DNA of 64,000 bases from an uncultured Lentisphaerota bacterium (GTDB lineage Bacteria > Verrucomicrobiota > Lentisphaeria > Victivallales > GWF2-50-93), in NCBI GenBank assembly GCA_903872565.1, contig CAIQLG010000287.1:4936-68935 (forward strand), given 5' to 3'. Under the pieces are notes generated by a model that saw only the letters and a list, made by a program, of their open reading frames with translations, had not been told where the DNA came from and ran no database searches. This document shows, piece by piece, positions 1 to 64,000 of the stretch. The position numbers and the translations under genes were made by a program. Every line of letters begins with the position of its first letter. The stretch's first letter is position 1.

Positions 1-1
1 C

Positions 2-208
2 GTCGGACTCGATTTCACGCGTCTCATGGTCGAGACGATGGAGTTGAAAGAGCAGTATGCGGCAAGCAAGAAGCAGGACACCAAAATGGCCGACAGGTTG
101 CGTGAGAACATGAAGAAGTTGAAGAATATTATTGATGCGAAACCCACGGACTATATGGGGATATGTGCTGATATGTATCTGAATTGGCTGAACCCGAATA
201 AGCTGTGA
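2..208 (+). CDS. 3-prime end of a gene that starts upstream of the window; function unknown
   Basis: The frame is open from the first bases of the window to the stop at 206-208. No recognisable motif in the 68 residues. Confidence 0.3.
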   Translation, partial: VGLDFTRLMVETMELKEQYAASKKQDTKMADRLRENMKKLKNIIDAKPTDYMGICADMYLNWLNPNKL

Positions 209-293
209 TTAGAGCAAGTATTCAAAAAAGAAAAGAAGAAGTGACGATCAAAGAGGGCATCATGGATTCAGGAGTTTATAAAGGAGTTTGATA

Positions 294-3200
294 ATGTGTA
301 AAGGTAGTTTTGAAGAAAAAGAAAAGGGGATCTCTGTCTTAATGGATTCAAAGGATGTTTTGCACCAGGTCCGATATGACAACGCGTTCAGCGACTGGTC
401 CGAAGCCCTACCGCTCGGCAACGGCCACTTCGGTGCGATGGGCTATCTCGACCGCGAAGACGGACTGATTTTTACGTTCAATCATTACGACGTGTACTAT
501 CGGAGCAACCTCTCGCCAGAGGCGTTGGCTACAGGAAATCCGTACGTCGGCAAGGGGTTTCGAGAGGTTGACCGAAAAGAGATGAAACGGCGAGCACTGG
601 AGGCGCATGCGGACCCGAATCATCCCGCGCATCAGAACTACAATGTTTGTTTTTGGCCCGAAGTTGCGACGCGTTGGGGCTTTCCGATCCTGATAGCCCC
701 TGGTGTACCCATGGCGATCGCCGGATCCTTGCGGCTGATCCCGCGAAAAGGAGCGCTTGCGGCGGCTCCCCATGCAACGACGCTGGAAATTGAAAAGGCG
801 CGGGTTCGATTCTCCCTGCCGAATCTCGAATTGCGGTCGTTCGTGGCGCAGGGTTCCGATGTATTCGTGGCGCGGGTGACTCAGACGGAGCCGGGCATCT
901 TCGAATCCCTCGAACTGTCCGTCCCGAAAATGCGGTTGCATCCGATCGTTCCCGTGCGCGCCGACATGGCGAATGGCTCTGTGTTTTTCATCGAAAACAG
1001 CTTCTGGTCCAGGACGAAACAGGGAGCGCCGCCCTACCACTACGTCATCGCCGTTAAACTTATCGGCGCAAAAGGCGAACTCAAACGTCATGCCGACGCC
1101 GATGTCCTGAACGTTACCCTGCAACATCAAGCGAAGGACATGACGTTCCTGGTGACGGTGATTCCACCGGACGAAGGGCCGGACCTTGTCGCCGCCGCCT
1201 GCCGCAAGTTGGATGATGCGGCGGGACGGCTGGACAAACTGGAAACGGCGCATCAGAAGCACTGGAGTGGTTTTTTTAGCGCATCGCGGGTCTCGCTGCC
1301 GGATCGGATGCTGGAAACGCTCTGGTATCTCCACCTGTATTCGCTGGCCTCGTGCAGCGGGGAAGGCGCACGCCTGTACGGCGAGGCGTGTGGCCTCAAC
1401 GGATTATGGAATATCAAGGGCCCAACCCAATGGGGGAGTTCTTGGTACTGGGACGTCAACATCGAGCAGGCGTTCTGGCCTGTTTTTACCAGCAATCATC
1501 TGGAATTGGCCAAACCGTTCCACAAGGGATTGCTGGCCTGGGTCGATGCGGCCCGAGCCCAAGCCAAAGAATACTATTCGTTGGACGGCATTGCGGCCGA
1601 TTACCCGTTCACCTATTTTATGTCCATCTGGGCTTGGTGTGCGCAGTACTTCTGGTGGTATTACACATATTCCGGGGACGAGTCATTTCTGAAAGAGACC
1701 GCCTACCCGCTCTTCAAGGAGATATTACGTTTCTACGAGGGGTATGCCGAGTACGACAAGGAAACCGGGAAGCTGGTGATTTTCCCGGATGTCTGTCCGG
1801 AGCAAGGTCCGCTGACGCGCAACTCGATGAGCACCATGAGTTGCTTGAAGTATCTCCTGCGAATGGGAATTCAGAGCAGTGAAACGCTCGGGTGCGATGA
1901 GGATCTGCGCAACACATGGAGGGACATGCTGAACCGGTGCGGGGAATACGCCTGGAACACGTCGCATCAATTTGGCGAATATTACATGGACTGCGAATGG
2001 TCGGAAGACCTGCTCTACCTGGGCCACAGCGGTATTCTGAAGCCGATCTACCCCAATCGTGAAATAACCAAGCGCAGCTCGCCAACGGAGAGGAACAGGG
2101 CGTTGGGCACCTTTCGCTACTGCGACGGGCTTCAGGCCCACTGCACGCACGCCATCTGGCCGGCCGCCGCCGCCGCCGTCCTCGGACTCGGTGATGAAGC
2201 AGCACGTATCCTTTATGACCGCGGCATCTCATTGCAGATGTCGGCCAGCGGCATGTTCTCGGAAGAAACAGAACGGTGGATGCAAAATTGCCTGACCTAC
2301 GCCACTCCGGTCTATAATCCGCCGTTAATTGAGGCCGGCAGCACGGTCGTCGCGGTGATCAACGAGATGCTCCTGCAAAGTTATGACGGAGTGATCGAGG
2401 TCTTTCCTGCCATACCGGTCGGCGCGCCGACGACGCGCTATCACAATGACTGGCTCAACCCACCGCATCGGGCGCCGGCGCCGGTTCAGAAGTGGGAGGA
2501 TTGCGCTTTCGAAAACCTGCTGGCTGAGGGCGCGTTCGAAGTTTCGGCGTGGTTGCGTGGCGGAAAAACAGCTGCTGTGCGAATCACGAGTCGTAAGGGC
2601 AATGTCGTGCGCATGATCGATCCGTTTTCCACGGAAGCGGTTGTCAGAAACGGCACCGCAAAGGTAGAGCACACATGCCAGAATGGGGTTCTGTCGTTCC
2701 CCACGACCGCCGGTCAGACGTATGAGATTTCCACGGGAGGAGAAGCGCCGACAACGGTCCAGAAGGTGGATGCGGACCCAACCTTGCCGCTTGTCGCAAC
2801 GGCGTTCACACGCCGCCGCGTTTTTTTGGGTAAAGACCGGGACACGGAATTTTATCGCGCCTTGGACTGCGCGTTTCTCGATTTTTATCCAGGGGATCTT
2901 CCGCAATCCAAGTTGACGATTTACAAATTCGACTTTACCCAGCCCCAACTCCGCAAGGACTACTTCAAGGTAGTTTCCTGGCAGTGGCACATCAACCGCA
3001 AGGCCGGGGGGGAATTCGTGCCCATTTCAGCCGACAGCAAATATGACTACACTGTGGGACGCGGTTGGGCTGACATTGAACATTTGATCTATATTGATCG
3101 GGGCGCGCCGGACGAGCTACGGAGGGACTTCGTCTGCTCCAAGGCGGCCGCGGAATTCCTCGTGTTCCTGCGCGCCGGACAATACCAGGTTGTGCTTGTT

Positions 3201-3410
3201 TCCGGAGACCAGGAGGCTGCCAGTGGTATCTCCGTGAGCGTGCCGGGGGGCACCTCATGGGAATCCGGACCGCTCGCCCCCGGCTCATTTGCCGTGGGGA
3301 CCATACTGTTAAATCACGCACGGGATGGAGTTGCATCCTTTCATGTTAAATCGCCGACGCCGTCTCCGGCATGGTCGCTGTGCACGTTGATTATAAACAG
3401 GATACTATAG
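294..3410 (+). CDS. Large glycoside hydrolase, GH95-like (alpha-L-fucosidase-type N-terminal domain and (alpha/alpha)6 catalytic region) with a C-terminal extension of about 250 aa
   Basis: N-terminal WSEALPLGNGHFGAMGY resembles the GH95 N-terminal signature. WYWDVNIEQAFWPVF resembles the GH95 catalytic NINxQMNYWP region. AAGGAG at 281-286 lies 7 nt before the ATG at 294; the track start at 288 is TTG. The exact start is uncertain. Confidence 0.65.
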   Translation: MCKGSFEEKEKGISVLMDSKDVLHQVRYDNAFSDWSEALPLGNGHFGAMGYLDREDGLIFTFNHYDVYYRSNLSPEALATGNPYVGKGFREVDRKEMKRRALEAHADPNHPAHQNYNVCFWPEVATRWGFPILIAPGVPMAIAGSLRLIPRKGALAAAPHATTLEIEKARVRFSLPNLELRSFVAQGSDVFVARVTQTEPGIFESLELSVPKMRLHPIVPVRADMANGSVFFIENSFWSRTKQGAPPYHYVIAVKLIGAKGELKRHADADVLNVTLQHQAKDMTFLVTVIPPDEGPDLVAAACRKLDDAAGRLDKLETAHQKHWSGFFSASRVSLPDRMLETLWYLHLYSLASCSGEGARLYGEACGLNGLWNIKGPTQWGSSWYWDVNIEQAFWPVFTSNHLELAKPFHKGLLAWVDAARAQAKEYYSLDGIAADYPFTYFMSIWAWCAQYFWWYYTYSGDESFLKETAYPLFKEILRFYEGYAEYDKETGKLVIFPDVCPEQGPLTRNSMSTMSCLKYLLRMGIQSSETLGCDEDLRNTWRDMLNRCGEYAWNTSHQFGEYYMDCEWSEDLLYLGHSGILKPIYPNREITKRSSPTERNRALGTFRYCDGLQAHCTHAIWPAAAAAVLGLGDEAARILYDRGISLQMSASGMFSEETERWMQNCLTYATPVYNPPLIEAGSTVVAVINEMLLQSYDGVIEVFPAIPVGAPTTRYHNDWLNPPHRAPAPVQKWEDCAFENLLAEGAFEVSAWLRGGKTAAVRITSRKGNVVRMIDPFSTEAVVRNGTAKVEHTCQNGVLSFPTTAGQTYEISTGGEAPTTVQKVDADPTLPLVATAFTRRRVFLGKDRDTEFYRALDCAFLDFYPGDLPQSKLTIYKFDFTQPQLRKDYFKVVSWQWHINRKAGGEFVPISADSKYDYTVGRGWADIEHLIYIDRGAPDELRRDFVCSKAAAEFLVFLRAGQYQVVLVSGDQEAASGISVSVPGGTSWESGPLAPGSFAVGTILLNHARDGVASFHVKSPTPSPAWSLCTLIINRIL

Positions 3411-3495
3411 AGGTAATCGCAAAAGTCTGAAATTTGGTGAAGTGGTTTCTCGGCAATCACGATGTCGGCACAAGGGTTCCCCCTCCCCTCGCCCA

Positions 3496-3573
3496 CCAGC
3501 TTGGTGGCATTTATTCAATAGTGCCGGCAGGTTGCCGGTGTTCCTTCGAAAATACAATTTTCTATACTATTGA
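3496..3573. repeat. Intergenic structured repeat, copy A (family shared with 45378-45490)
   Basis: CCACCA-gct-TGGTGG palindrome, then CATTTAT, then a CCGGCA-ggt-TGCCGG hairpin, then the conserved tail GTTCCTTCGAAAATACAATTTTCTATACT. The same order and the same tail occur in copy B. Confidence 0.6.
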
Positions 3574-3682
3574 GTTAACCTTCCAAAATAAATTTACAAG
3601 TCATCCAACCACCAAAAAAAATGAGTGGTTTTTAAAAGTCCACACCCTGAGGACGGAAATTTCCGAGTTACTCTGAAAATCT

Positions 3683-4936
3683 TCACGGAATCCGATTTAA
3701 AATAGAATAAGCTTCTGAGTAAAGCTTAATATATTCGCATGTACCTGAAAGAATTCTGTCTTCAAATTGCGCTTGGATTTTCTTCATGTGATTACTGCAC
3801 TTGAAGCGCTGGTATAATGAGTCTGATGCCGAATAATATCTTCCACTTAAAAGAGGTTCAAAACTTGCGGTTTCGCTTATCGGAAACGGCAGGAAGAAAG
3901 AATGGCGGCTGTTCCCGCAGCATGCGTAATTTATTGAATTTCCGGGATCCTTTCTGTCAATGACCTGCAAATGAACCGATATTGTCATCCAGAAATGCTT
4001 TAAATCATCGTTGCACAGGGAATGCGGAACATATTTCCTATCCCTCGACAAAGCAAAAATGCGCTTCAGGTCATTTTCGTCAACAACGCCATGAAGAAGC
4101 TCGTCAATCCTCTTTTTCCTTAGCAATGTGTTTTTGCTTGGAGCCGCGCTTTCCCATTTCCTGGCTTTCGGAAGCGTGAAATGGTTCGATACTGTAAATA
4201 TGCCCTTATCTATGAACTTATAAGTAAAATCCCTTGACGTGTATTCAAGTATTATTCCTTTTTCACTGTCGGCAAGCAGGAGGATAGTGCCTCTTTTTTT
4301 GCCAGCGCCGCCTGCTACTTTTTTGCCTATGAGTTTTTCTATCAGGTCAGGAATTTTTTCCACGGAAGAAGCATGCTCCGCGACATACCTTAATATGTGG
4401 CAGTCTGATAATGCCGGTTCCTCTGTTATATCCTCTGTGGTGGAGCCTGTATTGTTTGCTCCGGCAAGTCCGCTCGAACTGAAGAAGTGCGCCACTCCCA
4501 TGTTCCCTATATCATGGCCAACCTGATAATGAAATTTTCCATACTTTCTTGTGTAAAAACTCTGTATATGGTTCCGCTCATCCCTGATTTTAAAAAGCAT
4601 GTTGTGTTTTTTGCCGATTGAAATGAATGACGTACAATTGCCGGCTTTTTTGGAGGAGAAAAAATCAGGAGGAAGACAGTTTATCTTCAGATAGTCATTT
4701 AAATCAATTCCAGCGGCGTCTGAAATCCCTTTTGCCTCCTCCAGCCAGTTTCCTGATACTGACTTGAGTATTCTGGTAAAATCTTTTATTCTTGAATTCA
4801 GAACACTTTCAGTGATTTTGTTTTTCTTTTGTACTTTATTTACGTTGCAAATGCGGTTGCGCAGGAAATTTTTCCAGTATGACCCCAGCTTAAAGCCGTC
4901 CGAATAACAATCGCCTTCAAAATTTACAAATTTCAT
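3683..4936 (-). CDS. Putative Ntn-hydrolase, peptidase C45 / acyltransferase-like
   Basis: 417-aa ORF with a G-N-C-T-S-F motif about 100 residues from the N terminus. This is the position of the autoproteolytic Gly-Cys site in C45 enzymes. Followed by FKIRDERN and a late SNHF. Family assignment is by motif only. Confidence 0.5.
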   Translation of the reverse strand: MKFVNFEGDCYSDGFKLGSYWKNFLRNRICNVNKVQKKNKITESVLNSRIKDFTRILKSVSGNWLEEAKGISDAAGIDLNDYLKINCLPPDFFSSKKAGNCTSFISIGKKHNMLFKIRDERNHIQSFYTRKYGKFHYQVGHDIGNMGVAHFFSSSGLAGANNTGSTTEDITEEPALSDCHILRYVAEHASSVEKIPDLIEKLIGKKVAGGAGKKRGTILLLADSEKGIILEYTSRDFTYKFIDKGIFTVSNHFTLPKARKWESAAPSKNTLLRKKRIDELLHGVVDENDLKRIFALSRDRKYVPHSLCNDDLKHFWMTISVHLQVIDRKDPGNSINYACCGNSRHSFFLPFPISETASFEPLLSGRYYSASDSLYQRFKCSNHMKKIQAQFEDRILSGTCEYIKLYSEAYSILNRIP

Positions 4937-5098
4937 TTAGCCGCATTCCTTTCAATTTACATACATAAGTAGTATATTAGCCATTTGTATTAAAGTATAA
5001 TGTTAATTGATACATTATGATGAAAAAGCATTGGAGCGTTTGCTTTTGACAAAGCATTCCAATGGCAAGAACAATAGGATAAATGTGGAGGAACCATC

Positions 5099-6229
5099 GT
5101 GACAACTTTTAAAATCATTACAGGGTTTGATGGAGCTTGCCCTTTTTCAGATGAAGGGGTATCTCTGTTAAATGATGGGACATTTGAAGTGAGGCCGATG
5201 TGGCGGCCCGCCCCTGGGATCAGCGAGGAAAGCCCTGATTGTGGAGGAAGCAGGTTCTCCATAAAAGTCGAAAACACATCCACTGGACCATCCTTTTTCG
5301 AGTGCTTCATAAACTGGGAAGATAAGCAGCAACAAAGACTTCATTTTCATGATTATGTTCATATCCTGATATCCGGGAGCAATGAGTGGAAGATGTTTCC
5401 TGTCGAACTGGAGCCCCCCGGTGCGAGGCTTAAAATCAAGTTGCCCCCCGGCATTTCCCATATTGACACTTCTCCTTACTACAGTTATGGAATGTCGGTC
5501 GAGTATATGAAGTCGAAAGAGGGGATTTATGGCGCGAAATATTCCAGCATAGGAAAGAGCACCGAAGGAAGGGAAATTCCACTTCTCCTGATTGACGATC
5601 CTTCCGGATGGAAAAACAAGACAGACATGATTTTCATGGCCCGGAACCACGCCTATGAAACGGCCGGTTCATTCTGCGCTGAAGGGATGATTGATTTCCT
5701 TTTGTCGGACGATGATCTGGCAAAATATTTCAGGGCATCATACCGTTTCCATTTTTTGCCGATGACAAATCCTGACGGCGTATACAATGGGATGAGCCGC
5801 CTGACCGCGCCAAAAGGGGCGGACCTCAACCGTACAAGACAACAGGACGACGATGCATGGCGTGCCCTTAAAAGCTATGTCGACAAAGTAAAACCTGGAC
5901 TGTTTCTCAATATCCACAACTGGATGTCTAAAAATCAGGACGGACTTCTTGCCAACACCCAGCATTTCGCCGAGAAGTTCAAGAAGCTGATGCCCGATCA
6001 ACACCAGGATGGAAAGTTCTGGGAGGTGGAGTGGACAGAACTTTTCCTGAAAAATGCTGGTGCCGAAATCTCCAGGGAAGAGTGGCAGAGCTGGAAAGGC
6101 TATCTCAGGGAGAAATTCGGTGCCATAGCGATGGTTTTGGAGTTCCCATGGTTTGGGCGGACCATTTCAAGAATGCGCGAGATAGGAAAGACTTCACTGA
6201 TTTCCTTCCTGCTGGCAAGCAAAGTTTAA
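5099..6229 (+). CDS. M14-family zinc carboxypeptidase
   Basis: ARNHAYETAG (HxxE zinc site) and HFLPMTNPDGVYNG (M14 NPDG region). GTG start with GGAGGA 7 nt upstream. Confidence 0.8.
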   Translation: MTTFKIITGFDGACPFSDEGVSLLNDGTFEVRPMWRPAPGISEESPDCGGSRFSIKVENTSTGPSFFECFINWEDKQQQRLHFHDYVHILISGSNEWKMFPVELEPPGARLKIKLPPGISHIDTSPYYSYGMSVEYMKSKEGIYGAKYSSIGKSTEGREIPLLLIDDPSGWKNKTDMIFMARNHAYETAGSFCAEGMIDFLLSDDDLAKYFRASYRFHFLPMTNPDGVYNGMSRLTAPKGADLNRTRQQDDDAWRALKSYVDKVKPGLFLNIHNWMSKNQDGLLANTQHFAEKFKKLMPDQHQDGKFWEVEWTELFLKNAGAEISREEWQSWKGYLREKFGAIAMVLEFPWFGRTISRMREIGKTSLISFLLASKV

Positions 6230-6336
6230 AAGAATAAAGTTGTTTTTATCAGGACGGCCTTCTTTTGTTTTTTTATGACGACATAACATAACGCCATGTC
6301 TTAAAGAGGACACATTGCCTCTACAGGTCAATGCCG

Positions 6337-7137
6337 TTATTGTCGGTATGCCGGAACAGCGCACCACTGCATCGGATCCGACTCCCGGACTGAACCCGCA
6401 TGAGCATCCCCGAATATGGCGTTATAAGTTCCGGAACATGTGCTGTAGTTGTAGTTGTGATGGTTCCCGACATCCCTGTAGTTTTCTCCAGCTGATGATG
6501 TCGGGAATGGGCCATGATCCGTCTCGAGATATCTTGTAATACCTGTCATGTCGCTGTTCCAACCACTTTCGCTCGTATAGGTAAAAGGCCTTCTTAAACA
6601 GTCAACCATGTATATTTTTGATTCGGGATTTTTCACTTGGACTAATTTTACAGGGTTTTGCGAGTTCCTCCCCCATCCCGTTGATTCCGCCGGATCCGCG
6701 TCACCGATCTTAGCACCATTCCACTTCCCCTTGCTGATCGTGTTCATTATGTACGAACATTTGTCCAGATCAAATGAGCCAGAAGCCGAATAGCTGGAAG
6801 GATTATAGAATTGCGAATCCTCTATGAATGCCGGACATTGGAAGGTCTTCTCATTTTTCATGTCGTATAAACTCGCAAGCAAATTCGGCCAGCCTATTTT
6901 GTCGCTGCCACCACACTCAACAACAACAGAAGGAAGAGCAAAGCCCTGATTATCCTCCGCATAATTGGTCGTTACATATCCAATCTGCTTCAAGTTGCTG
7001 GAACAAAGAGACTCCCTGGCCTTGTCCCTCGCCTTCTGCAATGCAGGGAGAAAAATCCCCGCAAGAATCGATATTATGGCTATTACAATCAGCAGTTCGA
7101 TCAAAGTGAATCCGTCAGTGCGATCCTCATATTTCAT
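6337..7137 (-). CDS. Prepilin-type N-terminal cleavage/methylation domain protein (DUF1559-like pseudopilin)
   Basis: [25 protein letters not shown] class III signal peptide. The start is moved to the ATG at 7137, which has GGAGG upstream. The tail is typical of PVC-group DUF1559 proteins. Confidence 0.85.
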
Positions 7138-7457
7138 TTTTACCTCCGTGAAACTTGCCGGCAACAACGCTACCGCCATGGCGATGGCAACAAGATATAT
7201 AATGGTTGATTTATAAATATATAAATAATGATGTACTGATATATTTATAAAATAGTTTTGAATAAAACATTAAAAAAATTATTTTCAATGGGATAAATAC
7301 AAGAATCCATATAAATATAACTAATATTACATACTTACGATATCGTCCCACGGATTATTGGATAATCGGTGAATATTTACTTGCTTGATGATTTCACAAA
7401 TGGAATTATTTTATCCCTTGCAGGAGTCAAGTCAAAAATACCTCAGGAGACATAGCT

Positions 7458-8585
7458 ATGGAAAACTCGGTAAAACATGGAAGAGTATGGCTCGATATCA
7501 ATCTCGGCACCTTGCGGGAAAATTTCGGAAAAATCCGGAATGCCGTTCAGCCCTGCGGAGTTATAGCCGTACTCAAGGCGGACGCTTATGGGCTCGGATT
7601 CGAAAAAATTGCAGGAACACTCGCCAAGGCAGGAGCCGTCGGTTTCGGAGTCGCCGAACTGAGCGAGGCTCTGGCAATACGGAAATTCAAAAAGCCTGTC
7701 CAAATCCTTGGAGCAGTGCTTCCGGAGGAGATTCCTGACGCAGTCAATGCCGGAATAATCCTTCCCATCAACGACTATGAAATCGCAGAAATGATAAGCA
7801 GGGAGTCGGTGAAACAAAAAAAGAAGACCGAATGCCACTTTCTGATTGACACTGGAATGGGAAGGCTCGGTATGGTCTGGCAACAGGCTGAAAAAACAAT
7901 CCGGAAATGCGTAAAACTTCCAAACATTGACTTCACCGGAATCTACACTCATTTTCCAGTCGCATATCAGTCCGGAAGGGAATATACTGCCGGGCAGATC
8001 AGAAAATTCCTGGAGATTCTTGAAAGCCTCTCGAAATCGGGAATCAACTTCAGAAAAGTCCATTGCGCAAACAGCGACGCCGTCAACAACTTTCCTTTCA
8101 CATACAAATCTCCTTTCAATCTTGTGAGAACAGGCCTGGACATACACGGATCTTTTGACATCGAAGGCAAAAGAAGCCTCAACCTGAAATCAGTGCTTAC
8201 TCTCAAGACAAGGCTCGCCGCGGTCAGAACCCTCGAAGCGGGAGCAAGGATAGGATACGGCTGTACCTATACCCTTCCACGCAAAATGCTGGTAGGGACA
8301 ATTTCCGCCGGATACGCCGACGGCATCCCGTTCGCCCTCTCAAACAAGGGATATGTCATCATACGAGGAAAACCATGTGGGATCCTTGGAAGAGTATCAA
8401 TGGACTACACAACAGTCTCACTCGAACAGATCCCGGAGTCCCAGCGCGGAGACGAGGTCATATGCCTCGGTGGCGAAGGAATTCTCGAGATAACCGTCGA
8501 AAGCTGGGCACAGCTCAAGACAACGCACCCCCACGAGATAATCTGCTCCTTCGGAAAACGCGTCAAAAGATGCTACTCCGCCTGA
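7458..8585 (+). CDS. alr: Alanine racemase
   Basis: AVLKADAYGLG PLP-lysine motif, about 375 aa, AGGAG RBS. Confidence 0.9.
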   Translation: MENSVKHGRVWLDINLGTLRENFGKIRNAVQPCGVIAVLKADAYGLGFEKIAGTLAKAGAVGFGVAELSEALAIRKFKKPVQILGAVLPEEIPDAVNAGIILPINDYEIAEMISRESVKQKKKTECHFLIDTGMGRLGMVWQQAEKTIRKCVKLPNIDFTGIYTHFPVAYQSGREYTAGQIRKFLEILESLSKSGINFRKVHCANSDAVNNFPFTYKSPFNLVRTGLDIHGSFDIEGKRSLNLKSVLTLKTRLAAVRTLEAGARIGYGCTYTLPRKMLVGTISAGYADGIPFALSNKGYVIIRGKPCGILGRVSMDYTTVSLEQIPESQRGDEVICLGGEGILEITVESWAQLKTTHPHEIICSFGKRVKRCYSA

Positions 8586-8760
8586 AACTCTTGTCCAAAT
8601 GATTTCAAAATTGACCGGGCATAAAATATATTGATTCAGACATTGAAATGGAGCTTGGATACTTGCTCCATCCTGCCGCGTTTTCCATTCAGCACCATCT
8701 TTTGAGTAAAAAAAATGCAGGTATGCTGTTCTTGCATAGAAAAAGGATATTCAGATGGCG

Positions 8761-8829
8761 TTTCCACAATCCTCCTAATTGTGGAAACTTATAGATTTGC
8801 TTATGCGGAAGGACTTCCGCGAAGCAAAT
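8761..8829. terminator. Two adjacent stem-loops between convergent alr and carA; possible bidirectional terminator
   Basis: TTTCCACAAT / ATTGTGGAAA forms a 10-bp perfect stem (8761-8787). GATTTGCTT.GCGGAAG-GA-CTTCCGC.AAGCAAATC forms a second stem (8794-8829) that abuts the carA stop. There is no clean U-tract. Confidence 0.4.
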
Positions 8830-9978
8830 CTAGCCCATAATTTTCTTGAACTGGGCGAAAAGGTAATACGGGTCGTGCGGGCCTGGAGAGGATTCAGGAT
8901 GATATTGTACAGCGAACATGGGCTCTCTTTTGTGCCTTAGTCCCTCGATGGTGCCATCGTTCAGATTTATATGCGTCTTATGCAGACAGGAGGGAAAATT
9001 CTTTTCGCTTATTGCAAAGTTGTGGTTCTGCGAAGTTATCTCCACCATTTTTGTCTTAAGGTTCTTTACCGGATGGTTGCATCCGTGATGCCCGAACTTC
9101 AACCTGAATCTTTCTCCACCGCAGGCAATCCCGAGAATCTGATGCCCGAGACATATCCCCATGATTGGAACTTTTCCTATCAGAGATTTTGCGGCGTCAA
9201 TCGCATATGATACGGCCGCAGGATCCGCAGGACCATTCGAGAAGAAAACACCATCGGGTTTCCTCTTCAGCACATTCTCAGCAGAAGTCTCCGCAGGAAC
9301 GACGGTCACATCCATCCCATTGAGCCGCAATGATCTGAGTATATTCCATTTTATCCCGAAATCATAGGCTACCACCTTGTATTTCAGTGGCGGAAGTTCT
9401 TCAGCTATTCCCCATGACTTTGTAAGCTTTCCGCTCTTGTCCCACTGATAGGGTTCCTTGCATGAGACTTTCGATGCATAGTCCTGATTGTCAAGCCCGA
9501 TCCATTTCTTCGCCTTTTCGACTCCTTTTTCCGGACTGAGACTTCCCGAACAGCACATATATCCCTTGAGTGTGCCCTTTGTCCTGAGCTTGACTGTCAG
9601 CGCTCTCGTGTCTATTCCTGCAATTCCCGGGATTTTGGCCTTTTTGAGAGCCGACACGAGCGACTGTTCTGAACGCCAGTTGCTTTCCTCGTTGAGATCA
9701 TGAATGATAAATCCATTCAGGAACAATCTGGCCGACTCCATGTCCTCGCTGTTGATTCCGGTGTTTCCGATTTCAGGATATGTCATCGTTACGAACTGTC
9801 CCGCATAGGATGGATCACTCAGTATTTCCTGGTACCCTGACATTCCGGTATTGAAGACGACTTCGCCTTCGCGGCTGACTTCTGCCCCGATGGAATATCC
9901 CTCAAATACTGTTCCATCCTCGAGTGCAAGAAATGCGTTCTTCTCTCTTTTCCGCTTCCAGTCGTAGTTATGTTTCAT
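8830..9978 (-). CDS. carA: Carbamoyl-phosphate synthase small (glutaminase) subunit
   Basis: FNTGMSGYQEILSDPSYAGQ N-domain and GICLGHQ class I amidotransferase catalytic Cys. Confidence 0.9.
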   Translation of the reverse strand: MKHNYDWKRKREKNAFLALEDGTVFEGYSIGAEVSREGEVVFNTGMSGYQEILSDPSYAGQFVTMTYPEIGNTGINSEDMESARLFLNGFIIHDLNEESNWRSEQSLVSALKKAKIPGIAGIDTRALTVKLRTKGTLKGYMCCSGSLSPEKGVEKAKKWIGLDNQDYASKVSCKEPYQWDKSGKLTKSWGIAEELPPLKYKVVAYDFGIKWNILRSLRLNGMDVTVVPAETSAENVLKRKPDGVFFSNGPADPAAVSYAIDAAKSLIGKVPIMGICLGHQILGIACGGERFRLKFGHHGCNHPVKNLKTKMVEITSQNHNFAISEKNFPSCLHKTHINLNDGTIEGLRHKREPMFAVQYHPESSPGPHDPYYLFAQFKKIMG

Positions 9979-10187
9979 TTATTGGTAATCCATAAGTTTT
10001 GTTTTCAAGAATGTCCACAGAATATATATTGCAATGATGCCTTTTCAAGCAGGCCAAGTCTCGACCTGTCCCCCATAGTCTCGCGAATGCGGACGACGTG
10101 GGATGAGACTTGGCATGTCTGGTTTCATCGAAACCAGACCTACTTTTGCGGCCCTCTACTGAAAACTTGTACGCATTGCGGTATGCT

Positions 10188-10652
10188 TTACTTACCTTCC
10201 CAAGTATGCAAACAATCAAAACAATGCCATTTCTTTTCTTTCCATCGCCAAGGCATAAATGTAACGACAAGTTGCATTAATACATTTCTGTAACTAACAG
10301 AATCATATATTATACTGACAGACGGGCATTTAGGGAATTCATCTTTAGTTTTCACAATATCATCATACATTTTATCATCCTCAGCTGCCGAATACTTAAG
10401 ATTAAAAACACGTCCCCGGATTTCCATAGCAAGTTCAATATCATCAGGATGGATGTAGATAGCAGTCCCAGCACCTTGTCCAAAGGTTCCTCCATATGCC
10501 GCTATTAAAGGTGAGACATTCTTCAATTCTTCAGAATTCTCAGAAAAATTAAACCGTACTCCTCCTTCAATAAAATTGTCTAAAAGAAGTTTTGCATCAG
10601 AGTAACTGTAAGTTCCGAAATCACTGAATTTTTTATCTTTCTGTTTAGACAT
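10188..10652 (-). CDS. Hypothetical protein with a C-terminal Cys pair region (CP...CFDC)
   Basis: 154-aa ORF in the same orientation as its neighbours. No confident family. Confidence 0.45.
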   Translation of the reverse strand: MSKQKDKKFSDFGTYSYSDAKLLLDNFIEGGVRFNFSENSEELKNVSPLIAAYGGTFGQGAGTAIYIHPDDIELAMEIRGRVFNLKYSAAEDDKMYDDIVKTKDEFPKCPSVSIIYDSVSYRNVLMQLVVTFMPWRWKEKKWHCFDCLHTWEGK

Positions 10653-10676
10653 GGTTTCTTATTCTCCAAATAACTT

Positions 10677-12065
10677 CTATTTCAGCAGGTACATGTTTGC
10701 GATTGAAATTCCACTAAGCATTGCGCCGGTTATCCCTAGGAAGCCCTGATCGGTTCCGCACAGATAAAGACCTTCCGTGTGTGTTCGGCCATTCTTGAAT
10801 TTCAACGGCGAACCATAAACCGCTCCATTGATATGCCCGGTAAACCTTCTAACAGTTTCCGGAGTAAAAATGTCTGAAAATACCAGTCTTTGCCTGAGAT
10901 CAGTTCTTCCGCAGAGTTCTCCGCATTTTTTCAGCAGGATTTCGGAAAGCTCCGCTTTTTTCCCGCGATATGTCTTTTTGTCGTATTTTCTCCAGGAATT
11001 GTGATTCGCGAGAACTGTGAGCCTAAGCATCCTCTCGTTTTTTCTCTCATCGTATCTGAAATTGAACGGACAGCAGAAAACACCGCTCCTGAGACTGTAA
11101 GCGGTGTCCGGCGCACAATAATCAAAATTGTCCGTTTCGTTGAAGAATTTTATCGAATAATCAATTCCTTCAAGATTTGTGCCGGGGTCGATGCAGAAAA
11201 TCGCCTCGATGAATGAAAGCTGGCCCTCAGGCAATTCCGCGAAATTCGCAGGTTTCTCATCGCAGATGTGCATCGTCTCCAGGCTTCCCGCGGATGAAAG
11301 CACATTTGAAGTCTCGAGCATTTCTCCGCCGGAAGTGATGGCAGCCACCGTTTTCCCGCCAGAATTCATAATTCTGCGAATTTCGCAGTTGTACCTAAGT
11401 TCGCCGCCGGATTCCTTGAAACGGTCCTCGAGAAGAGTTATCAGCTGTCTTATCCCCTTCTCTGGACGACAGAAACCTTCCCTGAAAATGCTCTTGTACA
11501 TGATTGCGAACTGCGCAAAATCCATGTCCTTCTCGACTGCACTTCCATAATACATCAGCGGGCAGAAAAGCATTTCGACGAGAAGTTCGTTTTTGATGAA
11601 TCCGGACACGGTTTTTCTGGCGGATACATAAGGGGCGTTGACATCCAGTTCGTTGTAGGACATTATGTGTGAGTCGAGCCTGAGAAAGTTGTCAATCTCG
11701 GAGGGGAACTTGTCCGAGATCGAAGTTTTCAGCATATCGAAGTCGTTTGAGAAGGAGAGGGAAGCGGAGGAAAATTGTATGATGGAATAGTTCTGTTCTC
11801 TCAGGCAGAGTTCATCGTAGGGAATTCTCAGCTGTCTGAGAAGTTTCATCAGCGGCGAGTTCTTTGCACCGCCACGCGGGATAAAGTTGGTCATGGCATG
11901 AAGGCCGGTGTCAATTTCGATTCCATTCCTGTTGTAATACGAGTTGAGACCGCCTCCTCTGCCATGCTTTTCAGCAATGCAGACTTTCTTCCCGAAATGT
12001 GCGAGCCGTATCCCGGCGGCAAGCCCCGACATTCCGGCTCCGACTATGATGCAGTCATATTTCAT
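10677..12065 (-). CDS. FAD/NAD(P)-dependent oxidoreductase, phytoene-desaturase-like
   Basis: N-terminal YDCIIVGAGMSGLAAGIRLA dinucleotide-binding fold, 462 aa. Confidence 0.8.
   Translation of the reverse strand: MKYDCIIVGAGMSGLAAGIRLAHFGKKVCIAEKHGRGGGLNSYYNRNGIEIDTGLHAMTNFIPRGGAKNSPLMKLLRQLRIPYDELCLREQNYSIIQFSSASLSFSNDFDMLKTSISDKFPSEIDNFLRLDSHIMSYNELDVNAPYVSARKTVSGFIKNELLVEMLFCPLMYYGSAVEKDMDFAQFAIMYKSIFREGFCRPEKGIRQLITLLEDRFKESGGELRYNCEIRRIMNSGGKTVAAITSGGEMLETSNVLSSAGSLETMHICDEKPANFAELPEGQLSFIEAIFCIDPGTNLEGIDYSIKFFNETDNFDYCAPDTAYSLRSGVFCCPFNFRYDERKNERMLRLTVLANHNSWRKYDKKTYRGKKAELSEILLKKCGELCGRTDLRQRLVFSDIFTPETVRRFTGHINGAVYGSPLKFKNGRTHTEGLYLCGTDQGFLGITGAMLSGISIANMYLLK
11237..11251. repeat. 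15-bp palindrome family CTGCGAAWTTCGCAG, one mismatch (CCGCGAAATTCGCAG)
   Basis: Read directly. Lies inside the oxidoreductase ORF. Confidence 0.8.
11374..11388. repeat. 15-bp palindrome CTGCGAATTTCGCAG, perfect
   Basis: Read directly. Lies inside the oxidoreductase ORF, 137 bp from the previous copy. Confidence 0.9.
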
Positions 12066-12291
12066 TTATTTACTTTGCCCAAGAGTAATGAAAATATCCG
12101 AATCGAAAAAAGTTGCTTTTAATGCTATTATCCACTTAATAAGTAATACATTGTTTATTTGTAAAATCAAAATTATTTACATTTTTGCCTCGGCATCAGG
12201 CACAATCAGATTCTTTTTTTTAAATTTTAAATTTGTTTTATTTTTTATAGGCAATATATTACCCATCCGAGAAATCAAAATTATTTCTTGT

Positions 12292-12366
12292 TCCGGCGTA
12301 GCTCAGTGGTAGAGTAGGTGGCTGTTAACCACTTGGTCGTAGGTTCGAATCCTACCGCCGGAGCCA
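12292..12366 (+). tRNA. tRNA-Asn (anticodon GTT), CCA encoded
   Basis: Acceptor TCCGGCG/CGCCGGA, D-arm GCTCAGTGGTAGAGT, anticodon loop CTGTTAA, T-arm GTAGGTTCGAATCCTAC, then GCCA. Confidence 0.9.
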
Positions 12367-12375
12367 TTTTTATTA

Positions 12376-12663
12376 ATGACCTATTATCTTTATATTCTAG
12401 AAAATCCAGATGGTCGCACATATGTCGGGCAGAGCAACGATCTTGATCGCAGGCTGATTCAACACAACAATCCCGAATATAGTGGAACACTCTACACGAA
12501 GCGCATCAAAGGACCTTGGAGACTAATTTATTCGGAAGAACATGCGAGCCGGTCGGACTCCATGGCGCGTGAAAAATATTTCAAGACCGGCAAGGGCCGA
12601 GCAATGATTGCTGAAATACAAAACAAGATTTGCGCCGGGAGTTCCAATTTAGGTGGCTGTTAA
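12376..12663 (+). CDS. Small GIY-YIG nuclease-superfamily protein
   Basis: YYLYILENPDGRTYVGQSNDLDRRLIQHN contains the GIY...YVG motif plus conserved R and H/N. 95 aa. The stop codon lies in the anticodon-loop sequence of the partial tRNA copy. Confidence 0.85.
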   Translation: MTYYLYILENPDGRTYVGQSNDLDRRLIQHNNPEYSGTLYTKRIKGPWRLIYSEEHASRSDSMAREKYFKTGKGRAMIAEIQNKICAGSSNLGGC

Positions 12664-12700
12664 TTCGCCTTGGCGAATTCGAATCCTACCGCCGGAGCCA
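12650..12700 (+). pseudogene. Partial duplicate of tRNA-Asn (anticodon arm to 3-prime end)
   Basis: AGGTGGCTGTTAA and TTCGAATCCTACCGCCGGAGCCATTTT are identical to 12315-12328 and 12344-12370. The middle is replaced by the palindrome AATTCGCC-TT-GGCGAATT. Confidence 0.75.
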
Positions 12701-12956
12701 TTTTGTCTGACACGAATTCCCACGAATTTTAATCGCTGAATATCCCCGGGCAAAGAATTTCCGTTTCTCCAAAATATTCATTGCCACTGTAAAAGATGAC
12801 GGCCAGGAATGACCGTCCTACTAAATTGCATAAAATCTTATTCCTCTCTAAGAGTAAATTCGTAAATCGATACATAACCACCAATTCATTAAAATTTAGT
12901 TGTAACGACCTTAATTTAGTCTATATTATGGTCATGATATAAGGGGAAATAATATT

Positions 12957-13250
12957 ATGAAACTGCACGATAAGGTAAAATCAATCAGCTATGTGAAGTC
13001 TCACGCCTCTGAAATACTGAACAAGATAAGCGATACCCATTCCACCTATGTGATAACCCAGAATGGTGAAGCAAAGGCGGTGATACAGGACATAGAAGAA
13101 TATGACAAGCTTCAGGAATCGCTTGCCATGCTTAAACTGATAGCCCAGGGTGCCAATGATATTGAACATGGCAGAATCAGACCGCTCAAAGAGTCATTCT
13201 CAAGTATTCGCAGGAAAATATCCGACAGGAAGTCCGCATGGAAAAAATGA
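12957..13250 (+). CDS. Phd/YefM-family antitoxin
   Basis: SYVKSHASEILNKISDTHSTYVITQNGEAKAVIQDIEEYDKL is a typical Phd/YefM fold sequence. ATGA overlap with the next ORF. Confidence 0.8.
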   Translation: MKLHDKVKSISYVKSHASEILNKISDTHSTYVITQNGEAKAVIQDIEEYDKLQESLAMLKLIAQGANDIEHGRIRPLKESFSSIRRKISDRKSAWKK

Positions 13251-13579
13251 GATATGAGATATTTGTCTCCGAAGAGGCAGAGAAGGATATTATAGATATT
13301 TGGTCGCACATAGCCTTGAACGATTGTCTCGAAAACGCTGACTACGTTCTCAATGGCATTGAAAAAGTAATTTCATCTCTCGAGACGATGCCACGGAGAG
13401 GGCATCTTCCGCCGGAACTTGAGAGGATATCAGTCTTCAACTACCTCGAAGTCCATTACAAGCCATACCGCATCATCTACCAGATTTGCGGTACTTCTAT
13501 TAATATTTACTGCGTAATGGACGGCAGAAGGGATGTCCAGAGTGTGTTGTGCAGGAGACTTCTGAAAATAGAATATTAA
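13247..13579 (+). CDS. ParE/RelE-family toxin
   Basis: About 110 aa. The EAEKDI...IW..I N-terminus and the YRIIY...I.I..V.DGRRD C-terminus are typical of ParE. I prefer the start at the ATGA overlap at 13247; the track start is 13238. Confidence 0.75.
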   Translation: MRYEIFVSEEAEKDIIDIWSHIALNDCLENADYVLNGIEKVISSLETMPRRGHLPPELERISVFNYLEVHYKPYRIIYQICGTSINIYCVMDGRRDVQSVLCRRLLKIEY

Positions 13580-13799
13580 ATATGCCAATATTTAGCTTAA
13601 ATCCAAAATAATATGCCATTATTTCCGTTTTAAATGCTATAATTATTAATTTCTACATCATAAATATCTGTAATTCAACTACTTCACTCAACCCGGGGTG
13701 ATATGTGGGCATTTGGAATTAACGCATTTTATGCTATAGCCTATTTTTTCTTTAAACTCTTTCCATAAAGTTTATAACTAAAACAAACCAAATCAGAGT

Positions 13800-13828
13800 T
13801 TGACATTCTATTGAATAGAATGTATTTT
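13800..13828 (+). promoter_or_regulatory. Sigma70-like promoter with a 19-bp palindrome in the spacer
   Basis: TTGACA (13800-13805), N17, TATTTT (13823-13828). CATTCTATT-G-AATAGAATG at 13804-22 is a perfect 9-bp dyad. The site is 45 nt upstream of the methyltransferase ATG. Confidence 0.45.
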
Positions 13829-13872
13829 TAAACAAAATTAGAAACGTACAAGAAATAATTCAAACAAAAGCC

Positions 13873-15084
13873 ATGAAGAAACTTCATAACAGCAATAAAA
13901 TCAAGGCAATATCTAATTGTTTGTTTGACAATTCTGATGGGAAAGTTGGGTCATTATTGTGGTTGCAACGGACAAAAAAACCTTTGGCAATCAATTCAAA
14001 TGAAAAAGTAAGCATTGTAGACCTTTTTTGCGGGTGCGGCGGCTTTTCACTGGGCGTTGTAGAGGCTGCAGTTGCAAGAAACTTATCCCCAGAAATAAAG
14101 CTTGCCATAGATTCAGATTCGGAGGCACTCAAGGTTTACGCTAAAAATTTTAAAGATTATGGTACAAACTTCATTGAAGATGATATTTCCAATCAATTTC
14201 CTGGCAAACTTGGTGCTGCTATGCATCATGTTGAAAAAAGACATTCGAAGAATCTTGGAAATATTGACTTTTTGATTGCAGGCCCACCGTGTCAGGGCCA
14301 CTCAGACTTGAATAATAGGACCAGGAGAAATGACCCTAGAAACAAACTTTATCTCAAGGTTGTTAGGGCAATTGAAGTGTTGAATCCTAAAATTGCCATA
14401 ATAGAGAATGTCGCTTCTGTTAAGCATGACAAATCAGAAGTGGTTCGAAAAAGCATTGAAAAATTAAAAGCATTGAATTACTCAATTGAGGAGATGAACA
14501 TAAATGCATTGGAATACAGCGTTGCTCAAAACAGGAAAAGACATCTTCTAATAGCCCACAAAGTAAAATTGCCATTCACAATAAATGCTTTCATTGAAGG
14601 CCTTGATTGGGAACCTTTAGCCTTAAAGGACGTAATTAAAGATATCATAGAAAAGCCAGAACAGTCTTCAGAAATGTTTGAAAAACCATCAAAAACAAAT
14701 GCTGAAAATATAGATAGAATATCCTATCTATTCAAGAACAAGCTATTCAATTTGCCAAATGATAAAAGGCCTCCTTGCCATCAAGCAAATCAGCATTCAT
14801 ACTTATCCATGTACGGTCGTTTAAAGTGGAACTTGCCTTCCCAAACAATTACTACAGGATTTGGGTCTATTGGTCAAGGTAGATATATTCATCCTTCAAA
14901 AAAAAGGGTAATCACCCCACATGAAGCAGCTAGAATTCAAGGCTTCCCTGATTATTTCAATTTTTCAATTGTCAAAAAGAGAATTACCTTGCAAACTATT
15001 ATTGGAAATGCAGTTCCCCCTCCTATCGGTGCTGTCTTTTCCTCATTCTTAATGGATTTTATTGGAAAGGAACATCATGTTTAA
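13873..15084 (+). CDS. DNA (cytosine-5)-methyltransferase
   Basis: Motif I DLFCGCGGFSLG, IV GPPCQGHS, VI ENV, VIII QNRKR, X GNAVPPP. Confidence 0.9.
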   Translation: MKKLHNSNKIKAISNCLFDNSDGKVGSLLWLQRTKKPLAINSNEKVSIVDLFCGCGGFSLGVVEAAVARNLSPEIKLAIDSDSEALKVYAKNFKDYGTNFIEDDISNQFPGKLGAAMHHVEKRHSKNLGNIDFLIAGPPCQGHSDLNNRTRRNDPRNKLYLKVVRAIEVLNPKIAIIENVASVKHDKSEVVRKSIEKLKALNYSIEEMNINALEYSVAQNRKRHLLIAHKVKLPFTINAFIEGLDWEPLALKDVIKDIIEKPEQSSEMFEKPSKTNAENIDRISYLFKNKLFNLPNDKRPPCHQANQHSYLSMYGRLKWNLPSQTITTGFGSIGQGRYIHPSKKRVITPHEAARIQGFPDYFNFSIVKKRITLQTIIGNAVPPPIGAVFSSFLMDFIGKEHHV

Positions 15085-16117
15085 TCAAGAGAGAATTAAT
15101 GCGGCTGAAAAGCAAATTGAAGAAGAAAAAAAAATCGTTGATTATGACACCAAAGAGTATCCAGTTGAAGTCATTGTGGCCAAATATGTCACAAAAATGG
15201 AAGATGATGATAATGAATTATTTATTCCTGATTATCAGAGGGATTTTGTTTGGTCAGAAAAGCGACAATCTAAATTTATTGAGTCTGTAATATTAGGCTT
15301 GCCAATTCCATACGTTTTTGTAGCAGATAACGAAGGACGAATTGAAGTTGTTGATGGTTCTCAAAGGATCCGAACGCTAGTCGCTTTTGTTCGTGGCCAG
15401 CTTATATTGACTGACTTAAAGAAGCTTACAGAGCTAAACGATTTCAAATTTAGTGATCTTTCAGAAAAAGAGCGTCGCAGGTTTAACCGCAAAACAATTA
15501 GGATGATAGAACTTACTGAAAACGCAAACGAGGATGTTAGGCGAGACATTTTTGAGAGAATAAATACAGGTAGCGATGAGCTAAGCGAAATGGAAAAAAG
15601 AAAGGGTATTTTAGCTGGAAGCTTCTATAAGGTTGTCTCTGATTGTTCTAACAATCCAATGTTCAAGAAACTATGCCCAATAAGTGATAAAAAAATCAAA
15701 CGTGAAGAAGGACCTGAAATGGTCCTGCGATTCTTTGCGTATGCCTATAATTATGAGTCGTTTGAGCATTCAGTTGTTGACTTTTTAACTGATTTTATGA
15801 CAGAAATGAACGAGAAAACTGATTTTGCTCCATATATCAATGATTTTGAAACCATGCTTACATTTGCAGAAAGATTGCTGAAAAATGGCTTTCGACGAAC
15901 AGCAAGTGCCAGCACGACGCCACGAGTTCGGTTTGAGACGCTTTCAGTAGGAATTCATTTGGCTTTAAAGCAGAATCCAGAACTTACCTTGCCAAATGAT
16001 TTGACTTGGTTAGATTCAGATGAGATGGCAGAATTTACACGTTCAGATGCTAGCAATTCAAAACCAAAAGTGAAGGCAAGAATTGAATTTGTAAGAGATA
16101 AATTGTTGGGAGGATAA
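15077..16117 (+). CDS. DUF262 (ParB-like / GmrSD N-terminal type) domain protein without a recognisable DUF1524 nuclease half
   Basis: IPDYQRDFVW and VDGSQRIRT signatures. The ATG at 15077 overlaps the methyltransferase stop by 8 nt. Confidence 0.75.
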   Translation: MFNQERINAAEKQIEEEKKIVDYDTKEYPVEVIVAKYVTKMEDDDNELFIPDYQRDFVWSEKRQSKFIESVILGLPIPYVFVADNEGRIEVVDGSQRIRTLVAFVRGQLILTDLKKLTELNDFKFSDLSEKERRRFNRKTIRMIELTENANEDVRRDIFERINTGSDELSEMEKRKGILAGSFYKVVSDCSNNPMFKKLCPISDKKIKREEGPEMVLRFFAYAYNYESFEHSVVDFLTDFMTEMNEKTDFAPYINDFETMLTFAERLLKNGFRRTASASTTPRVRFETLSVGIHLALKQNPELTLPNDLTWLDSDEMAEFTRSDASNSKPKVKARIEFVRDKLLGG

Positions 16118-16120
16118 AAG

Positions 16121-16786
16121 ATGAAAAACGTTTTGGCAGATTATGAGAATAGGAAGAATGAGATTGGCGTATATATTGAGTTCATGAAACTAATTGAAAA
16201 TGATTCTGAGCTTGAGCCAATTATAAAAATTAAATGTGCTGATTCAAATAAGCTCAAGAAGATATTGAAGGCAAACACCTATTTGCTAATGTACAATATG
16301 GTGGAATCATCAATAAGAAATGCAATTCAAGCAATATACGACCATTTTAAAAGGAATATGGTTGAATTTGACTCACTGCATAATGAAATTCAAGTGCTAA
16401 TATTAAAAAATGTTAAGAAGACAAACCCCTCTGACTTTCAAAAAAAGCTAAATGCAATTGCTAAGGATATTGTTCTTGAATCTTTTAACCCTGACAATCT
16501 TACCTCTGGGAATATTGATGCCAGAAAAATTAAGGAGATTTCTAAAGAATATGGCTTTTCATGTAAGACGGATTACAAAACATGCAAAGATGGTGCGAAG
16601 TTAATAGAGATTAAGAATAAAAGGAACGATTTGGCTCATGGAATCATATCCTTTGCTGATTGCGGAAAAGACATAGTTACTTCAGATGTTAACACTGCTT
16701 TCGATGAATGCTCTTCATATTTATCTGCTATTTTAACAAATGTTGAAAAATATCTGAATAATAATGAATATTTAAAAACTGCTTGA
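16121..16786 (+). CDS. Putative HEPN-domain protein (R-x4-H)
   Basis: NKRNDLAHG near the C terminus and helical-looking sequence. Starts 3 nt after the DUF262 stop. Confidence 0.55.
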   Translation: MKNVLADYENRKNEIGVYIEFMKLIENDSELEPIIKIKCADSNKLKKILKANTYLLMYNMVESSIRNAIQAIYDHFKRNMVEFDSLHNEIQVLILKNVKKTNPSDFQKKLNAIAKDIVLESFNPDNLTSGNIDARKIKEISKEYGFSCKTDYKTCKDGAKLIEIKNKRNDLAHGIISFADCGKDIVTSDVNTAFDECSSYLSAILTNVEKYLNNNEYLKTA

Positions 16787-17058
16787 ACACCGTTATATGT
16801 GCAACTCAGTGGTGATCTAACTAACGGAATCACAGTTAGTTATGGCTCAGGAATGGGCTGATTAAACACCTTAAAACGGAATAAAGGCCATAATTTTTTG
16901 TGCCTATAAATTATTGCATGGATGGGTACGTTCTTTAATAGTTCTTTTTAAAGTTAAAAAAACGTTTTTGTTAAAAAATCTTGATTTTTTAGATTTTCAA
17001 TTGTATTTTTCCACACAGAAGACAAAGAGGAATTTCAAATATTAACTGTTCGGCTAAA

Positions 17059-17709
17059 ATGATAAAAAAACAACCATTTGATCGTCAAAAGCATATCTAC
17101 CGGAATGATGCTTTTGTTGAACTTGTGAAGGATGCAGTACGTTTCTTCAACGGGACACCCGTTCTCACTCTACCACCACCGAAATATTTTTTGGGAACAG
17201 GTGTCTATGCTCTCTACTACACCGGCACAAATCCACTCTATGCGAAATACCGTGATATAAATAGATTATCATACAGAACTGCTATTTATGTTGGTAAAGC
17301 CGTACCAAAAGGTTGGCGGCAAGCACGGTCAACCGATAACCCATTAAATCAGTCCCGAGAACTCTGCAATCGGTTGCGAGAACATAGCCGAAGCATCATG
17401 ACTACTTCCGACTTATCAATCAAAGATTTTATGTGTCGCTTCGTGATTTTTGAAGATGCCGATTCAGATATGATTGGAACAATCGAAGCTGCGTTGATAA
17501 GATTGCATACACCATTGTGGAATACCACAGTCGATGGTTTTGATAATCACGATCCCGGCAGCGGTCGTTATGAACAAGCCAGGTCTGACTGGGATGTTCT
17601 CCATCCGGGAAGACAATGGGCATTAAAATGTAATGGTGCTCCAAGAGAAAAATCAGCCATCCTTGCGGACATAATCAACCACTTAAATAGACTTATGGTG
17701 ACCCAGTGA
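17059..17709 (+). CDS. Eco29kI-family (GIY-YIG) type II restriction endonuclease
   Basis: GVYALYYTG ... IYVGKAVPKGWRQ ... LREH ... PLWNT. Strongly resembles my recollection of R.Eco29kI over the whole 216 aa. Confidence 0.75.
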   Translation: MIKKQPFDRQKHIYRNDAFVELVKDAVRFFNGTPVLTLPPPKYFLGTGVYALYYTGTNPLYAKYRDINRLSYRTAIYVGKAVPKGWRQARSTDNPLNQSRELCNRLREHSRSIMTTSDLSIKDFMCRFVIFEDADSDMIGTIEAALIRLHTPLWNTTVDGFDNHDPGSGRYEQARSDWDVLHPGRQWALKCNGAPREKSAILADIINHLNRLMVTQ

Positions 17710-19019
17710 AGTCCTTAGAACTTTTTTCAGGGGCAGGTGGATTGGCTAAGGGTCTCGAACTTGCAGGTTTTGAACACAGTGCATTTGTGGAATTCAACAA
17801 GTATGCATGCGCTTCCCTACGACGAAATTTCGACCCTAATAAAGTGTTTGAAGGAGACATTCGAGATTTTGACTTTCATAATCTTTCAGGCATTGATGTC
17901 GTTGCTGGCGGCCCACCGTGCCAGCCTTTTTCCATGGGTGGAAAACATGGAGCAAACAATGATAACCGCGATATGTTTCCTTATGCAATCCGAGCGATTG
18001 AAACGCTCATGCCAAAAGCATTCTTATTTGAGAATGTGAAGGGATTATTGAGGGATTCGTTCTCGGAATATTTCCAGTATATAATTCTTCGCTTAACTTT
18101 TCCCGATGCACATGCGGGGTTGAAGTCTACATGGCGTGAACATCTCGTTTCCTTGAAGAATATAAACTACGACCATTATGAAGGAATAAAGTATCGTGTA
18201 ACGAAAACCTTGATAAATGCAGCAGATTACGGAATACCACAATGCCGTGAACGTGTAGTTATTGTCGGTATTCGTTCGGATATTGACGCTACTTGGCAGT
18301 TCCCAGATGCTACACACAGCGAAGAGAGACTATTGTGGGATAAATTCGTCACGGGTTCTTATTGGGATAATCACGAAGTTGCAAAAGTTCAACGTGAAGC
18401 ATGCCCCACAACCTTGCTGCCGAGGATAAACGACTTGCGCAACACATTTTGCTTCTTCAAGCCGGAGCTAGAGCCATGGCACACTGTTCGCGATGCGTTA
18501 AAGAATATTCCAGATCCTAGAACTAAGCATGGAATTCCAGACCACATCTTTCGTGATGGAGCACGAACATACGCCGGACACACGGGGAGCGATCTTGATT
18601 CGCCCGCCAAAACAGTCAAGGCCGGTGGACATGGCGTTCCAGGTGGTGAGAATATGATGAGATTTCGTGATGGCACAGTGCGTTACTTCACCATTTACGA
18701 AGCGAAGATAATCCAAACATTTCCAAATAATTTTGTGATAACAGGTTCGTGGGGGGAAGCCCTTCGGCAAATCGGCAATGCTGTACCTGTTTTATTAGGG
18801 AAACAGATAGGCCGCAAATTGTTCAATAGTATCCGTTCTGAATATACCAGTGTGAATTGGCCACAACTCGAAAAAACTATGCAGGCCACTTGTATTCAGG
18901 AAATATCAACTCCCTATTGTATGCACAATTTGCGGCGCAAATCTTCTGCTAACAAGCTCAATACACATCATAAGCCGAAAAAGAAGGTCGGAAGTAAATC
19001 CCAATTTACGAAATGCTAG
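17706..19019 (+). CDS. DNA (cytosine-5)-methyltransferase, cognate of the Eco29kI-like nuclease
   Basis: FSGAGGLAKG, GGPPCQPFS, ENVKGL, QCRERV, GNAVPV. GTG start in a GTGA overlap with the nuclease stop. Confidence 0.9.
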   Translation: MKSLELFSGAGGLAKGLELAGFEHSAFVEFNKYACASLRRNFDPNKVFEGDIRDFDFHNLSGIDVVAGGPPCQPFSMGGKHGANNDNRDMFPYAIRAIETLMPKAFLFENVKGLLRDSFSEYFQYIILRLTFPDAHAGLKSTWREHLVSLKNINYDHYEGIKYRVTKTLINAADYGIPQCRERVVIVGIRSDIDATWQFPDATHSEERLLWDKFVTGSYWDNHEVAKVQREACPTTLLPRINDLRNTFCFFKPELEPWHTVRDALKNIPDPRTKHGIPDHIFRDGARTYAGHTGSDLDSPAKTVKAGGHGVPGGENMMRFRDGTVRYFTIYEAKIIQTFPNNFVITGSWGEALRQIGNAVPVLLGKQIGRKLFNSIRSEYTSVNWPQLEKTMQATCIQEISTPYCMHNLRRKSSANKLNTHHKPKKKVGSKSQFTKC

Positions 19020-19213
19020 AAATATTTTGACAGAATATAATTTACGTCCAACTATCGTTTTTTATGGACTTAACGCTAAACATCGGATATTCCATTCACC
19101 CCGTGAGCCTTGAATTCTCTCAAATGTTTTTTCATGATATTTGAAGATTTTGCCTTGAAAATGCAACCTGTGGGGTTACAAAATTGATTATCATTGAAAA
19201 GCAGGAATATACT

Positions 19214-19513
19214 ATGAAAAACATAAGAAAACCGAAACATCCTGGAATGATACTGAATGAACTATATCTTGATGAACTTGGCATTACTCTGACAGATTTC
19301 GCCAATTACATTGGCGTGTCCAGAAAAGCCATATCCGCAATTGTAAATGGACGCAAGCGGGTAACACCCGAAATGGCGCTCCGTTTTGCAAAAGCCTTCA
19401 ACACGACTCCGGAACTTTGGTTGAACCTACAGCAAAATTATGATCTTTGGATGGCCAAGCAAGCCATAGGGGATAAAATATCGTCAATACATCCGCTTTG
19501 CGCCGTGGCGTGA
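19214..19513 (+). CDS. higA: HigA-family antitoxin (XRE HTH)
   Basis: HPGMILNELYLDELGITLTDFANYIGVSRKAISAIVNGRKRVTPEMALRFAKAF. I prefer the ATG at 19214, which has an AGGA upstream. Confidence 0.8.
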   Translation: MKNIRKPKHPGMILNELYLDELGITLTDFANYIGVSRKAISAIVNGRKRVTPEMALRFAKAFNTTPELWLNLQQNYDLWMAKQAIGDKISSIHPLCAVA

Positions 19514-19591
19514 TCCATCAGTTTTATTACTTCATCGCTTATAGGTGATTTTTGCGCTTTACCCTGATGGATGCGCCAGACGTTGATTGGA

Positions 19592-20338
19592 TCAGTTTAT
19601 GAGAATGACGATGGCGGTGATATTGTCGAGTCCGCCGGCCCAGTTTGATACCTTGACGATTTCATCGCATATTTCCTGTGGCGTCTTTTTCTTGTCGGAA
19701 AGAATTTTAGAGAGATCGTCGTCGTCAATCATATTTGTGACTCCATCGGAGCAGAGGAGTACTCTATCTCCGCTCATCAGATTGAAATCTTTAGCTTCGG
19801 GAATAGGTGGAGATGGCATTCCCATGAACCTGATGAGGCGGTTTTTCGATGGGTGATATTTAAACTCCTCCTCGGTTATGGCTCCTTCATCGAAAAGAAG
19901 CTGTGACAGGTTATGATCCTTTGTCAGCTGTCTGAAATCGTGGTCTCTCAGGAGATATGCCCTGCTGTCGCCCATATTGGCTACAAGCATCTTGTGGTCG
20001 GCTATTATTGCGCACACCAGTGTGGCACCCATTCCGGTGAGGCCCGGCTGATCCTCTGTTTTGTCCGCTATAAGATTGCTCAATTGCGATATTTTTTTGA
20101 TAAGCTGGCGTTTTATCTTGTCCTGCAGGATGTCCCTGTCTTTCGGTATAATCTCGCGGACGAGTTCTGGGAGTGTTTCTGTTACGATGCCGGAGGCAAT
20201 ATCTCCAGCGAATTCGCCTCCAATGCCATCCGAGACGACGAAGAGCCCCAGTTCGGGATCGGCTTTCCACGAATCCTCGTTCTTTTCCCGTTTAAGGCCT
20301 TTGTCGGTTATTCCCGCATATGAAAATTGGTTCAACAT
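19592..20338 (-). CDS. PP2C-family Ser/Thr protein phosphatase
   Basis: KREKNEDS, VSDGIGGEFAG, MGATL, NMGDSRAY, LLCSDGV. Confidence 0.85.
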   Translation of the reverse strand: MLNQFSYAGITDKGLKREKNEDSWKADPELGLFVVSDGIGGEFAGDIASGIVTETLPELVREIIPKDRDILQDKIKRQLIKKISQLSNLIADKTEDQPGLTGMGATLVCAIIADHKMLVANMGDSRAYLLRDHDFRQLTKDHNLSQLLFDEGAITEEEFKYHPSKNRLIRFMGMPSPPIPEAKDFNLMSGDRVLLCSDGVTNMIDDDDLSKILSDKKKTPQEICDEIVKVSNWAGGLDNITAIVILIN

Positions 20339-20522
20339 AAAACCCGCATCTTCGCATTTCTATTTGATTAAAATAACAATCTAGCAAGCTTTTTCCTAAT
20401 TTCAGCCAAAGTTTTGATTTTTATTCAAATAAACAATGATTGTGTGCGGCTTGAAACTTCATTGTACTGGTTTTCTTTTACGATTTCAGGAAAAAATTAT
20501 ACATGTTCAATAAGGAAAGCAA

Positions 20523-20699
20523 ATGTTTGACGAAAGACTGAAGAAGAAGATCGAGAAAAGGAAGATCGTTGCGGTAATAGTCATAGAATCTGCGGAGAAT
20601 GCTGTCCCCACAGCGAAGGCACTGATGGATGGAGGAATAGACATCATCGAGCTTGCGTTCAGGACTCCGGATCGCAAGATATCCCGAGGTCGCCGATAA
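20523..20699 (+). pseudogene. eda: 5-prime fragment of a KDPG/KHG aldolase gene (about 48 native codons, then out-of-frame tail)
   Basis: MFDERLKKKIEKRKIVAVIVIESAENAVPTAKALMDGGIDIIELAFRTP matches the Eda N-terminus. It then reads DRKISRGRR-stop. AAGGA RBS is present. Confidence 0.6.
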
Positions 20700-21078
20700 A
20701 ATGGCGAAGCAGTTCCCGAATCTCGAAAAGGTCGCCTGTACCCTGAGAGAAAGCATTTCCGCCAGCCACAACAACTGGGGAGCCATGCTCTACGACACCA
20801 AAACTAAAACTGCGAATTTCGCACCTATGGACGGTGGAAAATATGCCCCATACGAAATCAGAAACATTGTTGACAGAGTCGGTGGTGGCGACGCCTTTGC
20901 CGCAGGCCTGATTTTTGCAATGAACGATCCGGCACTAAAAAATCCTGAAAAGACAATTGCGTTTGCGACTGCCGCCTCCTGCCTGGCTCATTCGATAAGG
21001 GGAGACTTCAACTTCATATCGAGAAGCGAGGCCGAGGCACTTATGAAAGGCAGCACCTCTGGAAGAGTGGTCAGATAA
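20653..21078 (+). pseudogene. kdgK: 3-prime fragment of a PfkB-family 2-dehydro-3-deoxygluconokinase gene
   Basis: PEVADKMAKQFPNLEKVACTLRES ... NIVDRVGGGDAFAAGLIF (PfkB DxxGxGD). Only the C-terminal part (about 135 residues) is present, in a different frame from the eda fragment. Confidence 0.65.
20810..20824. repeat. 15-bp palindrome family, one mismatch (CTGCGAATTTCGCAC)
   Basis: Read directly. Lies inside the kdgK remnant. Confidence 0.8.
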
Positions 21079-21223
21079 AGCCAGAAAAACATTTTGCCAC
21101 AATAAGGCACAAAAGTCACAAATTAAAAAAGTTAAAAGAATCTATTTCCATATTGGTAAAACTAGTGGAACTGGAATAGAATAAAGGCTTGAATTTTAAT
21201 TTAAAATGAAGGAGACATATCCG

Positions 21224-21445
21224 ATGGAAGAAAAAATCAAGAAAGTTCTAGAGGAACTCAGGGTCCATCTTCAGGCGGACGGTGGAGATCTCGAGCTTGT
21301 GAGCATCACTGGGAAGAAAGTTCTTCTGAGACTCAAGGGAGCCTGTGGCTGCTGCCCTCACGCAACAATGACTCTCAAGGATGGCATAGAACGGATACTC
21401 AGAGAGAAAGTTGATCCAAAGATAGAAGTGGAAAGATCCGAATAG
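21224..21445 (+). CDS. NifU C-terminal-domain Fe-S scaffold-like protein
   Basis: LQADGGDLELV ... LKGACGCCPHATMTLKDGIE. I prefer the ATG at 21224 because AAGGAG lies 8 nt upstream; the track start is 21206. Confidence 0.75.
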   Translation: MEEKIKKVLEELRVHLQADGGDLELVSITGKKVLLRLKGACGCCPHATMTLKDGIERILREKVDPKIEVERSE

Positions 21446-21516
21446 TATTTAACAGTTCGGCATACTCCGTCCTTAGCGGAGCCCATTCTTTGGCAAACAC
21501 AAAAAGGAGCAAGGTG

Positions 21517-21972
21517 ATGACAGTCTCTGAAATTGTTGAAAAAAGGGGAAACTCCAGAGAAAATCTGATTCAGATTCTCCACGACATCCAGGATGTTTCC
21601 GGTGACAATTCCCTGCACAAGGACAAGATCGAGGAATTGTCGAAGCTGATGGACTTGAATGTGGCGGACATCGTAGGAACGGCTTCGTTCTACACGATGT
21701 TCAGTCTCGTGCCAAGAGGGAAACATATCATACGTCTCTGCGACAGCCCCCCATGCTACATCATGGGATCGGACAACATACTCGAGGCACTCGAGAAGAA
21801 GCTCGGAATCAAGATGGGCGCAACTACGGAGGATGGCATGTTCACACTGGAACCGACAAGCTGTCTCGGAGTTTGCGGTGTAGCCCCTGCCCTCATGATA
21901 GATGAGGAGGTCTATGGCAATCTCACGAACGAAAAGGTAAATGGAATCATAGACGGGATAAGAGCCGGCTGA
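21517..21972 (+). CDS. hydC: [FeFe]-hydrogenase gamma subunit, NuoE-like [2Fe-2S] protein
   Basis: CDSPPCYIMG ... CLGVCGVAPALMIDEEVYG thioredoxin-like 2Fe-2S pattern. AAGGAG RBS before the ATG at 21517. Confidence 0.85.
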   Translation: MTVSEIVEKRGNSRENLIQILHDIQDVSGDNSLHKDKIEELSKLMDLNVADIVGTASFYTMFSLVPRGKHIIRLCDSPPCYIMGSDNILEALEKKLGIKMGATTEDGMFTLEPTSCLGVCGVAPALMIDEEVYGNLTNEKVNGIIDGIRAG

Positions 21973-21991
21973 AATTTAAGGAGAACACACT

Positions 21992-23632
21992 ATGAGCAGG
22001 CCGAGAAGTTATGTTATGATCCCGATTGATGCGAACAGCGTCATCAACGGGGCGAGAGAGGTCAAGAACCGCTTTTCCGCCGAGATAGGCAAACGCGGAC
22101 TGAGCGATGAGTTCAAAGTGATCGAGACTGGCTCTTTCGGTCCCTCCGACTGCGGGGTGCTGGCGGCTGTCCAGCCGGAAGGAGTCGTCTATGGCAATGT
22201 AAAGACATCAGATGTGGCTGAAATCGTCGAAGAGCACTTTGTGAAGGGGCGCAAATGCCAGAAGTTCATACTGCCTTCCGACAAGAAGATCACGCTTCCA
22301 ATAGCTGACGCATCCAGCGCGCTTTCTCTCCAGTCGGCCGGAAGGATTGTCCTTGACAATTGCGGAAAGATAGATCCTGAAAGCATTGACGAATATATTG
22401 CGGATGACGGATATGTCGCCTTGGGTAAGGCTCTCACGGAGATGACACCTGAACAGGTGATCACCGAGATGAAAGATTCCGGGCTGAGAGGGCGCGGTGG
22501 AGCAGGCTTCCCGACCGGGCTGAAATGGAGCTTTTGCGCACCTGTCAAATCCAAGGAGAAATACGTGATTTGTAATGCCGATGAAGGCGAGCCCGGCACA
22601 TTCAAGGACAGGCTGATAATGGAAGGCGATCCGCACAAGGTCATCGAAGGAATGGCCATATGCGGCTATGCCATCGGCGCAAATATGGGATATATCTACA
22701 TCCGGGGCGAATACAAACTTTCAATACAGAGAATCCAGAAAGCTATTGAAGACGCCAAAAAATACGGGCTCCTGGGGAAAAAGATATTCAAGAGCAAATT
22801 CAATTTCGACATCGAAATAAAAATTGGTGCTGGTGCGTACGTCTGCGGCGAAGAGACCGCACTCATCGAATCAATGGAGGGGAAAAGAGGGATGCCCAGA
22901 CTGAAGCCACCGTTTCCGGCACAGTGCGGATTCCGAGGCAAGCCTACAAATGTGAACAATGTCGAAACTCTCGCAAATGTCGCTCCTATCATCCGCAACG
23001 GCGCAAAATGGTTCCATAATTTCGGAACGGCTGGAACACCAGGGACAAAAGTCTATACAGTTCTCGGCCACATAAACCGCCCCGGTCTGATCGAAGTCCC
23101 GACTGGGGTGACTCTCAGGGAGATCATCGAGGAATATGGCGGTGGAATCAAGAAGGGCAAGTTCAAGATGGCACAGCTCGGCGGAACCGCCGGCGACATC
23201 ATGGGCGAGGAAATGCTAGATGTCCCGATGGATTACGATGCGATGCAGAAAGTCGGCCACACCCTCGGATCCGGCGCCATTCTCATAATGGATGAAAGCA
23301 TTGGCGTAAATGACTTCCTGGATGCCTGCATGCGCTTCTTCCTGCATGAGACATGCGGAAACTGCAATCCCTGCAGGAACGGACTCAAAATTATTTCAGA
23401 CATCACAGGCAGACTCAAGGCTGGGAAAGCCTATTCCGACGATATAAACGCGATGGAAGAGGTTTCCATGATGCTCAAGGCCTCAGCTTTCTGTCCCCTC
23501 GGACAATCGCCCGCAGCACCTATCACTTCGGCACTGAGATACTTCCGCAAGGAAATGGAGGCGGGAGTGGATCCATCCATCAACAGAGAGATCAGAAGAA
23601 ACAACAGAAATCTCATCCCGCTGGCAAGCTGA
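21992..23632 (+). CDS. hydB: [FeFe]-hydrogenase beta subunit, NuoF-like NAD(P)H/FMN/[4Fe-4S] protein
   Basis: GLRGRGGAGFPTGLKW, ADEGEPGTFKDR, CGNCNPCRNG. Confidence 0.9.
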   Translation: MSRPRSYVMIPIDANSVINGAREVKNRFSAEIGKRGLSDEFKVIETGSFGPSDCGVLAAVQPEGVVYGNVKTSDVAEIVEEHFVKGRKCQKFILPSDKKITLPIADASSALSLQSAGRIVLDNCGKIDPESIDEYIADDGYVALGKALTEMTPEQVITEMKDSGLRGRGGAGFPTGLKWSFCAPVKSKEKYVICNADEGEPGTFKDRLIMEGDPHKVIEGMAICGYAIGANMGYIYIRGEYKLSIQRIQKAIEDAKKYGLLGKKIFKSKFNFDIEIKIGAGAYVCGEETALIESMEGKRGMPRLKPPFPAQCGFRGKPTNVNNVETLANVAPIIRNGAKWFHNFGTAGTPGTKVYTVLGHINRPGLIEVPTGVTLREIIEEYGGGIKKGKFKMAQLGGTAGDIMGEEMLDVPMDYDAMQKVGHTLGSGAILIMDESIGVNDFLDACMRFFLHETCGNCNPCRNGLKIISDITGRLKAGKAYSDDINAMEEVSMMLKASAFCPLGQSPAAPITSALRYFRKEMEAGVDPSINREIRRNNRNLIPLAS

Positions 23633-23670
23633 ATTAAATAAAATTAAAAAAATAATCGAAGGAGACTAAA

Positions 23671-25449
23671 ATGGCCGTAAATCTTACGATAAACAGAGTT
23701 CCAGTGACTGTTCCCGAAGGAACGACAATTCTGGACGCCGCAAAAGAGGTTGGAATCAAAATTCCAACACTATGCCATCTCGAAGGGGTCGGAAGCCCAG
23801 GTTCCTGCCGCGTATGCCTTGTCGAAGTCCAGGGAGCAAGGACGCTTCAGCCTTCCTGCGTTACAAAAGTCGGACAGGGAATGGTTGTGTGTACAAACTC
23901 CAAAATTGCAAGAGAGGCTAGACAGCTTTCGGTTGAACTTCTTCTCGCGAACCATCCGTGGGACTGCAATGCGTGCGTCAGAAACAACAAATGTGAACTT
24001 CAAACACTTGCCTCTGAGATGGGCATAACCGAAGTCCGCTTTCCCTACACCAAGGAGCAATTGCCAATTGACGACAGCACTCCTGCCCTCATCAGGGACA
24101 ACAACAAATGCATCCTCTGCCGCCGTTGCGTCTCTGTCTGCCAGGATGTACAGGGCGTGGGCTCTCTTGCTCCGCGTCTCCGCGGCTTTGACACAATCAT
24201 AGGAACAGGCGCAGGCGAAAAACTTTCCGATGCGGTATGCGTGCAGTGCGGACAGTGCTCCACTGTATGCCCTGTCGGCGCAATCTATGAGAAAGATGCC
24301 ATCGAGGATGTTTGGAAGGCTCTCGACGATCCGACCAAGCACGTTGTTGTCCAGACTGCTCCCGCAATCAGGGCCGCCCTGGGAGAATGTTTCGGACTTA
24401 AACCGGGGACATGCGTAACCGGGAAAATGGTCACGGCGCTAAGAAGAATGGGCTTCGACAAGGTTTTCGACACTAACTTCACCGCCGATCTCACGATCAT
24501 CGAGGAAGGACACGAACTTCTCACCAGGCTTAAAGACGCCCTCGTCGATAAGAAGGAAGTAGCGCTTCCCATGTTTACAAGCTGTTCCCCGGGGTGGATC
24601 AACTTCATGGAATATTTCTATCCGGAAATCATCCCGAACATATCAACATGCAAATCGCCCCAGCAGATGTTCGGCGCCCTCGCAAAAACATATTATGCCC
24701 AGAAAGAGGGCATTGATCCAAAAAATATAGTTGTGGTCTCCGTGATGCCATGCACAGCCAAAAAATTCGAGTGCTCAAGAGATGAAATGAACTCCTCCGG
24801 GTTCAAGGACGTTGACTTTGTCCTGACGACAAGGGAACTCGGCAGAATGATCACCGAAGCCGGCCTTGACTTCCTTAACCTGCCCGACGGCGAACAGGAC
24901 TCCCCGATGGGAATGTCAACTGGTGCAGCCGACATCTTTGCCAACACCGGCGGGGTCATGGAAGCCGCGATCAGGACAGTCTATGAAGTGGTTACCGGCC
25001 GTCAACTTCCGATGGACGGACTCCATATCAAGCCGATCCAGGGACTCAAGGGGCTCAAGGAGGTTTCACTTACATTTACGGATTGTGTGCCAGACTGGAA
25101 GTTCCTCGAAGGCGTAACTGCGAAAGTCGCAGTCGCTCACGGGCTTTCGAATGCTCGCAAGATCTGCGACATCGTGGCCGCCGGCAACAAACCCGGCTAT
25201 CATTTCATCGAAGTGATGTGCTGCCCCGGCGGATGTATCGGCGGCGGTGGACAACCTCTCTTCACGACGGACGAAGTCAGGAAGGCCAGGATCAAGGCCA
25301 TCTACAAGGAAGATGAACATAGGCCAATGCGCAAATCGCATGAAAATCCGGCTATCACACAGATATACAAGGAATTCCTTGGCAAGCCGCTTGGACACAA
25401 GTCCCACGAGCTTCTGCATACTCATTATCACAAGAAAGAAAAGAAGTAA
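23671..25449 (+). CDS. hydA: [FeFe]-hydrogenase catalytic subunit (M3-type: 2Fe-2S, His-ligated 4Fe-4S, two ferredoxin clusters, H-domain)
   Basis: N-terminal cluster motifs CRVCLVEV, HPWDCNACVRNNKCELQ, CILCRRCVSVC and CVQCGQCSTVCP. H-cluster L2 is MPCTAKKFE and L3 is EVMCCPGGCIGGGGQP. L1 reads FTSCSPGW, which deviates from the consensus. Confidence 0.9.
   Translation: MAVNLTINRVPVTVPEGTTILDAAKEVGIKIPTLCHLEGVGSPGSCRVCLVEVQGARTLQPSCVTKVGQGMVVCTNSKIAREARQLSVELLLANHPWDCNACVRNNKCELQTLASEMGITEVRFPYTKEQLPIDDSTPALIRDNNKCILCRRCVSVCQDVQGVGSLAPRLRGFDTIIGTGAGEKLSDAVCVQCGQCSTVCPVGAIYEKDAIEDVWKALDDPTKHVVVQTAPAIRAALGECFGLKPGTCVTGKMVTALRRMGFDKVFDTNFTADLTIIEEGHELLTRLKDALVDKKEVALPMFTSCSPGWINFMEYFYPEIIPNISTCKSPQQMFGALAKTYYAQKEGIDPKNIVVVSVMPCTAKKFECSRDEMNSSGFKDVDFVLTTRELGRMITEAGLDFLNLPDGEQDSPMGMSTGAADIFANTGGVMEAAIRTVYEVVTGRQLPMDGLHIKPIQGLKGLKEVSLTFTDCVPDWKFLEGVTAKVAVAHGLSNARKICDIVAAGNKPGYHFIEVMCCPGGCIGGGGQPLFTTDEVRKARIKAIYKEDEHRPMRKSHENPAITQIYKEFLGKPLGHKSHELLHTHYHKKEKK
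25118..25132. repeat. 15-bp palindrome family, one mismatch (CTGCGAAAGTCGCAG)
   Basis: Read directly. Lies inside hydA. Confidence 0.7.
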
Positions 25450-25508
25450 TTCCGTCTTTGCTCGCTGTCGATATCGTCGCGCACCTTGCCGGATTGGCAA
25501 AAATCAGG

Positions 25509-25544
25509 GGGCGGGGGTATCGTCCCGCCCGGCGATGTTTTTTC
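25509..25544 (+). terminator. Possible intrinsic terminator after hydA
   Basis: GGGCGGG-8 nt-CCCGCCC stem, then GGCGATG and a T7 run at 25538-25544. The gap between stem and T-run is not canonical. Confidence 0.45.
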
Positions 25545-25843
25545 TAGGGAAATTTGATTTCAGCGCGCAGTCCTCTTTGTCTTCGTGCGCCTTTTTAAGA
25601 GAGGACATAGAGGACGATGAAGACGGAAAATAGAGGACAAAGAGGACAGGCGGCGCAGATACCAGATTTCGGAAATTACAGAACAATAGGCGAACCAAAA
25701 AATTCTGCCAACACCTAGACAGGCGTGGCAAATTTTAAGCGTAAAAAATATACGGCGCAGTGCCCGGGCTTAAATTTGGGCTTGAATCCTATCACTTCAT
25801 GTCGGGATACTTGAGCATGTCGTCGAGCTTGGACTTGATCATG

Positions 25844-26323
25844 TCATCCATATTCTTTTCGCGTTTTTCGACACGCTCCTTCATCCTCTTCCATTTTTCC
25901 TCGACTTTCGCGAGCATTTTTTTTCAAAAACTCAAAAAACGGGATATCTGCGGGCACAAAACAAAGTTTTCCCATTTCCTCTGTTGATGCCCACATGAGT
26001 TTCTGTCCTTCCATAGGGTGAAGATTTTCCAGGCTGTCATCAATAAAAGTACGCAGAAAGTGAATCCTTACCGTTTTTTCAGGATATGTGTGGAAGATTT
26101 CAAAAATCTGATCGGCGGCAAATACATTGACCCCGAGTTCTTCCTTGAGTTCTCGGCGTAGTGATTCTTGGATGCTTTCATCGTCGTGGATTTTTCCTCC
26201 GGGAAACTCCCACATTCCGGCGAGATGCTTACCTTCGGGGCGCGTGCAGATGAGTATCCGGCCATCTTTCCGTATGACAGCGGCGCAGACCCGAATGCAA
26301 TTGTCCAATCTCATATTCTCCAT
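25844..26323 (-). CDS. NUDIX hydrolase (MutT-like)
   Basis: GMWEFPGGKIHDDESIQESLRRELKEELGV NUDIX box. I prefer the start at MENMRL (26323). The 3-prime end is doubtful; see the T8-tract finding. Confidence 0.8.
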   Translation of the reverse strand: MENMRLDNCIRVCAAVIRKDGRILICTRPEGKHLAGMWEFPGGKIHDDESIQESLRRELKEELGVNVFAADQIFEIFHTYPEKTVRIHFLRTFIDDSLENLHPMEGQKLMWASTEEMGKLCFVPADIPFFEFLKKNARESRGKMEEDEGACRKTRKEYG

Positions 26324-26589
26324 CGCATAATATAGCTCATGATTGAATATTCTAATGTGCTGTTCAAAAAACAAGCCAGTTTTTATTGTAGAGTTTACTG
26401 TAGCCGCCCCTATGTTAGGGGCGGCTTACACGGCCAACATGGCCGTGGCTACATCGAATACAATTGCAAAGGCTGACATTTTACTCTTCAAAGAAAAAAT
26501 GAGTATAAACATATTGCATTATGCTTGTATGGATTTAAATTATGGAATTCGGAAAGGCAATATGTTTAAAACAAAACAATGGAGGAAAA

Positions 26590-26952
26590 ATGAAAAATCT
26601 GTTGGTTGGGATTATGTTGGGAGCACTGGTTTTATTCATCACAGGGTGCAGCATCTTTGACGGTATGACGCAGTCACATCACGAGGACAATTCCACAAGC
26701 ATGGATGTACCTCTCGCCCTTGACGTTGTTTCCGCAGCCATCGAGAAGTCTGTTCCGAAGACCGGTTATAGCGTAAACAAGACCAAGGACACTATCCTCG
26801 ACAAGGAATTTGTAGGCCAGGATATTGATATCACAGCCAAGAAGATAAATGACAACTCTTCTAAAATATATGTCCGCATAGGTTTCTCTGGCGATCCGGT
26901 AAAAGAAGGCGCCATCATTTCCGAGATCAAAAAAGAACTTAATATAAAATAA
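26590..26952 (+). CDS. Small lipoprotein, function unknown
   Basis: MKNLLVGIMLGALVLFITGC lipobox. GGAGG RBS before the ATG at 26590. Confidence 0.6.
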   Translation: MKNLLVGIMLGALVLFITGCSIFDGMTQSHHEDNSTSMDVPLALDVVSAAIEKSVPKTGYSVNKTKDTILDKEFVGQDIDITAKKINDNSSKIYVRIGFSGDPVKEGAIISEIKKELNIK

Positions 26953-27801
26953 TTATTTTCTGATATCAGAGATTTTTAATTTCTGGATAGGCCCCGTAAA
27001 TCTTCTATATTTTTCCGGGGCTTTTATTTTTCCCCCATAGTTGATCGCAAGACTGGGGCAGAAATTATAACATCTGAAACAAAGCAGGCATTTATCTTTT
27101 CTTTTCAAATCTGAATTCCAAAGTTCAAAAAACAGATTCTCTGTCGGGCAAGTGTTTACACACAATCTGCATTTTATGCATCTGTCCTTCGAAAATTTGA
27201 ATTTATCTGGGAGTTTACTCTTACCACGCCTGAAAAAAGCCCTTTCCAGGCCTCCCAATAAAACCTGGTAGAATCTTTTTCCTTCAAGGTATTCTTTGTT
27301 TTCCGCTATTTTCCCGGCAACTTTTTTAATCTTTATGGAAGCTTTAGCCTTTATTTTTTCCAGTTTATCTCCTTCAGCTGGCTTGGACAACGAGAATGGT
27401 AGCATTGCAACATTGAAATTGGTCGTCAGATCAATTTGAAAACTTTGCAAGAACTTATACCCCTTTTCTTCTACATCTTTCTTGAAAAATATGCATCCAT
27501 CACCAGAAAATCCGGCCTGAGTGCAAAATGCACCGAATTTTTTGCCGTCCGAAACCTTGGGCAAATCATGGATAAAATCCATCATGTTTGTCGGAAGGTC
27601 TGAACCATATATCGGGAATCCGACAATTACCTGGTCCGCCTTTTCTATCTCCTTGACGGTGAAACCTTCCTCTTTCAGAACAGGATTTTCCAACGAATAC
27701 ATCTCGACGGTATTTCCCAGGCTTTCCAGCTCCGATTTCAATATCGAAGAAGCCCACCAAGTGTTCCCAGTTCCACTGAAATAAAATATGACGATTTTCA
27801 T
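26953..27801 (-). CDS. Flavodoxin-like domain fused to a 2x[4Fe-4S] ferredoxin domain (EFR1-like)
   Basis: MKIVIFYFSGTGNTWW flavodoxin-type start. CIKCRLCVNTCP and CLLCFRCYNFCP cluster motifs. Confidence 0.7.
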   Translation of the reverse strand: MKIVIFYFSGTGNTWWASSILKSELESLGNTVEMYSLENPVLKEEGFTVKEIEKADQVIVGFPIYGSDLPTNMMDFIHDLPKVSDGKKFGAFCTQAGFSGDGCIFFKKDVEEKGYKFLQSFQIDLTTNFNVAMLPFSLSKPAEGDKLEKIKAKASIKIKKVAGKIAENKEYLEGKRFYQVLLGGLERAFFRRGKSKLPDKFKFSKDRCIKCRLCVNTCPTENLFFELWNSDLKRKDKCLLCFRCYNFCPSLAINYGGKIKAPEKYRRFTGPIQKLKISDIRK

Positions 27802-27916
27802 ATCATTCTCCGTTAGTGTGCAAAATATTTATTTACTGATCGCTATCGCTATCGTCAAAATTCCTTTTTCGATCCCGATCCCGATAGCGACCCCGACTCC
27901 GAAGAAAATCTGAAAA

Positions 27917-28504
27917 TTATGCCTCTCCCTTCTTCGTAGCTTTCCATTTTTTAAAAAGGATTATAATGAACCAAAAGCATTCCCCTATGAATGCAACTAA
28001 TATCAGAGCAAACCCAAGTACAATCCTGGGAATAAACTGCATGAATTCCATTCCGCAAAATATCCTATGTGGCTGGAGAGTTATCAGATCATAATTTTTA
28101 TCTCTGAGATTAGCCTCGTATTTGAGCTCAATCATCCTTCCTGATTTTTCATCAAATTTGTTGTCATCAGGACCAATGTAGAAAATATTTTGATTGCTGT
28201 TTATCCTTACTTGATCCCATTTCAATTGATTCCAATTTCCTTTTTCCTTTACATAAAGACGTATTTTATTTTCTTGGAAAAGCGATAAAGCAGACTGGGT
28301 TTTCAAATCAAGATATACACCATTCGTATCTTCATAATTATCGTATATTGACAGATAGGCACTTGTTTGAGGATCTATTATGATATCGGCCATCCCGCTT
28401 TGAATTCTTGCAGTCATTTCCCCCTGTTTGAATTTCACATTTATTAAAATAAAGATGCCGGTGATCACCATGCACCATTTGATAATATTAAGTATAATTT
28501 TCAT
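27917..28504 (-). CDS. Hypothetical protein with N- and C-terminal transmembrane segments
   Basis: 195-aa ORF with hydrophobic stretches at both ends. No family recognised. Confidence 0.45.
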   Translation of the reverse strand: MKIILNIIKWCMVITGIFILINVKFKQGEMTARIQSGMADIIIDPQTSAYLSIYDNYEDTNGVYLDLKTQSALSLFQENKIRLYVKEKGNWNQLKWDQVRINSNQNIFYIGPDDNKFDEKSGRMIELKYEANLRDKNYDLITLQPHRIFCGMEFMQFIPRIVLGFALILVAFIGECFWFIIILFKKWKATKKGEA

Positions 28505-28820
28505 CTTTAAAACAAATAGTTTATTGGTTTCAAGCAGTCGGACAAAACATCAAATAATCAAACGCCAATTTCTGTCTGAACAAATTTATCTTCTTTTTTT
28601 AATCTAAGTTTGTTTTTCCCATATTCCAGGAGGGAATCCCAAATTTCAATTCCGCTTCGTTCAGATTTTCTTGCGGAAGACACATACAGCGAACTGGGCA
28701 TTCTCTAATGCTTCCACGCTTTGCATAACAACGGATCAGAAAATCTGAAATTGAAATTCCACAAAATAGTGATAGAATAGCTTAAATTTAAATTTGTATC
28801 CTGGTGGAGATTATTAAAAT

Positions 28821-29687
28821 ATGAAAAAGATACTGTTTCTTGTCATGTTTTGCATGTTGTCCGTCCGGCTTTGCGCCGGAACAGTCACTGGAGTCGTAAC
28901 ATCAGTCGCATTGAATGTCAGACTGAAGCCTAATCTTGAAAAAAACAACAGTGTTGTCGCGACGCTCAAGAAGGGGAACGAAATCCGTGTTATCAAGGAG
29001 GTTGAAGGCTGGTGCGAGATAGAAATTCCCGAGTCGGCTGCCGTATGGGTCCATGGGGATTATCTGAAGGACAATGTCGTACAGAAAGAGATAAAACTGA
29101 GATCCGGGCCAGGGGTGGCGTATGCTCCCTATGCAATTACCGCGAAATCTGGGCAAAAAATTGAAGTCCTCAGAAAGTGCAGTGACAACTGGGTGAAGAT
29201 AAAACCGCCCCAGGGGCTGACAGCCTGGGTATCCTCGGAGTTTGTGAAGCTTCCGGAGGCTGACAAGAGTTTGCCTAAACCCGAGGAAAAAAAAGAAGGT
29301 GACAAGAGTTCAGCCAAGGTCGAAGAGAAAAAAGAAGCCGACAGCGCGGCCAAGCCTGCGGAAAAAAATGCCGAACCCAGTTCCGACAAACCTGTGGAAG
29401 CCAAAACGGACAAGGAAAAGGAGCCGGCTACGGAAGTAAAAAGCAGTTCTGTCACGAAAGAGGGGTTCATTGTTCCTGTAACATCGGATATGGAGACGGT
29501 GACCCATGCTCTGGCCTCGAAAGAAAAGGACAAATATGTTCCTATCTGCTATCTTCGCAGTTCCAAGTTAAACCTCAAGAACTGGCAGGACAACAAGGAA
29601 AAAGTGAAGATTACAGGATATGAAAGCACTATTCCAGGTTGGAAATATCCTATTGTTGATGTTGAAACAGTCGCTCCGCTCCGTTGA
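28821..29687 (+). CDS. Secreted protein with two bacterial SH3-like repeats and a K/E/A-rich linker
   Basis: Signal peptide. LNVRLKPN...GNEIRVIKEVEGWCEIEI and IKLRSGPG...GQKIEVLRKCSDNWVKI resemble SH3b repeats. Confidence 0.6.
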   Translation: MKKILFLVMFCMLSVRLCAGTVTGVVTSVALNVRLKPNLEKNNSVVATLKKGNEIRVIKEVEGWCEIEIPESAAVWVHGDYLKDNVVQKEIKLRSGPGVAYAPYAITAKSGQKIEVLRKCSDNWVKIKPPQGLTAWVSSEFVKLPEADKSLPKPEEKKEGDKSSAKVEEKKEADSAAKPAEKNAEPSSDKPVEAKTDKEKEPATEVKSSSVTKEGFIVPVTSDMETVTHALASKEKDKYVPICYLRSSKLNLKNWQDNKEKVKITGYESTIPGWKYPIVDVETVAPLR

Positions 29688-29759
29688 GTTTGAAAGTTCT
29701 ACTTGGCCGATGTACATTGCAAAATCAATTAACCCTAAATCGGAAGTGAAAAAAATAAT

Positions 29760-30848
29760 ATGAATAAATTGTCATTGCTTCTTTTTGCGGCCGCACTGCT
29801 TTTTATTGTGCAGGGCTGTTCGACGGTCAGGGATTACGAGACACCGAGAAATGCCCTCAGAGCCAAAGGCATCTCCTTCACTGTCAAAGAGTTCATGATG
29901 GCGGCCACTGAAGGTAAAAATGATGTCCTCGAACTATTTCTGGACGGGGGTATGGACATCAATACGCTCGACGACGGGACAGTCCTTACAGCAGCCGTTG
30001 TCGGGAACAAGAAGGAAACCGTTGATTTTGTTCTTAAAAAGGGAGCTGACCCCAACTTGTCGTCCTACAGAGGTTCACCTCTCTTTCTCGCGTCGAAAAT
30101 GGGCTTCTATGATGTGGCACTGAGGCTTGTCCAGGAAGGTGCCGAACCTGAATATGCAAAAAATGACGGATCCACTCCGCTTTCAGAGGCTGTCAGGAAC
30201 AACTATCTAGAAGTTGCCGAACTTCTAATAAAGGCAGGGGCGGATCCCGAGTTGGGCGATTCCATGTTCAAAAGGACTTCGGTATTCCTAGCCGCAGCCA
30301 ACGGAAATGCCGAAATGATTGAAATACTATGCGATAACGGGGCGGATCCCAAGGAAGCGGACATATACGGAACAACGCCACTTGACAGTGCGGTCGTGAA
30401 CGGAGGGAAAGAGGCGGTTTCGCTTCTCCTCGAAAAAGGGGCTGCGCTGACTGAAGACGGAAATGCATCGAAGGCTGTGCTCGATGTATGTTCCCGTAAA
30501 AATTTGGAACTGCTCAAATTGTTCATTGAAAAGGGATTGAATGTCAATTGCCTTGCCCCATTGAAGATTCCCCTTCTTTCATGGTGCATCAAGAATGGAT
30601 ATTACGATTCGGCTAAAATACTGTTGAATTCCGGCGCGGATCTGCAACTCGAAGATGCGCAGGGTGAACTGCCACTTGACTATGCCATGAATTCCGACCC
30701 CGAATTTCTGGCATATTTCAAAAGTGCGGCTGGCAAATCCATTCCGCCCACCACGGGAAAACCCAATGAAAGTGCTGTCAACCAAGCCACGGAAAAGCCC
30801 ATCATTCCTGCTGATGAAGTGAAAACTGAAGTTCCTAAATCTCCATAA
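29760..30848 (+). CDS. Ankyrin-repeat lipoprotein
   Basis: LLFIVQGC lipobox. Repeated G.TPL..A......E....LL..GADPN units. Confidence 0.8.
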   Translation: MNKLSLLLFAAALLFIVQGCSTVRDYETPRNALRAKGISFTVKEFMMAATEGKNDVLELFLDGGMDINTLDDGTVLTAAVVGNKKETVDFVLKKGADPNLSSYRGSPLFLASKMGFYDVALRLVQEGAEPEYAKNDGSTPLSEAVRNNYLEVAELLIKAGADPELGDSMFKRTSVFLAAANGNAEMIEILCDNGADPKEADIYGTTPLDSAVVNGGKEAVSLLLEKGAALTEDGNASKAVLDVCSRKNLELLKLFIEKGLNVNCLAPLKIPLLSWCIKNGYYDSAKILLNSGADLQLEDAQGELPLDYAMNSDPEFLAYFKSAAGKSIPPTTGKPNESAVNQATEKPIIPADEVKTEVPKSP

Positions 30849-30994
30849 AAAGCAACATACCACATTGTGTGTGGAACCTTTGGAATTTGAACGGGCCAGC
30901 GACTGGATTTGTTGTAGCCACATGATGGCCGTCTACGCCCCCGACATCCGCTTTTGTTTCAAAATAAAGAATTTGGAAAAAGTAAAATTCTATT

Positions 30995-31732
30995 ATGAGA
31001 AAAATGCAAAAAGATTCTGTTAAACTATTTGTCCTTAACATCGGCAACACGAACACCGGATATGGAGTCTGGACAGACGGTGTTTTTTCAGGCATCGCCA
31101 AAATCCCCACATCACGGATAGGAGAACTCGAAATCCCCTCCGGAATTCCTTTGGCGGGATCATCCGTTGTCCCGGAAGCCTCAAAAAAACTATCCGGCAG
31201 AAATATTTTCTGGCTGAACCCCGAAATGAACAGCGGAATAGATTTCTCCGGTGCCGACATCTCGAACATGGGTGCGGACAGGCTTGCTAACCTTGTCGCA
31301 GCTGCGAATTTCGCAGAACCGCCGCCTTTGATCGTTGCGGATTTCGGAACCGCAATCACCATTGATTTTTTAGACAGGGGGTGGATATTCATGGGAGGGG
31401 TTATTCTGCCCGGAAGAACAATGGCAAGAAAAGCCCTCACTCAGCAGACGGCTAAAATTCCGACTGTTCCTCTTCTTGAAAACATCGAACCGTTCGGAAA
31501 AAACACTGAAGAAGCCGTTTCTTTCGGAACCGACATCATGATAACGGGAGGAGTAAAGGAAATAATTGGCAGAATGATTGACAAAGTCGGATATGGCAAA
31601 GCAGATGTCCGCATTATAGGCGTCGGCGGAGACGCGGAGTTCTTCCTAAGTCAGATTCCGGAATTGACTTTTGGTGGAGATGAGTTTACATTAGCCGGAA
31701 TTGCAAAAGCTTGGGAGATTAGTCGTCTATGA
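30995..31732 (+). CDS. coaX: Type III pantothenate kinase
   Basis: LNIGNTNTGYGVW, VADFGTAITIDF, GGVILPG. Confidence 0.85.
   Translation: MRKMQKDSVKLFVLNIGNTNTGYGVWTDGVFSGIAKIPTSRIGELEIPSGIPLAGSSVVPEASKKLSGRNIFWLNPEMNSGIDFSGADISNMGADRLANLVAAANFAEPPPLIVADFGTAITIDFLDRGWIFMGGVILPGRTMARKALTQQTAKIPTVPLLENIEPFGKNTEEAVSFGTDIMITGGVKEIIGRMIDKVGYGKADVRIIGVGGDAEFFLSQIPELTFGGDEFTLAGIAKAWEISRL
31302..31316. repeat. 15-bp palindrome CTGCGAATTTCGCAG, perfect
   Basis: Read directly. Lies inside coaX. Confidence 0.9.
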
Positions 31733-32406
31733 AAGTGAAAATCTGCGGAATCAAAAGCGTTGAGGATCTTAAAATAGCCTTGGAGGCTGGTGCCGATGCG
31801 ATGGGATTTCTGGTCGGTCAACTTCACGCCTCCACCGATTTTGTCCTTCCAAGCACAGCTTCGAGGCTCACATCGGGACTGCCTCCATACACCTCCCCGG
31901 TCATCGTGACCCATCTCATTGATGCCGATGAAATCTTTGACATAGTGAAAAAAACTTCCATCTCAACCGTCCAAATGCACGGAGGATCTCCACTCAAAGA
32001 GGTCAAAAAACTAAGGAAACTTATGTCTCCGGACAGCAAAATTATTTTGGCGGTGCATATAGTCTATGACAGGCCCGAGCTGGACTACGAGGAGTTCTAT
32101 CCGTTCATAGATGCGATTTTACTCGATAGTTTCAACAAGAACACAGGGCAGGTAGGTGGTACTGGGAAAACTCACAACTGGGACAAGAGCGCGGAAGTTG
32201 TAAAAAGTTGCAAGGTTCCTGTGATTTTAGCCGGAGGGTTGACCCCTGAAAATGTCGCTGAAGCCATAGAAAAAGTGAAACCGTTCGGGGTTGACGCTAA
32301 TAGCGGGCTCAAGAATGAGGACGGCTCAAGATCTGCGGAGCTCTGCAGAAAATTCGTGATAAATGCTAAAACCGCATTCCTCAAGGTAAAAATTCAGATA
32401 CCCTGA
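31729..32406 (+). CDS. trpF: Phosphoribosylanthranilate isomerase
   Basis: MKVKICGIKSVEDLKIALEAGADAMGF, ...ILAGGLTPENV. ATGA overlap with coaX. Confidence 0.85.
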   Translation: MKVKICGIKSVEDLKIALEAGADAMGFLVGQLHASTDFVLPSTASRLTSGLPPYTSPVIVTHLIDADEIFDIVKKTSISTVQMHGGSPLKEVKKLRKLMSPDSKIILAVHIVYDRPELDYEEFYPFIDAILLDSFNKNTGQVGGTGKTHNWDKSAEVVKSCKVPVILAGGLTPENVAEAIEKVKPFGVDANSGLKNEDGSRSAELCRKFVINAKTAFLKVKIQIP

Positions 32407-32426
32407 TCCATGAAAATTATATAATG

Positions 32427-32529
32427 TGTCAGTTTTTATTGGTGGAGGGCCACGCTCCGTTGTGGCCATAACGGACGCGACCCTTCTACGCCAAACGAGC
32501 TACGCAGGGCAGGCAGCGCGCGTCCCTCC
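32427..32529. repeat. GGAGGG...CCCTCC structured repeat, long copy
   Basis: TGTCAGTTT leader, GGAGGGCCACGCTCCGTTGTGGCC ... GCGCGTCCCTCC. Same ends and first hairpin as 56161-56231, with an insert of about 30 nt. Confidence 0.6.
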
Positions 32530-32565
32530 AAAAAAGGCATTTGCCGAAAAAGACGCATTACGAAA

Positions 32566-33588
32566 TTATCTCAGACGATCCGGCGGGGTGGATGGTCGTT
32601 CTATAACTGTGGCGGTAAGGTACATGTCGAGGAGGTTCGTGTTGTTGTCTTCCCCAATGAAATTAGGTCCGAAGAAACTGCTGTAGAAATCGTTTTTACC
32701 CTTCACTATTCCTCCGATGTTTATCTTGAACCCACTTTTCACAGTAACCCTTGTTGATACCGATTCGACTCTGACGGCCTGTTTTTTCCCTTTTCCATCG
32801 AGATAACTGACAACCGGGAATACCTCCACATCTATGAGGCCGTCACCGAGATATTTCGGAAGGATGTAGAGGTAAGCTCCAACATTCGTCCATACGAAGT
32901 CCGGAGTTTCTCCAGGAATGATTACTGTGGAATTCTTATTGTTAATGATTACGAGAGGCCGGAACTTGTAGTTGTTTAGCCAGGAGGGATCCACTATTGT
33001 TTTTCCGGCCCAGATGCTGGCTGGCCGGCCACTACGCGTCACGATGAACTGGGTGGTGTTGCTTGAACCTCTCGTGGAGTTGTCAAAGGCGCGGACCGTT
33101 ACACTTTTAGGCTTCATAACCTTGCCGTCCCTGATTATTAACTGGTTCTCCTGTCCGTTGCCATATGACACTTTCCCCCCGAGCCCTGAGCTTCCTCCTC
33201 CGGATACGCCCTGATATGATACTTCGACCTTGATGTTCACATTGCTGTAGTCGGGAATCTGTGCGGTGGCGCTTTCAATGAACTCCCTTATTTTCGCGGC
33301 ATTTTTCTTGTAATCGAAGACTACTACGCATTCTTTTTCTGGCATATACCCCATGGTTCCAGTTTTGGAAAGCATTGGAGTACAGAACTCCTTGATGGTA
33401 TCGTAGCTGATCACCCCGATTGGAATGAATTCCGAAACCTGCGGATTGTCGGCATCGTACGTTACAACTACAGCCTTCTTTTTCTGTTCTGCAGGTTTTT
33501 CATCCGTAGTGGCGGTAGTTTCCTCCGCAGATATCAGATATGAGAACAGAAATAACAAAACCAATGTCCCAAATGCAAGATTTTTCAT
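32566..33588 (-). CDS. Secreted protein, function unknown
   Basis: Signal peptide MKNLAFGTLVLLFLFSYLISAEE. ATG at 33588 with a purine-rich RBS. No confident family. Confidence 0.5.
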   Translation of the reverse strand: MKNLAFGTLVLLFLFSYLISAEETTATTDEKPAEQKKKAVVVTYDADNPQVSEFIPIGVISYDTIKEFCTPMLSKTGTMGYMPEKECVVVFDYKKNAAKIREFIESATAQIPDYSNVNIKVEVSYQGVSGGGSSGLGGKVSYGNGQENQLIIRDGKVMKPKSVTVRAFDNSTRGSSNTTQFIVTRSGRPASIWAGKTIVDPSWLNNYKFRPLVIINNKNSTVIIPGETPDFVWTNVGAYLYILPKYLGDGLIDVEVFPVVSYLDGKGKKQAVRVESVSTRVTVKSGFKINIGGIVKGKNDFYSSFFGPNFIGEDNNTNLLDMYLTATVIERPSTPPDRLR

Positions 33589-33719
33589 TTTTCCCTCTGA
33601 CAGCAAATATTCATTAGAATTTCGATATTAGAATTTCGGGTTTGGGGCGAAGCCCTCCTTAGGTTAGTATATCATTCCCTACAGGTATTTCAAAATTAAA
33701 TTATGGATTCTATCTAACT

Positions 33720-35264
33720 CTATTTCTTCAACTTGTAGAGGGCAACTGCATTTTCAATTCCGATCTTCCGCGCCAAATCGGGAGGAAGTGCATTTAGAAA
33801 TTTCGGAATAATCTCACGTGTTGCCGGAATTTTGCTGGTAAGTGTTGACATCATTCCCTGCCCCTGGAAATTGGCCGATGGGATGAAATTATCGCTGCCA
33901 ATTACAAAACGTGTCGGAAAATCCTGGAACAGGCTCAGCCATTCGGGTCTGATTTGGCCGTCCCGTGTCATAGGAAAATTTTCAGGAAAATGTCCCGGCC
34001 CCAATCTCAAGCTCATATAGAGATTGGAATATTTTTCCAGGAGTCTGCGGCTCAAATCAGTTGTCCAGTGCCCTATATTGTCAGAACCGGCATGAGCCCA
34101 GCATATCTTGGCATTCGGATTGTGTGCCAGAAGTCGTTCAAATGCGGCCAGGTTGGCCTGAAGGATCTTAGGATTGTTGGGAGATGTGAGATAGCCTGGA
34201 ATCGGAATGTCTTTAGAGACGACATCGAAATGAACATCTATCGGAACATCATGTTTGGCGGCAGTGTCAGCGAGAAGAAGAAGAAGAGGATGATCGGCGG
34301 GAACACTCTCATAGGGATGATCTTCCCCATGGAGCGACAGATGGTGGATAGCAATTTCTCCAAATCCTATGGCTCCGGAACGCAGAATCTCCTTGGCTGT
34401 CTGTTCAAACTGGTGCTTAATACTGTCTGGTATCCGTGTCTGCGATTCAGTCTGGTGAAGCATGATGTTCAGCGATTCGCCCCCACCCATAAAGGCAAAC
34501 CGCGCCGAGTTTTTCTTGACTGCCGCCGAAAGCTGGCTTAAATCATCATTTACTGCCGTTTTATCAGGAACTCCAGGAGGCGGCATAACAATCATCTTTT
34601 GGATGCCTATTTGATCCATTATCTCCAGTGCGGCCTTAGTGGCTCCCGCATAATCATGCTGACGACCACCGACCAAATGGTTATGGACATCAATCCATTT
34701 AACCTCACCTGAAGACGTGGTCTTTCCAGCCGGGGATGTGCTCTTCTCTTGAGTCTTGGACTGACCCGCTGATTTTTCGCCATTTGCGTTTGGAGTTTCC
34801 GGTCCCATGCCTCGCCCCATGCCGGCCCCCATGCTTTTCATCAGCCTGATCAACAGTTGTTCCTGCTGAGCCTTGTACTGATTTTCAGACAGACTCCGAA
34901 CATCGTCCAATATTATCCCAACCTCTTCAATTGCAGATGGAATTGCTTCGGGATTGTTTGTGTTCTGCTGTTCCATGCGGGACTGTATTCTGGAGAGCAT
35001 CTTTTTTTTCATCAAAGTCCATTCATCGTCGGATGCCGAGCGGGCATCTGAAAGCAATTGCGTCATACGCCCTCTAATATCCTGCTGTCCACCTCCCATT
35101 TCACCGCTTTGCCCACCTTTGCCATCACCCTGCCCTCCCATCCGGCCTCCCTGTTTTCCCTTGCCGCCACCTTGTCCACCGTTAAACTGGCTTTGGCTGT
35201 ACATAAAGGAAAAACAGGCAAGCATTAGCAGAGCCACAATCGATATTTTGCAGAGCTTGTTCAT
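33720..35264 (-). CDS. Secreted amidohydrolase-superfamily (TIM-barrel metal hydrolase) protein with a G/Q/K-rich N-terminal region
   Basis: WIDVHNHLVGG metal-binding HxH-type motif. Signal peptide. GGQGGGKGKQGGRMGGQGDGKGGQ low-complexity tract. Confidence 0.6.
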   Translation of the reverse strand: MNKLCKISIVALLMLACFSFMYSQSQFNGGQGGGKGKQGGRMGGQGDGKGGQSGEMGGGQQDIRGRMTQLLSDARSASDDEWTLMKKKMLSRIQSRMEQQNTNNPEAIPSAIEEVGIILDDVRSLSENQYKAQQEQLLIRLMKSMGAGMGRGMGPETPNANGEKSAGQSKTQEKSTSPAGKTTSSGEVKWIDVHNHLVGGRQHDYAGATKAALEIMDQIGIQKMIVMPPPGVPDKTAVNDDLSQLSAAVKKNSARFAFMGGGESLNIMLHQTESQTRIPDSIKHQFEQTAKEILRSGAIGFGEIAIHHLSLHGEDHPYESVPADHPLLLLLADTAAKHDVPIDVHFDVVSKDIPIPGYLTSPNNPKILQANLAAFERLLAHNPNAKICWAHAGSDNIGHWTTDLSRRLLEKYSNLYMSLRLGPGHFPENFPMTRDGQIRPEWLSLFQDFPTRFVIGSDNFIPSANFQGQGMMSTLTSKIPATREIIPKFLNALPPDLARKIGIENAVALYKLKK

Positions 35265-35398
35265 ACTGATAACTTTCGGAAATTTCTCAGCCTCAAAACA
35301 CCCAGCTTAATGGTTACATTCTGTTTGAATTATAGCCAAATACATTAGGTATGACACTGTTTGTCTCGTTTGTCGTTCGTTCATCGGTGGACGAATCT

Positions 35399-35908
35399 TC
35401 ATATGTCTGAATAGTCTTCTGTTGCGCCTGGTTTTCTGGAGAAGGCGACTCTTCCGGTCCTGGCTATTTCTATTATTCCGAATTCGTTCATCAGGTTTAT
35501 GAAATCTTCCAGTTTCGCGGCTCTGCCAGCAAGTTCTATGCCGAGTTCATCCTTGTGGACGAGAATGATTTTACCCCCGAATATTTCGGTTATCTGTATT
35601 ATGTCGCCCCGAGTTTTAGAGGTAGTCTTTATCTTCATCAGGATTACTTCGCGTTCGATGAACTCGCTTCCGGTCAGGTCTGTTACCTTTATAACGTCAA
35701 TCAGCTTGTTGAGCTGCTTGTCAATCTGTTCTATAATGGAGTCATCGCCGCGGGTCACAATTGTCATCTTGGATATTTTCGGGTCGTGGGTTGTATTGAC
35801 GGAGAGAGACTCGATGTTGTATCCGCGTCCGCTGAAAAGCCCTGCGACTCTCGCAAGAACACCGAATTTGTTTTCGACCAGAACTGAAATTGTATGTGTC
35901 TGCTGCAT
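35399..35908 (-). CDS. ilvH: Acetolactate synthase small (regulatory, ACT-domain) subunit
   Basis: HTISVLVENKFGVLARVAGLFSGRGYNIESLSV. Confidence 0.85.
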   Translation of the reverse strand: MQQTHTISVLVENKFGVLARVAGLFSGRGYNIESLSVNTTHDPKISKMTIVTRGDDSIIEQIDKQLNKLIDVIKVTDLTGSEFIEREVILMKIKTTSKTRGDIIQITEIFGGKIILVHKDELGIELAGRAAKLEDFINLMNEFGIIEIARTGRVAFSRKPGATEDYSDI

Positions 35909-36064
35909 TTTTGATTCCTTTTCGGCTTAAATATTAAATCCCGTTCCATTATTCTAATTCCCACATGGTCCCTTTTCAAGGATAGACTTGTGAATATCAG
36001 GATGAGTGAGTGCGATTTGATCCATCTTTAGAAAAAGAGATTTTGTTTGAAGGGGTATCCCAAT

Positions 36065-36112
36065 GGAGGGTCGAGTTCTACTCGACCACGGTCGAATAGA
36101 ATTCGACCCTCC
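36065..36112. repeat. GGAGGG...CCCTCC structured element (outer stem enclosing two hairpins)
   Basis: GGAGGGTCGA / TCGACCCTCC forms the 10-bp outer stem. The inner hairpins are GTCGAG-ttcta-CTCGAC and GGTCGAAT-aga-ATTCGACC. Confidence 0.55.
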
Positions 36113-36155
36113 AAGTGAAGAAAAATTGGATTCAGCAGTAATTTTTCACAACTCT

Positions 36156-37241
36156 TTATTCCTTTCCTTCTTCTGTTGGATATTCCGTGTCTGCCCCTCG
36201 GCCTGTCCCTCGAAGCCATAAAGGCAAAGCGGGAAGCTCAAAGAGCGAAGTGGGGTTCTGTATTGGACATTCATTCAAGAAAACCTGGAATTCCCCGCTT
36301 ATCTCCGTCTCCAAAATTTTTATTCCGCTGATTTTCCCGTCTTCCACAATCATTTCTAATATAATTCCTTTCATGGCTTCAGGATTCCAGTCCTGATCGA
36401 AAAGAAAATTCCCGAGCCCATAAGCTATGAATCCATCCTTGTATCTTTCCGTTGGCTGGATTTGATGGCTGTGATGACCAATCACGAGCGAAGCTCCCGC
36501 ATCTATGAATTTTCTCGCAATCATTTCTTGTCTTTCATCCTGGATTTTGCTGTATTCTCTGCCGAAATGCAGGTTAACTATTACTATTTCTCCGTTTTGC
36601 ACGGCATTTCTCAGCAATTTTGACGCTCTTTCATCCTCGCAGTCGGCGACAAGTGAGTTTTTCCTTTCGATTCCCCATTTGTCATATCCGATGTCGTTGA
36701 ATGCGAAAATCGCAAATTTACAGCTATTTTTTGTAAATATGACAGGATTGAAAGCCTTTTCAGGCTCCATTGCGGCCCCTGTATGCTGAATACCCGTTTT
36801 ATCAAGATCTTTCAAAGTGTCTTGAAGGCCTTTTCCCCCATAGTCGAGAATATGATTGTTCGCAATCCCTAGCGCGTTGAACCCGGCATATTCGAGTCCC
36901 AAAACGGATTCCGGCGGAAGCTTTAACCATATTTTCTTGTCCTTGCCTGATGTTTTGTCCTCGTTTTTCGTCAAAGCACCCTCGAGGTTCCCAAAAACAA
37001 AATCACAGGATTTGAAATAATTCCTGACCTTCAGGAATGGCCAGTTCCAGTCATTCTTGGTGCGACAGATCTCCTCAACTTTTCTTCCCGTCATTATGTC
37101 GCCGGTGAATACGAGTTTGACCCTTCCGGATTCCGCAGAATTTTTCTCGGGCACCGCACAGCCGGAAAAAAGCGGAACGAGAAGAAAAATCAAGAGGTAT
37201 TTTTCCCAGCCGCCTGAAATAATATTTTTTTTCTTGTTCAT
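36156..37241 (-). CDS. CapA-family (poly-gamma-glutamate capsule synthesis-like metallophosphatase) lipoprotein
   Basis: LVPLFSGC lipobox, FTGDIMTGR, IANNHILDYG, IGHHSH. I prefer the ATG at 37241. Confidence 0.75.
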   Translation of the reverse strand: MNKKKNIISGGWEKYLLIFLLVPLFSGCAVPEKNSAESGRVKLVFTGDIMTGRKVEEICRTKNDWNWPFLKVRNYFKSCDFVFGNLEGALTKNEDKTSGKDKKIWLKLPPESVLGLEYAGFNALGIANNHILDYGGKGLQDTLKDLDKTGIQHTGAAMEPEKAFNPVIFTKNSCKFAIFAFNDIGYDKWGIERKNSLVADCEDERASKLLRNAVQNGEIVIVNLHFGREYSKIQDERQEMIARKFIDAGASLVIGHHSHQIQPTERYKDGFIAYGLGNFLFDQDWNPEAMKGIILEMIVEDGKISGIKILETEISGEFQVFLNECPIQNPTSLFELPALPLWLRGTGRGADTEYPTEEGKE

Positions 37242-37788
37242 AAATTGAACCCGCAGCAGCGGAAACTTAATACCATATTTCTTCCCGCTAAACACGCCAA
37301 ATGCGCGAAAATACAAATTCCTAATATGAAATTAGGACTGGATACGAATACAATAAACTGGGATAAAAATCAAATTTTGCGAATTCCACAGATAACGTAT
37401 TACAATAACTTATCAATAACGATAATTTAATAGAGCCGATTGCAAAAGTCGAATTTTAAAGGAGCGCGGGTTTTCCTACCCGCAAAAATTGAACTCAAAT
37501 GGCAGACTGGAAAGTCCACCCTCCGTTAGTTTTTCATCGGCTCGAGGGTATTTTGCAATTATCTCAATAGTATGAAATGGGAAGATCTTCTAATTAATTA
37601 CGGTCGGGAGTGAGCCAGTTTTCCCCTCGGTACGAATTCCAATGGGACAAGGTTCAGGCCTACTTACTTCCATTTCTCGAACGCCAACAGGATCTGAGCC
37701 TGGTCACGCTTGACAACTGCATTAAATTAATCTCGGAAAAGCAGTAACTGTATCGGGGAAAGTCAATTCAGATCCTCGATCAGGGCAT

Positions 37789-38448
37789 TCACTTTTTCTC
37801 TTCGTTTTTATCAGACGATGGGGGAGATGTCGGCTTTTCCGTGTCAAGCCTTTTTTTACATTCCAGCAGCATTTCATTAACTTCTTTTATGTAAATATAA
37901 TCCTTATATTTTTCGGTAATGACTTTAAATATATTAAAGGCGGAAAGATAACTTTTTTTTGCGATATCCTTGTCGTCAGTTTTTTTTGCAATAGACAAAT
38001 ATACTCGCCCATGAAGGAATCTTACCTTGGCTCCAATTTCTTCACCAGACACTTTTGCGTCTGGATAATGTTCATCTAATTCTTTTAAATAATCTTGCAC
38101 ATTTACATCCAAGATTTTCAGAGCTTCATCATAATCCTCCATGATGTAGTGTGCCCGAGCTTCTTCCGTTGCATAAAGAAGAGGAAGATAATCTTTTTGA
38201 CTTGCCCAGTCGAGTTCCCGGAAGCGCGGCATTATTGATTTTATTAATTCCATCCATCCTTCCTCATTTTTCTTTTTCATCAATTCCGCTTTATTCAAAG
38301 TATCTACTATGTCTGAAATCAGGTAATTGTGAATACGAAACTGTTTTACAAATGTTGGATCATCATAATCATTAGACTGGCAATCGAATGATAAAATAAT
38401 TACAGATAATAATATTGGGAACCAAAATGCAAGTTGCTTTATATTCAT
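37789..38448 (-). CDS. Hypothetical exported helical protein
   Basis: ORF with an N-terminal hydrophobic segment starting from the ATG at 38448. No family recognised. Confidence 0.45.
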   Translation of the reverse strand: MNIKQLAFWFPILLSVIILSFDCQSNDYDDPTFVKQFRIHNYLISDIVDTLNKAELMKKKNEEGWMELIKSIMPRFRELDWASQKDYLPLLYATEEARAHYIMEDYDEALKILDVNVQDYLKELDEHYPDAKVSGEEIGAKVRFLHGRVYLSIAKKTDDKDIAKKSYLSAFNIFKVITEKYKDYIYIKEVNEMLLECKKRLDTEKPTSPPSSDKNEEKK

Positions 38449-38715
38449 TATTTTCCTATCTCCCTTATCTCTTTTTTCCCGTCCTGCCAGACTTGTTCCC
38501 AAACAACAAAATCTTCTATCCCTGGCACATCTCCGTGAAGATCCTCAACGCAAACCGGACATGTAACAAAAGTCATATTTACCTTTCGTACCACATACGA
38601 CATTCCATTAGTGTCTGTCCATATTACCCTAAATTCCATCTTTCTACGATAAACAACTCAAAAAAACTTAGAAACGGGTGTATGGTACAAGTTCGCATTA
38701 TGTAATAGGCCATAT

Positions 38716-41700
38716 ATGAAGCTGAAAAATGTAAAAAAATACATTGAGGGGACTTTTTCCGATGATGAACGGAAGAAGGCCGGACAACTCCTGAAGATGA
38801 GTCCGGTTGTATATTGCTTTTTAGACGTGGACGGTACAATTTTCGGGGCTCTGCGAAATTCGCAGAACGAGAAAGACAACAAGATTGTCCGTCTGAAAAT
38901 ATTGGAGACCGGAACCGGCGAACCGGCTCCCGAATGCGAATTGTGCGGTGCTGGCAGATGTTTTCATTCTGCTGTTCTTCTTCTTCACTGCGAGAGGCAC
39001 GAGAATCTTTTTTCCGAGAAGGTTGAAAAGAAAGAGGTAATCAGCTATTCAGGTCTTCCAGCGGTGTCGTTGAAAACTTTCTCGAAGCAGGCGGAGGAGG
39101 AAGGTGCCGGCACTCGGCTGGAGGTATATTTTCCGTCCGGCCTTCCCCATTTGCCCACGAGATGGGACAACTGTGTTTTTGGAGTGCGACTTTTTTCGAC
39201 TGCCAGGGAATATATGGGAAACTTGGGCAACCTCAGGCAGTTGCATTTCAAGGAGACGATAGGTGCAAAACTGCGAATTTCGCAGTTTTCCCTCCAGGAA
39301 AGACAGATAATCCGCTATCTTGCGCTGAACTCGGAGGCGGAAGGGAATCTTCTCTGTGTAAATTCTGAAAACATGGCGGAGTTTTTCCATTCTCTGTCAG
39401 GTTTTGAAGGAATCTTCTCTGGCGACAAGACAGTGCATATAAACCGGGCTCCTGCGGAACCATCGGTTGCCTATTTTGTAAAATCTGGCAAGACAATGTT
39501 TCGTCCGGCGATATTCGAGGGCGACAGGGCGGTTGTGGCGAAGAACTTCCACATCATCATGGGCAAGTCCGGCTGTTGGATAGGCACAAATGGGGATTAC
39601 TGGTGGATTCCCGGAACTATAGATGTGTCCATTTTGCGGGCTTTTTTCCGCATTGAAGAAACGGTTCTGGGCTCGGAAGAAGCTGAAAAACTGCTTTCCC
39701 AATTCCCGGAAAAATTCTTCAGATCGCTTCATATGGAAGACAAAAATCTGAGGAAAAGGCATTTTTCGCCGATTTATCAAATCAAATCAGGGATGGACTT
39801 GGGGCACATATTGGAGCTGAACCTTCTTTTCGACTACGACAGCCTTCTTCTGCCGCCGGGAATGGAAAATATTTTCCATGGAAAGGGCAGATCATTCAGG
39901 CGTGACAAGGAAAGGGAGACTTCATTGGTGGAGGAACTTCTGCTTTTCGGATTCATCCGCAAGAGCAACGAAAAAAATGAGTTTTTCCTTGATAATGTCG
40001 AGGCGGCCGGTGTATTTGTCAGCAGGCTTGTCCCCATCTGGATAAAAGCTGGCGCTAAAGTTTACTTCGAGGCTGATTGCGGAATGGGTGTTCCCGGAAT
40101 GAAAATAAGCCTTGAAAAGGTGGATTCCAACTGGGAAACTGTCAAATTCAGGTACGATATAGCTGCGGGCGACCAGGAACTTGACTGGGGGCGGCTCGTA
40201 AAGATATGCAAAGAACCGGGCGACTACACCAGGCTTGAAAAAGGTGGAATAACACATATTGGTGGCAAGTTAAGGGAATTTGTCATGGCGGTCTGGGACA
40301 TCACCCGGAAGGACGCAGACTCCGATGTTATTGCCATTCCTATGGCGTGCGAGACTTTCTGGAATGCGAAGGCGGCTGATGCCGGGATAAACCTGAAGGG
40401 ATTGGACAGTCACCACGTTCCATCCATCAAAGATTCCGGAGACAAGATCCCTCCCCTGATTTTTTTTAAGGGTGAGCTGAGGAAATACCAGTTGGAAGGC
40501 TTGGAATGGATGCGGCTGATGATCTCAAGAAAACTGAATTTCATTCTTGCCGATGAGATGGGGCTGGGAAAAACTGTGCAGGCTCTTGCTCTTATGGCAT
40601 CTTTGAAAGAGACTTCACCCGGGCGGAAGCCTTTTATTGTGCTTTGCCCAAGCACTCTTGTAGAAAACTGGCAGATGGAAGCGGAAAGATTTGTTCCGGA
40701 ACTCGGCGTGGCTGTCGTTAAAGGTGCTTTGCGCGGAAAGGAAATGTGGGACAAAGCCTCTCTTTCCGACATAATAATATGCAGTTATTCGATTCTGAAA
40801 CGGGATATAGAACATTGCCGCGGCATCTCGTTCCGCTGCGTTTTTCTCGACGAGGCCCAGCACATAAAGAATCCATCTACGGAAAATGCGAAATCCTGCA
40901 AACAGCTGAAATCGGGAAGCAGAATAGTTCTTACTGGTACACCTCTTGAAAATTCGCCGTCCGAGCTGTGGTCAATCTTCGATTTCCTTCATCCTGGCAT
41001 TCTGGGTTCGCTGGGGAATTTCAAGGCAAGATATTGTGCAGATGGGGCAGGTGCGGAGACACACCGGGAATTGGCTTCAAGAGTTGGTCCATTTATTCTG
41101 AGGAGAAAAAAGGCGGAGGTCACGCCAGAACTGCCAGAAAAGACAGAACAGCTTGTTTTCTGTGATTTCGAAGAGGATCAGAAGGCTGTTTACGATCAAA
41201 TTCTTGAGTGCGGCAGAAATGAATATGAGAAGATGACGGGATCACATGCCGCAAACAGGATCAATGTGCTGAGCTGGCTTCTCAGGCTCAGACAGCTCTG
41301 CTGTCATCCTGATCTTCTCCCCGCCAATCTCAGGCCGCCCGGCATCAGTTCCGCAAAGACGGAACTTTTCAAGGAGCTTCTGCTTGAGAGTTTCGACAGT
41401 GGCCACAGGGTACTTCTCTTCAGTCAGTTCACAAGCCTGCTCAAGATAATAAGGGAATGGCTCGACTCGGAATCTGTAAAATATGAATATCTCGATGGAA
41501 AGACCCAGGATAGAATGCAGAGGGTAGTCAATTTCAACAGAGACAGAAGCATCCCCGTTTTTCTCCTGAGCCTGAAAGCAGGTGGAACCGGGCTGAACCT
41601 GGCATCTGCAGACAGAGTCATAATATATGATCCCTGGTGGAACCCTGCGGTTGAGGATCAGGCTTCCGACCGGGCACACCGGATCGGACAGATCCGGAAT

Positions 41701-41853
41701 GTCAGCATTTTGAAGCTTGTAGTGAAAAATTCTATCGAGGAAAAGGTTATAAAACTTCACGAACACAAAAAACAACTTTTCCAGAATCTTGTGGAAAATA
41801 CCTCACTTTTTAGAAAATTATCCAATAAAGACATAGAATTTTTACTGGAATGA
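38716..41853 (+). CDS. SNF2-family helicase with an N-terminal SWIM-type zinc finger region
   Basis: CELCGAGRCFHSAVLLLH (CxC...CxH), DEMGLGKTVQALAL (motif I), LDEAQHIKN (motif II), helicase-C QASDRAHRIGQ. Confidence 0.85.
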   Translation: MKLKNVKKYIEGTFSDDERKKAGQLLKMSPVVYCFLDVDGTIFGALRNSQNEKDNKIVRLKILETGTGEPAPECELCGAGRCFHSAVLLLHCERHENLFSEKVEKKEVISYSGLPAVSLKTFSKQAEEEGAGTRLEVYFPSGLPHLPTRWDNCVFGVRLFSTAREYMGNLGNLRQLHFKETIGAKLRISQFSLQERQIIRYLALNSEAEGNLLCVNSENMAEFFHSLSGFEGIFSGDKTVHINRAPAEPSVAYFVKSGKTMFRPAIFEGDRAVVAKNFHIIMGKSGCWIGTNGDYWWIPGTIDVSILRAFFRIEETVLGSEEAEKLLSQFPEKFFRSLHMEDKNLRKRHFSPIYQIKSGMDLGHILELNLLFDYDSLLLPPGMENIFHGKGRSFRRDKERETSLVEELLLFGFIRKSNEKNEFFLDNVEAAGVFVSRLVPIWIKAGAKVYFEADCGMGVPGMKISLEKVDSNWETVKFRYDIAAGDQELDWGRLVKICKEPGDYTRLEKGGITHIGGKLREFVMAVWDITRKDADSDVIAIPMACETFWNAKAADAGINLKGLDSHHVPSIKDSGDKIPPLIFFKGELRKYQLEGLEWMRLMISRKLNFILADEMGLGKTVQALALMASLKETSPGRKPFIVLCPSTLVENWQMEAERFVPELGVAVVKGALRGKEMWDKASLSDIIICSYSILKRDIEHCRGISFRCVFLDEAQHIKNPSTENAKSCKQLKSGSRIVLTGTPLENSPSELWSIFDFLHPGILGSLGNFKARYCADGAGAETHRELASRVGPFILRRKKAEVTPELPEKTEQLVFCDFEEDQKAVYDQILECGRNEYEKMTGSHAANRINVLSWLLRLRQLCCHPDLLPANLRPPGISSAKTELFKELLLESFDSGHRVLLFSQFTSLLKIIREWLDSESVKYEYLDGKTQDRMQRVVNFNRDRSIPVFLLSLKAGGTGLNLASADRVIIYDPWWNPAVEDQASDRAHRIGQIRNVSILKLVVKNSIEEKVIKLHEHKKQLFQNLVENTSLFRKLSNKDIEFLLE
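38851..38865. repeat. 15-bp palindrome CTGCGAAATTCGCAG, perfect
   Basis: Read directly. Lies inside the SNF2 gene. Confidence 0.9.
39271..39285. repeat. 15-bp palindrome CTGCGAATTTCGCAG, perfect
   Basis: Read directly. Lies inside the SNF2 gene, 420 bp from the previous copy. Confidence 0.9.
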
Positions 41854-41965
41854 ATATACTTTTTCATTAGGAAATTTGTTTTAGGGGGGCTTGCCGGTTC
41901 ATCATGTCCGTCCCTCCTCTAAAAATTATAAAGCAACAACATCTTATTCAACATATGGGAATATA

Positions 41966-42385
41966 ATGAAAAGTTACAGAAAAGAACTGTGGTTCAACAT
42001 AGCTGCGAGAAGAGCTTTCTTGAATATAACTCCGCAAGTTGTGGCATGCCTGAAGGAGTCGGGGATAAAAGAGGGGATTATTCTCTGCAATGCGATGCAT
42101 ATTACTGCTTCAGTGTTTGTAAATGACGACGAACGTGGCCTGCATTCCGACTTCGAAAAGTGGCTGGAACGTATTGCCCCTCATGAGCCGATCTCGGCAT
42201 ATTCCCACAATTTGACGGGGGAAAACAATGCCGACGCACACCTCAAAAGGCAGATTATGGGAAGAGAGGCGATCATTGCCGTAACAGATGGAAAGCTTGA
42301 TTTTGGTCCATGGGAGCAGATCTTCTACGGGGAGTTCGACGGCGGCAGACGGAAAAGAGTACTTGTGAAAATTATTGGTGAATAA
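41966..42385 (+). CDS. yjbQ: YjbQ/UPF0047-family protein (secondary thiamine-phosphate synthase)
   Basis: ITPQV...[21 protein letters not shown] ... [12 protein letters not shown] ... [14 protein letters not shown] prefer the ATG at 41966. Confidence 0.85.
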
Positions 42386-42386
42386 T

Positions 42387-44648
42387 ATGCAGTTCATATG
42401 TAATTTCTGTCTTTCGCCCATTCAGCACATAAAAAGTGAATATCTGGGACGCAAGATAAAATGTCCGCATTGCAATCAGAAGATGGTGCTTCCCTCATAC
42501 GAATATGGTGCCGGAAGAATAATCGGAGATTTCATAATCAGCTCTAAAATAGGCGAGGGATCAATAGGAACTGTGTTCCTGGCGAAACAGAGATCCCTCG
42601 ACAGGAATGTTGCGCTCAAGATACTTTCTTCAAAGTACACTACGGAAAAGGGAATAAGCTCATTTCTCTCGGAGGCAAGAATCGCCGCGAAATTGAACCA
42701 CCCCAGCATTGTCCAGGTATTATTCGTAGGAGAGGACAACGGAATATGCTTTATGGCCATGAACTATATCCAGGGCAAGACCGTCCGCCAAAAGATAGAC
42801 GATCACGACCAAATTCCGGTGGACGAATCACTGCATATAATCCAACAGGTCGCGGAGGCTCTTCATTTTGCCTGGGAACAGGAAAAAATGATACATCGCG
42901 ACATAAAGCCAGAAAATATTATAATAACCATGGAAGGTGCCGTCAAACTTACCGACCTTGGACTTGCAATACAGGCTTCGGAATGCAGGAAGGGAATGGA
43001 AATATCCGGAACACCATTTTTTATGAGCCCTGAACAGTTCGCCGGCGAGAAACTTGACACCAGGACAGACATCTATAGCCTAGGAATAACCCTCTATCAG
43101 ATGCTTGCAGGCCGTCTCCCGTACGACGGGGAAACACTCAACACCGTCGCTAAACAGCATTTCTACGAACAACCGGAATCAATTAAAAATGCAAATCCAT
43201 CCGTCTCGGACGAAGTCGAAAATCTTGTTGCAAAAATGATCGCCAAACATCCGGACGACAGATTCCAGAACATGGAAGAACTTCTTAATCAAATATGGAT
43301 TATCAGGCAGACAACTGCGCCTAACAAAGACATGATACCGGGTGTCCACACAATATCCATCAAGAAGCTCGACTACAAGGTGATTGAACCACCAAAGCCC
43401 GCATATAGGACAGGGAAGCCGGTGGCACCCTCATCTCCAAAAGTGAAATCACTTGCCAGTACAGAGGAGGAAGAGGATTCCTTCAATGTCAGCATGAAAT
43501 TCATCGGCGCCTGTGTGGCAATCATCGTCACCATAATTTTTGTGATACTCCTCGTCTATGTGAGCAAGTCCAAAAAAATCAGTCAGCTCGAGAGCGAGAT
43601 GGAGTTGATCGAAAAAAATTTCTATGAGACAAACATGCTTAATATGCAGACGGAAGAAGACTGCATGAATATCATTGCAAAAACAAAAAACACGGAAGAT
43701 CCCAGAGAAAAAAATGTTCAGCTTAGGGCCAGGCTTGTGATAGCGGAATTGAAAAACAAAAAAAACATCTCCAGTATGAAGACTTTCGCCACCGAACTCG
43801 AAACCCTGAAAAAAGGGATGGAGAACAAGGATAACTCAGTGGCCTCCACTCATGAAAGGGAACTTGCCAAAGTCGAAGTATTGAAAACCATAGAGTCGGA
43901 AAAACTTAAGGCCGATCTGGAAAATGAGAAGATCAAGGCTAAAAGCGAGAAAGAATCCTTGCAAAAACAACTCGAGGAAACCTTGAAAAACGTGAACGAA
44001 CAGAAAAAAAAGGACGAGGAATACAAGCAGAACATCTTCTATGCAAAACTTTATTCGCTCGTCAGACAGTACAAGTTTCCCGAAGTTTCCGCCGCACTCG
44101 ACGAATTCTCGCAGAAAGGTGTCCTCGACCAGAAAAAGAGCGACAATTTGAAAGAAAGAATTCAGCGCTTCCAAACATATTGTGCCCTGCTCTCAAAAAG
44201 TGGCAACAAATTCTACAATATAACAACTCCGGACGGCACCGTAATAAAGATATCTGATGGGATTATAGAGTTCAATGATAAAGGAGCCTTATCATCTAAA
44301 AAATGGTACTCGCTTCCCGTGGAAACATTGTATGCGATACTTTCGGAAAACGTTTCCGGTCAGACCGAGAACAAGGTGAAAGCAGAGATTTCGCTTCTTA
44401 TAGGAAACCCTGAGGATGCAATAAAATACGCGCCGGACGATCAAGAACTCAAAATTATCATTGATTCCTCCTTCAATTCAAATATGGATACCTTGAAGTC
44501 CCTGGCCAGCAGCAGTAAAAAGAAGGCCATGCTCAAACTCATGTTGCTGCAGAAGGAGTTTGGCAATATCCCGAAATATAAGGGACAGCTCGATGAACTC
44601 AAACTTTCTCTGGAAAAAAATTCCACACCCTCAACAGAAGACGAATAG
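42387..44648 (+). CDS. Ser/Thr protein kinase with an N-terminal zinc ribbon, one TM segment and a coiled-coil C-terminal region
   Basis: CNFC...CPHC, HRDIKPENIII, DLGLA, GTPFFMSPEQ. The ATG at 42387 is 1 nt after the yjbQ stop. Confidence 0.85.
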   Translation: MQFICNFCLSPIQHIKSEYLGRKIKCPHCNQKMVLPSYEYGAGRIIGDFIISSKIGEGSIGTVFLAKQRSLDRNVALKILSSKYTTEKGISSFLSEARIAAKLNHPSIVQVLFVGEDNGICFMAMNYIQGKTVRQKIDDHDQIPVDESLHIIQQVAEALHFAWEQEKMIHRDIKPENIIITMEGAVKLTDLGLAIQASECRKGMEISGTPFFMSPEQFAGEKLDTRTDIYSLGITLYQMLAGRLPYDGETLNTVAKQHFYEQPESIKNANPSVSDEVENLVAKMIAKHPDDRFQNMEELLNQIWIIRQTTAPNKDMIPGVHTISIKKLDYKVIEPPKPAYRTGKPVAPSSPKVKSLASTEEEEDSFNVSMKFIGACVAIIVTIIFVILLVYVSKSKKISQLESEMELIEKNFYETNMLNMQTEEDCMNIIAKTKNTEDPREKNVQLRARLVIAELKNKKNISSMKTFATELETLKKGMENKDNSVASTHERELAKVEVLKTIESEKLKADLENEKIKAKSEKESLQKQLEETLKNVNEQKKKDEEYKQNIFYAKLYSLVRQYKFPEVSAALDEFSQKGVLDQKKSDNLKERIQRFQTYCALLSKSGNKFYNITTPDGTVIKISDGIIEFNDKGALSSKKWYSLPVETLYAILSENVSGQTENKVKAEISLLIGNPEDAIKYAPDDQELKIIIDSSFNSNMDTLKSLASSSKKKAMLKLMLLQKEFGNIPKYKGQLDELKLSLEKNSTPSTEDE

Positions 44649-44697
44649 GAAAACCCGGTACACTCATTTAAAAGACTCCAAAGGTTGAAAGAACGGG

Positions 44698-45348
44698 TTA
44701 ATGAATATTTGCTAGTCCGTGGTATTCGCAAAGATTGTTTATCCATTCTGAAAACGAATGCCAGTACTCGGTACCCAGATCTGGAATTCCATCGCCCTTG
44801 CAAAGAAAATTCACCATCATCCCGGTAAAACGTATCCTTTTAAGTCCGTCAGGATTCTTTTCGGCCTCTTCCATCGAATGTCCTGGAAGAAGCCCGTGCT
44901 CGTAGAGATACACCAATTTAAGCAGGTCGAAAACTGGAGGATTTTCCGGAAGAGGACCGCAGAGGATCTTTAGAACACCCCTCAGGGACGAATAAAGAAT
45001 CGGGGAAGGCAGCATGGTGTGCGAATTTCGCAGAACAAATTCCGCAATTTCGGCCGCCAGAATGAAGTTCCCGGTCCGTAGAGAAATAGCATCGGATGTG
45101 CCGACAATCTCGACGGAATTGATGGTGTAGAGTCCCTTCGCACCTTCCTTGAAATGCACATTCAACTCCCGGAAGAGGTCAACTTCGGGAAACCGTTTCT
45201 TTTCCACACGCATCGCTCCTCTGGCAAGAAAGTCAAGACGCCCGTAGTCCGCACTCACCGACGCAATCACTAGACTGCTTTCGCTGAAAGGCGTCTTCCG
45301 AAGAACAATTATGTTAGTGTCAATCATAAGATCATCTATAACAAACAT
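44698..45348 (-). CDS. recO: DNA repair protein RecO
   Basis: NIIVLRKTPFSESSLVIASVSADYGRLDFLARGA OB-fold N-terminus. I prefer the ATG at 45348. Confidence 0.75.
   Translation of the reverse strand: MFVIDDLMIDTNIIVLRKTPFSESSLVIASVSADYGRLDFLARGAMRVEKKRFPEVDLFRELNVHFKEGAKGLYTINSVEIVGTSDAISLRTGNFILAAEIAEFVLRNSHTMLPSPILYSSLRGVLKILCGPLPENPPVFDLLKLVYLYEHGLLPGHSMEEAEKNPDGLKRIRFTGMMVNFLCKGDGIPDLGTEYWHSFSEWINNLCEYHGLANIH
45019..45033. repeat. 15-bp palindrome family, one mismatch (GTGCGAATTTCGCAG)
   Basis: Read directly. Lies inside recO. Confidence 0.8.
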
Positions 45349-45377
45349 AACCGGCTGCGCCGGGACTTGTCGGAACG

Positions 45378-45490
45378 CCAGCAACTTGCTGGCATTTATC
45401 CGATATTGCCGGCAGAGTCACAAGATCCCGTCCACAGAGCGCGTCGGGATTGTCGGCGTTCCTTAGAAAAATACAATTTTCTACACTGTT
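45378..45490. repeat. Intergenic structured repeat, copy B (family shared with 3496-3573)
   Basis: GCCAGCAA-c-TTGCTGGC palindrome, CATTTAT, a longer GCCGGCA...CGGGATTGTCGGC hairpin, and the tail GTTCCTTAGAAAAATACAATTTTCTACACT. Confidence 0.6.
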
Positions 45491-45495
45491 TACTT

Positions 45496-46020
45496 TCATC
45501 CAGAAATTCCTGTCTGTTTTTGCATAATATAGTCGTCCATTATAAATCCGCCGCCTATATCCTTGACAACAGATCCCTTTTTCTCAAATCCCATTTTTTC
45601 GTATACTTTAATTGCTGAACAATTGTTTTTATTAACCGTCAGAATTATTTTCCCAAGGTTTCGATCCATGGCTGCCTTTTCGATGAATTCCATCGCTTCC
45701 CTCCCGTATCCTTGACCTCTATGCCCGGACAAAATGTAGAATTTACTTAGGAAAAGCTCGGATTTTCCGTTTCTCTCCTGAAAAGCGATGTAGCCGACAT
45801 ATTTGCCTTTCATTTTCAAAAGATAGTAAGATATTCCTTCATTCTTGATCTGATTCGAGATTGCTTCTTCCGAGTGGAATTTTTCCAGCATATATTCCAC
45901 CTGTGCCTTCCCGATGATGGGAGTGTAATGCTCTGTCCATATTTTTCTTGCAAGAACACATAGTGCCTTAATATTATTTTTATTTGTGGGCTCAAAAGTC
46001 ATGTTGATTAATAATATCAT
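45496..46020 (-). CDS. GNAT-family N-acetyltransferase
   Basis: GHRGQGYGREAMEFIEK acetyl-CoA binding motif. Confidence 0.8.
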   Translation of the reverse strand: MILLINMTFEPTNKNNIKALCVLARKIWTEHYTPIIGKAQVEYMLEKFHSEEAISNQIKNEGISYYLLKMKGKYVGYIAFQERNGKSELFLSKFYILSGHRGQGYGREAMEFIEKAAMDRNLGKIILTVNKNNCSAIKVYEKMGFEKKGSVVKDIGGGFIMDDYIMQKQTGISG

Positions 46021-46050
46021 ATTTTTGTCTAAATGGTTGTATCTCTAGGA

Positions 46051-46392
46051 TTAACTGGTGTTTTTCCTAATTTTGTAATGGCTATGGCAATATTTGTTTC
46101 CAGGGAGATGGGCTTCTAAGAGACCTTTAAAAAGTTTTCCGTGATTTGGAATATGAAGATGAAGTAGATCATGGACAATCACATAATCTCTTAACTCAGT
46201 ATCACCACCAAGAAGAGCTTCATTAAAGGTGACACATCCACTACTTGAACAGGATGCCCATTTGCTACGCATCTTTTGGATTCGTAATCGGGCTGGCTTC
46301 ACCTTGATTTTCCGTGCCCATTCCATAACCTGTTCTTTGAAATAAATCCTATCCATATAATTCTCTTGAAACTTATTTTCAACCATAATCAT
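46051..46392 (-). CDS. Short DUF45/YgjP-like (WLM/M48-type) metal-dependent hydrolase
   Basis: RSKWASCSSSGCVTFN ... YVIVHDLLHLHIPNHGKLF (HExxH-like HDLLH plus NH). Lies 15 nt downstream of hsdR. Confidence 0.7.
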   Translation of the reverse strand: MIMVENKFQENYMDRIYFKEQVMEWARKIKVKPARLRIQKMRSKWASCSSSGCVTFNEALLGGDTELRDYVIVHDLLHLHIPNHGKLFKGLLEAHLPGNKYCHSHYKIRKNTS

Positions 46393-46407
46393 AATTCATT
46401 TTTTTTA

Positions 46408-49365
46408 TTATCTCAGCAGTCTTTCGACAATCTGAATCATCTTTTCCTTCCCTACCAGAGGGAAGAGAAACTTGTAAAGCTCTGCCTTGAGTTGACGCAG
46501 TTCTTCCGGATTGTCCTTGGAATTCGGAAATCTCTCAACCATACTTTTTACTATGGCTGCATTTTTGGCGGGTTCTTCCATTTTTTCTGATTTCAGCTTC
46601 CAGAAAATTCCAAAAGTATCAGAGTCGAGACCAGACAACTCCCGCTCCTTCCGCGCGGCCAGCATTTCCTTCACAATATCCTCTATTCTCTTCAATGCGC
46701 TCTCCGTGGAAATCTGCCTGTCGTCGAATGCCTCTATTATAGCCTCCGCACGGTCGCCGATTTCGTGGAGATACGGCGCATTGTCTCCTTCATCGGTCAC
46801 TTTTTTCCTTATGCCGATCACAAGGTTGATTATCTTTCCTTTGTCCGATTTTCCGGAAATTCTTATCGCATCAAGAGTCTTATCGTCAATTACTACTGCA
46901 GGAAGAGCATTTTCCAGACCGAACACCGAGATATTTTCGCGGATAAGATGTTCCGTCTTTCCAGCTACATCGCCATACAGGACGGTTTTTCTGCTGAACG
47001 CATTTCCTATTATCTGGAACATTGCGGAAAGTTTTGCGAAATCATCCATATGATCCCTTAGATCGGGAGATGGAGACAATATGTCGTATATCGTTTCCAA
47101 TTGTTTGTAAAGCCTGAAGAAATCCTCTCTCTCGCTCTTGTCAGAGAACAATTCGACAATTTTTTCCACTGTCTTGTCATCCAGACTACCATCACAGAGT
47201 ACCAGATATTTTTTCGCATCCTTTGCCATCAGGTCGTGAAATCTTGCAAGAAGGATATCTATCCCCTCGATCGCTCCGCCAACCACATCAGAGTCGAATG
47301 CCAGTGCTTTCTCAAGCTTCTCGAAGATTCCTACAAAATCCACTACGAGGCCGCATGGCTTCCGTTTTTTCTCATTTATTTCATAAGGTCTGTTAACCCT
47401 TGCAATCGCCTGAAGCAGAACGTGATCGCGCATCGGCTTATCAAGATACATGCAGTAGAGAATCGGAGCGTCGAAACCAGTCAGAAGCTTGTCAGTCACA
47501 ATGAATATCTTTGGCAAAGTGTCCGGTTTCAAAAACTGCTTGCGGACCATCTTTTCTGCTTCCGCGCCAACCTGGTGTTTATAAACAAAGGGAAATCTCT
47601 CACCGTCGTGCTGGGCCGAACTGTATATCGGCATAGAATATTCCGGAGGCAAAAGCTTGTCCAGTTCCTCCTTGTAGAGGGCACAGGCTTCGCGATCCAC
47701 ACCGACTAGAAAGGCCTTGTATCCCATCGGCTCGACATTTTCCCGGTAGTGTTTTGCAACAAACTTTGCGACCTTCGCAATTCGGTCCTTAGATTTAAGA
47801 AAATTCTTCAATTTCAGTGCATGGTCCAGAATTTTGTTTAACACATCAATATCGCAAATGCCTTCTGCCTCCGCAAGCGACAGGAATTCCTTCTCGAGTT
47901 GTTCCCGCGGCACTCTGATCTCGTTCGGTGCGAGAGCATACTTCAGAGGTAGAGTAGTTCCGTCGTCTATTGATTCGCTTATTGAATATTTGTCGAGATA
48001 ACCCTTGTCGTCCTCTCTTCCAAAAATCTTGAATGTCCCCTTCCCATATGCGGTCTTGTCTATCGGCGTTCCGGTGAAGCCTATCATCGTGGCACTTGGA
48101 AGAGCGGCAACCAGATAGTTACCGAGATCGCCCCCTATACTCCTGTGCGCCTCGTCTATAAGAACGAAGATATTGTCCCGCTTGTTAACATCTTTTGAAA
48201 TTCCATCGAACTTGTGTATCATCGAGACAACAAGGCCTCTGAAATCCGATTCTAGAAGGCTTCTGAGTTTTTTCTTGCTGTTTGCTGACTCGATCTTAAT
48301 GTCGTGCGCCTGCATCTCGCCAAGAAGCCTTCCGACCCATCCGGAAAGCTGTCCCTCGAGTTCATTTCTGTCAATCATAAGTATCACTGTTGGTTTGCCG
48401 AACAGATCCTTCTCACGGAGAATTAGGCGTGCCGCAGTAATCATAGTGAAAGTTTTACCCGACCCCTGAGTGTGCCATATCAGACCTGTCTTCCTTGCCT
48501 CGTCGGAACAACGTTCGAGAATCTTGTCCACAGCTCTCGTCTGATGCTGTCGCAGGACAGTCTTACGTAGTTCATCATCCTTGTAATAAAACAAAATCCA
48601 TTCCCGCAGCATCATCAGGAAACGTCCACGGTCAAAGAAACTTTTCACCTTCGACTCGAAAGAATCGAAGTTCTGGGAGATGCCGTTCTCGCCTCTCCCC
48701 GTCCCCCTCTGGAGAGGGGCTCCAACCCGTTCATCATTTGCCGATTTCCAACTGAAAACATTCTTGCAGTCGAGGTTCCAGGTCACTCCATACATGAAAT
48801 CAATCAGATGTGTTATGTTGAAAACCTGTGCGCTTGTAACCATTTCCGGTGTTTCCCTGTGATATTCGCGAATCTGGACTAGCGCCTTCTCGATTCCGTC
48901 CGGTTTTTTTGCATTTTTTGACTCTACTATGGCAACTGGAATTCCATTGATCAGAAAAATAATATCAGAGCGGTTGGTCTCTCGTCCATTGGTGAACTGC
49001 CACTCTTCGGTGACTTGAAAAATATTGTTTTTGATTTTTTCATAGTCAATGAGAGCCACATTGCGTTCACGTTTTTCCTTGTGGTCATAAATGCTTTTTT
49101 CGCCGCGAAGCCAGGAAAGGATCGAGGCATTGCCCTCGATGGTATTCCGCTCTGACTCTATCCTTCGTATCACATCATTTACATTTTCGCCAGTGATCAG
49201 GCCGGGGTTGAATTTCTTAAGCTTGTCAGCAAGAATGTCCGAAAAAAGCATCCCGGACTCTCCACCGCGGAGCGACAACGCTTCCGAGGTGGAAATATAT
49301 TCCCACCCCGCATCAACCGCATATTTTATCAGCGGTTTCTGAACTGTGTTTTTTTCCGTAAACAT
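46408..49365 (-). CDS. hsdR: Type I restriction enzyme R subunit
   Basis: WHTQGSGKTFTMI (motif I), LIDEAHRS (DEAH), C-terminal helicase and assembly regions. I prefer the ATG at 49365 with a GAGGA RBS; the track start is TTG at 49386. Confidence 0.9.
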   Translation of the reverse strand: MFTEKNTVQKPLIKYAVDAGWEYISTSEALSLRGGESGMLFSDILADKLKKFNPGLITGENVNDVIRRIESERNTIEGNASILSWLRGEKSIYDHKEKRERNVALIDYEKIKNNIFQVTEEWQFTNGRETNRSDIIFLINGIPVAIVESKNAKKPDGIEKALVQIREYHRETPEMVTSAQVFNITHLIDFMYGVTWNLDCKNVFSWKSANDERVGAPLQRGTGRGENGISQNFDSFESKVKSFFDRGRFLMMLREWILFYYKDDELRKTVLRQHQTRAVDKILERCSDEARKTGLIWHTQGSGKTFTMITAARLILREKDLFGKPTVILMIDRNELEGQLSGWVGRLLGEMQAHDIKIESANSKKKLRSLLESDFRGLVVSMIHKFDGISKDVNKRDNIFVLIDEAHRSIGGDLGNYLVAALPSATMIGFTGTPIDKTAYGKGTFKIFGREDDKGYLDKYSISESIDDGTTLPLKYALAPNEIRVPREQLEKEFLSLAEAEGICDIDVLNKILDHALKLKNFLKSKDRIAKVAKFVAKHYRENVEPMGYKAFLVGVDREACALYKEELDKLLPPEYSMPIYSSAQHDGERFPFVYKHQVGAEAEKMVRKQFLKPDTLPKIFIVTDKLLTGFDAPILYCMYLDKPMRDHVLLQAIARVNRPYEINEKKRKPCGLVVDFVGIFEKLEKALAFDSDVVGGAIEGIDILLARFHDLMAKDAKKYLVLCDGSLDDKTVEKIVELFSDKSEREDFFRLYKQLETIYDILSPSPDLRDHMDDFAKLSAMFQIIGNAFSRKTVLYGDVAGKTEHLIRENISVFGLENALPAVVIDDKTLDAIRISGKSDKGKIINLVIGIRKKVTDEGDNAPYLHEIGDRAEAIIEAFDDRQISTESALKRIEDIVKEMLAARKERELSGLDSDTFGIFWKLKSEKMEEPAKNAAIVKSMVERFPNSKDNPEELRQLKAELYKFLFPLVGKEKMIQIVERLLR

Positions 49366-49392
49366 TTTTTCCTCGCAAAGACGCAAAGCTTT

Positions 49393-49452
49393 TTATATTT
49401 TGACACTTTTAACATCAATATCCAATTCCCCCACCCGGATTTTACCTCTCAT
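49393..49452 (-). pseudogene. hsdS: Relic of a second hsdS 3-prime end (19 codons plus stop)
   Basis: Translates as MRGKIRVGELDIDVKSVKI-stop, against LMTGELRVGELDIDVESVKI-stop at the end of the intact hsdS. Over the core of about 50 nt the DNA differs from 51151-51200 at only one position. Confidence 0.65.
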
Positions 49453-49493
49453 AGGACATTGCCGTATCGCCGAGGGTTTCAGTGTTGCTTCTC

Positions 49494-51044
49494 TCATATC
49501 AACGGCTTTTCCATGTCGGTCTTCCATTCCTGTAGTTCTTTCAGAGATAGAACCACATCGTAATCTTCGCAATCTTCGGCGTGATTCAATGCATCCTGTA
49601 AAAAAACCATGGCGCAGGACAGGTCGAGAGGCATGCCATATTTTTCAGCGTCACAGCCATGCATTTCAGCAATAACAACATAGTTCTGCGCATCTTTTGG
49701 ATTCTCGGTGATCGCCTCTTCTAAAAAGTCCAACGCCTGTTTGTTACGCCCTAAAACGGCCATGGCGCGAGCCAGATCGGCTTTAAGGTTTGACCTCATC
49801 CGCTTGTCCATTTCTGGAAAGCGGTCTAGGAGTTCCTTGAAATACGTCACTGAGAATTCAGCTGTCCTCATATTTCTTCCCGATAAATCGACCAGCAGCC
49901 TTTCAAAATCCTGCATCCAGTTGACAAGAAAATCATGTCCTTCAAAAACTCCGGCATCTTCGGGATTCTTTAAAGTCTGCGGCAGCATGTCCCGCAATTC
50001 ATTCCAACATCTCTTCCAGCACTCAAAAGTCTGCAATGACATATGCTTATCTATGTAAATATACCCAGCCCTCATCCAATCATTGGCCGAGATGTTTTTA
50101 TCCCGGACAGGCTTGTCCGACACTGAAACTTGGGGGGGAGCTTCCGAAGGGCCATTCAGACAGCATTTCTTGTATTTTTTTCCGCTACCACAGGGGCAGG
50201 GATCGTTTCTGCCTATCTTTGCACGCGGTGCAGTTGAGAGCCGTTGCTGCTCCTTGAGGACATCTAGCAAACCCAAGCATTCTTCTTCATTTTCAAATTC
50301 CGGATAGGGTTTCTTTCCCCATTGACAAACGAAGAAGTTCATTGACTTTTCGATGCTTTCAAAGACACGGTGACTTTTTCTCGTCTGTTCCAGCACCTCA
50401 TCAACAGATTTTTCGAAGTCACTTAGAATATAGTCCAATCTTTCGAACCCCGGATCGGCCAATCCCCTCTCGTAACATTTCTTAATCAGGGGCAATGCAA
50501 CATCAGCGTGAATGCTGGAAGCAACCACGATCGCCTTATCCCATATAAACGAGGCTCTTCTCTCCAATCCTTTTTCCAAGAGAAAAACACAGTATTCCGC
50601 AAGTGAATCCCGGGAGAGTTCACCATCCAGCATCATATGCAGCAAGCTGTCCATTGCCGAGGCCCGGGCATATTCATCGGGTACGGAATCTTCAATCAGT
50701 GCCTTTGTCTCATCCACCCGGCCCGCGCAGGTTCTCGCAAGCATGTCCGACATGGTCTCAGTCAGAATATCTCCAAGAACATGGCGTTGAACGACTTTGG
50801 GCAGACGACAAAGTTTTAAATAAAGCGGGAAAGCGTCCCGAGATCGCATCTCGGCACAAAGATGGATGGCGTAAAGAAACAGAGCATCACGATCCTCCGT
50901 CGTGGGAGATTGCAGTTTCAAGTCAATATCCTTCAACAGAAGCGGATCCGCCTCATTCCAGTTTGCACGTATGTAATCCAGCGCTTCTCGCGGCACCTTC
51001 GACGTGAACGGCCTCAGCGCATCAATCGCTTCCGTAATATTCAT
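49494..51044 (-). CDS. SEC-C metal-binding-motif protein (DUF1186-like N-terminal region, TPR-like C-terminal region)
   Basis: GRNDPCPCGSGKKYKKCC. AAGGAG RBS. 516 aa. Confidence 0.75.
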   Translation of the reverse strand: MNITEAIDALRPFTSKVPREALDYIRANWNEADPLLLKDIDLKLQSPTTEDRDALFLYAIHLCAEMRSRDAFPLYLKLCRLPKVVQRHVLGDILTETMSDMLARTCAGRVDETKALIEDSVPDEYARASAMDSLLHMMLDGELSRDSLAEYCVFLLEKGLERRASFIWDKAIVVASSIHADVALPLIKKCYERGLADPGFERLDYILSDFEKSVDEVLEQTRKSHRVFESIEKSMNFFVCQWGKKPYPEFENEEECLGLLDVLKEQQRLSTAPRAKIGRNDPCPCGSGKKYKKCCLNGPSEAPPQVSVSDKPVRDKNISANDWMRAGYIYIDKHMSLQTFECWKRCWNELRDMLPQTLKNPEDAGVFEGHDFLVNWMQDFERLLVDLSGRNMRTAEFSVTYFKELLDRFPEMDKRMRSNLKADLARAMAVLGRNKQALDFLEEAITENPKDAQNYVVIAEMHGCDAEKYGMPLDLSCAMVFLQDALNHAEDCEDYDVVLSLKELQEWKTDMEKPLI

Positions 51045-51079
51045 AGCTCAAGCTCCTTAACTTATCCTCTTTTTTTTAT

Positions 51080-51146
51080 CTTTGCGATCTTGGCGGCTTG
51101 GCGAGAGGTAAATAATTTTTTCTCGCAAAGGCGCAGAGACGCAAAG
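51080..51146. repeat. CTTTGCG-heptad palindromic spacer element (E4)
   Basis: CTTTGCGATCTTGGCGGCTTGGCGAGAGG ... CTCGCAAAGGCGCAGAGACGCAAAG. The reverse complement aligns with the element at 53929-53970. Confidence 0.65.
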
Positions 51147-51150
51147 TTTT

Positions 51151-52344
51151 TTATATTTTGACACTTTCAACATCAATATCCAATTCCCCCACCCGGAGTT
51201 CTCCTGTCATCAGCTTGTTCAATGTCGTATTGAACAAATCCTGCAACGCGGATTTTTTGGAATCATTAAACTCAAGCTTATTGGAAGTTATATCCATCAT
51301 TTTCACAATTTTATCCTGCTCCATTCGTTCCGGGCACGGAATAGACAATGATTTTAGTTGTGTGGCTGGAAGATGTGCTATTGTAGAGCTTGCACCAGCA
51401 TTACCATAAAGTTTCTGCATTTCAATCGAAAACATTAGCCAATATACTAAGAACTCATTTGAAATAATTTTTGTCTTTGGGCGAAGACGATGGAGCGCTT
51501 TTTGGTAATAGCAGTCTCGTATTTGCCCTTGCCAAATTGCTGCACGGCCAGGCTCTCCTCCCTCACAAATTAATAGATCACCGGGAACAAGGCTAAACTT
51601 TTCCATTTCTTTTGGTGTAAAATCCATTTTTAATATGTCTTCGACATCAATCTTACCCCATTGAACATTTTTATTGCGGAGATAAAGCTTTGGGTTATTA
51701 CCGATATGAGCCTTCTGTGATAACATCTTTCCAAGTTGCACATTAAATACCTCACCTATTTTCACCACTTCCCAGCTTTCCGGGATTTCGCCGATAGGCG
51801 TATATTTTGTTTTTTCCCCATGGAGTCCACGGGAAAAAATAAAATTCATTGTGGACTTTTTCAGATCTCGGAGGGACTGGATAATCTTTTCCTGGATTAA
51901 AATTGCATTCTGCAATTTTAATAGTACCGCCGCAATCTTCTCCTGCTCGGGAAAAGGTGGGAGTGAGATATCCTTTTCTTTCAATAGTTGATAATGGCGA
52001 GAATATCCTTTACTCGGTATATCCAAGAGTAAAAGGTAATAATAAAAATATCGTGGATTAATGTCCGATCTTGGCTTAATTAATTTGGTACCATCCGCAC
52101 CAAGAGCAAATGGAAAGTCAACATATTTGAATATCCTCGTGTGATCACCAAAAATTATATAAGGTAAATTTTCAGAGATCACTGTTGATACATCGTCTGT
52201 CCAGCCTGTTATATCACTTTGTCCCTGATCAACAATTGGATATTTCCCAGCAGTAAGATAGGTAGCGGCCTTAACCTGTCTGCTCCGATCTATACGAACT
52301 GGGTCAATACATTCAGAAAAATTATTAATCGTCCACTTATTCAT
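51151..52344 (-). CDS. hsdS: Type I restriction-modification specificity subunit
   Basis: Two target-recognition halves separated by the conserved LPPFPEQEKIAAVL...L spacer helix, with a matching C-terminal helix. 397 aa. Confidence 0.85.
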   Translation of the reverse strand: MNKWTINNFSECIDPVRIDRSRQVKAATYLTAGKYPIVDQGQSDITGWTDDVSTVISENLPYIIFGDHTRIFKYVDFPFALGADGTKLIKPRSDINPRYFYYYLLLLDIPSKGYSRHYQLLKEKDISLPPFPEQEKIAAVLLKLQNAILIQEKIIQSLRDLKKSTMNFIFSRGLHGEKTKYTPIGEIPESWEVVKIGEVFNVQLGKMLSQKAHIGNNPKLYLRNKNVQWGKIDVEDILKMDFTPKEMEKFSLVPGDLLICEGGEPGRAAIWQGQIRDCYYQKALHRLRPKTKIISNEFLVYWLMFSIEMQKLYGNAGASSTIAHLPATQLKSLSIPCPERMEQDKIVKMMDITSNKLEFNDSKKSALQDLFNTTLNKLMTGELRVGELDIDVESVKI

Positions 52345-52376
52345 TATTTAACTCTTTCTAACCCAAAAAAATTTTA

Positions 52377-52444
52377 CTTTGCGTTTCATTGCGCCCTTTG
52401 CGGTGAAGATTTTTTTACCGCGGAGAACGCCAAGGAACGCAGAG
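52377..52444. repeat. CTTTGCG-heptad palindromic spacer element (E1), direct repeat of 52850-52917
   Basis: CTTTGCGTTTCATTGCGCCCTTTGCGGTGAAGATTTTTTTACCGCGGAGAACGCCAAGGAACGCAGAG. Internal GCGGT...ACCGC hairpin. Abuts the GxxExxY stop codon. Confidence 0.75.
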
Positions 52445-52822
52445 TTACAAACCGTTCACCATTCTTTTGACCCCATCCTTTAGTAGCATGACATTGAAAT
52501 TCATCAGCAATCCGAGTTTAAGTCCGCTCAGTTTCAGGTATGACAGAAGCTGTGCTTCGTGGATTGGTGCGATTTTGTCTACAGCCTTGAGTTCGATTAC
52601 GACTTTGTTTTCAACAAGTAGGTCTATTCGGTATCCGAGGTCGATTTTGATATCGTCGTAGATGACCGGGAGAGCTTTTTGTTTTTCCACGAAGAGTTTT
52701 TTCTTTTTCAACTCATATTCGAGACATCCCTCATATGCGGATTCAAGAAGTCCCGGACCGAGAGCCTTGTGAACTTTCAATGACGCATCAATAATTTCTT
52801 TGCTGATTTCATTTTCCGTCAT
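52445..52822 (-). CDS. GxxExxY-family protein (PD-(D/E)XK-like small protein)
   Basis: GPGLLESAYEGCLEYEL contains G-x-x-E-x-x-Y. 125 aa. LVENKVVIELKAV is the typical core. Confidence 0.8.
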   Translation of the reverse strand: MTENEISKEIIDASLKVHKALGPGLLESAYEGCLEYELKKKKLFVEKQKALPVIYDDIKIDLGYRIDLLVENKVVIELKAVDKIAPIHEAQLLSYLKLSGLKLGLLMNFNVMLLKDGVKRMVNGL

Positions 52823-52849
52823 AATTTTTCTTCCTTATTTTATGTTTTT

Positions 52850-52917
52850 CTTTGCGTTTCATTGCGCCCTTTGCGGTGAAGATTTTTTTACCGCAGAGAA
52901 CGCTAAGATACGCAATG
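52850..52917. repeat. CTTTGCG-heptad palindromic spacer element (E2)
   Basis: Nearly identical to 52377-52444 over about 60 nt, in the same orientation. Lies 28 nt upstream of the GxxExxY start. Confidence 0.75.
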
Positions 52918-53103
52918 TTTATTTAATTTTGCTGGAAACAGCCCATTTACAGGCTGTAATTTCGGATATTTCTCCCTTGTGGAAATATATCTGTAAGTTC
53001 TTCGCTCATAATATATTGTAATTTTAGGTACAGTGTCCCCAAAATTTGCCGATATAAAGGATAATCTCCCTTCGATAGCTCTGTTACTTTCTTCTTCATT
53101 TAT

Positions 53104-53757
53104 CTACCATTCTTTCGGTTTATGGACAAATTTTCCGCTTGGCAATAGAACCTTGTCAGGGAACTGGTGTTTCGCATATGATTCGGCGGAAAAAGCAAAA
53201 GAATCAGGACTGATTTTCGCAAGCTCCTTGTTTTTACGGCCAAAGGGAAATGCAAATAACAATTTCTTCTCTGGATTCATTCGCCCAAATGTTGAAATGA
53301 CTGGTCGCAGATCTGTATCGCCGGTCACAATAACCGCAGTGTCAAACGATCCTTTGTTAGCTTCTTCCAGAACAGCACAAGCCAATGCAACATCGGTTTC
53401 CTTTTCCTCATGAGCAATGATCTTCTTTCCAGTCTCGGCATCGTATACGTCTTTTTTCTTAAAATGGCTTTCGTTGACTTTTACGCCAGTAGCTGTCAAT
53501 GCGCGGGTGTAAGCCTTATGTCTCGAAATTTTGTTGGGATTCTTATATGCGAGATGATAAGCGTAAGCCGTGAAATATGAAACCTGGCTGAGTACGGCCT
53601 CGTGGCCAATCAGGTGCAAATGTTTTTTGCATAGATTATGAATATCCAACCATTTGAGCTGTTTTCCGGGCAGGATTTTTTGAGCGTCACAAATAGAGTG
53701 GTACAAGTTGAACCCATCAACAAAGAAACAAGTGCGGATTGGGGTGGATGTAATCAT
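53104..53757 (-). CDS. NYN-domain (PIN-like, LabA-type) predicted ribonuclease
   Basis: CFFVDGFNLYHS, EEKETDVALA, AVIVTGDTDLRPVI acidic residues in the canonical NYN order. Confidence 0.8.
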   Translation of the reverse strand: MITSTPIRTCFFVDGFNLYHSICDAQKILPGKQLKWLDIHNLCKKHLHLIGHEAVLSQVSYFTAYAYHLAYKNPNKISRHKAYTRALTATGVKVNESHFKKKDVYDAETGKKIIAHEEKETDVALACAVLEEANKGSFDTAVIVTGDTDLRPVISTFGRMNPEKKLLFAFPFGRKNKELAKISPDSFAFSAESYAKHQFPDKVLLPSGKFVHKPKEW

Positions 53758-53928
53758 AAGACAATCTCCCCGGCAACATACGGCAGGGGAAAAAAACCCA
53801 CGGATCGTAACCCGTGGGGGGCCACGCGACCTCGGAACCAGGTCCGAGGATCATCGTGGGGATGATTCTGCATAAATATAGAATGAGTTTCTACTGTTTC
53901 AAGAAAATATTTCATGAAAAAATTATTC

Positions 53929-53970
53929 CTTTGCGTTCTTTGCGGCTTTGCAAGAAAAATAATTTTCTCC
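53929..53970. repeat. CTTTGCG-heptad spacer element (E3)
   Basis: CTTTGCGTTCTTTGCGGCTTTGCAAGAAAAATAATTTTCTCC, between hsdM and the NYN ORF. Confidence 0.65.
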
Positions 53971-54003
53971 CTGTGCATTTCGTGTCTTTTTTGATTAGAG
54001 CCA

Positions 54004-55818
54004 TTAAAACCCCATCTGTTTGAAAATCTTCTTCATATCCTTGTCAATTACAGTGGCTTTGCATTCCAGTTCCTCGAGTTCATTCAATATTTCCGGTATT
54101 GGACGATATTCGACTTTCTCACTTGTGTCCACATAACGGGATGGAGAGAGGTTATAGTCGTTTTCAGTGACTTCCTTATTGCCTATTACCTTGACAAATC
54201 TCTCTATGTCCTGGCCTTTTATGAACGCCTGGGCTATTTTCTTGATGTTCTCCTCGGGAATGTAATTTTTCGGACTTCCCTTCTTGAACTCTGTGCTTGC
54301 ATTAACCAGTACAATTTTGCCTTTTCTGGCCGGAACCTTATTTTTATTCAGTAGAATGATGATTCCCGCCGCTGTAGTATTGTAGAAGAGATTGTCCGGG
54401 AGAAGAATGACTCCCTCGACAAGATCATTTTCCACAAACCATTTTCTTATGGTGTTCTCCTTGTCCTCGTTACGGCTTCCACTGCCACGCGTCACCGCCC
54501 CGGTATCGAGAACCACGGCGGCACGTCCATTAGGCTTAAGCGAGGCGATGGTATGCTGAAGCCAGGCCCAGTCGGCCTTGCCGGAAGTGATTCCTCCGTG
54601 TGACTCGAACCTGTCGAAATGGTCATTTTCATAGACTGACGTTTCGAACGGCTGGTTCCACATCGGATTTGCCACGACAATATCGAACTGCCTCAGGCGC
54701 GATTCAGAATCCCTGAATTTCGGGTTCGTCATGGAATTTCCACGAACTATCTCCCCTTCCATATCATGGATAACCATATTCATCCGTGCGATGGCATAGC
54801 TTGAACCCGTAAGTTCCTGTCCATAGAGTTTTAGAGGCCTGTTCACTTTGATTTCACGTTCCTGGAGTGCAAGTTCGCATTTGATCAGGAGACCGGCTGA
54901 GCCACAGGCGTAGTCATAGACTTCTTCTCCCTGTGAAGGTCGTGCCATAAAGGCCATGAGCCAACCGACTTCTGTGGGCGTGAAAAACTCCCCGGCGCTC
55001 TGCCCCTGTCCTTCGGCGAATTTTCTGAGAAGATATTCGTAGCAGCGTCCGAGAAAATCAGGTTCCACATTGTAAAGTCCCAGTCGGTATTTCGGATCAG
55101 ACAACTTTTCGATGATTCCTGAAAGAGCCGCATCGCTGATTTCCCTCTCTCCGTTCCTGACCTCGTTGAAATCAATGATGTCCAAGACCCCGCTGAGATC
55201 TTTGCGCGTGTCTCCGGCGTTCATCTTCACTACCGCCCTCATCGCAAGAGTAAGATGTTCTCCGAGCGTTTTCGGTTTTTTGTCTTTTGTCCAGTCAAAC
55301 TTATCTCTACCGCTCACCACCGCCCATCGTGCCTCGGGAGGGATATAGAAACGAACCAGGCTTTTGTCGGCCTCGATTATTGAAATAGCCGTATCCCTGT
55401 CTCCATAGGTTTCGGACAAGCGTTCTATTTCATCGTCGAAGACATCGGAAAGTCTCTTGAGAAATATTATCGGCAATATATAGTCCTTGAACTTGGGGGC
55501 GTCCTTCTCTCCGCGGATAGAACAGGCGGCGCTCCACAATATCTGTTCCATGGATTTTGTGCTGAGAATATCACTTCTTTGTCCCTTGACCTTTTTCTTC
55601 GGAAGTTCCTCTTCAAAGAGTTCAGCCTGGTCGGACTCTGTCTCTTTGATCAGTTCCATGATAGCACGTTTCGCCTTTCCCTGAGGAAAACTTTTCCCAT
55701 TTTCCCAGCGATTCAAAGTGGAAAAGGCAACTCCAAGCTTGGCGGCAAGTTCTTCCTGTGTCAGATTCAGAGTTTCTCTTAGTCTGATTACTATTGATGA
55801 TATGTCCCTATCTTCCAT
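54004..55818 (-). CDS. hsdM: Type I restriction-modification methyltransferase subunit with a fused N-terminal XRE-type HTH
   Basis: LNLTQEELAAKLGVAFSTLNRWENGKSFP (HTH). DYACGSAGLL (motif I). VANPMWN (NPPW-type motif IV). Confidence 0.9.
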   Translation of the reverse strand: MEDRDISSIVIRLRETLNLTQEELAAKLGVAFSTLNRWENGKSFPQGKAKRAIMELIKETESDQAELFEEELPKKKVKGQRSDILSTKSMEQILWSAACSIRGEKDAPKFKDYILPIIFLKRLSDVFDDEIERLSETYGDRDTAISIIEADKSLVRFYIPPEARWAVVSGRDKFDWTKDKKPKTLGEHLTLAMRAVVKMNAGDTRKDLSGVLDIIDFNEVRNGEREISDAALSGIIEKLSDPKYRLGLYNVEPDFLGRCYEYLLRKFAEGQGQSAGEFFTPTEVGWLMAFMARPSQGEEVYDYACGSAGLLIKCELALQEREIKVNRPLKLYGQELTGSSYAIARMNMVIHDMEGEIVRGNSMTNPKFRDSESRLRQFDIVVANPMWNQPFETSVYENDHFDRFESHGGITSGKADWAWLQHTIASLKPNGRAAVVLDTGAVTRGSGSRNEDKENTIRKWFVENDLVEGVILLPDNLFYNTTAAGIIILLNKNKVPARKGKIVLVNASTEFKKGSPKNYIPEENIKKIAQAFIKGQDIERFVKVIGNKEVTENDYNLSPSRYVDTSEKVEYRPIPEILNELEELECKATVIDKDMKKIFKQMGF

Positions 55819-56160
55819 ATATTTCCTTTTTCATTTTTAAATAACACTATAAACACTATAGCATATAATATTGACAAATCAAGTTATTTTTGAATTATTA
55901 ATGAGATACTGTTAAATAAAATGCTGCAGTTTTTCTGAGCCATGCTGTTGGCGGTTGGAAGATCATTTTCCGGGTTAAAAATCATTATCTCCATGTTTTC
56001 CCCATTTTTTATCCCGCTTGTTTCAAGAAATTTTATGATTCCGTCCACACTTTCATCTAGGATATACTGTGCTATGTTCCAAATTCATTAATTAATGGTT
56101 TTACTTGCGAAAACACCAAAGTCAATTATTTTAAAAATCAGTTACTACAGGATCTGCAAA

Positions 56161-56231
56161 TGTCAGTTTAATGGTGGAGGGCCACGCTCCGTCGTGGCTG
56201 TATGGGCGGACGCGACGAAGCGCGTCCCTCC
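56161..56231. repeat. GGAGGG...CCCTCC structured repeat, short copy
   Basis: TGTCAGTTT leader. GGAGG outer arm, then hairpins GCCACG-ctccgt-CGTGGC and GGACGCG-acgaag-CGCGTCC, then the CCTCC arm. Confidence 0.6.
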
Positions 56232-56314
56232 AAATAAGTCCATTTTCCGGAACAAACTGTGCAAACTGGATGTAAAATACTTGGAAAACATAAATAATTC
56301 AAAGGGGAAATGCA

Positions 56315-57331
56315 ATGAACATTAAATTGAAAAACCTGCTTCAAATTATGATTCTAACCTGTGTGGCGGTATTTGTTTTACTGTCGCAGGCTGGCTGTGG
56401 CCGTGAAGAACCGGCTAAAAAAGATACAGGCAAATACATCTATCGTATTGCGTTCGCATCATTCGGACCTGACGCTGCCGCGGACAACGCGATACAGGGC
56501 TATCTTGACGGGCTACGTTCCGAAGGATTTGAAGAAGGTGTTAATCTTGAGGTTCAGCGCAAACATGCGTTTGGCGAAATCAGCCAGCTCCCGCAACTGA
56601 TGCAATCACTGGAAACACAGGGACTGGATCTGATAGTGCCAATGTCAACGCCAGGGCTCGCGGCCGCATTCGGCGCGGTAAAAAAGACACCGATGGTGTT
56701 CGTCTACACATATGATCCGCTCGGTGCCGGAGCCGGAAAAAGCTTCGAAGATCACCTGCCCAACATCACAGGAATTGCATCATTCCCGCCGGTGGAAGAA
56801 ACCATGGGAATAATATTGCAGCTTTTCCCCAACGCCAGGAAGGTCGGGACAATCTACAATGCTTCGGAATCCAATTCGGTCAAGGCGGTGGGTGTCGCAC
56901 GTGCCACTCTTAAAACCAAAGGATTGGACTTGGAGGAGGTCACTGTCGGAAGCACCGCAGATGTGATGAATGGAACACAGGCTCTGCTTGCAAAAGGTGC
57001 TGATGTCGTATGGGTTACAGGCGACAACACCATACTCCAGGCGCTTGAGGGAGTCATAAAACCAGTTTCAGACGCGCATATTCCGTTGATTCTAAACGAT
57101 CCTGAATTTGTTGACCGCGGCGCACTTATTGGGGTAGGGATCGGGTGGCATACAAGCGGTTTTGCAGCAGGAAAGATGGCGGCACGAGTTCTGCACGGAG
57201 AAAATCCATCCGGCATCCCGATAGTGGCAATGGCCAGGCGGCGAATTGTCTTAAATCAGGAACTTGCCAAAAAAATGGGGATAACTTTCCCTGCGGATCT
57301 GAATGAAGAAAGCAAGCAGGCAAATCCTTAA
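56315..57331 (+). CDS. ABC-transporter substrate-binding lipoprotein (ABC_sub_bind / BMP-like family)
   Basis: LLSQAGC lipobox. DLIVPMSTPG ... PMVFVYTYDPLGAG ... NITGIAS pattern. No permease or ATPase gene adjacent. Confidence 0.7.
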   Translation: MNIKLKNLLQIMILTCVAVFVLLSQAGCGREEPAKKDTGKYIYRIAFASFGPDAAADNAIQGYLDGLRSEGFEEGVNLEVQRKHAFGEISQLPQLMQSLETQGLDLIVPMSTPGLAAAFGAVKKTPMVFVYTYDPLGAGAGKSFEDHLPNITGIASFPPVEETMGIILQLFPNARKVGTIYNASESNSVKAVGVARATLKTKGLDLEEVTVGSTADVMNGTQALLAKGADVVWVTGDNTILQALEGVIKPVSDAHIPLILNDPEFVDRGALIGVGIGWHTSGFAAGKMAARVLHGENPSGIPIVAMARRRIVLNQELAKKMGITFPADLNEESKQANP

Positions 57332-58113
57332 CGAAATGATTTTTTAAATACGATTTCGGCGAGGTTCCTGAGATAGTTCTCATCGGAGAGGCCGTCGGAG
57401 GCCTCCTGCGGAAAATCCACTATTTTTTTGAAATATCCGGCAAGTTCGGCATAAACCTCGCTCCTCGCCTCCTCTGAAAGCTGTTTTTTCCTCAGGAGGG
57501 CGTTCTGTATGATTGCCGCCTCCTCTGGTGTCACAGTGTTTCTTGCACGAACGGCGACGTTGGGATAGTCCCTGAAAGAATTATATTTTTCCGGCATTAT
57601 CAAAGACAGATCTGGCTCTGAAATCTTAAGTTCCCTTACCACTACCGTTTCCGCAGCGAAGTCCCCCAGTCTCTGGTAATGTCTGGAAAGCAGCGAAGAT
57701 ATTCCGCCGATCATATAGAAAAACGGCATGAGATCAATTGTCCTCATCAGATTTCTAATCACAATTTGTGGAAATGCAAGCTTGAGCCCCTCCTTGTCGC
57801 GTACTCTGATAGAGAGAATTTTTTTTCCGAGAGTTTTTCCGTCCCAGATCCACTCGAGGATGATCCCGTATGATATGCCTATGAAGAAATACATTATTAT
57901 TCCGAAGGCGGCCGCGAAATCCGGATTGATGATTCCAAAAATACTGATTGGCTGCATGATGATATTCTGGATGCCTAGAATGCAGGCGAGATCAATGAGC
58001 CATGCACTGCATCTTGTCACGGGGCCTGCGAGCTGGATCGGAAAGAAAACGCCCTCCGGTGTCCTTATATCCATTACATTGGTTTTTTCATTGCTTTGCA
58101 TTGATAGCCCCAT
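57328..58113 (-). CDS. RDD-family membrane protein
   Basis: RCSAWLIDL..., three TM segments, GKTLGKKILSIRV. Confidence 0.7.
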   Translation of the reverse strand: MGLSMQSNEKTNVMDIRTPEGVFFPIQLAGPVTRCSAWLIDLACILGIQNIIMQPISIFGIINPDFAAAFGIIMYFFIGISYGIILEWIWDGKTLGKKILSIRVRDKEGLKLAFPQIVIRNLMRTIDLMPFFYMIGGISSLLSRHYQRLGDFAAETVVVRELKISEPDLSLIMPEKYNSFRDYPNVAVRARNTVTPEEAAIIQNALLRKKQLSEEARSEVYAELAGYFKKIVDFPQEASDGLSDENYLRNLAEIVFKKSFR

Positions 58114-59125
58114 CCGTTTTTTTCACTGAAGTATTGGGGTTCCCCGCAAAGGAAAGATACAATATGAGACCGGTGAGTTCGAGACATCCGAATGCGATCT
58201 TCACTCCGTATGGGATTACAGGCCAGTGATACTGCGAAAAAAATGACTCGATGATGCCCGCCCATACAAGAAGCAACGCACAACCACACAGCAAGGTCGT
58301 CATATCCGACGCATATACGCGGAGGCTCTGGAATTTTCCCATTCCGACCGGAAGGAGAACTATTCTTCCGAGTATGATTCCAGCCTGCCCGGCAATAAGT
58401 ATGGCGGGAATTTCTATAACCCCGTGTGGTAGCAGCCAGCCAAGGAGAAAATATGTTTGCCCCGCCAGTATATAGTCAATCGCCACCGCTCCGAGAATAA
58501 TTCCATTGTAGAAAAGCATCAAAATTGAACCTAGCCCGAAAACTATTCCGAAAGCGAATGCGTTGATTGAAACCTTTATGTTGTTGCTTATAAGATATGA
58601 TGCGAAAGAGGCCTGTCGCCCCTCGACCCGGGGCTTGTCCCGGGTTTCCTCCTGCCTGACCCTTTCTTCCGGCGATATGTTCAAATGTGCAAACTGTTGC
58701 GGGAATATGGCCTCCCTCGAGGTTCCATCGGAATAGATTGTGACTCCGCCGAAGACAACTCCTACCAGTGTCGCCGCTAGAGATACATAAAAAGCCCCTA
58801 TGTTTTTTCTGAAAGTCCTGGGAAACACGTTGACTATCCAGTTTTTAAATCCGAAATTTTTTATTCTGCCCTTTCTGGAATGCACGCAGGAATACGCCCT
58901 CGATGTGAGACTCTCTAGATACCGGCGTACTTCGCGTTCCCCTGAAAGAGTAGTTATCTTCACAAGATCGTCTGAAACTCTTCCATATAGATAATGCAGT
59001 CTTTTTATCGAATCCGGAGTGAAAAAAGCGGCTTCATGGGTTCTCTCGATGTCGTCGAGCATTTTCTCTAGCTCCTTCCAGAAAACTTCCTCTTCCCTGA
59101 TGAATTTTGCAGTGTCAATTATCAT
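58088..59125 (-). CDS. SpoIIM-like (DUF95) integral membrane protein
   Basis: Soluble N-terminal helical region, then multiple TM segments with GIVFGLGSILMLFYNGIILG. Overlaps both neighbours. Confidence 0.6.
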   Translation of the reverse strand: MIIDTAKFIREEEVFWKELEKMLDDIERTHEAAFFTPDSIKRLHYLYGRVSDDLVKITTLSGEREVRRYLESLTSRAYSCVHSRKGRIKNFGFKNWIVNVFPRTFRKNIGAFYVSLAATLVGVVFGGVTIYSDGTSREAIFPQQFAHLNISPEERVRQEETRDKPRVEGRQASFASYLISNNIKVSINAFAFGIVFGLGSILMLFYNGIILGAVAIDYILAGQTYFLLGWLLPHGVIEIPAILIAGQAGIILGRIVLLPVGMGKFQSLRVYASDMTTLLCGCALLLVWAGIIESFFSQYHWPVIPYGVKIAFGCLELTGLILYLSFAGNPNTSVKKTDGAINAKQ

Positions 59126-60438
59126 ATGAGCTGTTTTTCCTTGATTTCGAGGTATTTGGAAACAAGCCCCGAGGCGAAGTCCCGAGGCGGATGGCTTGTG
59201 AATGAAACTCCCTGCTTTACTAAAGATCGTTTAAGAGTCTCAAGTTCCATCCAGTTCAAGTGCCCTGCGAATTTCGCATATATGTCTGAGGCGGAGCTGA
59301 TGGAATTTCCCTCGAAAAGCGGGACATCCATTTTGTTCTTCACTGAGATGACCGAGCACAGGTGGTGATTTTTCAGGAGTTTTATTCCGGAGCTGAAAGA
59401 TTCCGCCAGTACCGGATCATCGAGATCGGTGAAAAAGAATATCAGCGCCCTTTTCCGCAGGCGTTCCTTGATCTGTGTGAAGAGGTTCCCATAGTCTGGT
59501 GTTCTGTACCCGGCATTTATTGACAATGCGGCTTCGCGACAGGAATTGTAATGGTTTTCCCCCGATTTTGCCTTGAGAAAATGCCTCATGGAGCTGTCGA
59601 ACGAGACAAGCCCGAAAAGATCGCCGTTCTTTTCGGTCACAAGGCATAGGATCAGGGCCGCCGCCAAATATGTCTCAATCACGGCGGTTCCGTCAATTTT
59701 CCTGCTGCTCATTCTTCCTGCATCTATGACAACATAAATTTCCTGAACACGCTCGGTGCGGAACACCTTGGAAATTGGTTTGCCGCGTTTCGCAGTGGAC
59801 TTCCAGGAAATGTTGCTGAAACTGTCGCCGGGCATATATTCCCTGAGCCTGTCGAATTCCCTTCCCTGCCCGACTATTCTGTTGAGATGTATCCCGGAAA
59901 ATTCCCTGCTCAGGAACACGGGTGCGAGCTGCCTGATTAGCGGGCGCAAGTTCGGATATGCGCGAACTTCGCAGTCGAGGGGAATTTTTCTTCTCACCCT
60001 CCACAGTCCGACTGGAGAGTCGGACTCGATTACCGCAGAGGGAATCCTGTAGATTCCCCGCTCAAGCGCTTCGCACTCCCATTCCGCCCTAAGAAAAGTA
60101 TTGTCCTCGGATAAAATTATTGGTCTGAAGCTCTGTGAGGTATAAAGATTGTCAGGAAAGTCAGGGCTGACCACAAGCTCGGCTCCGATTTTCCCGGAAC
60201 AATTGATGCCAAGCTCCAACTTGGATTTTCTCAGGACTGAAATTCGGAAAACATTATTGGAGGACATAGTTATTTTCCTGAGATTTTTCAGGCCTGCCAC
60301 CGCGTCAAAAACAGATACCAGCAGAATTGTGAGGGCAAAGACAAATCCTATGACTGCCAGACCGTCAATATAGACGGCCGCCGCCGAAAACGGCATCATA
60401 AGTGCAACCCAGAAAATAATTTTACGCGGAATAATCAT
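59122..60438 (-). CDS. DUF58-domain protein (vWA-like partner of MoxR)
   Basis: LREYMPGDSFSNISWKSTAKRGKPISKVF and two N-terminal TM segments. Confidence 0.8.
   Translation of the reverse strand: MIIPRKIIFWVALMMPFSAAAVYIDGLAVIGFVFALTILLVSVFDAVAGLKNLRKITMSSNNVFRISVLRKSKLELGINCSGKIGAELVVSPDFPDNLYTSQSFRPIILSEDNTFLRAEWECEALERGIYRIPSAVIESDSPVGLWRVRRKIPLDCEVRAYPNLRPLIRQLAPVFLSREFSGIHLNRIVGQGREFDRLREYMPGDSFSNISWKSTAKRGKPISKVFRTERVQEIYVVIDAGRMSSRKIDGTAVIETYLAAALILCLVTEKNGDLFGLVSFDSSMRHFLKAKSGENHYNSCREAALSINAGYRTPDYGNLFTQIKERLRKRALIFFFTDLDDPVLAESFSSGIKLLKNHHLCSVISVKNKMDVPLFEGNSISSASDIYAKFAGHLNWMELETLKRSLVKQGVSFTSHPPRDFASGLVSKYLEIKEKQLI
59265..59279. repeat. 15-bp palindrome family, one mismatch (CTGCGAATTTCGCAT)
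   Basis: Read directly. Lies inside the DUF58 gene. Confidence 0.8.
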
Positions 60439-61397
60439 CTCGGAATGCTGATATTTTCAAGAATCCTTTTTACCAATTCGTCAATTGAAAGACCTTCTAT
60501 TTCATATTCTGGCTTCAAAATTATCCTGTGTCCCAGAATGGGAAGCGCCAGACTTTTCACATCGTCGGGGGTCACGAAATCGCGCCCGGACAGGACGGCA
60601 TATACCCTGGAAGCGACTATGAACGCCTGTGTTGCGCGAGGACCGGCGCCGACCAGAACAGACTCGTTTTTTCTTGTTTCACGGACAATTTTCACCATGT
60701 ATTCGAGAATCTCTTCCTTGATTGTTACGGAGAGTAGAGATTCCTGCAATGAAGTGATAAGATCGCTGGTTATTATTTTTCTTGTCATCTCCGTTTCAAG
60801 AATTTTTTCCGGGGTCATGGCGCCGAGCATTTTCCCGGCCAGAATTTTCTCCTCGTCCTCGAGAGGATAATCCATCTTGATTTTAAGCATGAACCTGTCC
60901 TTTTCAGCTTCTGGAAGCGGGTATGTTCCCTCGTATTCTATCGGATTCTGGGTCGCAAAGACGGTGAAATGCGGAGACAAGGGATAATCTTTCACATCAA
61001 TGGTCACTTTTTTTTCCTGCATGCACTGAAGAAGTGCCGACTGCGTCTTGGCGGGAGCCCTGTTTATTTCGTCTGCAAGCAGGAAATCTGTGAACACGGG
61101 CCCCTTGAAGAGGTTGAAGTTCTGACCTGCCAGGTCGAAAACGTTCGTGCCTGTGATGTCGGTGGGCATGAGGTCCGGAGTAAACTGTATTCTTTTGGAA
61201 TCGCAGTCCATTATTTTCCCGAGCGTTCTGACAAGAAGTGTCTTGGCTATTCCTGGCACACCTTCGATCAGCGCGTGGGCGCTGGAGAAGACGGTCACGA
61301 TTGCCAGGTCAATGGCAGTTTCCTGTCCGATTATGACTTTCCCCATTTCCTGCCTGATGTCCGACAGGATTCCGATTATTTTTTCATTTGCGCTCAT
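60435..61397 (-). CDS. MoxR-family AAA+ ATPase
   Basis: LIEGVPGIAKTLLVRTL (Walker A), LLADEINRAPAKTQSALLQCMQE (Walker B / sensor). Confidence 0.9.
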   Translation of the reverse strand: MSANEKIIGILSDIRQEMGKVIIGQETAIDLAIVTVFSSAHALIEGVPGIAKTLLVRTLGKIMDCDSKRIQFTPDLMPTDITGTNVFDLAGQNFNLFKGPVFTDFLLADEINRAPAKTQSALLQCMQEKKVTIDVKDYPLSPHFTVFATQNPIEYEGTYPLPEAEKDRFMLKIKMDYPLEDEEKILAGKMLGAMTPEKILETEMTRKIITSDLITSLQESLLSVTIKEEILEYMVKIVRETRKNESVLVGAGPRATQAFIVASRVYAVLSGRDFVTPDDVKSLALPILGHRIILKPEYEIEGLSIDELVKRILENISIPR

Positions 61398-62568
61398 AGT
61401 GAAAATGCTTCCTTTCTGTAAGTATTTTATTTGCCTTGTTATATGTTGCGACAGGATCTCGCGAATTTTCGGATTCGGTCGCGATTGTTTTCAATTCTTG
61501 AATCTCGTGCTCCGAATAAAATCTGGTGTTTCCGGGCTTGAGCCATTCGTCGAAACAATATTTCAGGATTTTCTTCTCTGGAATTTTTCCAAGCAGCGTC
61601 TCGAGGCCTGCCGAACTGCTGAAGCTGTTTTCTTTCGCTGCGATGGCCTCCAAAAAGGATTTATTGCTTTCTTGAGAAAAGGAAAATGCGTTCCTCCATA
61701 GCAGAAGTACAACAATCAGAATGATGTTCAGGGCGAGAAACTCGAGGCGATAGCGCGAAAGCAGCCACACAATGTTTCTACTTATGAAAAATCCGTGCGC
61801 AGATTCGTCAAAAATAATATTGTTCCTTCCACCTGGAAGCCAGGCGAGAAAGGCGGGCTGGGGATTTTTTCTCAGACCTTCGTTGGAGATGACATAGGAT
61901 CCTGCAGAAACTATAAGTTTGCCCTTTCCTATTGCGGTTTCCGCCACGACTGGTCTTCCCGAAGGGTCAGTGAAAATGATCTTCCAACTGGCCGGATTGG
62001 CAAATTTGAAATATGTCATTGCATCATTGTCGAAACAGCCGAATTCCGCAAAATCCGGCTCTGGCGACGCCTTGCGTGGAAAAACCTGATCCCTTCCGTC
62101 ATATATTAATTCGAATTTCCCGGCCTCCATTTTTTTCCACTCGTCTTTTTTTGCAGTCTCCCTTCCATCTTCGGATTTGCCTTCTTTTTTCCTGGTCTTT
62201 TTATCTTCCAATCCGCACTTTCCAGAAAAAAATACTGCTACACGGCCGCCACCCAGCATGAATTTGAAAAGTTCCGCGTCTCCAACTGCATTTATGTTTT
62301 CCATTCCGGCGCGTAAGAGGAATACATTTTCTTCGGAAATTTCATAGAGTGGACGCATATTTCTCGATACTGTAATGTGTTCCAGCATGCTGTAGCTTTC
62401 ATAAAGCGCCTTTGTCCCGAGGGGGTCGCTTCTCATGCTCGAGTATTTCGGATAGATGTCTCCTTTTGAAAACCGTATGGAGAATATTCTGATGGCCGTA
62501 TAGACGAAAAATACGCATAGTCCGAGTATGACAAGTGTGGACATGTATGTTTTTGCATATTTTTTCAT
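61384..62568 (-). CDS. Membrane-anchored protein of the MoxR operon (DUF4350-like by position and size)
   Basis: N-terminal TM and a second TM near residue 270. Overlaps both neighbours. Family call is by context only. Confidence 0.45.
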   Translation of the reverse strand: MKKYAKTYMSTLVILGLCVFFVYTAIRIFSIRFSKGDIYPKYSSMRSDPLGTKALYESYSMLEHITVSRNMRPLYEISEENVFLLRAGMENINAVGDAELFKFMLGGGRVAVFFSGKCGLEDKKTRKKEGKSEDGRETAKKDEWKKMEAGKFELIYDGRDQVFPRKASPEPDFAEFGCFDNDAMTYFKFANPASWKIIFTDPSGRPVVAETAIGKGKLIVSAGSYVISNEGLRKNPQPAFLAWLPGGRNNIIFDESAHGFFISRNIVWLLSRYRLEFLALNIILIVVLLLWRNAFSFSQESNKSFLEAIAAKENSFSSSAGLETLLGKIPEKKILKYCFDEWLKPGNTRFYSEHEIQELKTIATESENSRDPVATYNKANKILTERKHFHYERK

Positions 62569-63992
62569 TTACCGCTTATTATCCTGTAATTGTTTTTGAA
62601 AACTGAAATCATTTCGTTGTCAACCTGCTGGGTTCCATACCATATCTCCTCGAATCCGAGCAGATTCTCACTGTACGCGGAAATGATGTCCGCATGAGAA
62701 TGATAGCGTCTATTGATTTCCCTGTAGTAGTCGAGATTTGTCTTATGCTTGGCAATGCTGAGCGCATTTTTCGAGTTCAAGGATACGATGCACGCAAGAA
62801 ATATGGCTCTTGCAGCAAGTTTCAGATCCCCGTTTGCGGCCAAATCTGCGGCAAGTTCCATCCAGCCGGATTCCTCGAGCATATCCGCGCTGACATGTTC
62901 GCTTTCGAGATCCGGCATAGGCGTTGAAAACGTTGCCTCCACGCCTTTTTTCACGCGATTTTTTCTCGCTTTAAAATAAAAATATAATATCAGAAGTCCG
63001 GCCAGGGCGGAGATGATTGTCGCCAAAGCTATGAAATCGCGTTTGGTAAAATTGAAATTTAGCCCGGCACCTCCTCCAAGATTCATTAATTTCGACCAGA
63101 ATTCGATCACTGATTGAATCCATTCTTCTATGAAGTCAAAGATAGCTTTTATATATGTCATCAGGTAGCTGTCCTGTCCGGCCACGGACTTGTCGGTAGG
63201 AATTCTCCATGCAAACTCTCTTCTCTCCAGCACAGATTTTATGTTGCTTCCCATTTCAGGGGAATTTATAAATGAAATCTCCGGCTGAGAGGCTGGTGCC
63301 GGCTCGGATCCGGAAATAGGAAAAACCCAGAATGCTGAAATGAAAAATGCTGTGAAAACTCTTTTGCCTGCCCGTTTTGCGCCCTCCCGGCAAATATCAA
63401 CGACAAGATCACGCCCTGTGGTGATCGAATCACAGTAGAAGAGGCGGACTGTGTATGCTGTTTTCAAGAGCAGATCTGCGGCAATATATGCCGTCATGCA
63501 GGTGATTGAGAAAAATGTGGAGTTGAAGATGAGCCTCATAATAGTCTGAGGATCACTTGCGGTGCTGAAGACAGTCTCGGTATTCAGAAATGTCTTCATT
63601 AACAACGGCATCAGGAGAATCATAACTCCGGTGTTGAGGAAAACTGCAAGAGCAAAGAATGCTATCACCGCTATGAGCAGATGATTCTGTGAAGGATTGA
63701 CACAGGCAAGACTCCAGGATTTCTTCACTAGCTTCCAAAAATCATTCTGTTCACAGAAGGATAACGCAGTCATATTGTGGGAAAATGCGAGTATCCATCC
63801 GAAAGGCAGAAGAAAAATCAGTGAAAGGAGGTAGAAGATGATGCAGAATGGTTTTACTATTCCAAGGAATACGAATACCATTAAAATGTTTGCCGCTCCG
63901 ATTTTTTCCCTTGGCGCTATATTCAGAATTTCATTGATCCTAAAGCAGAAAAAGGAATCGAAACCGCTTTTCAGCATGAAAAGCAGGGTCAA
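62565..63992 (-). CDS. Polytopic membrane protein with a DUF4129-like C-terminal domain; may extend past the window
   Basis: C-terminal AARAIFLACIVSLNS...TNLDYYREINRRY...EIWYG pattern. The annotated start is TTG, with the frame still open to the window edge. Confidence 0.5.
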   Translation of the reverse strand: MTLLFMLKSGFDSFFCFRINEILNIAPREKIGAANILMVFVFLGIVKPFCIIFYLLSLIFLLPFGWILAFSHNMTALSFCEQNDFWKLVKKSWSLACVNPSQNHLLIAVIAFFALAVFLNTGVMILLMPLLMKTFLNTETVFSTASDPQTIMRLIFNSTFFSITCMTAYIAADLLLKTAYTVRLFYCDSITTGRDLVVDICREGAKRAGKRVFTAFFISAFWVFPISGSEPAPASQPEISFINSPEMGSNIKSVLERREFAWRIPTDKSVAGQDSYLMTYIKAIFDFIEEWIQSVIEFWSKLMNLGGGAGLNFNFTKRDFIALATIISALAGLLILYFYFKARKNRVKKGVEATFSTPMPDLESEHVSADMLEESGWMELAADLAANGDLKLAARAIFLACIVSLNSKNALSIAKHKTNLDYYREINRRYHSHADIISAYSENLLGFEEIWYGTQQVDNEMISVFKNNYRIISGK

Positions 63993-64000
63993 AAGTGCGG

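Follow-up and report, generated by a model that had tools for sequence, protein, structure and literature searches.

Heptad elements in the spacers of an hsd operon

The type I restriction-modification (hsd) operon of an uncultured Lentisphaerota bacterium raises the question of why its genes are separated by short, related elements built from CTTTGCG heptads. A preliminary description had proposed that these elements either deliver small passenger genes into the operon or act as RNA processing or terminator modules. The operon lies on the minus strand of the 64,000-nucleotide stretch analyzed here (the window) and comprises hsdM (54004-55818, with an N-terminal HTH domain), an NYN module (53104-53902), a gene for a 125-aa GxxExxY protein (52445-52822), hsdS (51151-52344, 397 aa), a 516-aa passenger with DUF1186, SEC-C and TPR domains per Pfam (49494-51044) and, as its last gene, hsdR (46408-49365, 985 aa). 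With somewhat better than even confidence, we regard the CTTTGCG/CGCAAAG elements as copies of a widespread heptad-array repeat family that acts at the DNA level, with the GxxExxY gene situated at a resident hairpin.

All five elements, E1 to E5, were found where they had first been placed. Across the window, CTTTGCG occurred 22 times compared with 10.9 ± 3.1 expected, and heptad arrays, defined as at least two CYNNGCG or CGCNNRG units at a spacing of 8-11 nt, occurred seven times compared with 0.85 ± 0.89 expected (200 simulations, maximum 3). Six of these seven arrays fell within 49300-54000 (~4.7 kb), so the arrays are both non-random and local. The elements had been described as imperfect palindromes, which is correct for E1 (52377-52444), E2 (52850-52917) and E4 (51080-51146), each of them complete, but not for E3 and E5, which are single arms. 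The three complete elements folded into long imperfect hairpins of -28 to -38 kcal/mol (z -4.8 to -7.9), better than all 200 shuffles (0/200 folded equally well), while the single arms folded poorly (E3 z -2.4, E5 z -1.6). E4, a hairpin without a gene, has 3 + 3 heptads and reads GCGAG / CTCGC at its inner ends (-27.6 kcal/mol sense, -33.7 kcal/mol antisense), and unit number varies within the population: L001 is without one 8-nt E4 unit, CTCTGCGC. Half element E3 (53929-53951) has three units on the plus strand, CTTTGCG TT CTTTGCG G CTTTGCA, then an A/T run, and beside it lie two units of another heptad type (CCTGTGC ATTTCGTGTC; 53970-53986). Half element E5 (49374-49388) has two heptads on the sense (minus) strand, CTTTGCG-T-CTTTGCG, and the ribosome-binding site and ATG (49365) of hsdR come directly after it.

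As the preliminary description had noted, E1 and E2 are near-identical direct repeats (91% over 75 nt, 52372-52446 vs 52845-52919) flanking the 378-bp GxxExxY ORF, and E1 abuts the stop codon of that gene (last unit CGCAGAG, 52438-52444; stop codon, 52445-52447). They share an identical 45-mer (52377-52421 and 52850-52894), and all six differences inside the hairpins sit in the remaining 23 nt (hypergeometric P about 9e-4). This mosaic of an identical 45-mer and an other arm with 6/23 positions different does not fit a simple recent tandem duplication. The 45-mer was found at twice the depth of its flanks, indicating two copies, and in four lake metagenomes no further contig of the E1/E2 or E4 type was present at the depth of this organism. 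In this organism the elements appear to be confined to the hsd locus; as they are not multi-copy, a REPIN-like proliferating repeat was not seen.

GxxExxY genes and the spread of the arm family

The GxxExxY protein matched PF13366 (149 bits) and TIGR04256 (153 bits, cut-off 35). PF13366 is listed as “Unknown” (PMC3424549), and there is no solved structure or known biochemical activity for any member of the GxxExxY family. The protein has a PD-(D/E)XK fold, with D67, E77 and K79 present, and its AlphaFold2 model (pLDDT 94.7) gave weak fold matches to nucleases of the Cas4 and lambda-exonuclease type. Its nearest relatives were found in L005 (76%), L006 (74%) and L008 (71%), and relatives at ~70% identity are named from at least three phyla. 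We surveyed every such gene in 1.8 Mb of fetched loci, these three included; 7/7 distinct genes inspected had an upstream CGCxxAG array and a downstream CTxxGCG array, the latter beginning 0-5 nt past the stop codon. Heptad arms are thus an intrinsic feature of GxxExxY genes. In the window, the gene-side half of E2 (52850-52877; ACCGCAAAGGGCGCAATGAAACGCAAAG on the sense strand) is the 5' arm of the cassette and the gene-side half of E1 (52417-52444; CTCTGCG..GCGGT on the sense strand) is its 3' arm.

The arms themselves are widely distributed. A 26-nt arm pattern, ACCGCAAWGGRCGCAAWGRRACGCAA, occurred exactly in 71 unrelated metagenome contigs, with about 0 expected by chance; 24 of these contigs carried arm-loop-arm hairpins and two carried arm-gene-arm units (391 and 434 nt), and only five had the arm near a GxxExxY gene. 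Most copies of the family lack a gene and are hairpins or single arms. Arms of this family also lie between ordinary housekeeping genes in other organisms, which speaks against a general delivery signal.

An occupied and a putative empty site

The nearest orthologous operon was found in L010, a Lentisphaera MAG (HsdM 83%, NYN 75%, HsdR 73%). There, a single hairpin (10554-10619), 80-81% identical to E1 and to E2, lies directly before hsdS and the GxxExxY gene is absent, whereas the window has hairpin, GxxExxY and hairpin at this position; the L010 site reads as an empty site beside the occupied site of the window. On both sides of hsdS, the two operons share hairpins at matching positions, conserved at least as well as coding DNA (70-75% nucleotide identity), while the other spacers have no similarity. 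Hairpin conservation at 80% could equally come from a function in the operon at the RNA or the DNA level. Stacked arrays follow hsdM in L010 at the place homologous to E3, and a complete hairpin precedes hsdR, where the window has the single arm E5. The hairpins persist in L010 with no cognate GxxExxY gene among those of the operon, and a GxxExxY gene nearby is only 40% identical. GCGGT/ACCGC ends face inward in all six complete hairpins of the window and L010 and in ~10% of arms in the metagenome sample, a less common topology that a simple “decayed cassette” picture does not explain. Every contig carrying the exact GxxExxY protein (19 read, 10 shown) had the same arrangement, giving no sign of mobility. 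The only “circular or tandem” joint, in run X6, is explained by gaps in a ~4x assembly.

The elements mark one clear site of gene gain or loss. The proposal of an insertion or recombination signal is thus supported for GxxExxY only, given the seven armed genes and the single L010 hairpin at the homologous site, and is not supported as a general delivery signal. An NYN gene follows hsdM in L022 and L026, and a DUF1186 gene lies between hsdS and hsdR in L017, L023 and L027, in each case without such arrays, an outcome that the preliminary description had named as refuting its proposal. Among related hsd operons, 48/54 had passengers (YhcG/DUF1016, DUF3800, Fic, RhuM, AlbA_2, NYN and others), and only the window and L010 had hairpins inside the operon. 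NYN and DUF1186 are ordinary passengers of this type I family. The NYN module (gene 53757-53104) has its own promoter-like site (53902-53875) and a ~80-nt conserved structured RNA whose end is an intrinsic terminator (53818-53797). E3 and E2 bound the module, but it does not depend on either, since L022 and L026 have it with no arrays.

A duplicated hsdS end around DUF1186

The bracket around the DUF1186 gene had been attributed to the heptad elements and proved instead to be a duplicated 3' end of hsdS. E5 belongs to a longer direct repeat, D1, whose minus-strand copies span 49374-49452 and 51132-51210 (79 nt, 91%) and reach 49358 and 51108 once an 8-nt, one-unit indel is allowed (D7). The upstream copy (51132-51210) holds the true hsdS 3' end, stop codon and arm, and the arm of E4 adjoining hsdS (51108-51146) is part of the repeat; the downstream copy (49374-49452) holds a remnant hsdS 3' end (the final ~20 codons with the stop) and an arm. 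Translated, the copies read MRGKIRVGELDIDVKSVKI and MTGELRVGELDIDVESVKI, each ending in a stop, and they bracket the DUF1186 gene. Comparable duplication brackets were found in the heptad-free operons L074, L023 and L041. The slot after hsdS holds DUF3800 in L010, surrounded by a 226-nt bracket (89%); measured from the hsdR start, the right ends of this bracket and of D1 agree to within 1-2 nt. The DUF1186 bracket comes from a duplication that took in the hsdS 3' end with its arm and the start of hsdR; this duplication may be portable homology for passenger swap, with DUF3800 in the same bracket in L010.

Alternative explanations

Hairpins in the hsd mRNA might instead punctuate the operon as 3'-exonuclease barriers, RNase III/E sites or weak attenuators, and would then set the relative amounts of HsdM/S, passenger and HsdR, like the REP hairpins in malE-malF. 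We consider this unlikely, even though the sense-strand hairpins are stable (-28 kcal/mol, z -4.8 to -6.8), lie 0-6 nt past stop codons and ahead of ribosome-binding sites, include a T-run after E1 and are 80% conserved in two operons whose remaining spacers are no longer recognizably similar. Co-variation between arms was absent: at variable positions, arms matched their own partner at 0.621, compared with 0.627 ± 0.019 for shuffled partners, which argues against a selected RNA helix. The antisense strand gave the better fold in 6/7 hairpins, its G-U pair positions being C-A mismatches on the sense strand, and together these two results weaken the RNA-processing or terminator reading. Hairpins are also only three of the five elements, none were found in the hsdM-hsdR spacers of the 78 other related operons fetched (L011-L089), no Rfam family matched, a simple terminator scan called no element a sense-strand terminator, and the same arms occur in both topologies beside unrelated genes.

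Slightly less likely again, in our judgment, is an integron-like array without an integrase, in which each module between hsdM and hsdR (NYN, GxxExxY, hsdS, DUF1186) is a cassette with a CGCxxAG arm on its upstream side and a CTxxGCG arm on its downstream side, the palindromes being attC-like recombination sites where neighboring cassettes join. The sense order arm(E3)-NYN-arm, arm-GxxExxY-arm, arm-hsdS-arm, arm-DUF1186-arm(E5) has the geometry of the canonical arm-GxxExxY-arm unit, with single arms at the ends as expected, and hsdS is bracketed like the passengers (CGCxxAG arm of E1 upstream, CTxxGCG arm of E4 downstream). The post-hsdS slot differs between the two operons, and the outer-end to outer-end topology common to all six of their hairpins is rare elsewhere. 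However, relatives lacking the arms have NYN and DUF1186 in these slots too, hsdS, as a core gene, is no passenger, L010 has no single arm before hsdR, and hairpins of the same topology also occur alone, with no partner arm. In the DUF1186 and DUF3800 brackets, 60-120 nt belong to the hsdS coding sequence, a sign of homology-driven and not site-specific events; attC core sites are absent, and no recombinase gene was found within 10 kb on either side. We give very little credence to a third idea, that the arrays are sites for a host regulator or nucleoid protein and the GxxExxY link is incidental. Heptad cores are conserved while unit spacers vary without co-variation, unit number varies, and comparable paired arrays in Geobacter metallireducens carry the annotation “global regulator binding sites” (PMC2700814). 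Against this, the spread of the 26-nt arm over 71 contigs with unrelated flanks and of ~70% identical GxxExxY proteins over at least three phyla ill suits a lineage-specific regulator, 7/7 GxxExxY genes carry arms, and copies found here in one operon only are unlike a global regulon.

Comparison with known systems

The repeat family resembles REP/REPIN-RAYT systems (REP-associated tyrosine transposases) in its short intergenic palindromes, mainly gene-less copies, small single-gene “master” copy between inverted repeat copies, and presence in operon spacers where transcription is tolerated. It differs in having a PD-(D/E)XK nuclease in place of an HUH/Y1 transposase, arms of 2-4 iterated heptads in place of one REP with a GTAG head, no multi-copy population in the genome outside the hsd locus, and a range that crosses phyla at ~70% protein identity. 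Like integron cassettes, the locus has 60-70 nt imperfect palindromes between consecutive genes in the same orientation, and presence or absence of a gene-plus-palindrome unit leaves one palindrome (window vs L010). Unlike them, it has no integrase, attI or R''/L''/L'/R' core sites (GTTRRRY), its neighboring modules (hsdS, NYN) are not mobile cassettes, and its palindromes are highly conserved in sequence from one organism to another, while attC conserves structure and not sequence. The ORF-bearing intervening sequences of 23S rRNA (S23p/four-helix-bundle, PF05635) likewise place a small gene, from a family that is very large and horizontally mixed, between pairable inverted repeats, but the heptad element lies outside rRNA, its protein family differs, and excision by RNase III is neither shown nor needed. 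PF05635 members made up 2/120 passenger ORFs in related hsd operons, and the family also occurs beside the GxxExxY gene in L008. The Geobacter repeats share 4-5 tandem units of 7-8 nt, mainly in inverted pairs with variable spacing and many intergenic copies; their unit sequences differ and no link to a nuclease gene was reported (PMC2700814). Accessory genes embedded in type I systems (prrC in E. coli; RhuM, Fic, YhcG/DUF1016) are a parallel for NYN and DUF1186/SEC-C between hsd genes, accounting for the passengers but not the repeats, as no heptad arrays lie beside them in relatives.

A model for the repeat family

The complete form of the heptad-array family is a unit of ~0.45-0.5 kb with a purine-type arm (ACCGC..[CGCxxAG]x3), a gene for a 125-aa GxxExxY PD-(D/E)XK nuclease and a pyrimidine-type arm ([CTxxGCG]x3..GCGGT). 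The operon contains one copy with a gene, made up of the GxxExxY gene and the inner halves of E2 and E1 on either side of it, together with the gene-less hairpin E4 and the single arms E3 and E5. We infer the following history and mechanism. Hairpins were probably resident in this mobile hsd operon lineage before the window and L010 lineages split, and GxxExxY was probably gained here, or lost in L010, at a resident hairpin of its own family, in an event that would have duplicated (or collapsed) the hairpin. The simplest such event would be recombination between hairpin copies; a “gene + hairpin” unit could have undergone Campbell-type integration or excision, or an arm-gene-arm unit could have entered the loop of the hairpin and duplicated that loop. 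The GxxExxY nuclease may recognize iterated heptads rather than a perfect helix, and may supply the break or junction cleavage with which these events begin. The heptad-array repeat family with a GxxExxY nuclease is widespread and apparently undescribed.

Heptad-array elements in the hsd operon

The locus forms the variable central part of a type I restriction-modification (hsd) operon on the minus strand of the window. Using Pfam and NCBIfam we identified the following genes, listed in the direction of transcription: hsdM (55818-54004), which has an N-terminal HTH, then an NYN-domain gene (53757-53104), the GxxExxY gene (52822-52445), hsdS (52344-51151), a DUF1186/SEC-C/TPR gene (51044-49494) and finally hsdR (49365-46408); a 50-codon ORF on the same strand lies between the NYN and GxxExxY genes. 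Five elements built of CTTTGCG-type heptads (E1 to E5) sit between these genes at the positions reported in the preliminary description. Counting as an array any run of at least two CYNNGCG/CGCNNRG units spaced 8-11 nt apart, we found seven in the 64-kb window, where 0.85 ± 0.89 were expected, and six of these lie inside a 4.7-kb interval. This bears out the original observation.

We refer to a single heptad array as an arm (purine type, CGCxxAG; pyrimidine type, CTxxGCG) and to two arms around a loop as a hairpin. E1 (52377-52444), whose last heptad touches the GxxExxY stop codon, E2 (52850-52917), on the other side of that gene, and E4 (51080-51146) are long imperfect palindromes, with folding energies of -28 to -38 kcal/mol that none of 200 shuffles equalled. 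The earlier claim that the elements are palindromic thus holds for these three but not for E3 (53929-53951) and E5 (49374-49388), which are single arms. E1 and E2 flank the GxxExxY gene as direct repeats with 91% identity across 75 nt.

Units of other heptad families were observed nearby. CACGAAA/CACAGGG-type units adjoin E3 (window 53970-53986); in L010, the Lentisphaera MAG with the nearest orthologous hsd operon, arms of different heptad families abut (GCAGAGG/GCAGACG units, 9160-9230); and in metagenome contigs L090, L092, L095, L096 and L101, CGCGGAT, TTTCTGA and TGGGAT arrays adjoin CGCAAAG arms. Arrays of different families seem to accumulate at common spots.

Conservation of the heptad core

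The preliminary description had offered RNA processing or terminator modules as one reading of the elements. We compared the arms of 32 metagenome hairpins, a sample that was selected through one arm and has modest power: the match of an arm to its own partner at variable positions was 0.621, against 0.627 ± 0.019 for shuffled partners, and no compensatory changes keeping the arms paired were found among these 32. The spacers between units differ systematically between the two arms. Unit number also varies within the population, since among four population variants that are ~99.9% identical the sole difference inside an element is the loss in L001 of one 8-nt unit of E4, CTCTGCGC (equivalent to 51124-51146). 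A search of Rfam 15 gave no match near the gathering score, only two at chance level (27 versus 86 and 19 versus 49.5 bits), and a scan for intrinsic terminators found no sense-strand site at any element, only plus-strand (antisense) sub-hairpins of E1 and E2. Because the arms match their partners no better than shuffled ones, the spacers differ, the number of units varies and both scans were negative, what is conserved is the iterated heptad core and not the helix. Judged from these comparisons, recognition by a protein fits better than a selected RNA hairpin, although the -28 kcal/mol stems are still likely to have a secondary effect on mRNA stability. A search for RNA runs containing the stretch found none. 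The strand antisense to the operon folds better in six of the seven hairpins. In the metagenome sample any G-U strand asymmetry would be an artefact of fixing one arm, and we draw nothing from it.

The GxxExxY protein

The GxxExxY protein of the window is a clear member of TIGR04256 (153.3 bits; curated NCBIfam cut-off 35) and of PF13366, PDDEXK_3 (149.2 bits; Pfam cut-off 22). Its PD-(D/E)XK core (D...ExK) is intact, with D67, E77 and K79 invariant or nearly so across 30 relatives, and the PD-(D/E)XK fold is confidently predicted: AlphaFold2 gave an alpha-beta-beta-beta-alpha-beta core with a pLDDT of 94.7. We found no solved structure among the relatives, and the best PDB matches to the predicted fold, Cas4 SSO0001 and nucleases of the lambda-exonuclease type, were weak (E ~1e-3). 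A protein search returned at least 8000 scored matches, all those listed being below E = 1e-10; among the matches listed, the nearest relative is 76% identical, followed by a cloud at ~70%, some of whose records are named Nitrospinota, Desulfovibrionales and Planctomycetota. A published listing gives the function of PF13366 as "Unknown" and notes "multiple transfers" (PMC3424549). We considered phage carriage of this clade and rejected it, as two scans of 2.9 million IMG/VR viral contigs, one using the protein alone and the other a profile of 30 sequences, returned no relative.

One relative, a 71%-identical gene with CGCAAAG-type arms in a Desulfovibrionales MAG (L008), lies in a defence neighbourhood with WYL and Cas3 genes adjacent. 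A 23S_rRNA_IVP (four-helix-bundle) gene is found 1.2 kb from it (the two features are at L008 1290-1754 and 3001-3378), and the four-helix-bundle family accounts for 2 of 120 passenger ORFs in hsd operons.

Association of arms with GxxExxY genes

In 1.8 Mb of fetched DNA, which included the three nearest relatives, an arm pair flanks all seven distinct GxxExxY genes. Upstream of the genes there is a purine-type array (ACCGC..CGCxxAG, two to three units) and downstream an inverted pyrimidine-type array (CTxxGCG..GCGGT) that starts 0-5 nt past the stop codon. The window holds this heptad-arm/GxxExxY element, informally defined as the gene between a CGCxxAG-type and an inverted CTxxGCG-type array; its canonical unit consists of the gene together with the halves of E2 and E1 that face it. 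We found no published definition or description of the association, nor any paper linking the GxxExxY family to flanking repeats.

The arms themselves are far more widespread. A pattern scan of JGI metagenomes for the 26-nt arm ACCGCAAWGGRCGCAAWGRRACGCAA gave exact matches in 71 contigs, where chance predicts ~0. Only 5 of 74 arm instances had a GxxExxY gene within 900 nt and 69 did not. After removal of near-identical copies, 67 distinct arms remained in this sample, which was selected through one arm; 24 formed arm-short loop-arm hairpins, 6-7 had the opposite topology and two were arm-gene-arm (391 and 434 nt). Arms thus always accompany GxxExxY genes, but the majority of arms have no gene. 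In three contigs from one metagenome sample (L135, L097 and L103), CTxxGCG/CGCxxAG arrays occupy nearly every spacer over 6-10 kb, among ordinary metabolic genes (saccharopine dehydrogenase, PfkB kinase, URO-D, serA-like, carB-like); the arm family is evidently a dense generic intergenic repeat in some genomes.

At two further sites, L128 2041-2700 and L160 127-1180, an arm-GxxExxY-arm unit lies directly upstream of a leuB-like gene (3-isopropylmalate dehydrogenase, assigned from the N-terminal sequence). Because this gene follows in both and the upstream proteins have like ends, the two sites appear orthologous; one of them has an additional upstream arm.

An empty and an occupied site

We scanned species-representative genomes, among which the window's own genome is absent, with HsdM and retrieved 80 related operons from many phyla (58-83% identity). 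Heptad elements were present in only one of the 80, the closest, L010, which is 83% identical to the window in HsdM, 75% in NYN and 73% in HsdR; HsdS is 42% identical, with the usual conserved centre and C-terminus. The elements of L010 occupy positions parallel to those of the window: hsdM is followed by purine-type arrays, hsdS is directly preceded by one hairpin (10554-10619), and a further hairpin lies directly past the hsdS stop codon. The hairpin before hsdS has 80-81% identity to both E1 and E2, higher than the coding DNA of hsdM, NYN and hsdR (70-75% at the nucleotide level), and no similarity was detectable in any of the other spacers between the window and L010. L010 has no GxxExxY gene at this homologous hairpin, so its single hairpin is the counterpart of hairpin-gene-hairpin in the window, and the two loci form one empty/occupied pair. 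The pair, which comes from the only two operon lineages with heptad elements, may reflect a gain in the window or a loss in L010. A search with the NYN protein for a closer empty site turned up no relative above 78% and below 100% identity; the match at 78%, L161, has the gene sizes and order of L010 and was taken to belong to the L010 lineage. The idea that the outer arm of E2 is the resident one, being closer than that of E1 to the L010 hairpin, was dropped (22/28 versus 21/28 positions).

E1 and E2 share an identical 45-mer that spans one arm in full, the loop and 5 nt of the opposite arm; of the 23 nt outside it, six positions differ (P ~9e-4). Because the differences all fall outside the 45-mer, sequence comparison marks E1 and E2 as mosaics rather than a fresh tandem duplication. 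Three routes fit this pattern: an arm-gene-arm unit may have inserted into a resident hairpin of its family at the loop, which was duplicated, a "gene + hairpin" molecule may have recombined with a resident hairpin, or part of one copy may later have been converted by the other.

Copy number and variation within the population

To estimate copy number, we used as a proxy the word depth and look-alike contigs in Logan contigs of four lake metagenomes. For the 45-mer common to E1 and E2 the depth was 38.6, against 18.3-18.9 in its flanks, equivalent to two copies. At 80% likeness, no further E1/E2- or E4-like contigs were found at the organism's depth in the four runs; the few extra look-alikes, at 2-6x depth, came from other organisms. 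Given the two-copy depth and the absence of such contigs, the elements appear to be confined to the hsd operon in this organism, travelling with the operon and not populating the genome.

The exact GxxExxY protein occurred in 43 blocks of the collection. It was present in 19 contigs that we read, and all 10 places shown among them have the arrangement of the window. We saw no presence/absence polymorphism of the GxxExxY unit within the species among the contigs with the exact protein, the variants and the lake metagenomes. One joint that "goes back 473" in a single lake metagenome run (X6) was considered as a sign of a circular or tandem form and rejected as an assembly path, with ~4x cover and gaps at two competing graph edges; no such joint occurred in deeper runs. 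In samples ERZ1426855 and ERZ1426730, some variants encode an HsdS of 371 rather than 397 aa and a DUF1186 protein of 518 rather than 516 aa, with small extra ORFs between the two genes, so that both hsdS and the junction at its 3' end are variable in the species.

Passengers and duplication brackets

Extra ORFs between hsdM and hsdR were found in 48 of 54 complete related operons, which makes passengers the usual state in this family of hsd operons; the most frequent are YhcG/DUF1016 (13), DUF3800 (10), Fic (8), RhuM (7), AlbA_2 (7) and NYN (6). Without any heptad arrays, NYN is found after hsdM in L022 and L026, as is DUF1186 between hsdS and hsdR in L017, L023 and L027. The proposal that the repeats are a general signal delivering small passengers therefore fails for NYN and DUF1186, which relatives carry without the repeats, and survives the comparison with relatives only for GxxExxY at its hairpin, where L010 provides the empty site. 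NYN brings along a promoter-like site of its own as well as a conserved, structured RNA with a terminator and is therefore an independent module.

This RNA of ~80 nt lies, with the promoter-like site and intrinsic terminator, directly upstream of NYN (window 53902-53790, minus strand) and is kept in four operons, the others being L010 (9352-9460), L022 (~7420-7530) and L026 (~11870-11985). Compensatory changes occur in all three helices: CCACG/CGUGG, CUACG/CGUAG or CCAUG/CAUGG in one; CCUCGGA/UCCGAGG, CCUUGGA/UCCAAGG or CCCCGGA/UCCGGGG in another; and CCCACGG or CCCGCGG in the terminator. No Rfam match was found for it. A 74-aa ORF called here (53978-53754) is probably not a protein gene, and the layout recalls, by analogy, a type III toxin-antitoxin locus or an attenuator.

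The DUF1186 gene is bracketed by a direct repeat of its own (49374-49452 and 51132-51210; 79 nt at 91% identity, or 95 nt allowing one 8-nt unit indel) that includes the final 60 nt of hsdS and its stop codon, then one arm, then the ribosome-binding site of hsdR together with the opening codons of that gene. In L010, a 226-nt direct repeat (11829-12053 and 12947-13171; 89%) surrounds a DUF3800 gene and combines the 3' end of hsdS with a complete hairpin and with the ribosome-binding site and ATG of hsdR; the right ends of the two brackets agree within 1-2 nt relative to the hsdR start. This likeness in build and right end points to a single old duplication, the content of which would have been replaced later, with the passenger slot swapped by homology. 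Similar brackets, direct repeats of 73-94 nt with 75-86% identity around passengers between hsdS and hsdR, were found in three heptad-free operons: L074 duplicates the hsdS 3' end (13015-13108 and 14372-14465), and L023 (5803-5874 and 7839-7911) and L041 (14559-14650 and 15741-15832) duplicate the hsdR 5' end. Because operons without heptads also carry it, the bracket is a recurrent insertion scar of the type I restriction-modification family and not of the heptad element. Apparent 55-nt perfect repeats in L027 and L031 adjoin runs of N and were discarded as scaffolding artefacts.

Possible mechanism and significance

We propose that the hairpins are old residents of this mobile hsd operon, that the GxxExxY unit would have been gained (or lost) at a hairpin belonging to its family through recombination between hairpin copies, and that the nuclease may bind the iterated heptads and supply the break or junction cleavage. 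These three steps are inferred, and we are somewhat more inclined to believe the whole than to doubt it. The proposal does not explain that all six complete hairpins of the window and L010 are of the rarer topology, with GCGGT/ACCGC ends inward. As a consequence of this topology every module in the two operons, even hsdS, has a purine arm upstream and a pyrimidine arm downstream, which keeps an integron-like reading alive. The arms would then bound "arm-cargo-arm" modules (the NYN module, GxxExxY, hsdS, DUF1186/DUF3800) in a recombinase-free cassette system, the palindromes would be abutted outer ends as in the junction of a circularised element, and the GxxExxY nuclease would cut or resolve junctions, shuffling specificity subunits and defence passengers between operons. 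We regard this as improbable. The ends of E1, E2 and E4 (CTTTGCG...CGCAGAG or CGCAAAG) differ from integron attC sites in lacking the GTTRRRY/RYYYAAC core sites, no recombinase or integrase Pfam match occurs among the genes called within 10 kb on either side, and neither hsdS nor the NYN module, which carries a promoter of its own, resembles a promoterless integron cassette. If the cassette reading were true, a bacterial protein family that is among the largest still uncharacterised would gain a function, and defence islands would have a new route of assembly.

The elements also differ from REP/REPIN-RAYT systems, which have tens to hundreds of copies per genome, whereas the 45-mer is at two copies here, and the flanked gene encodes a PD-(D/E)XK protein and not a Y1 (HUH) transposase. 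The nearest published observation that we found comes from Geobacter metallireducens, in which paired tandem hepta- or octanucleotide repeats were read as regulator binding sites (PMC2700814).

The repeats account for the GxxExxY gene but not for NYN, DUF1186 or the duplication of the hsdS end. The empty and occupied orthologous sites define the junctions of a gain or loss event, and the locus is a case of repeats travelling with a mobile restriction operon rather than populating a genome. If the nuclease acts on its own arms, the unit would be a minimal selfish or recombinogenic element of ~0.45 kb, similar in concept to REPIN-RAYT but with a different enzyme.
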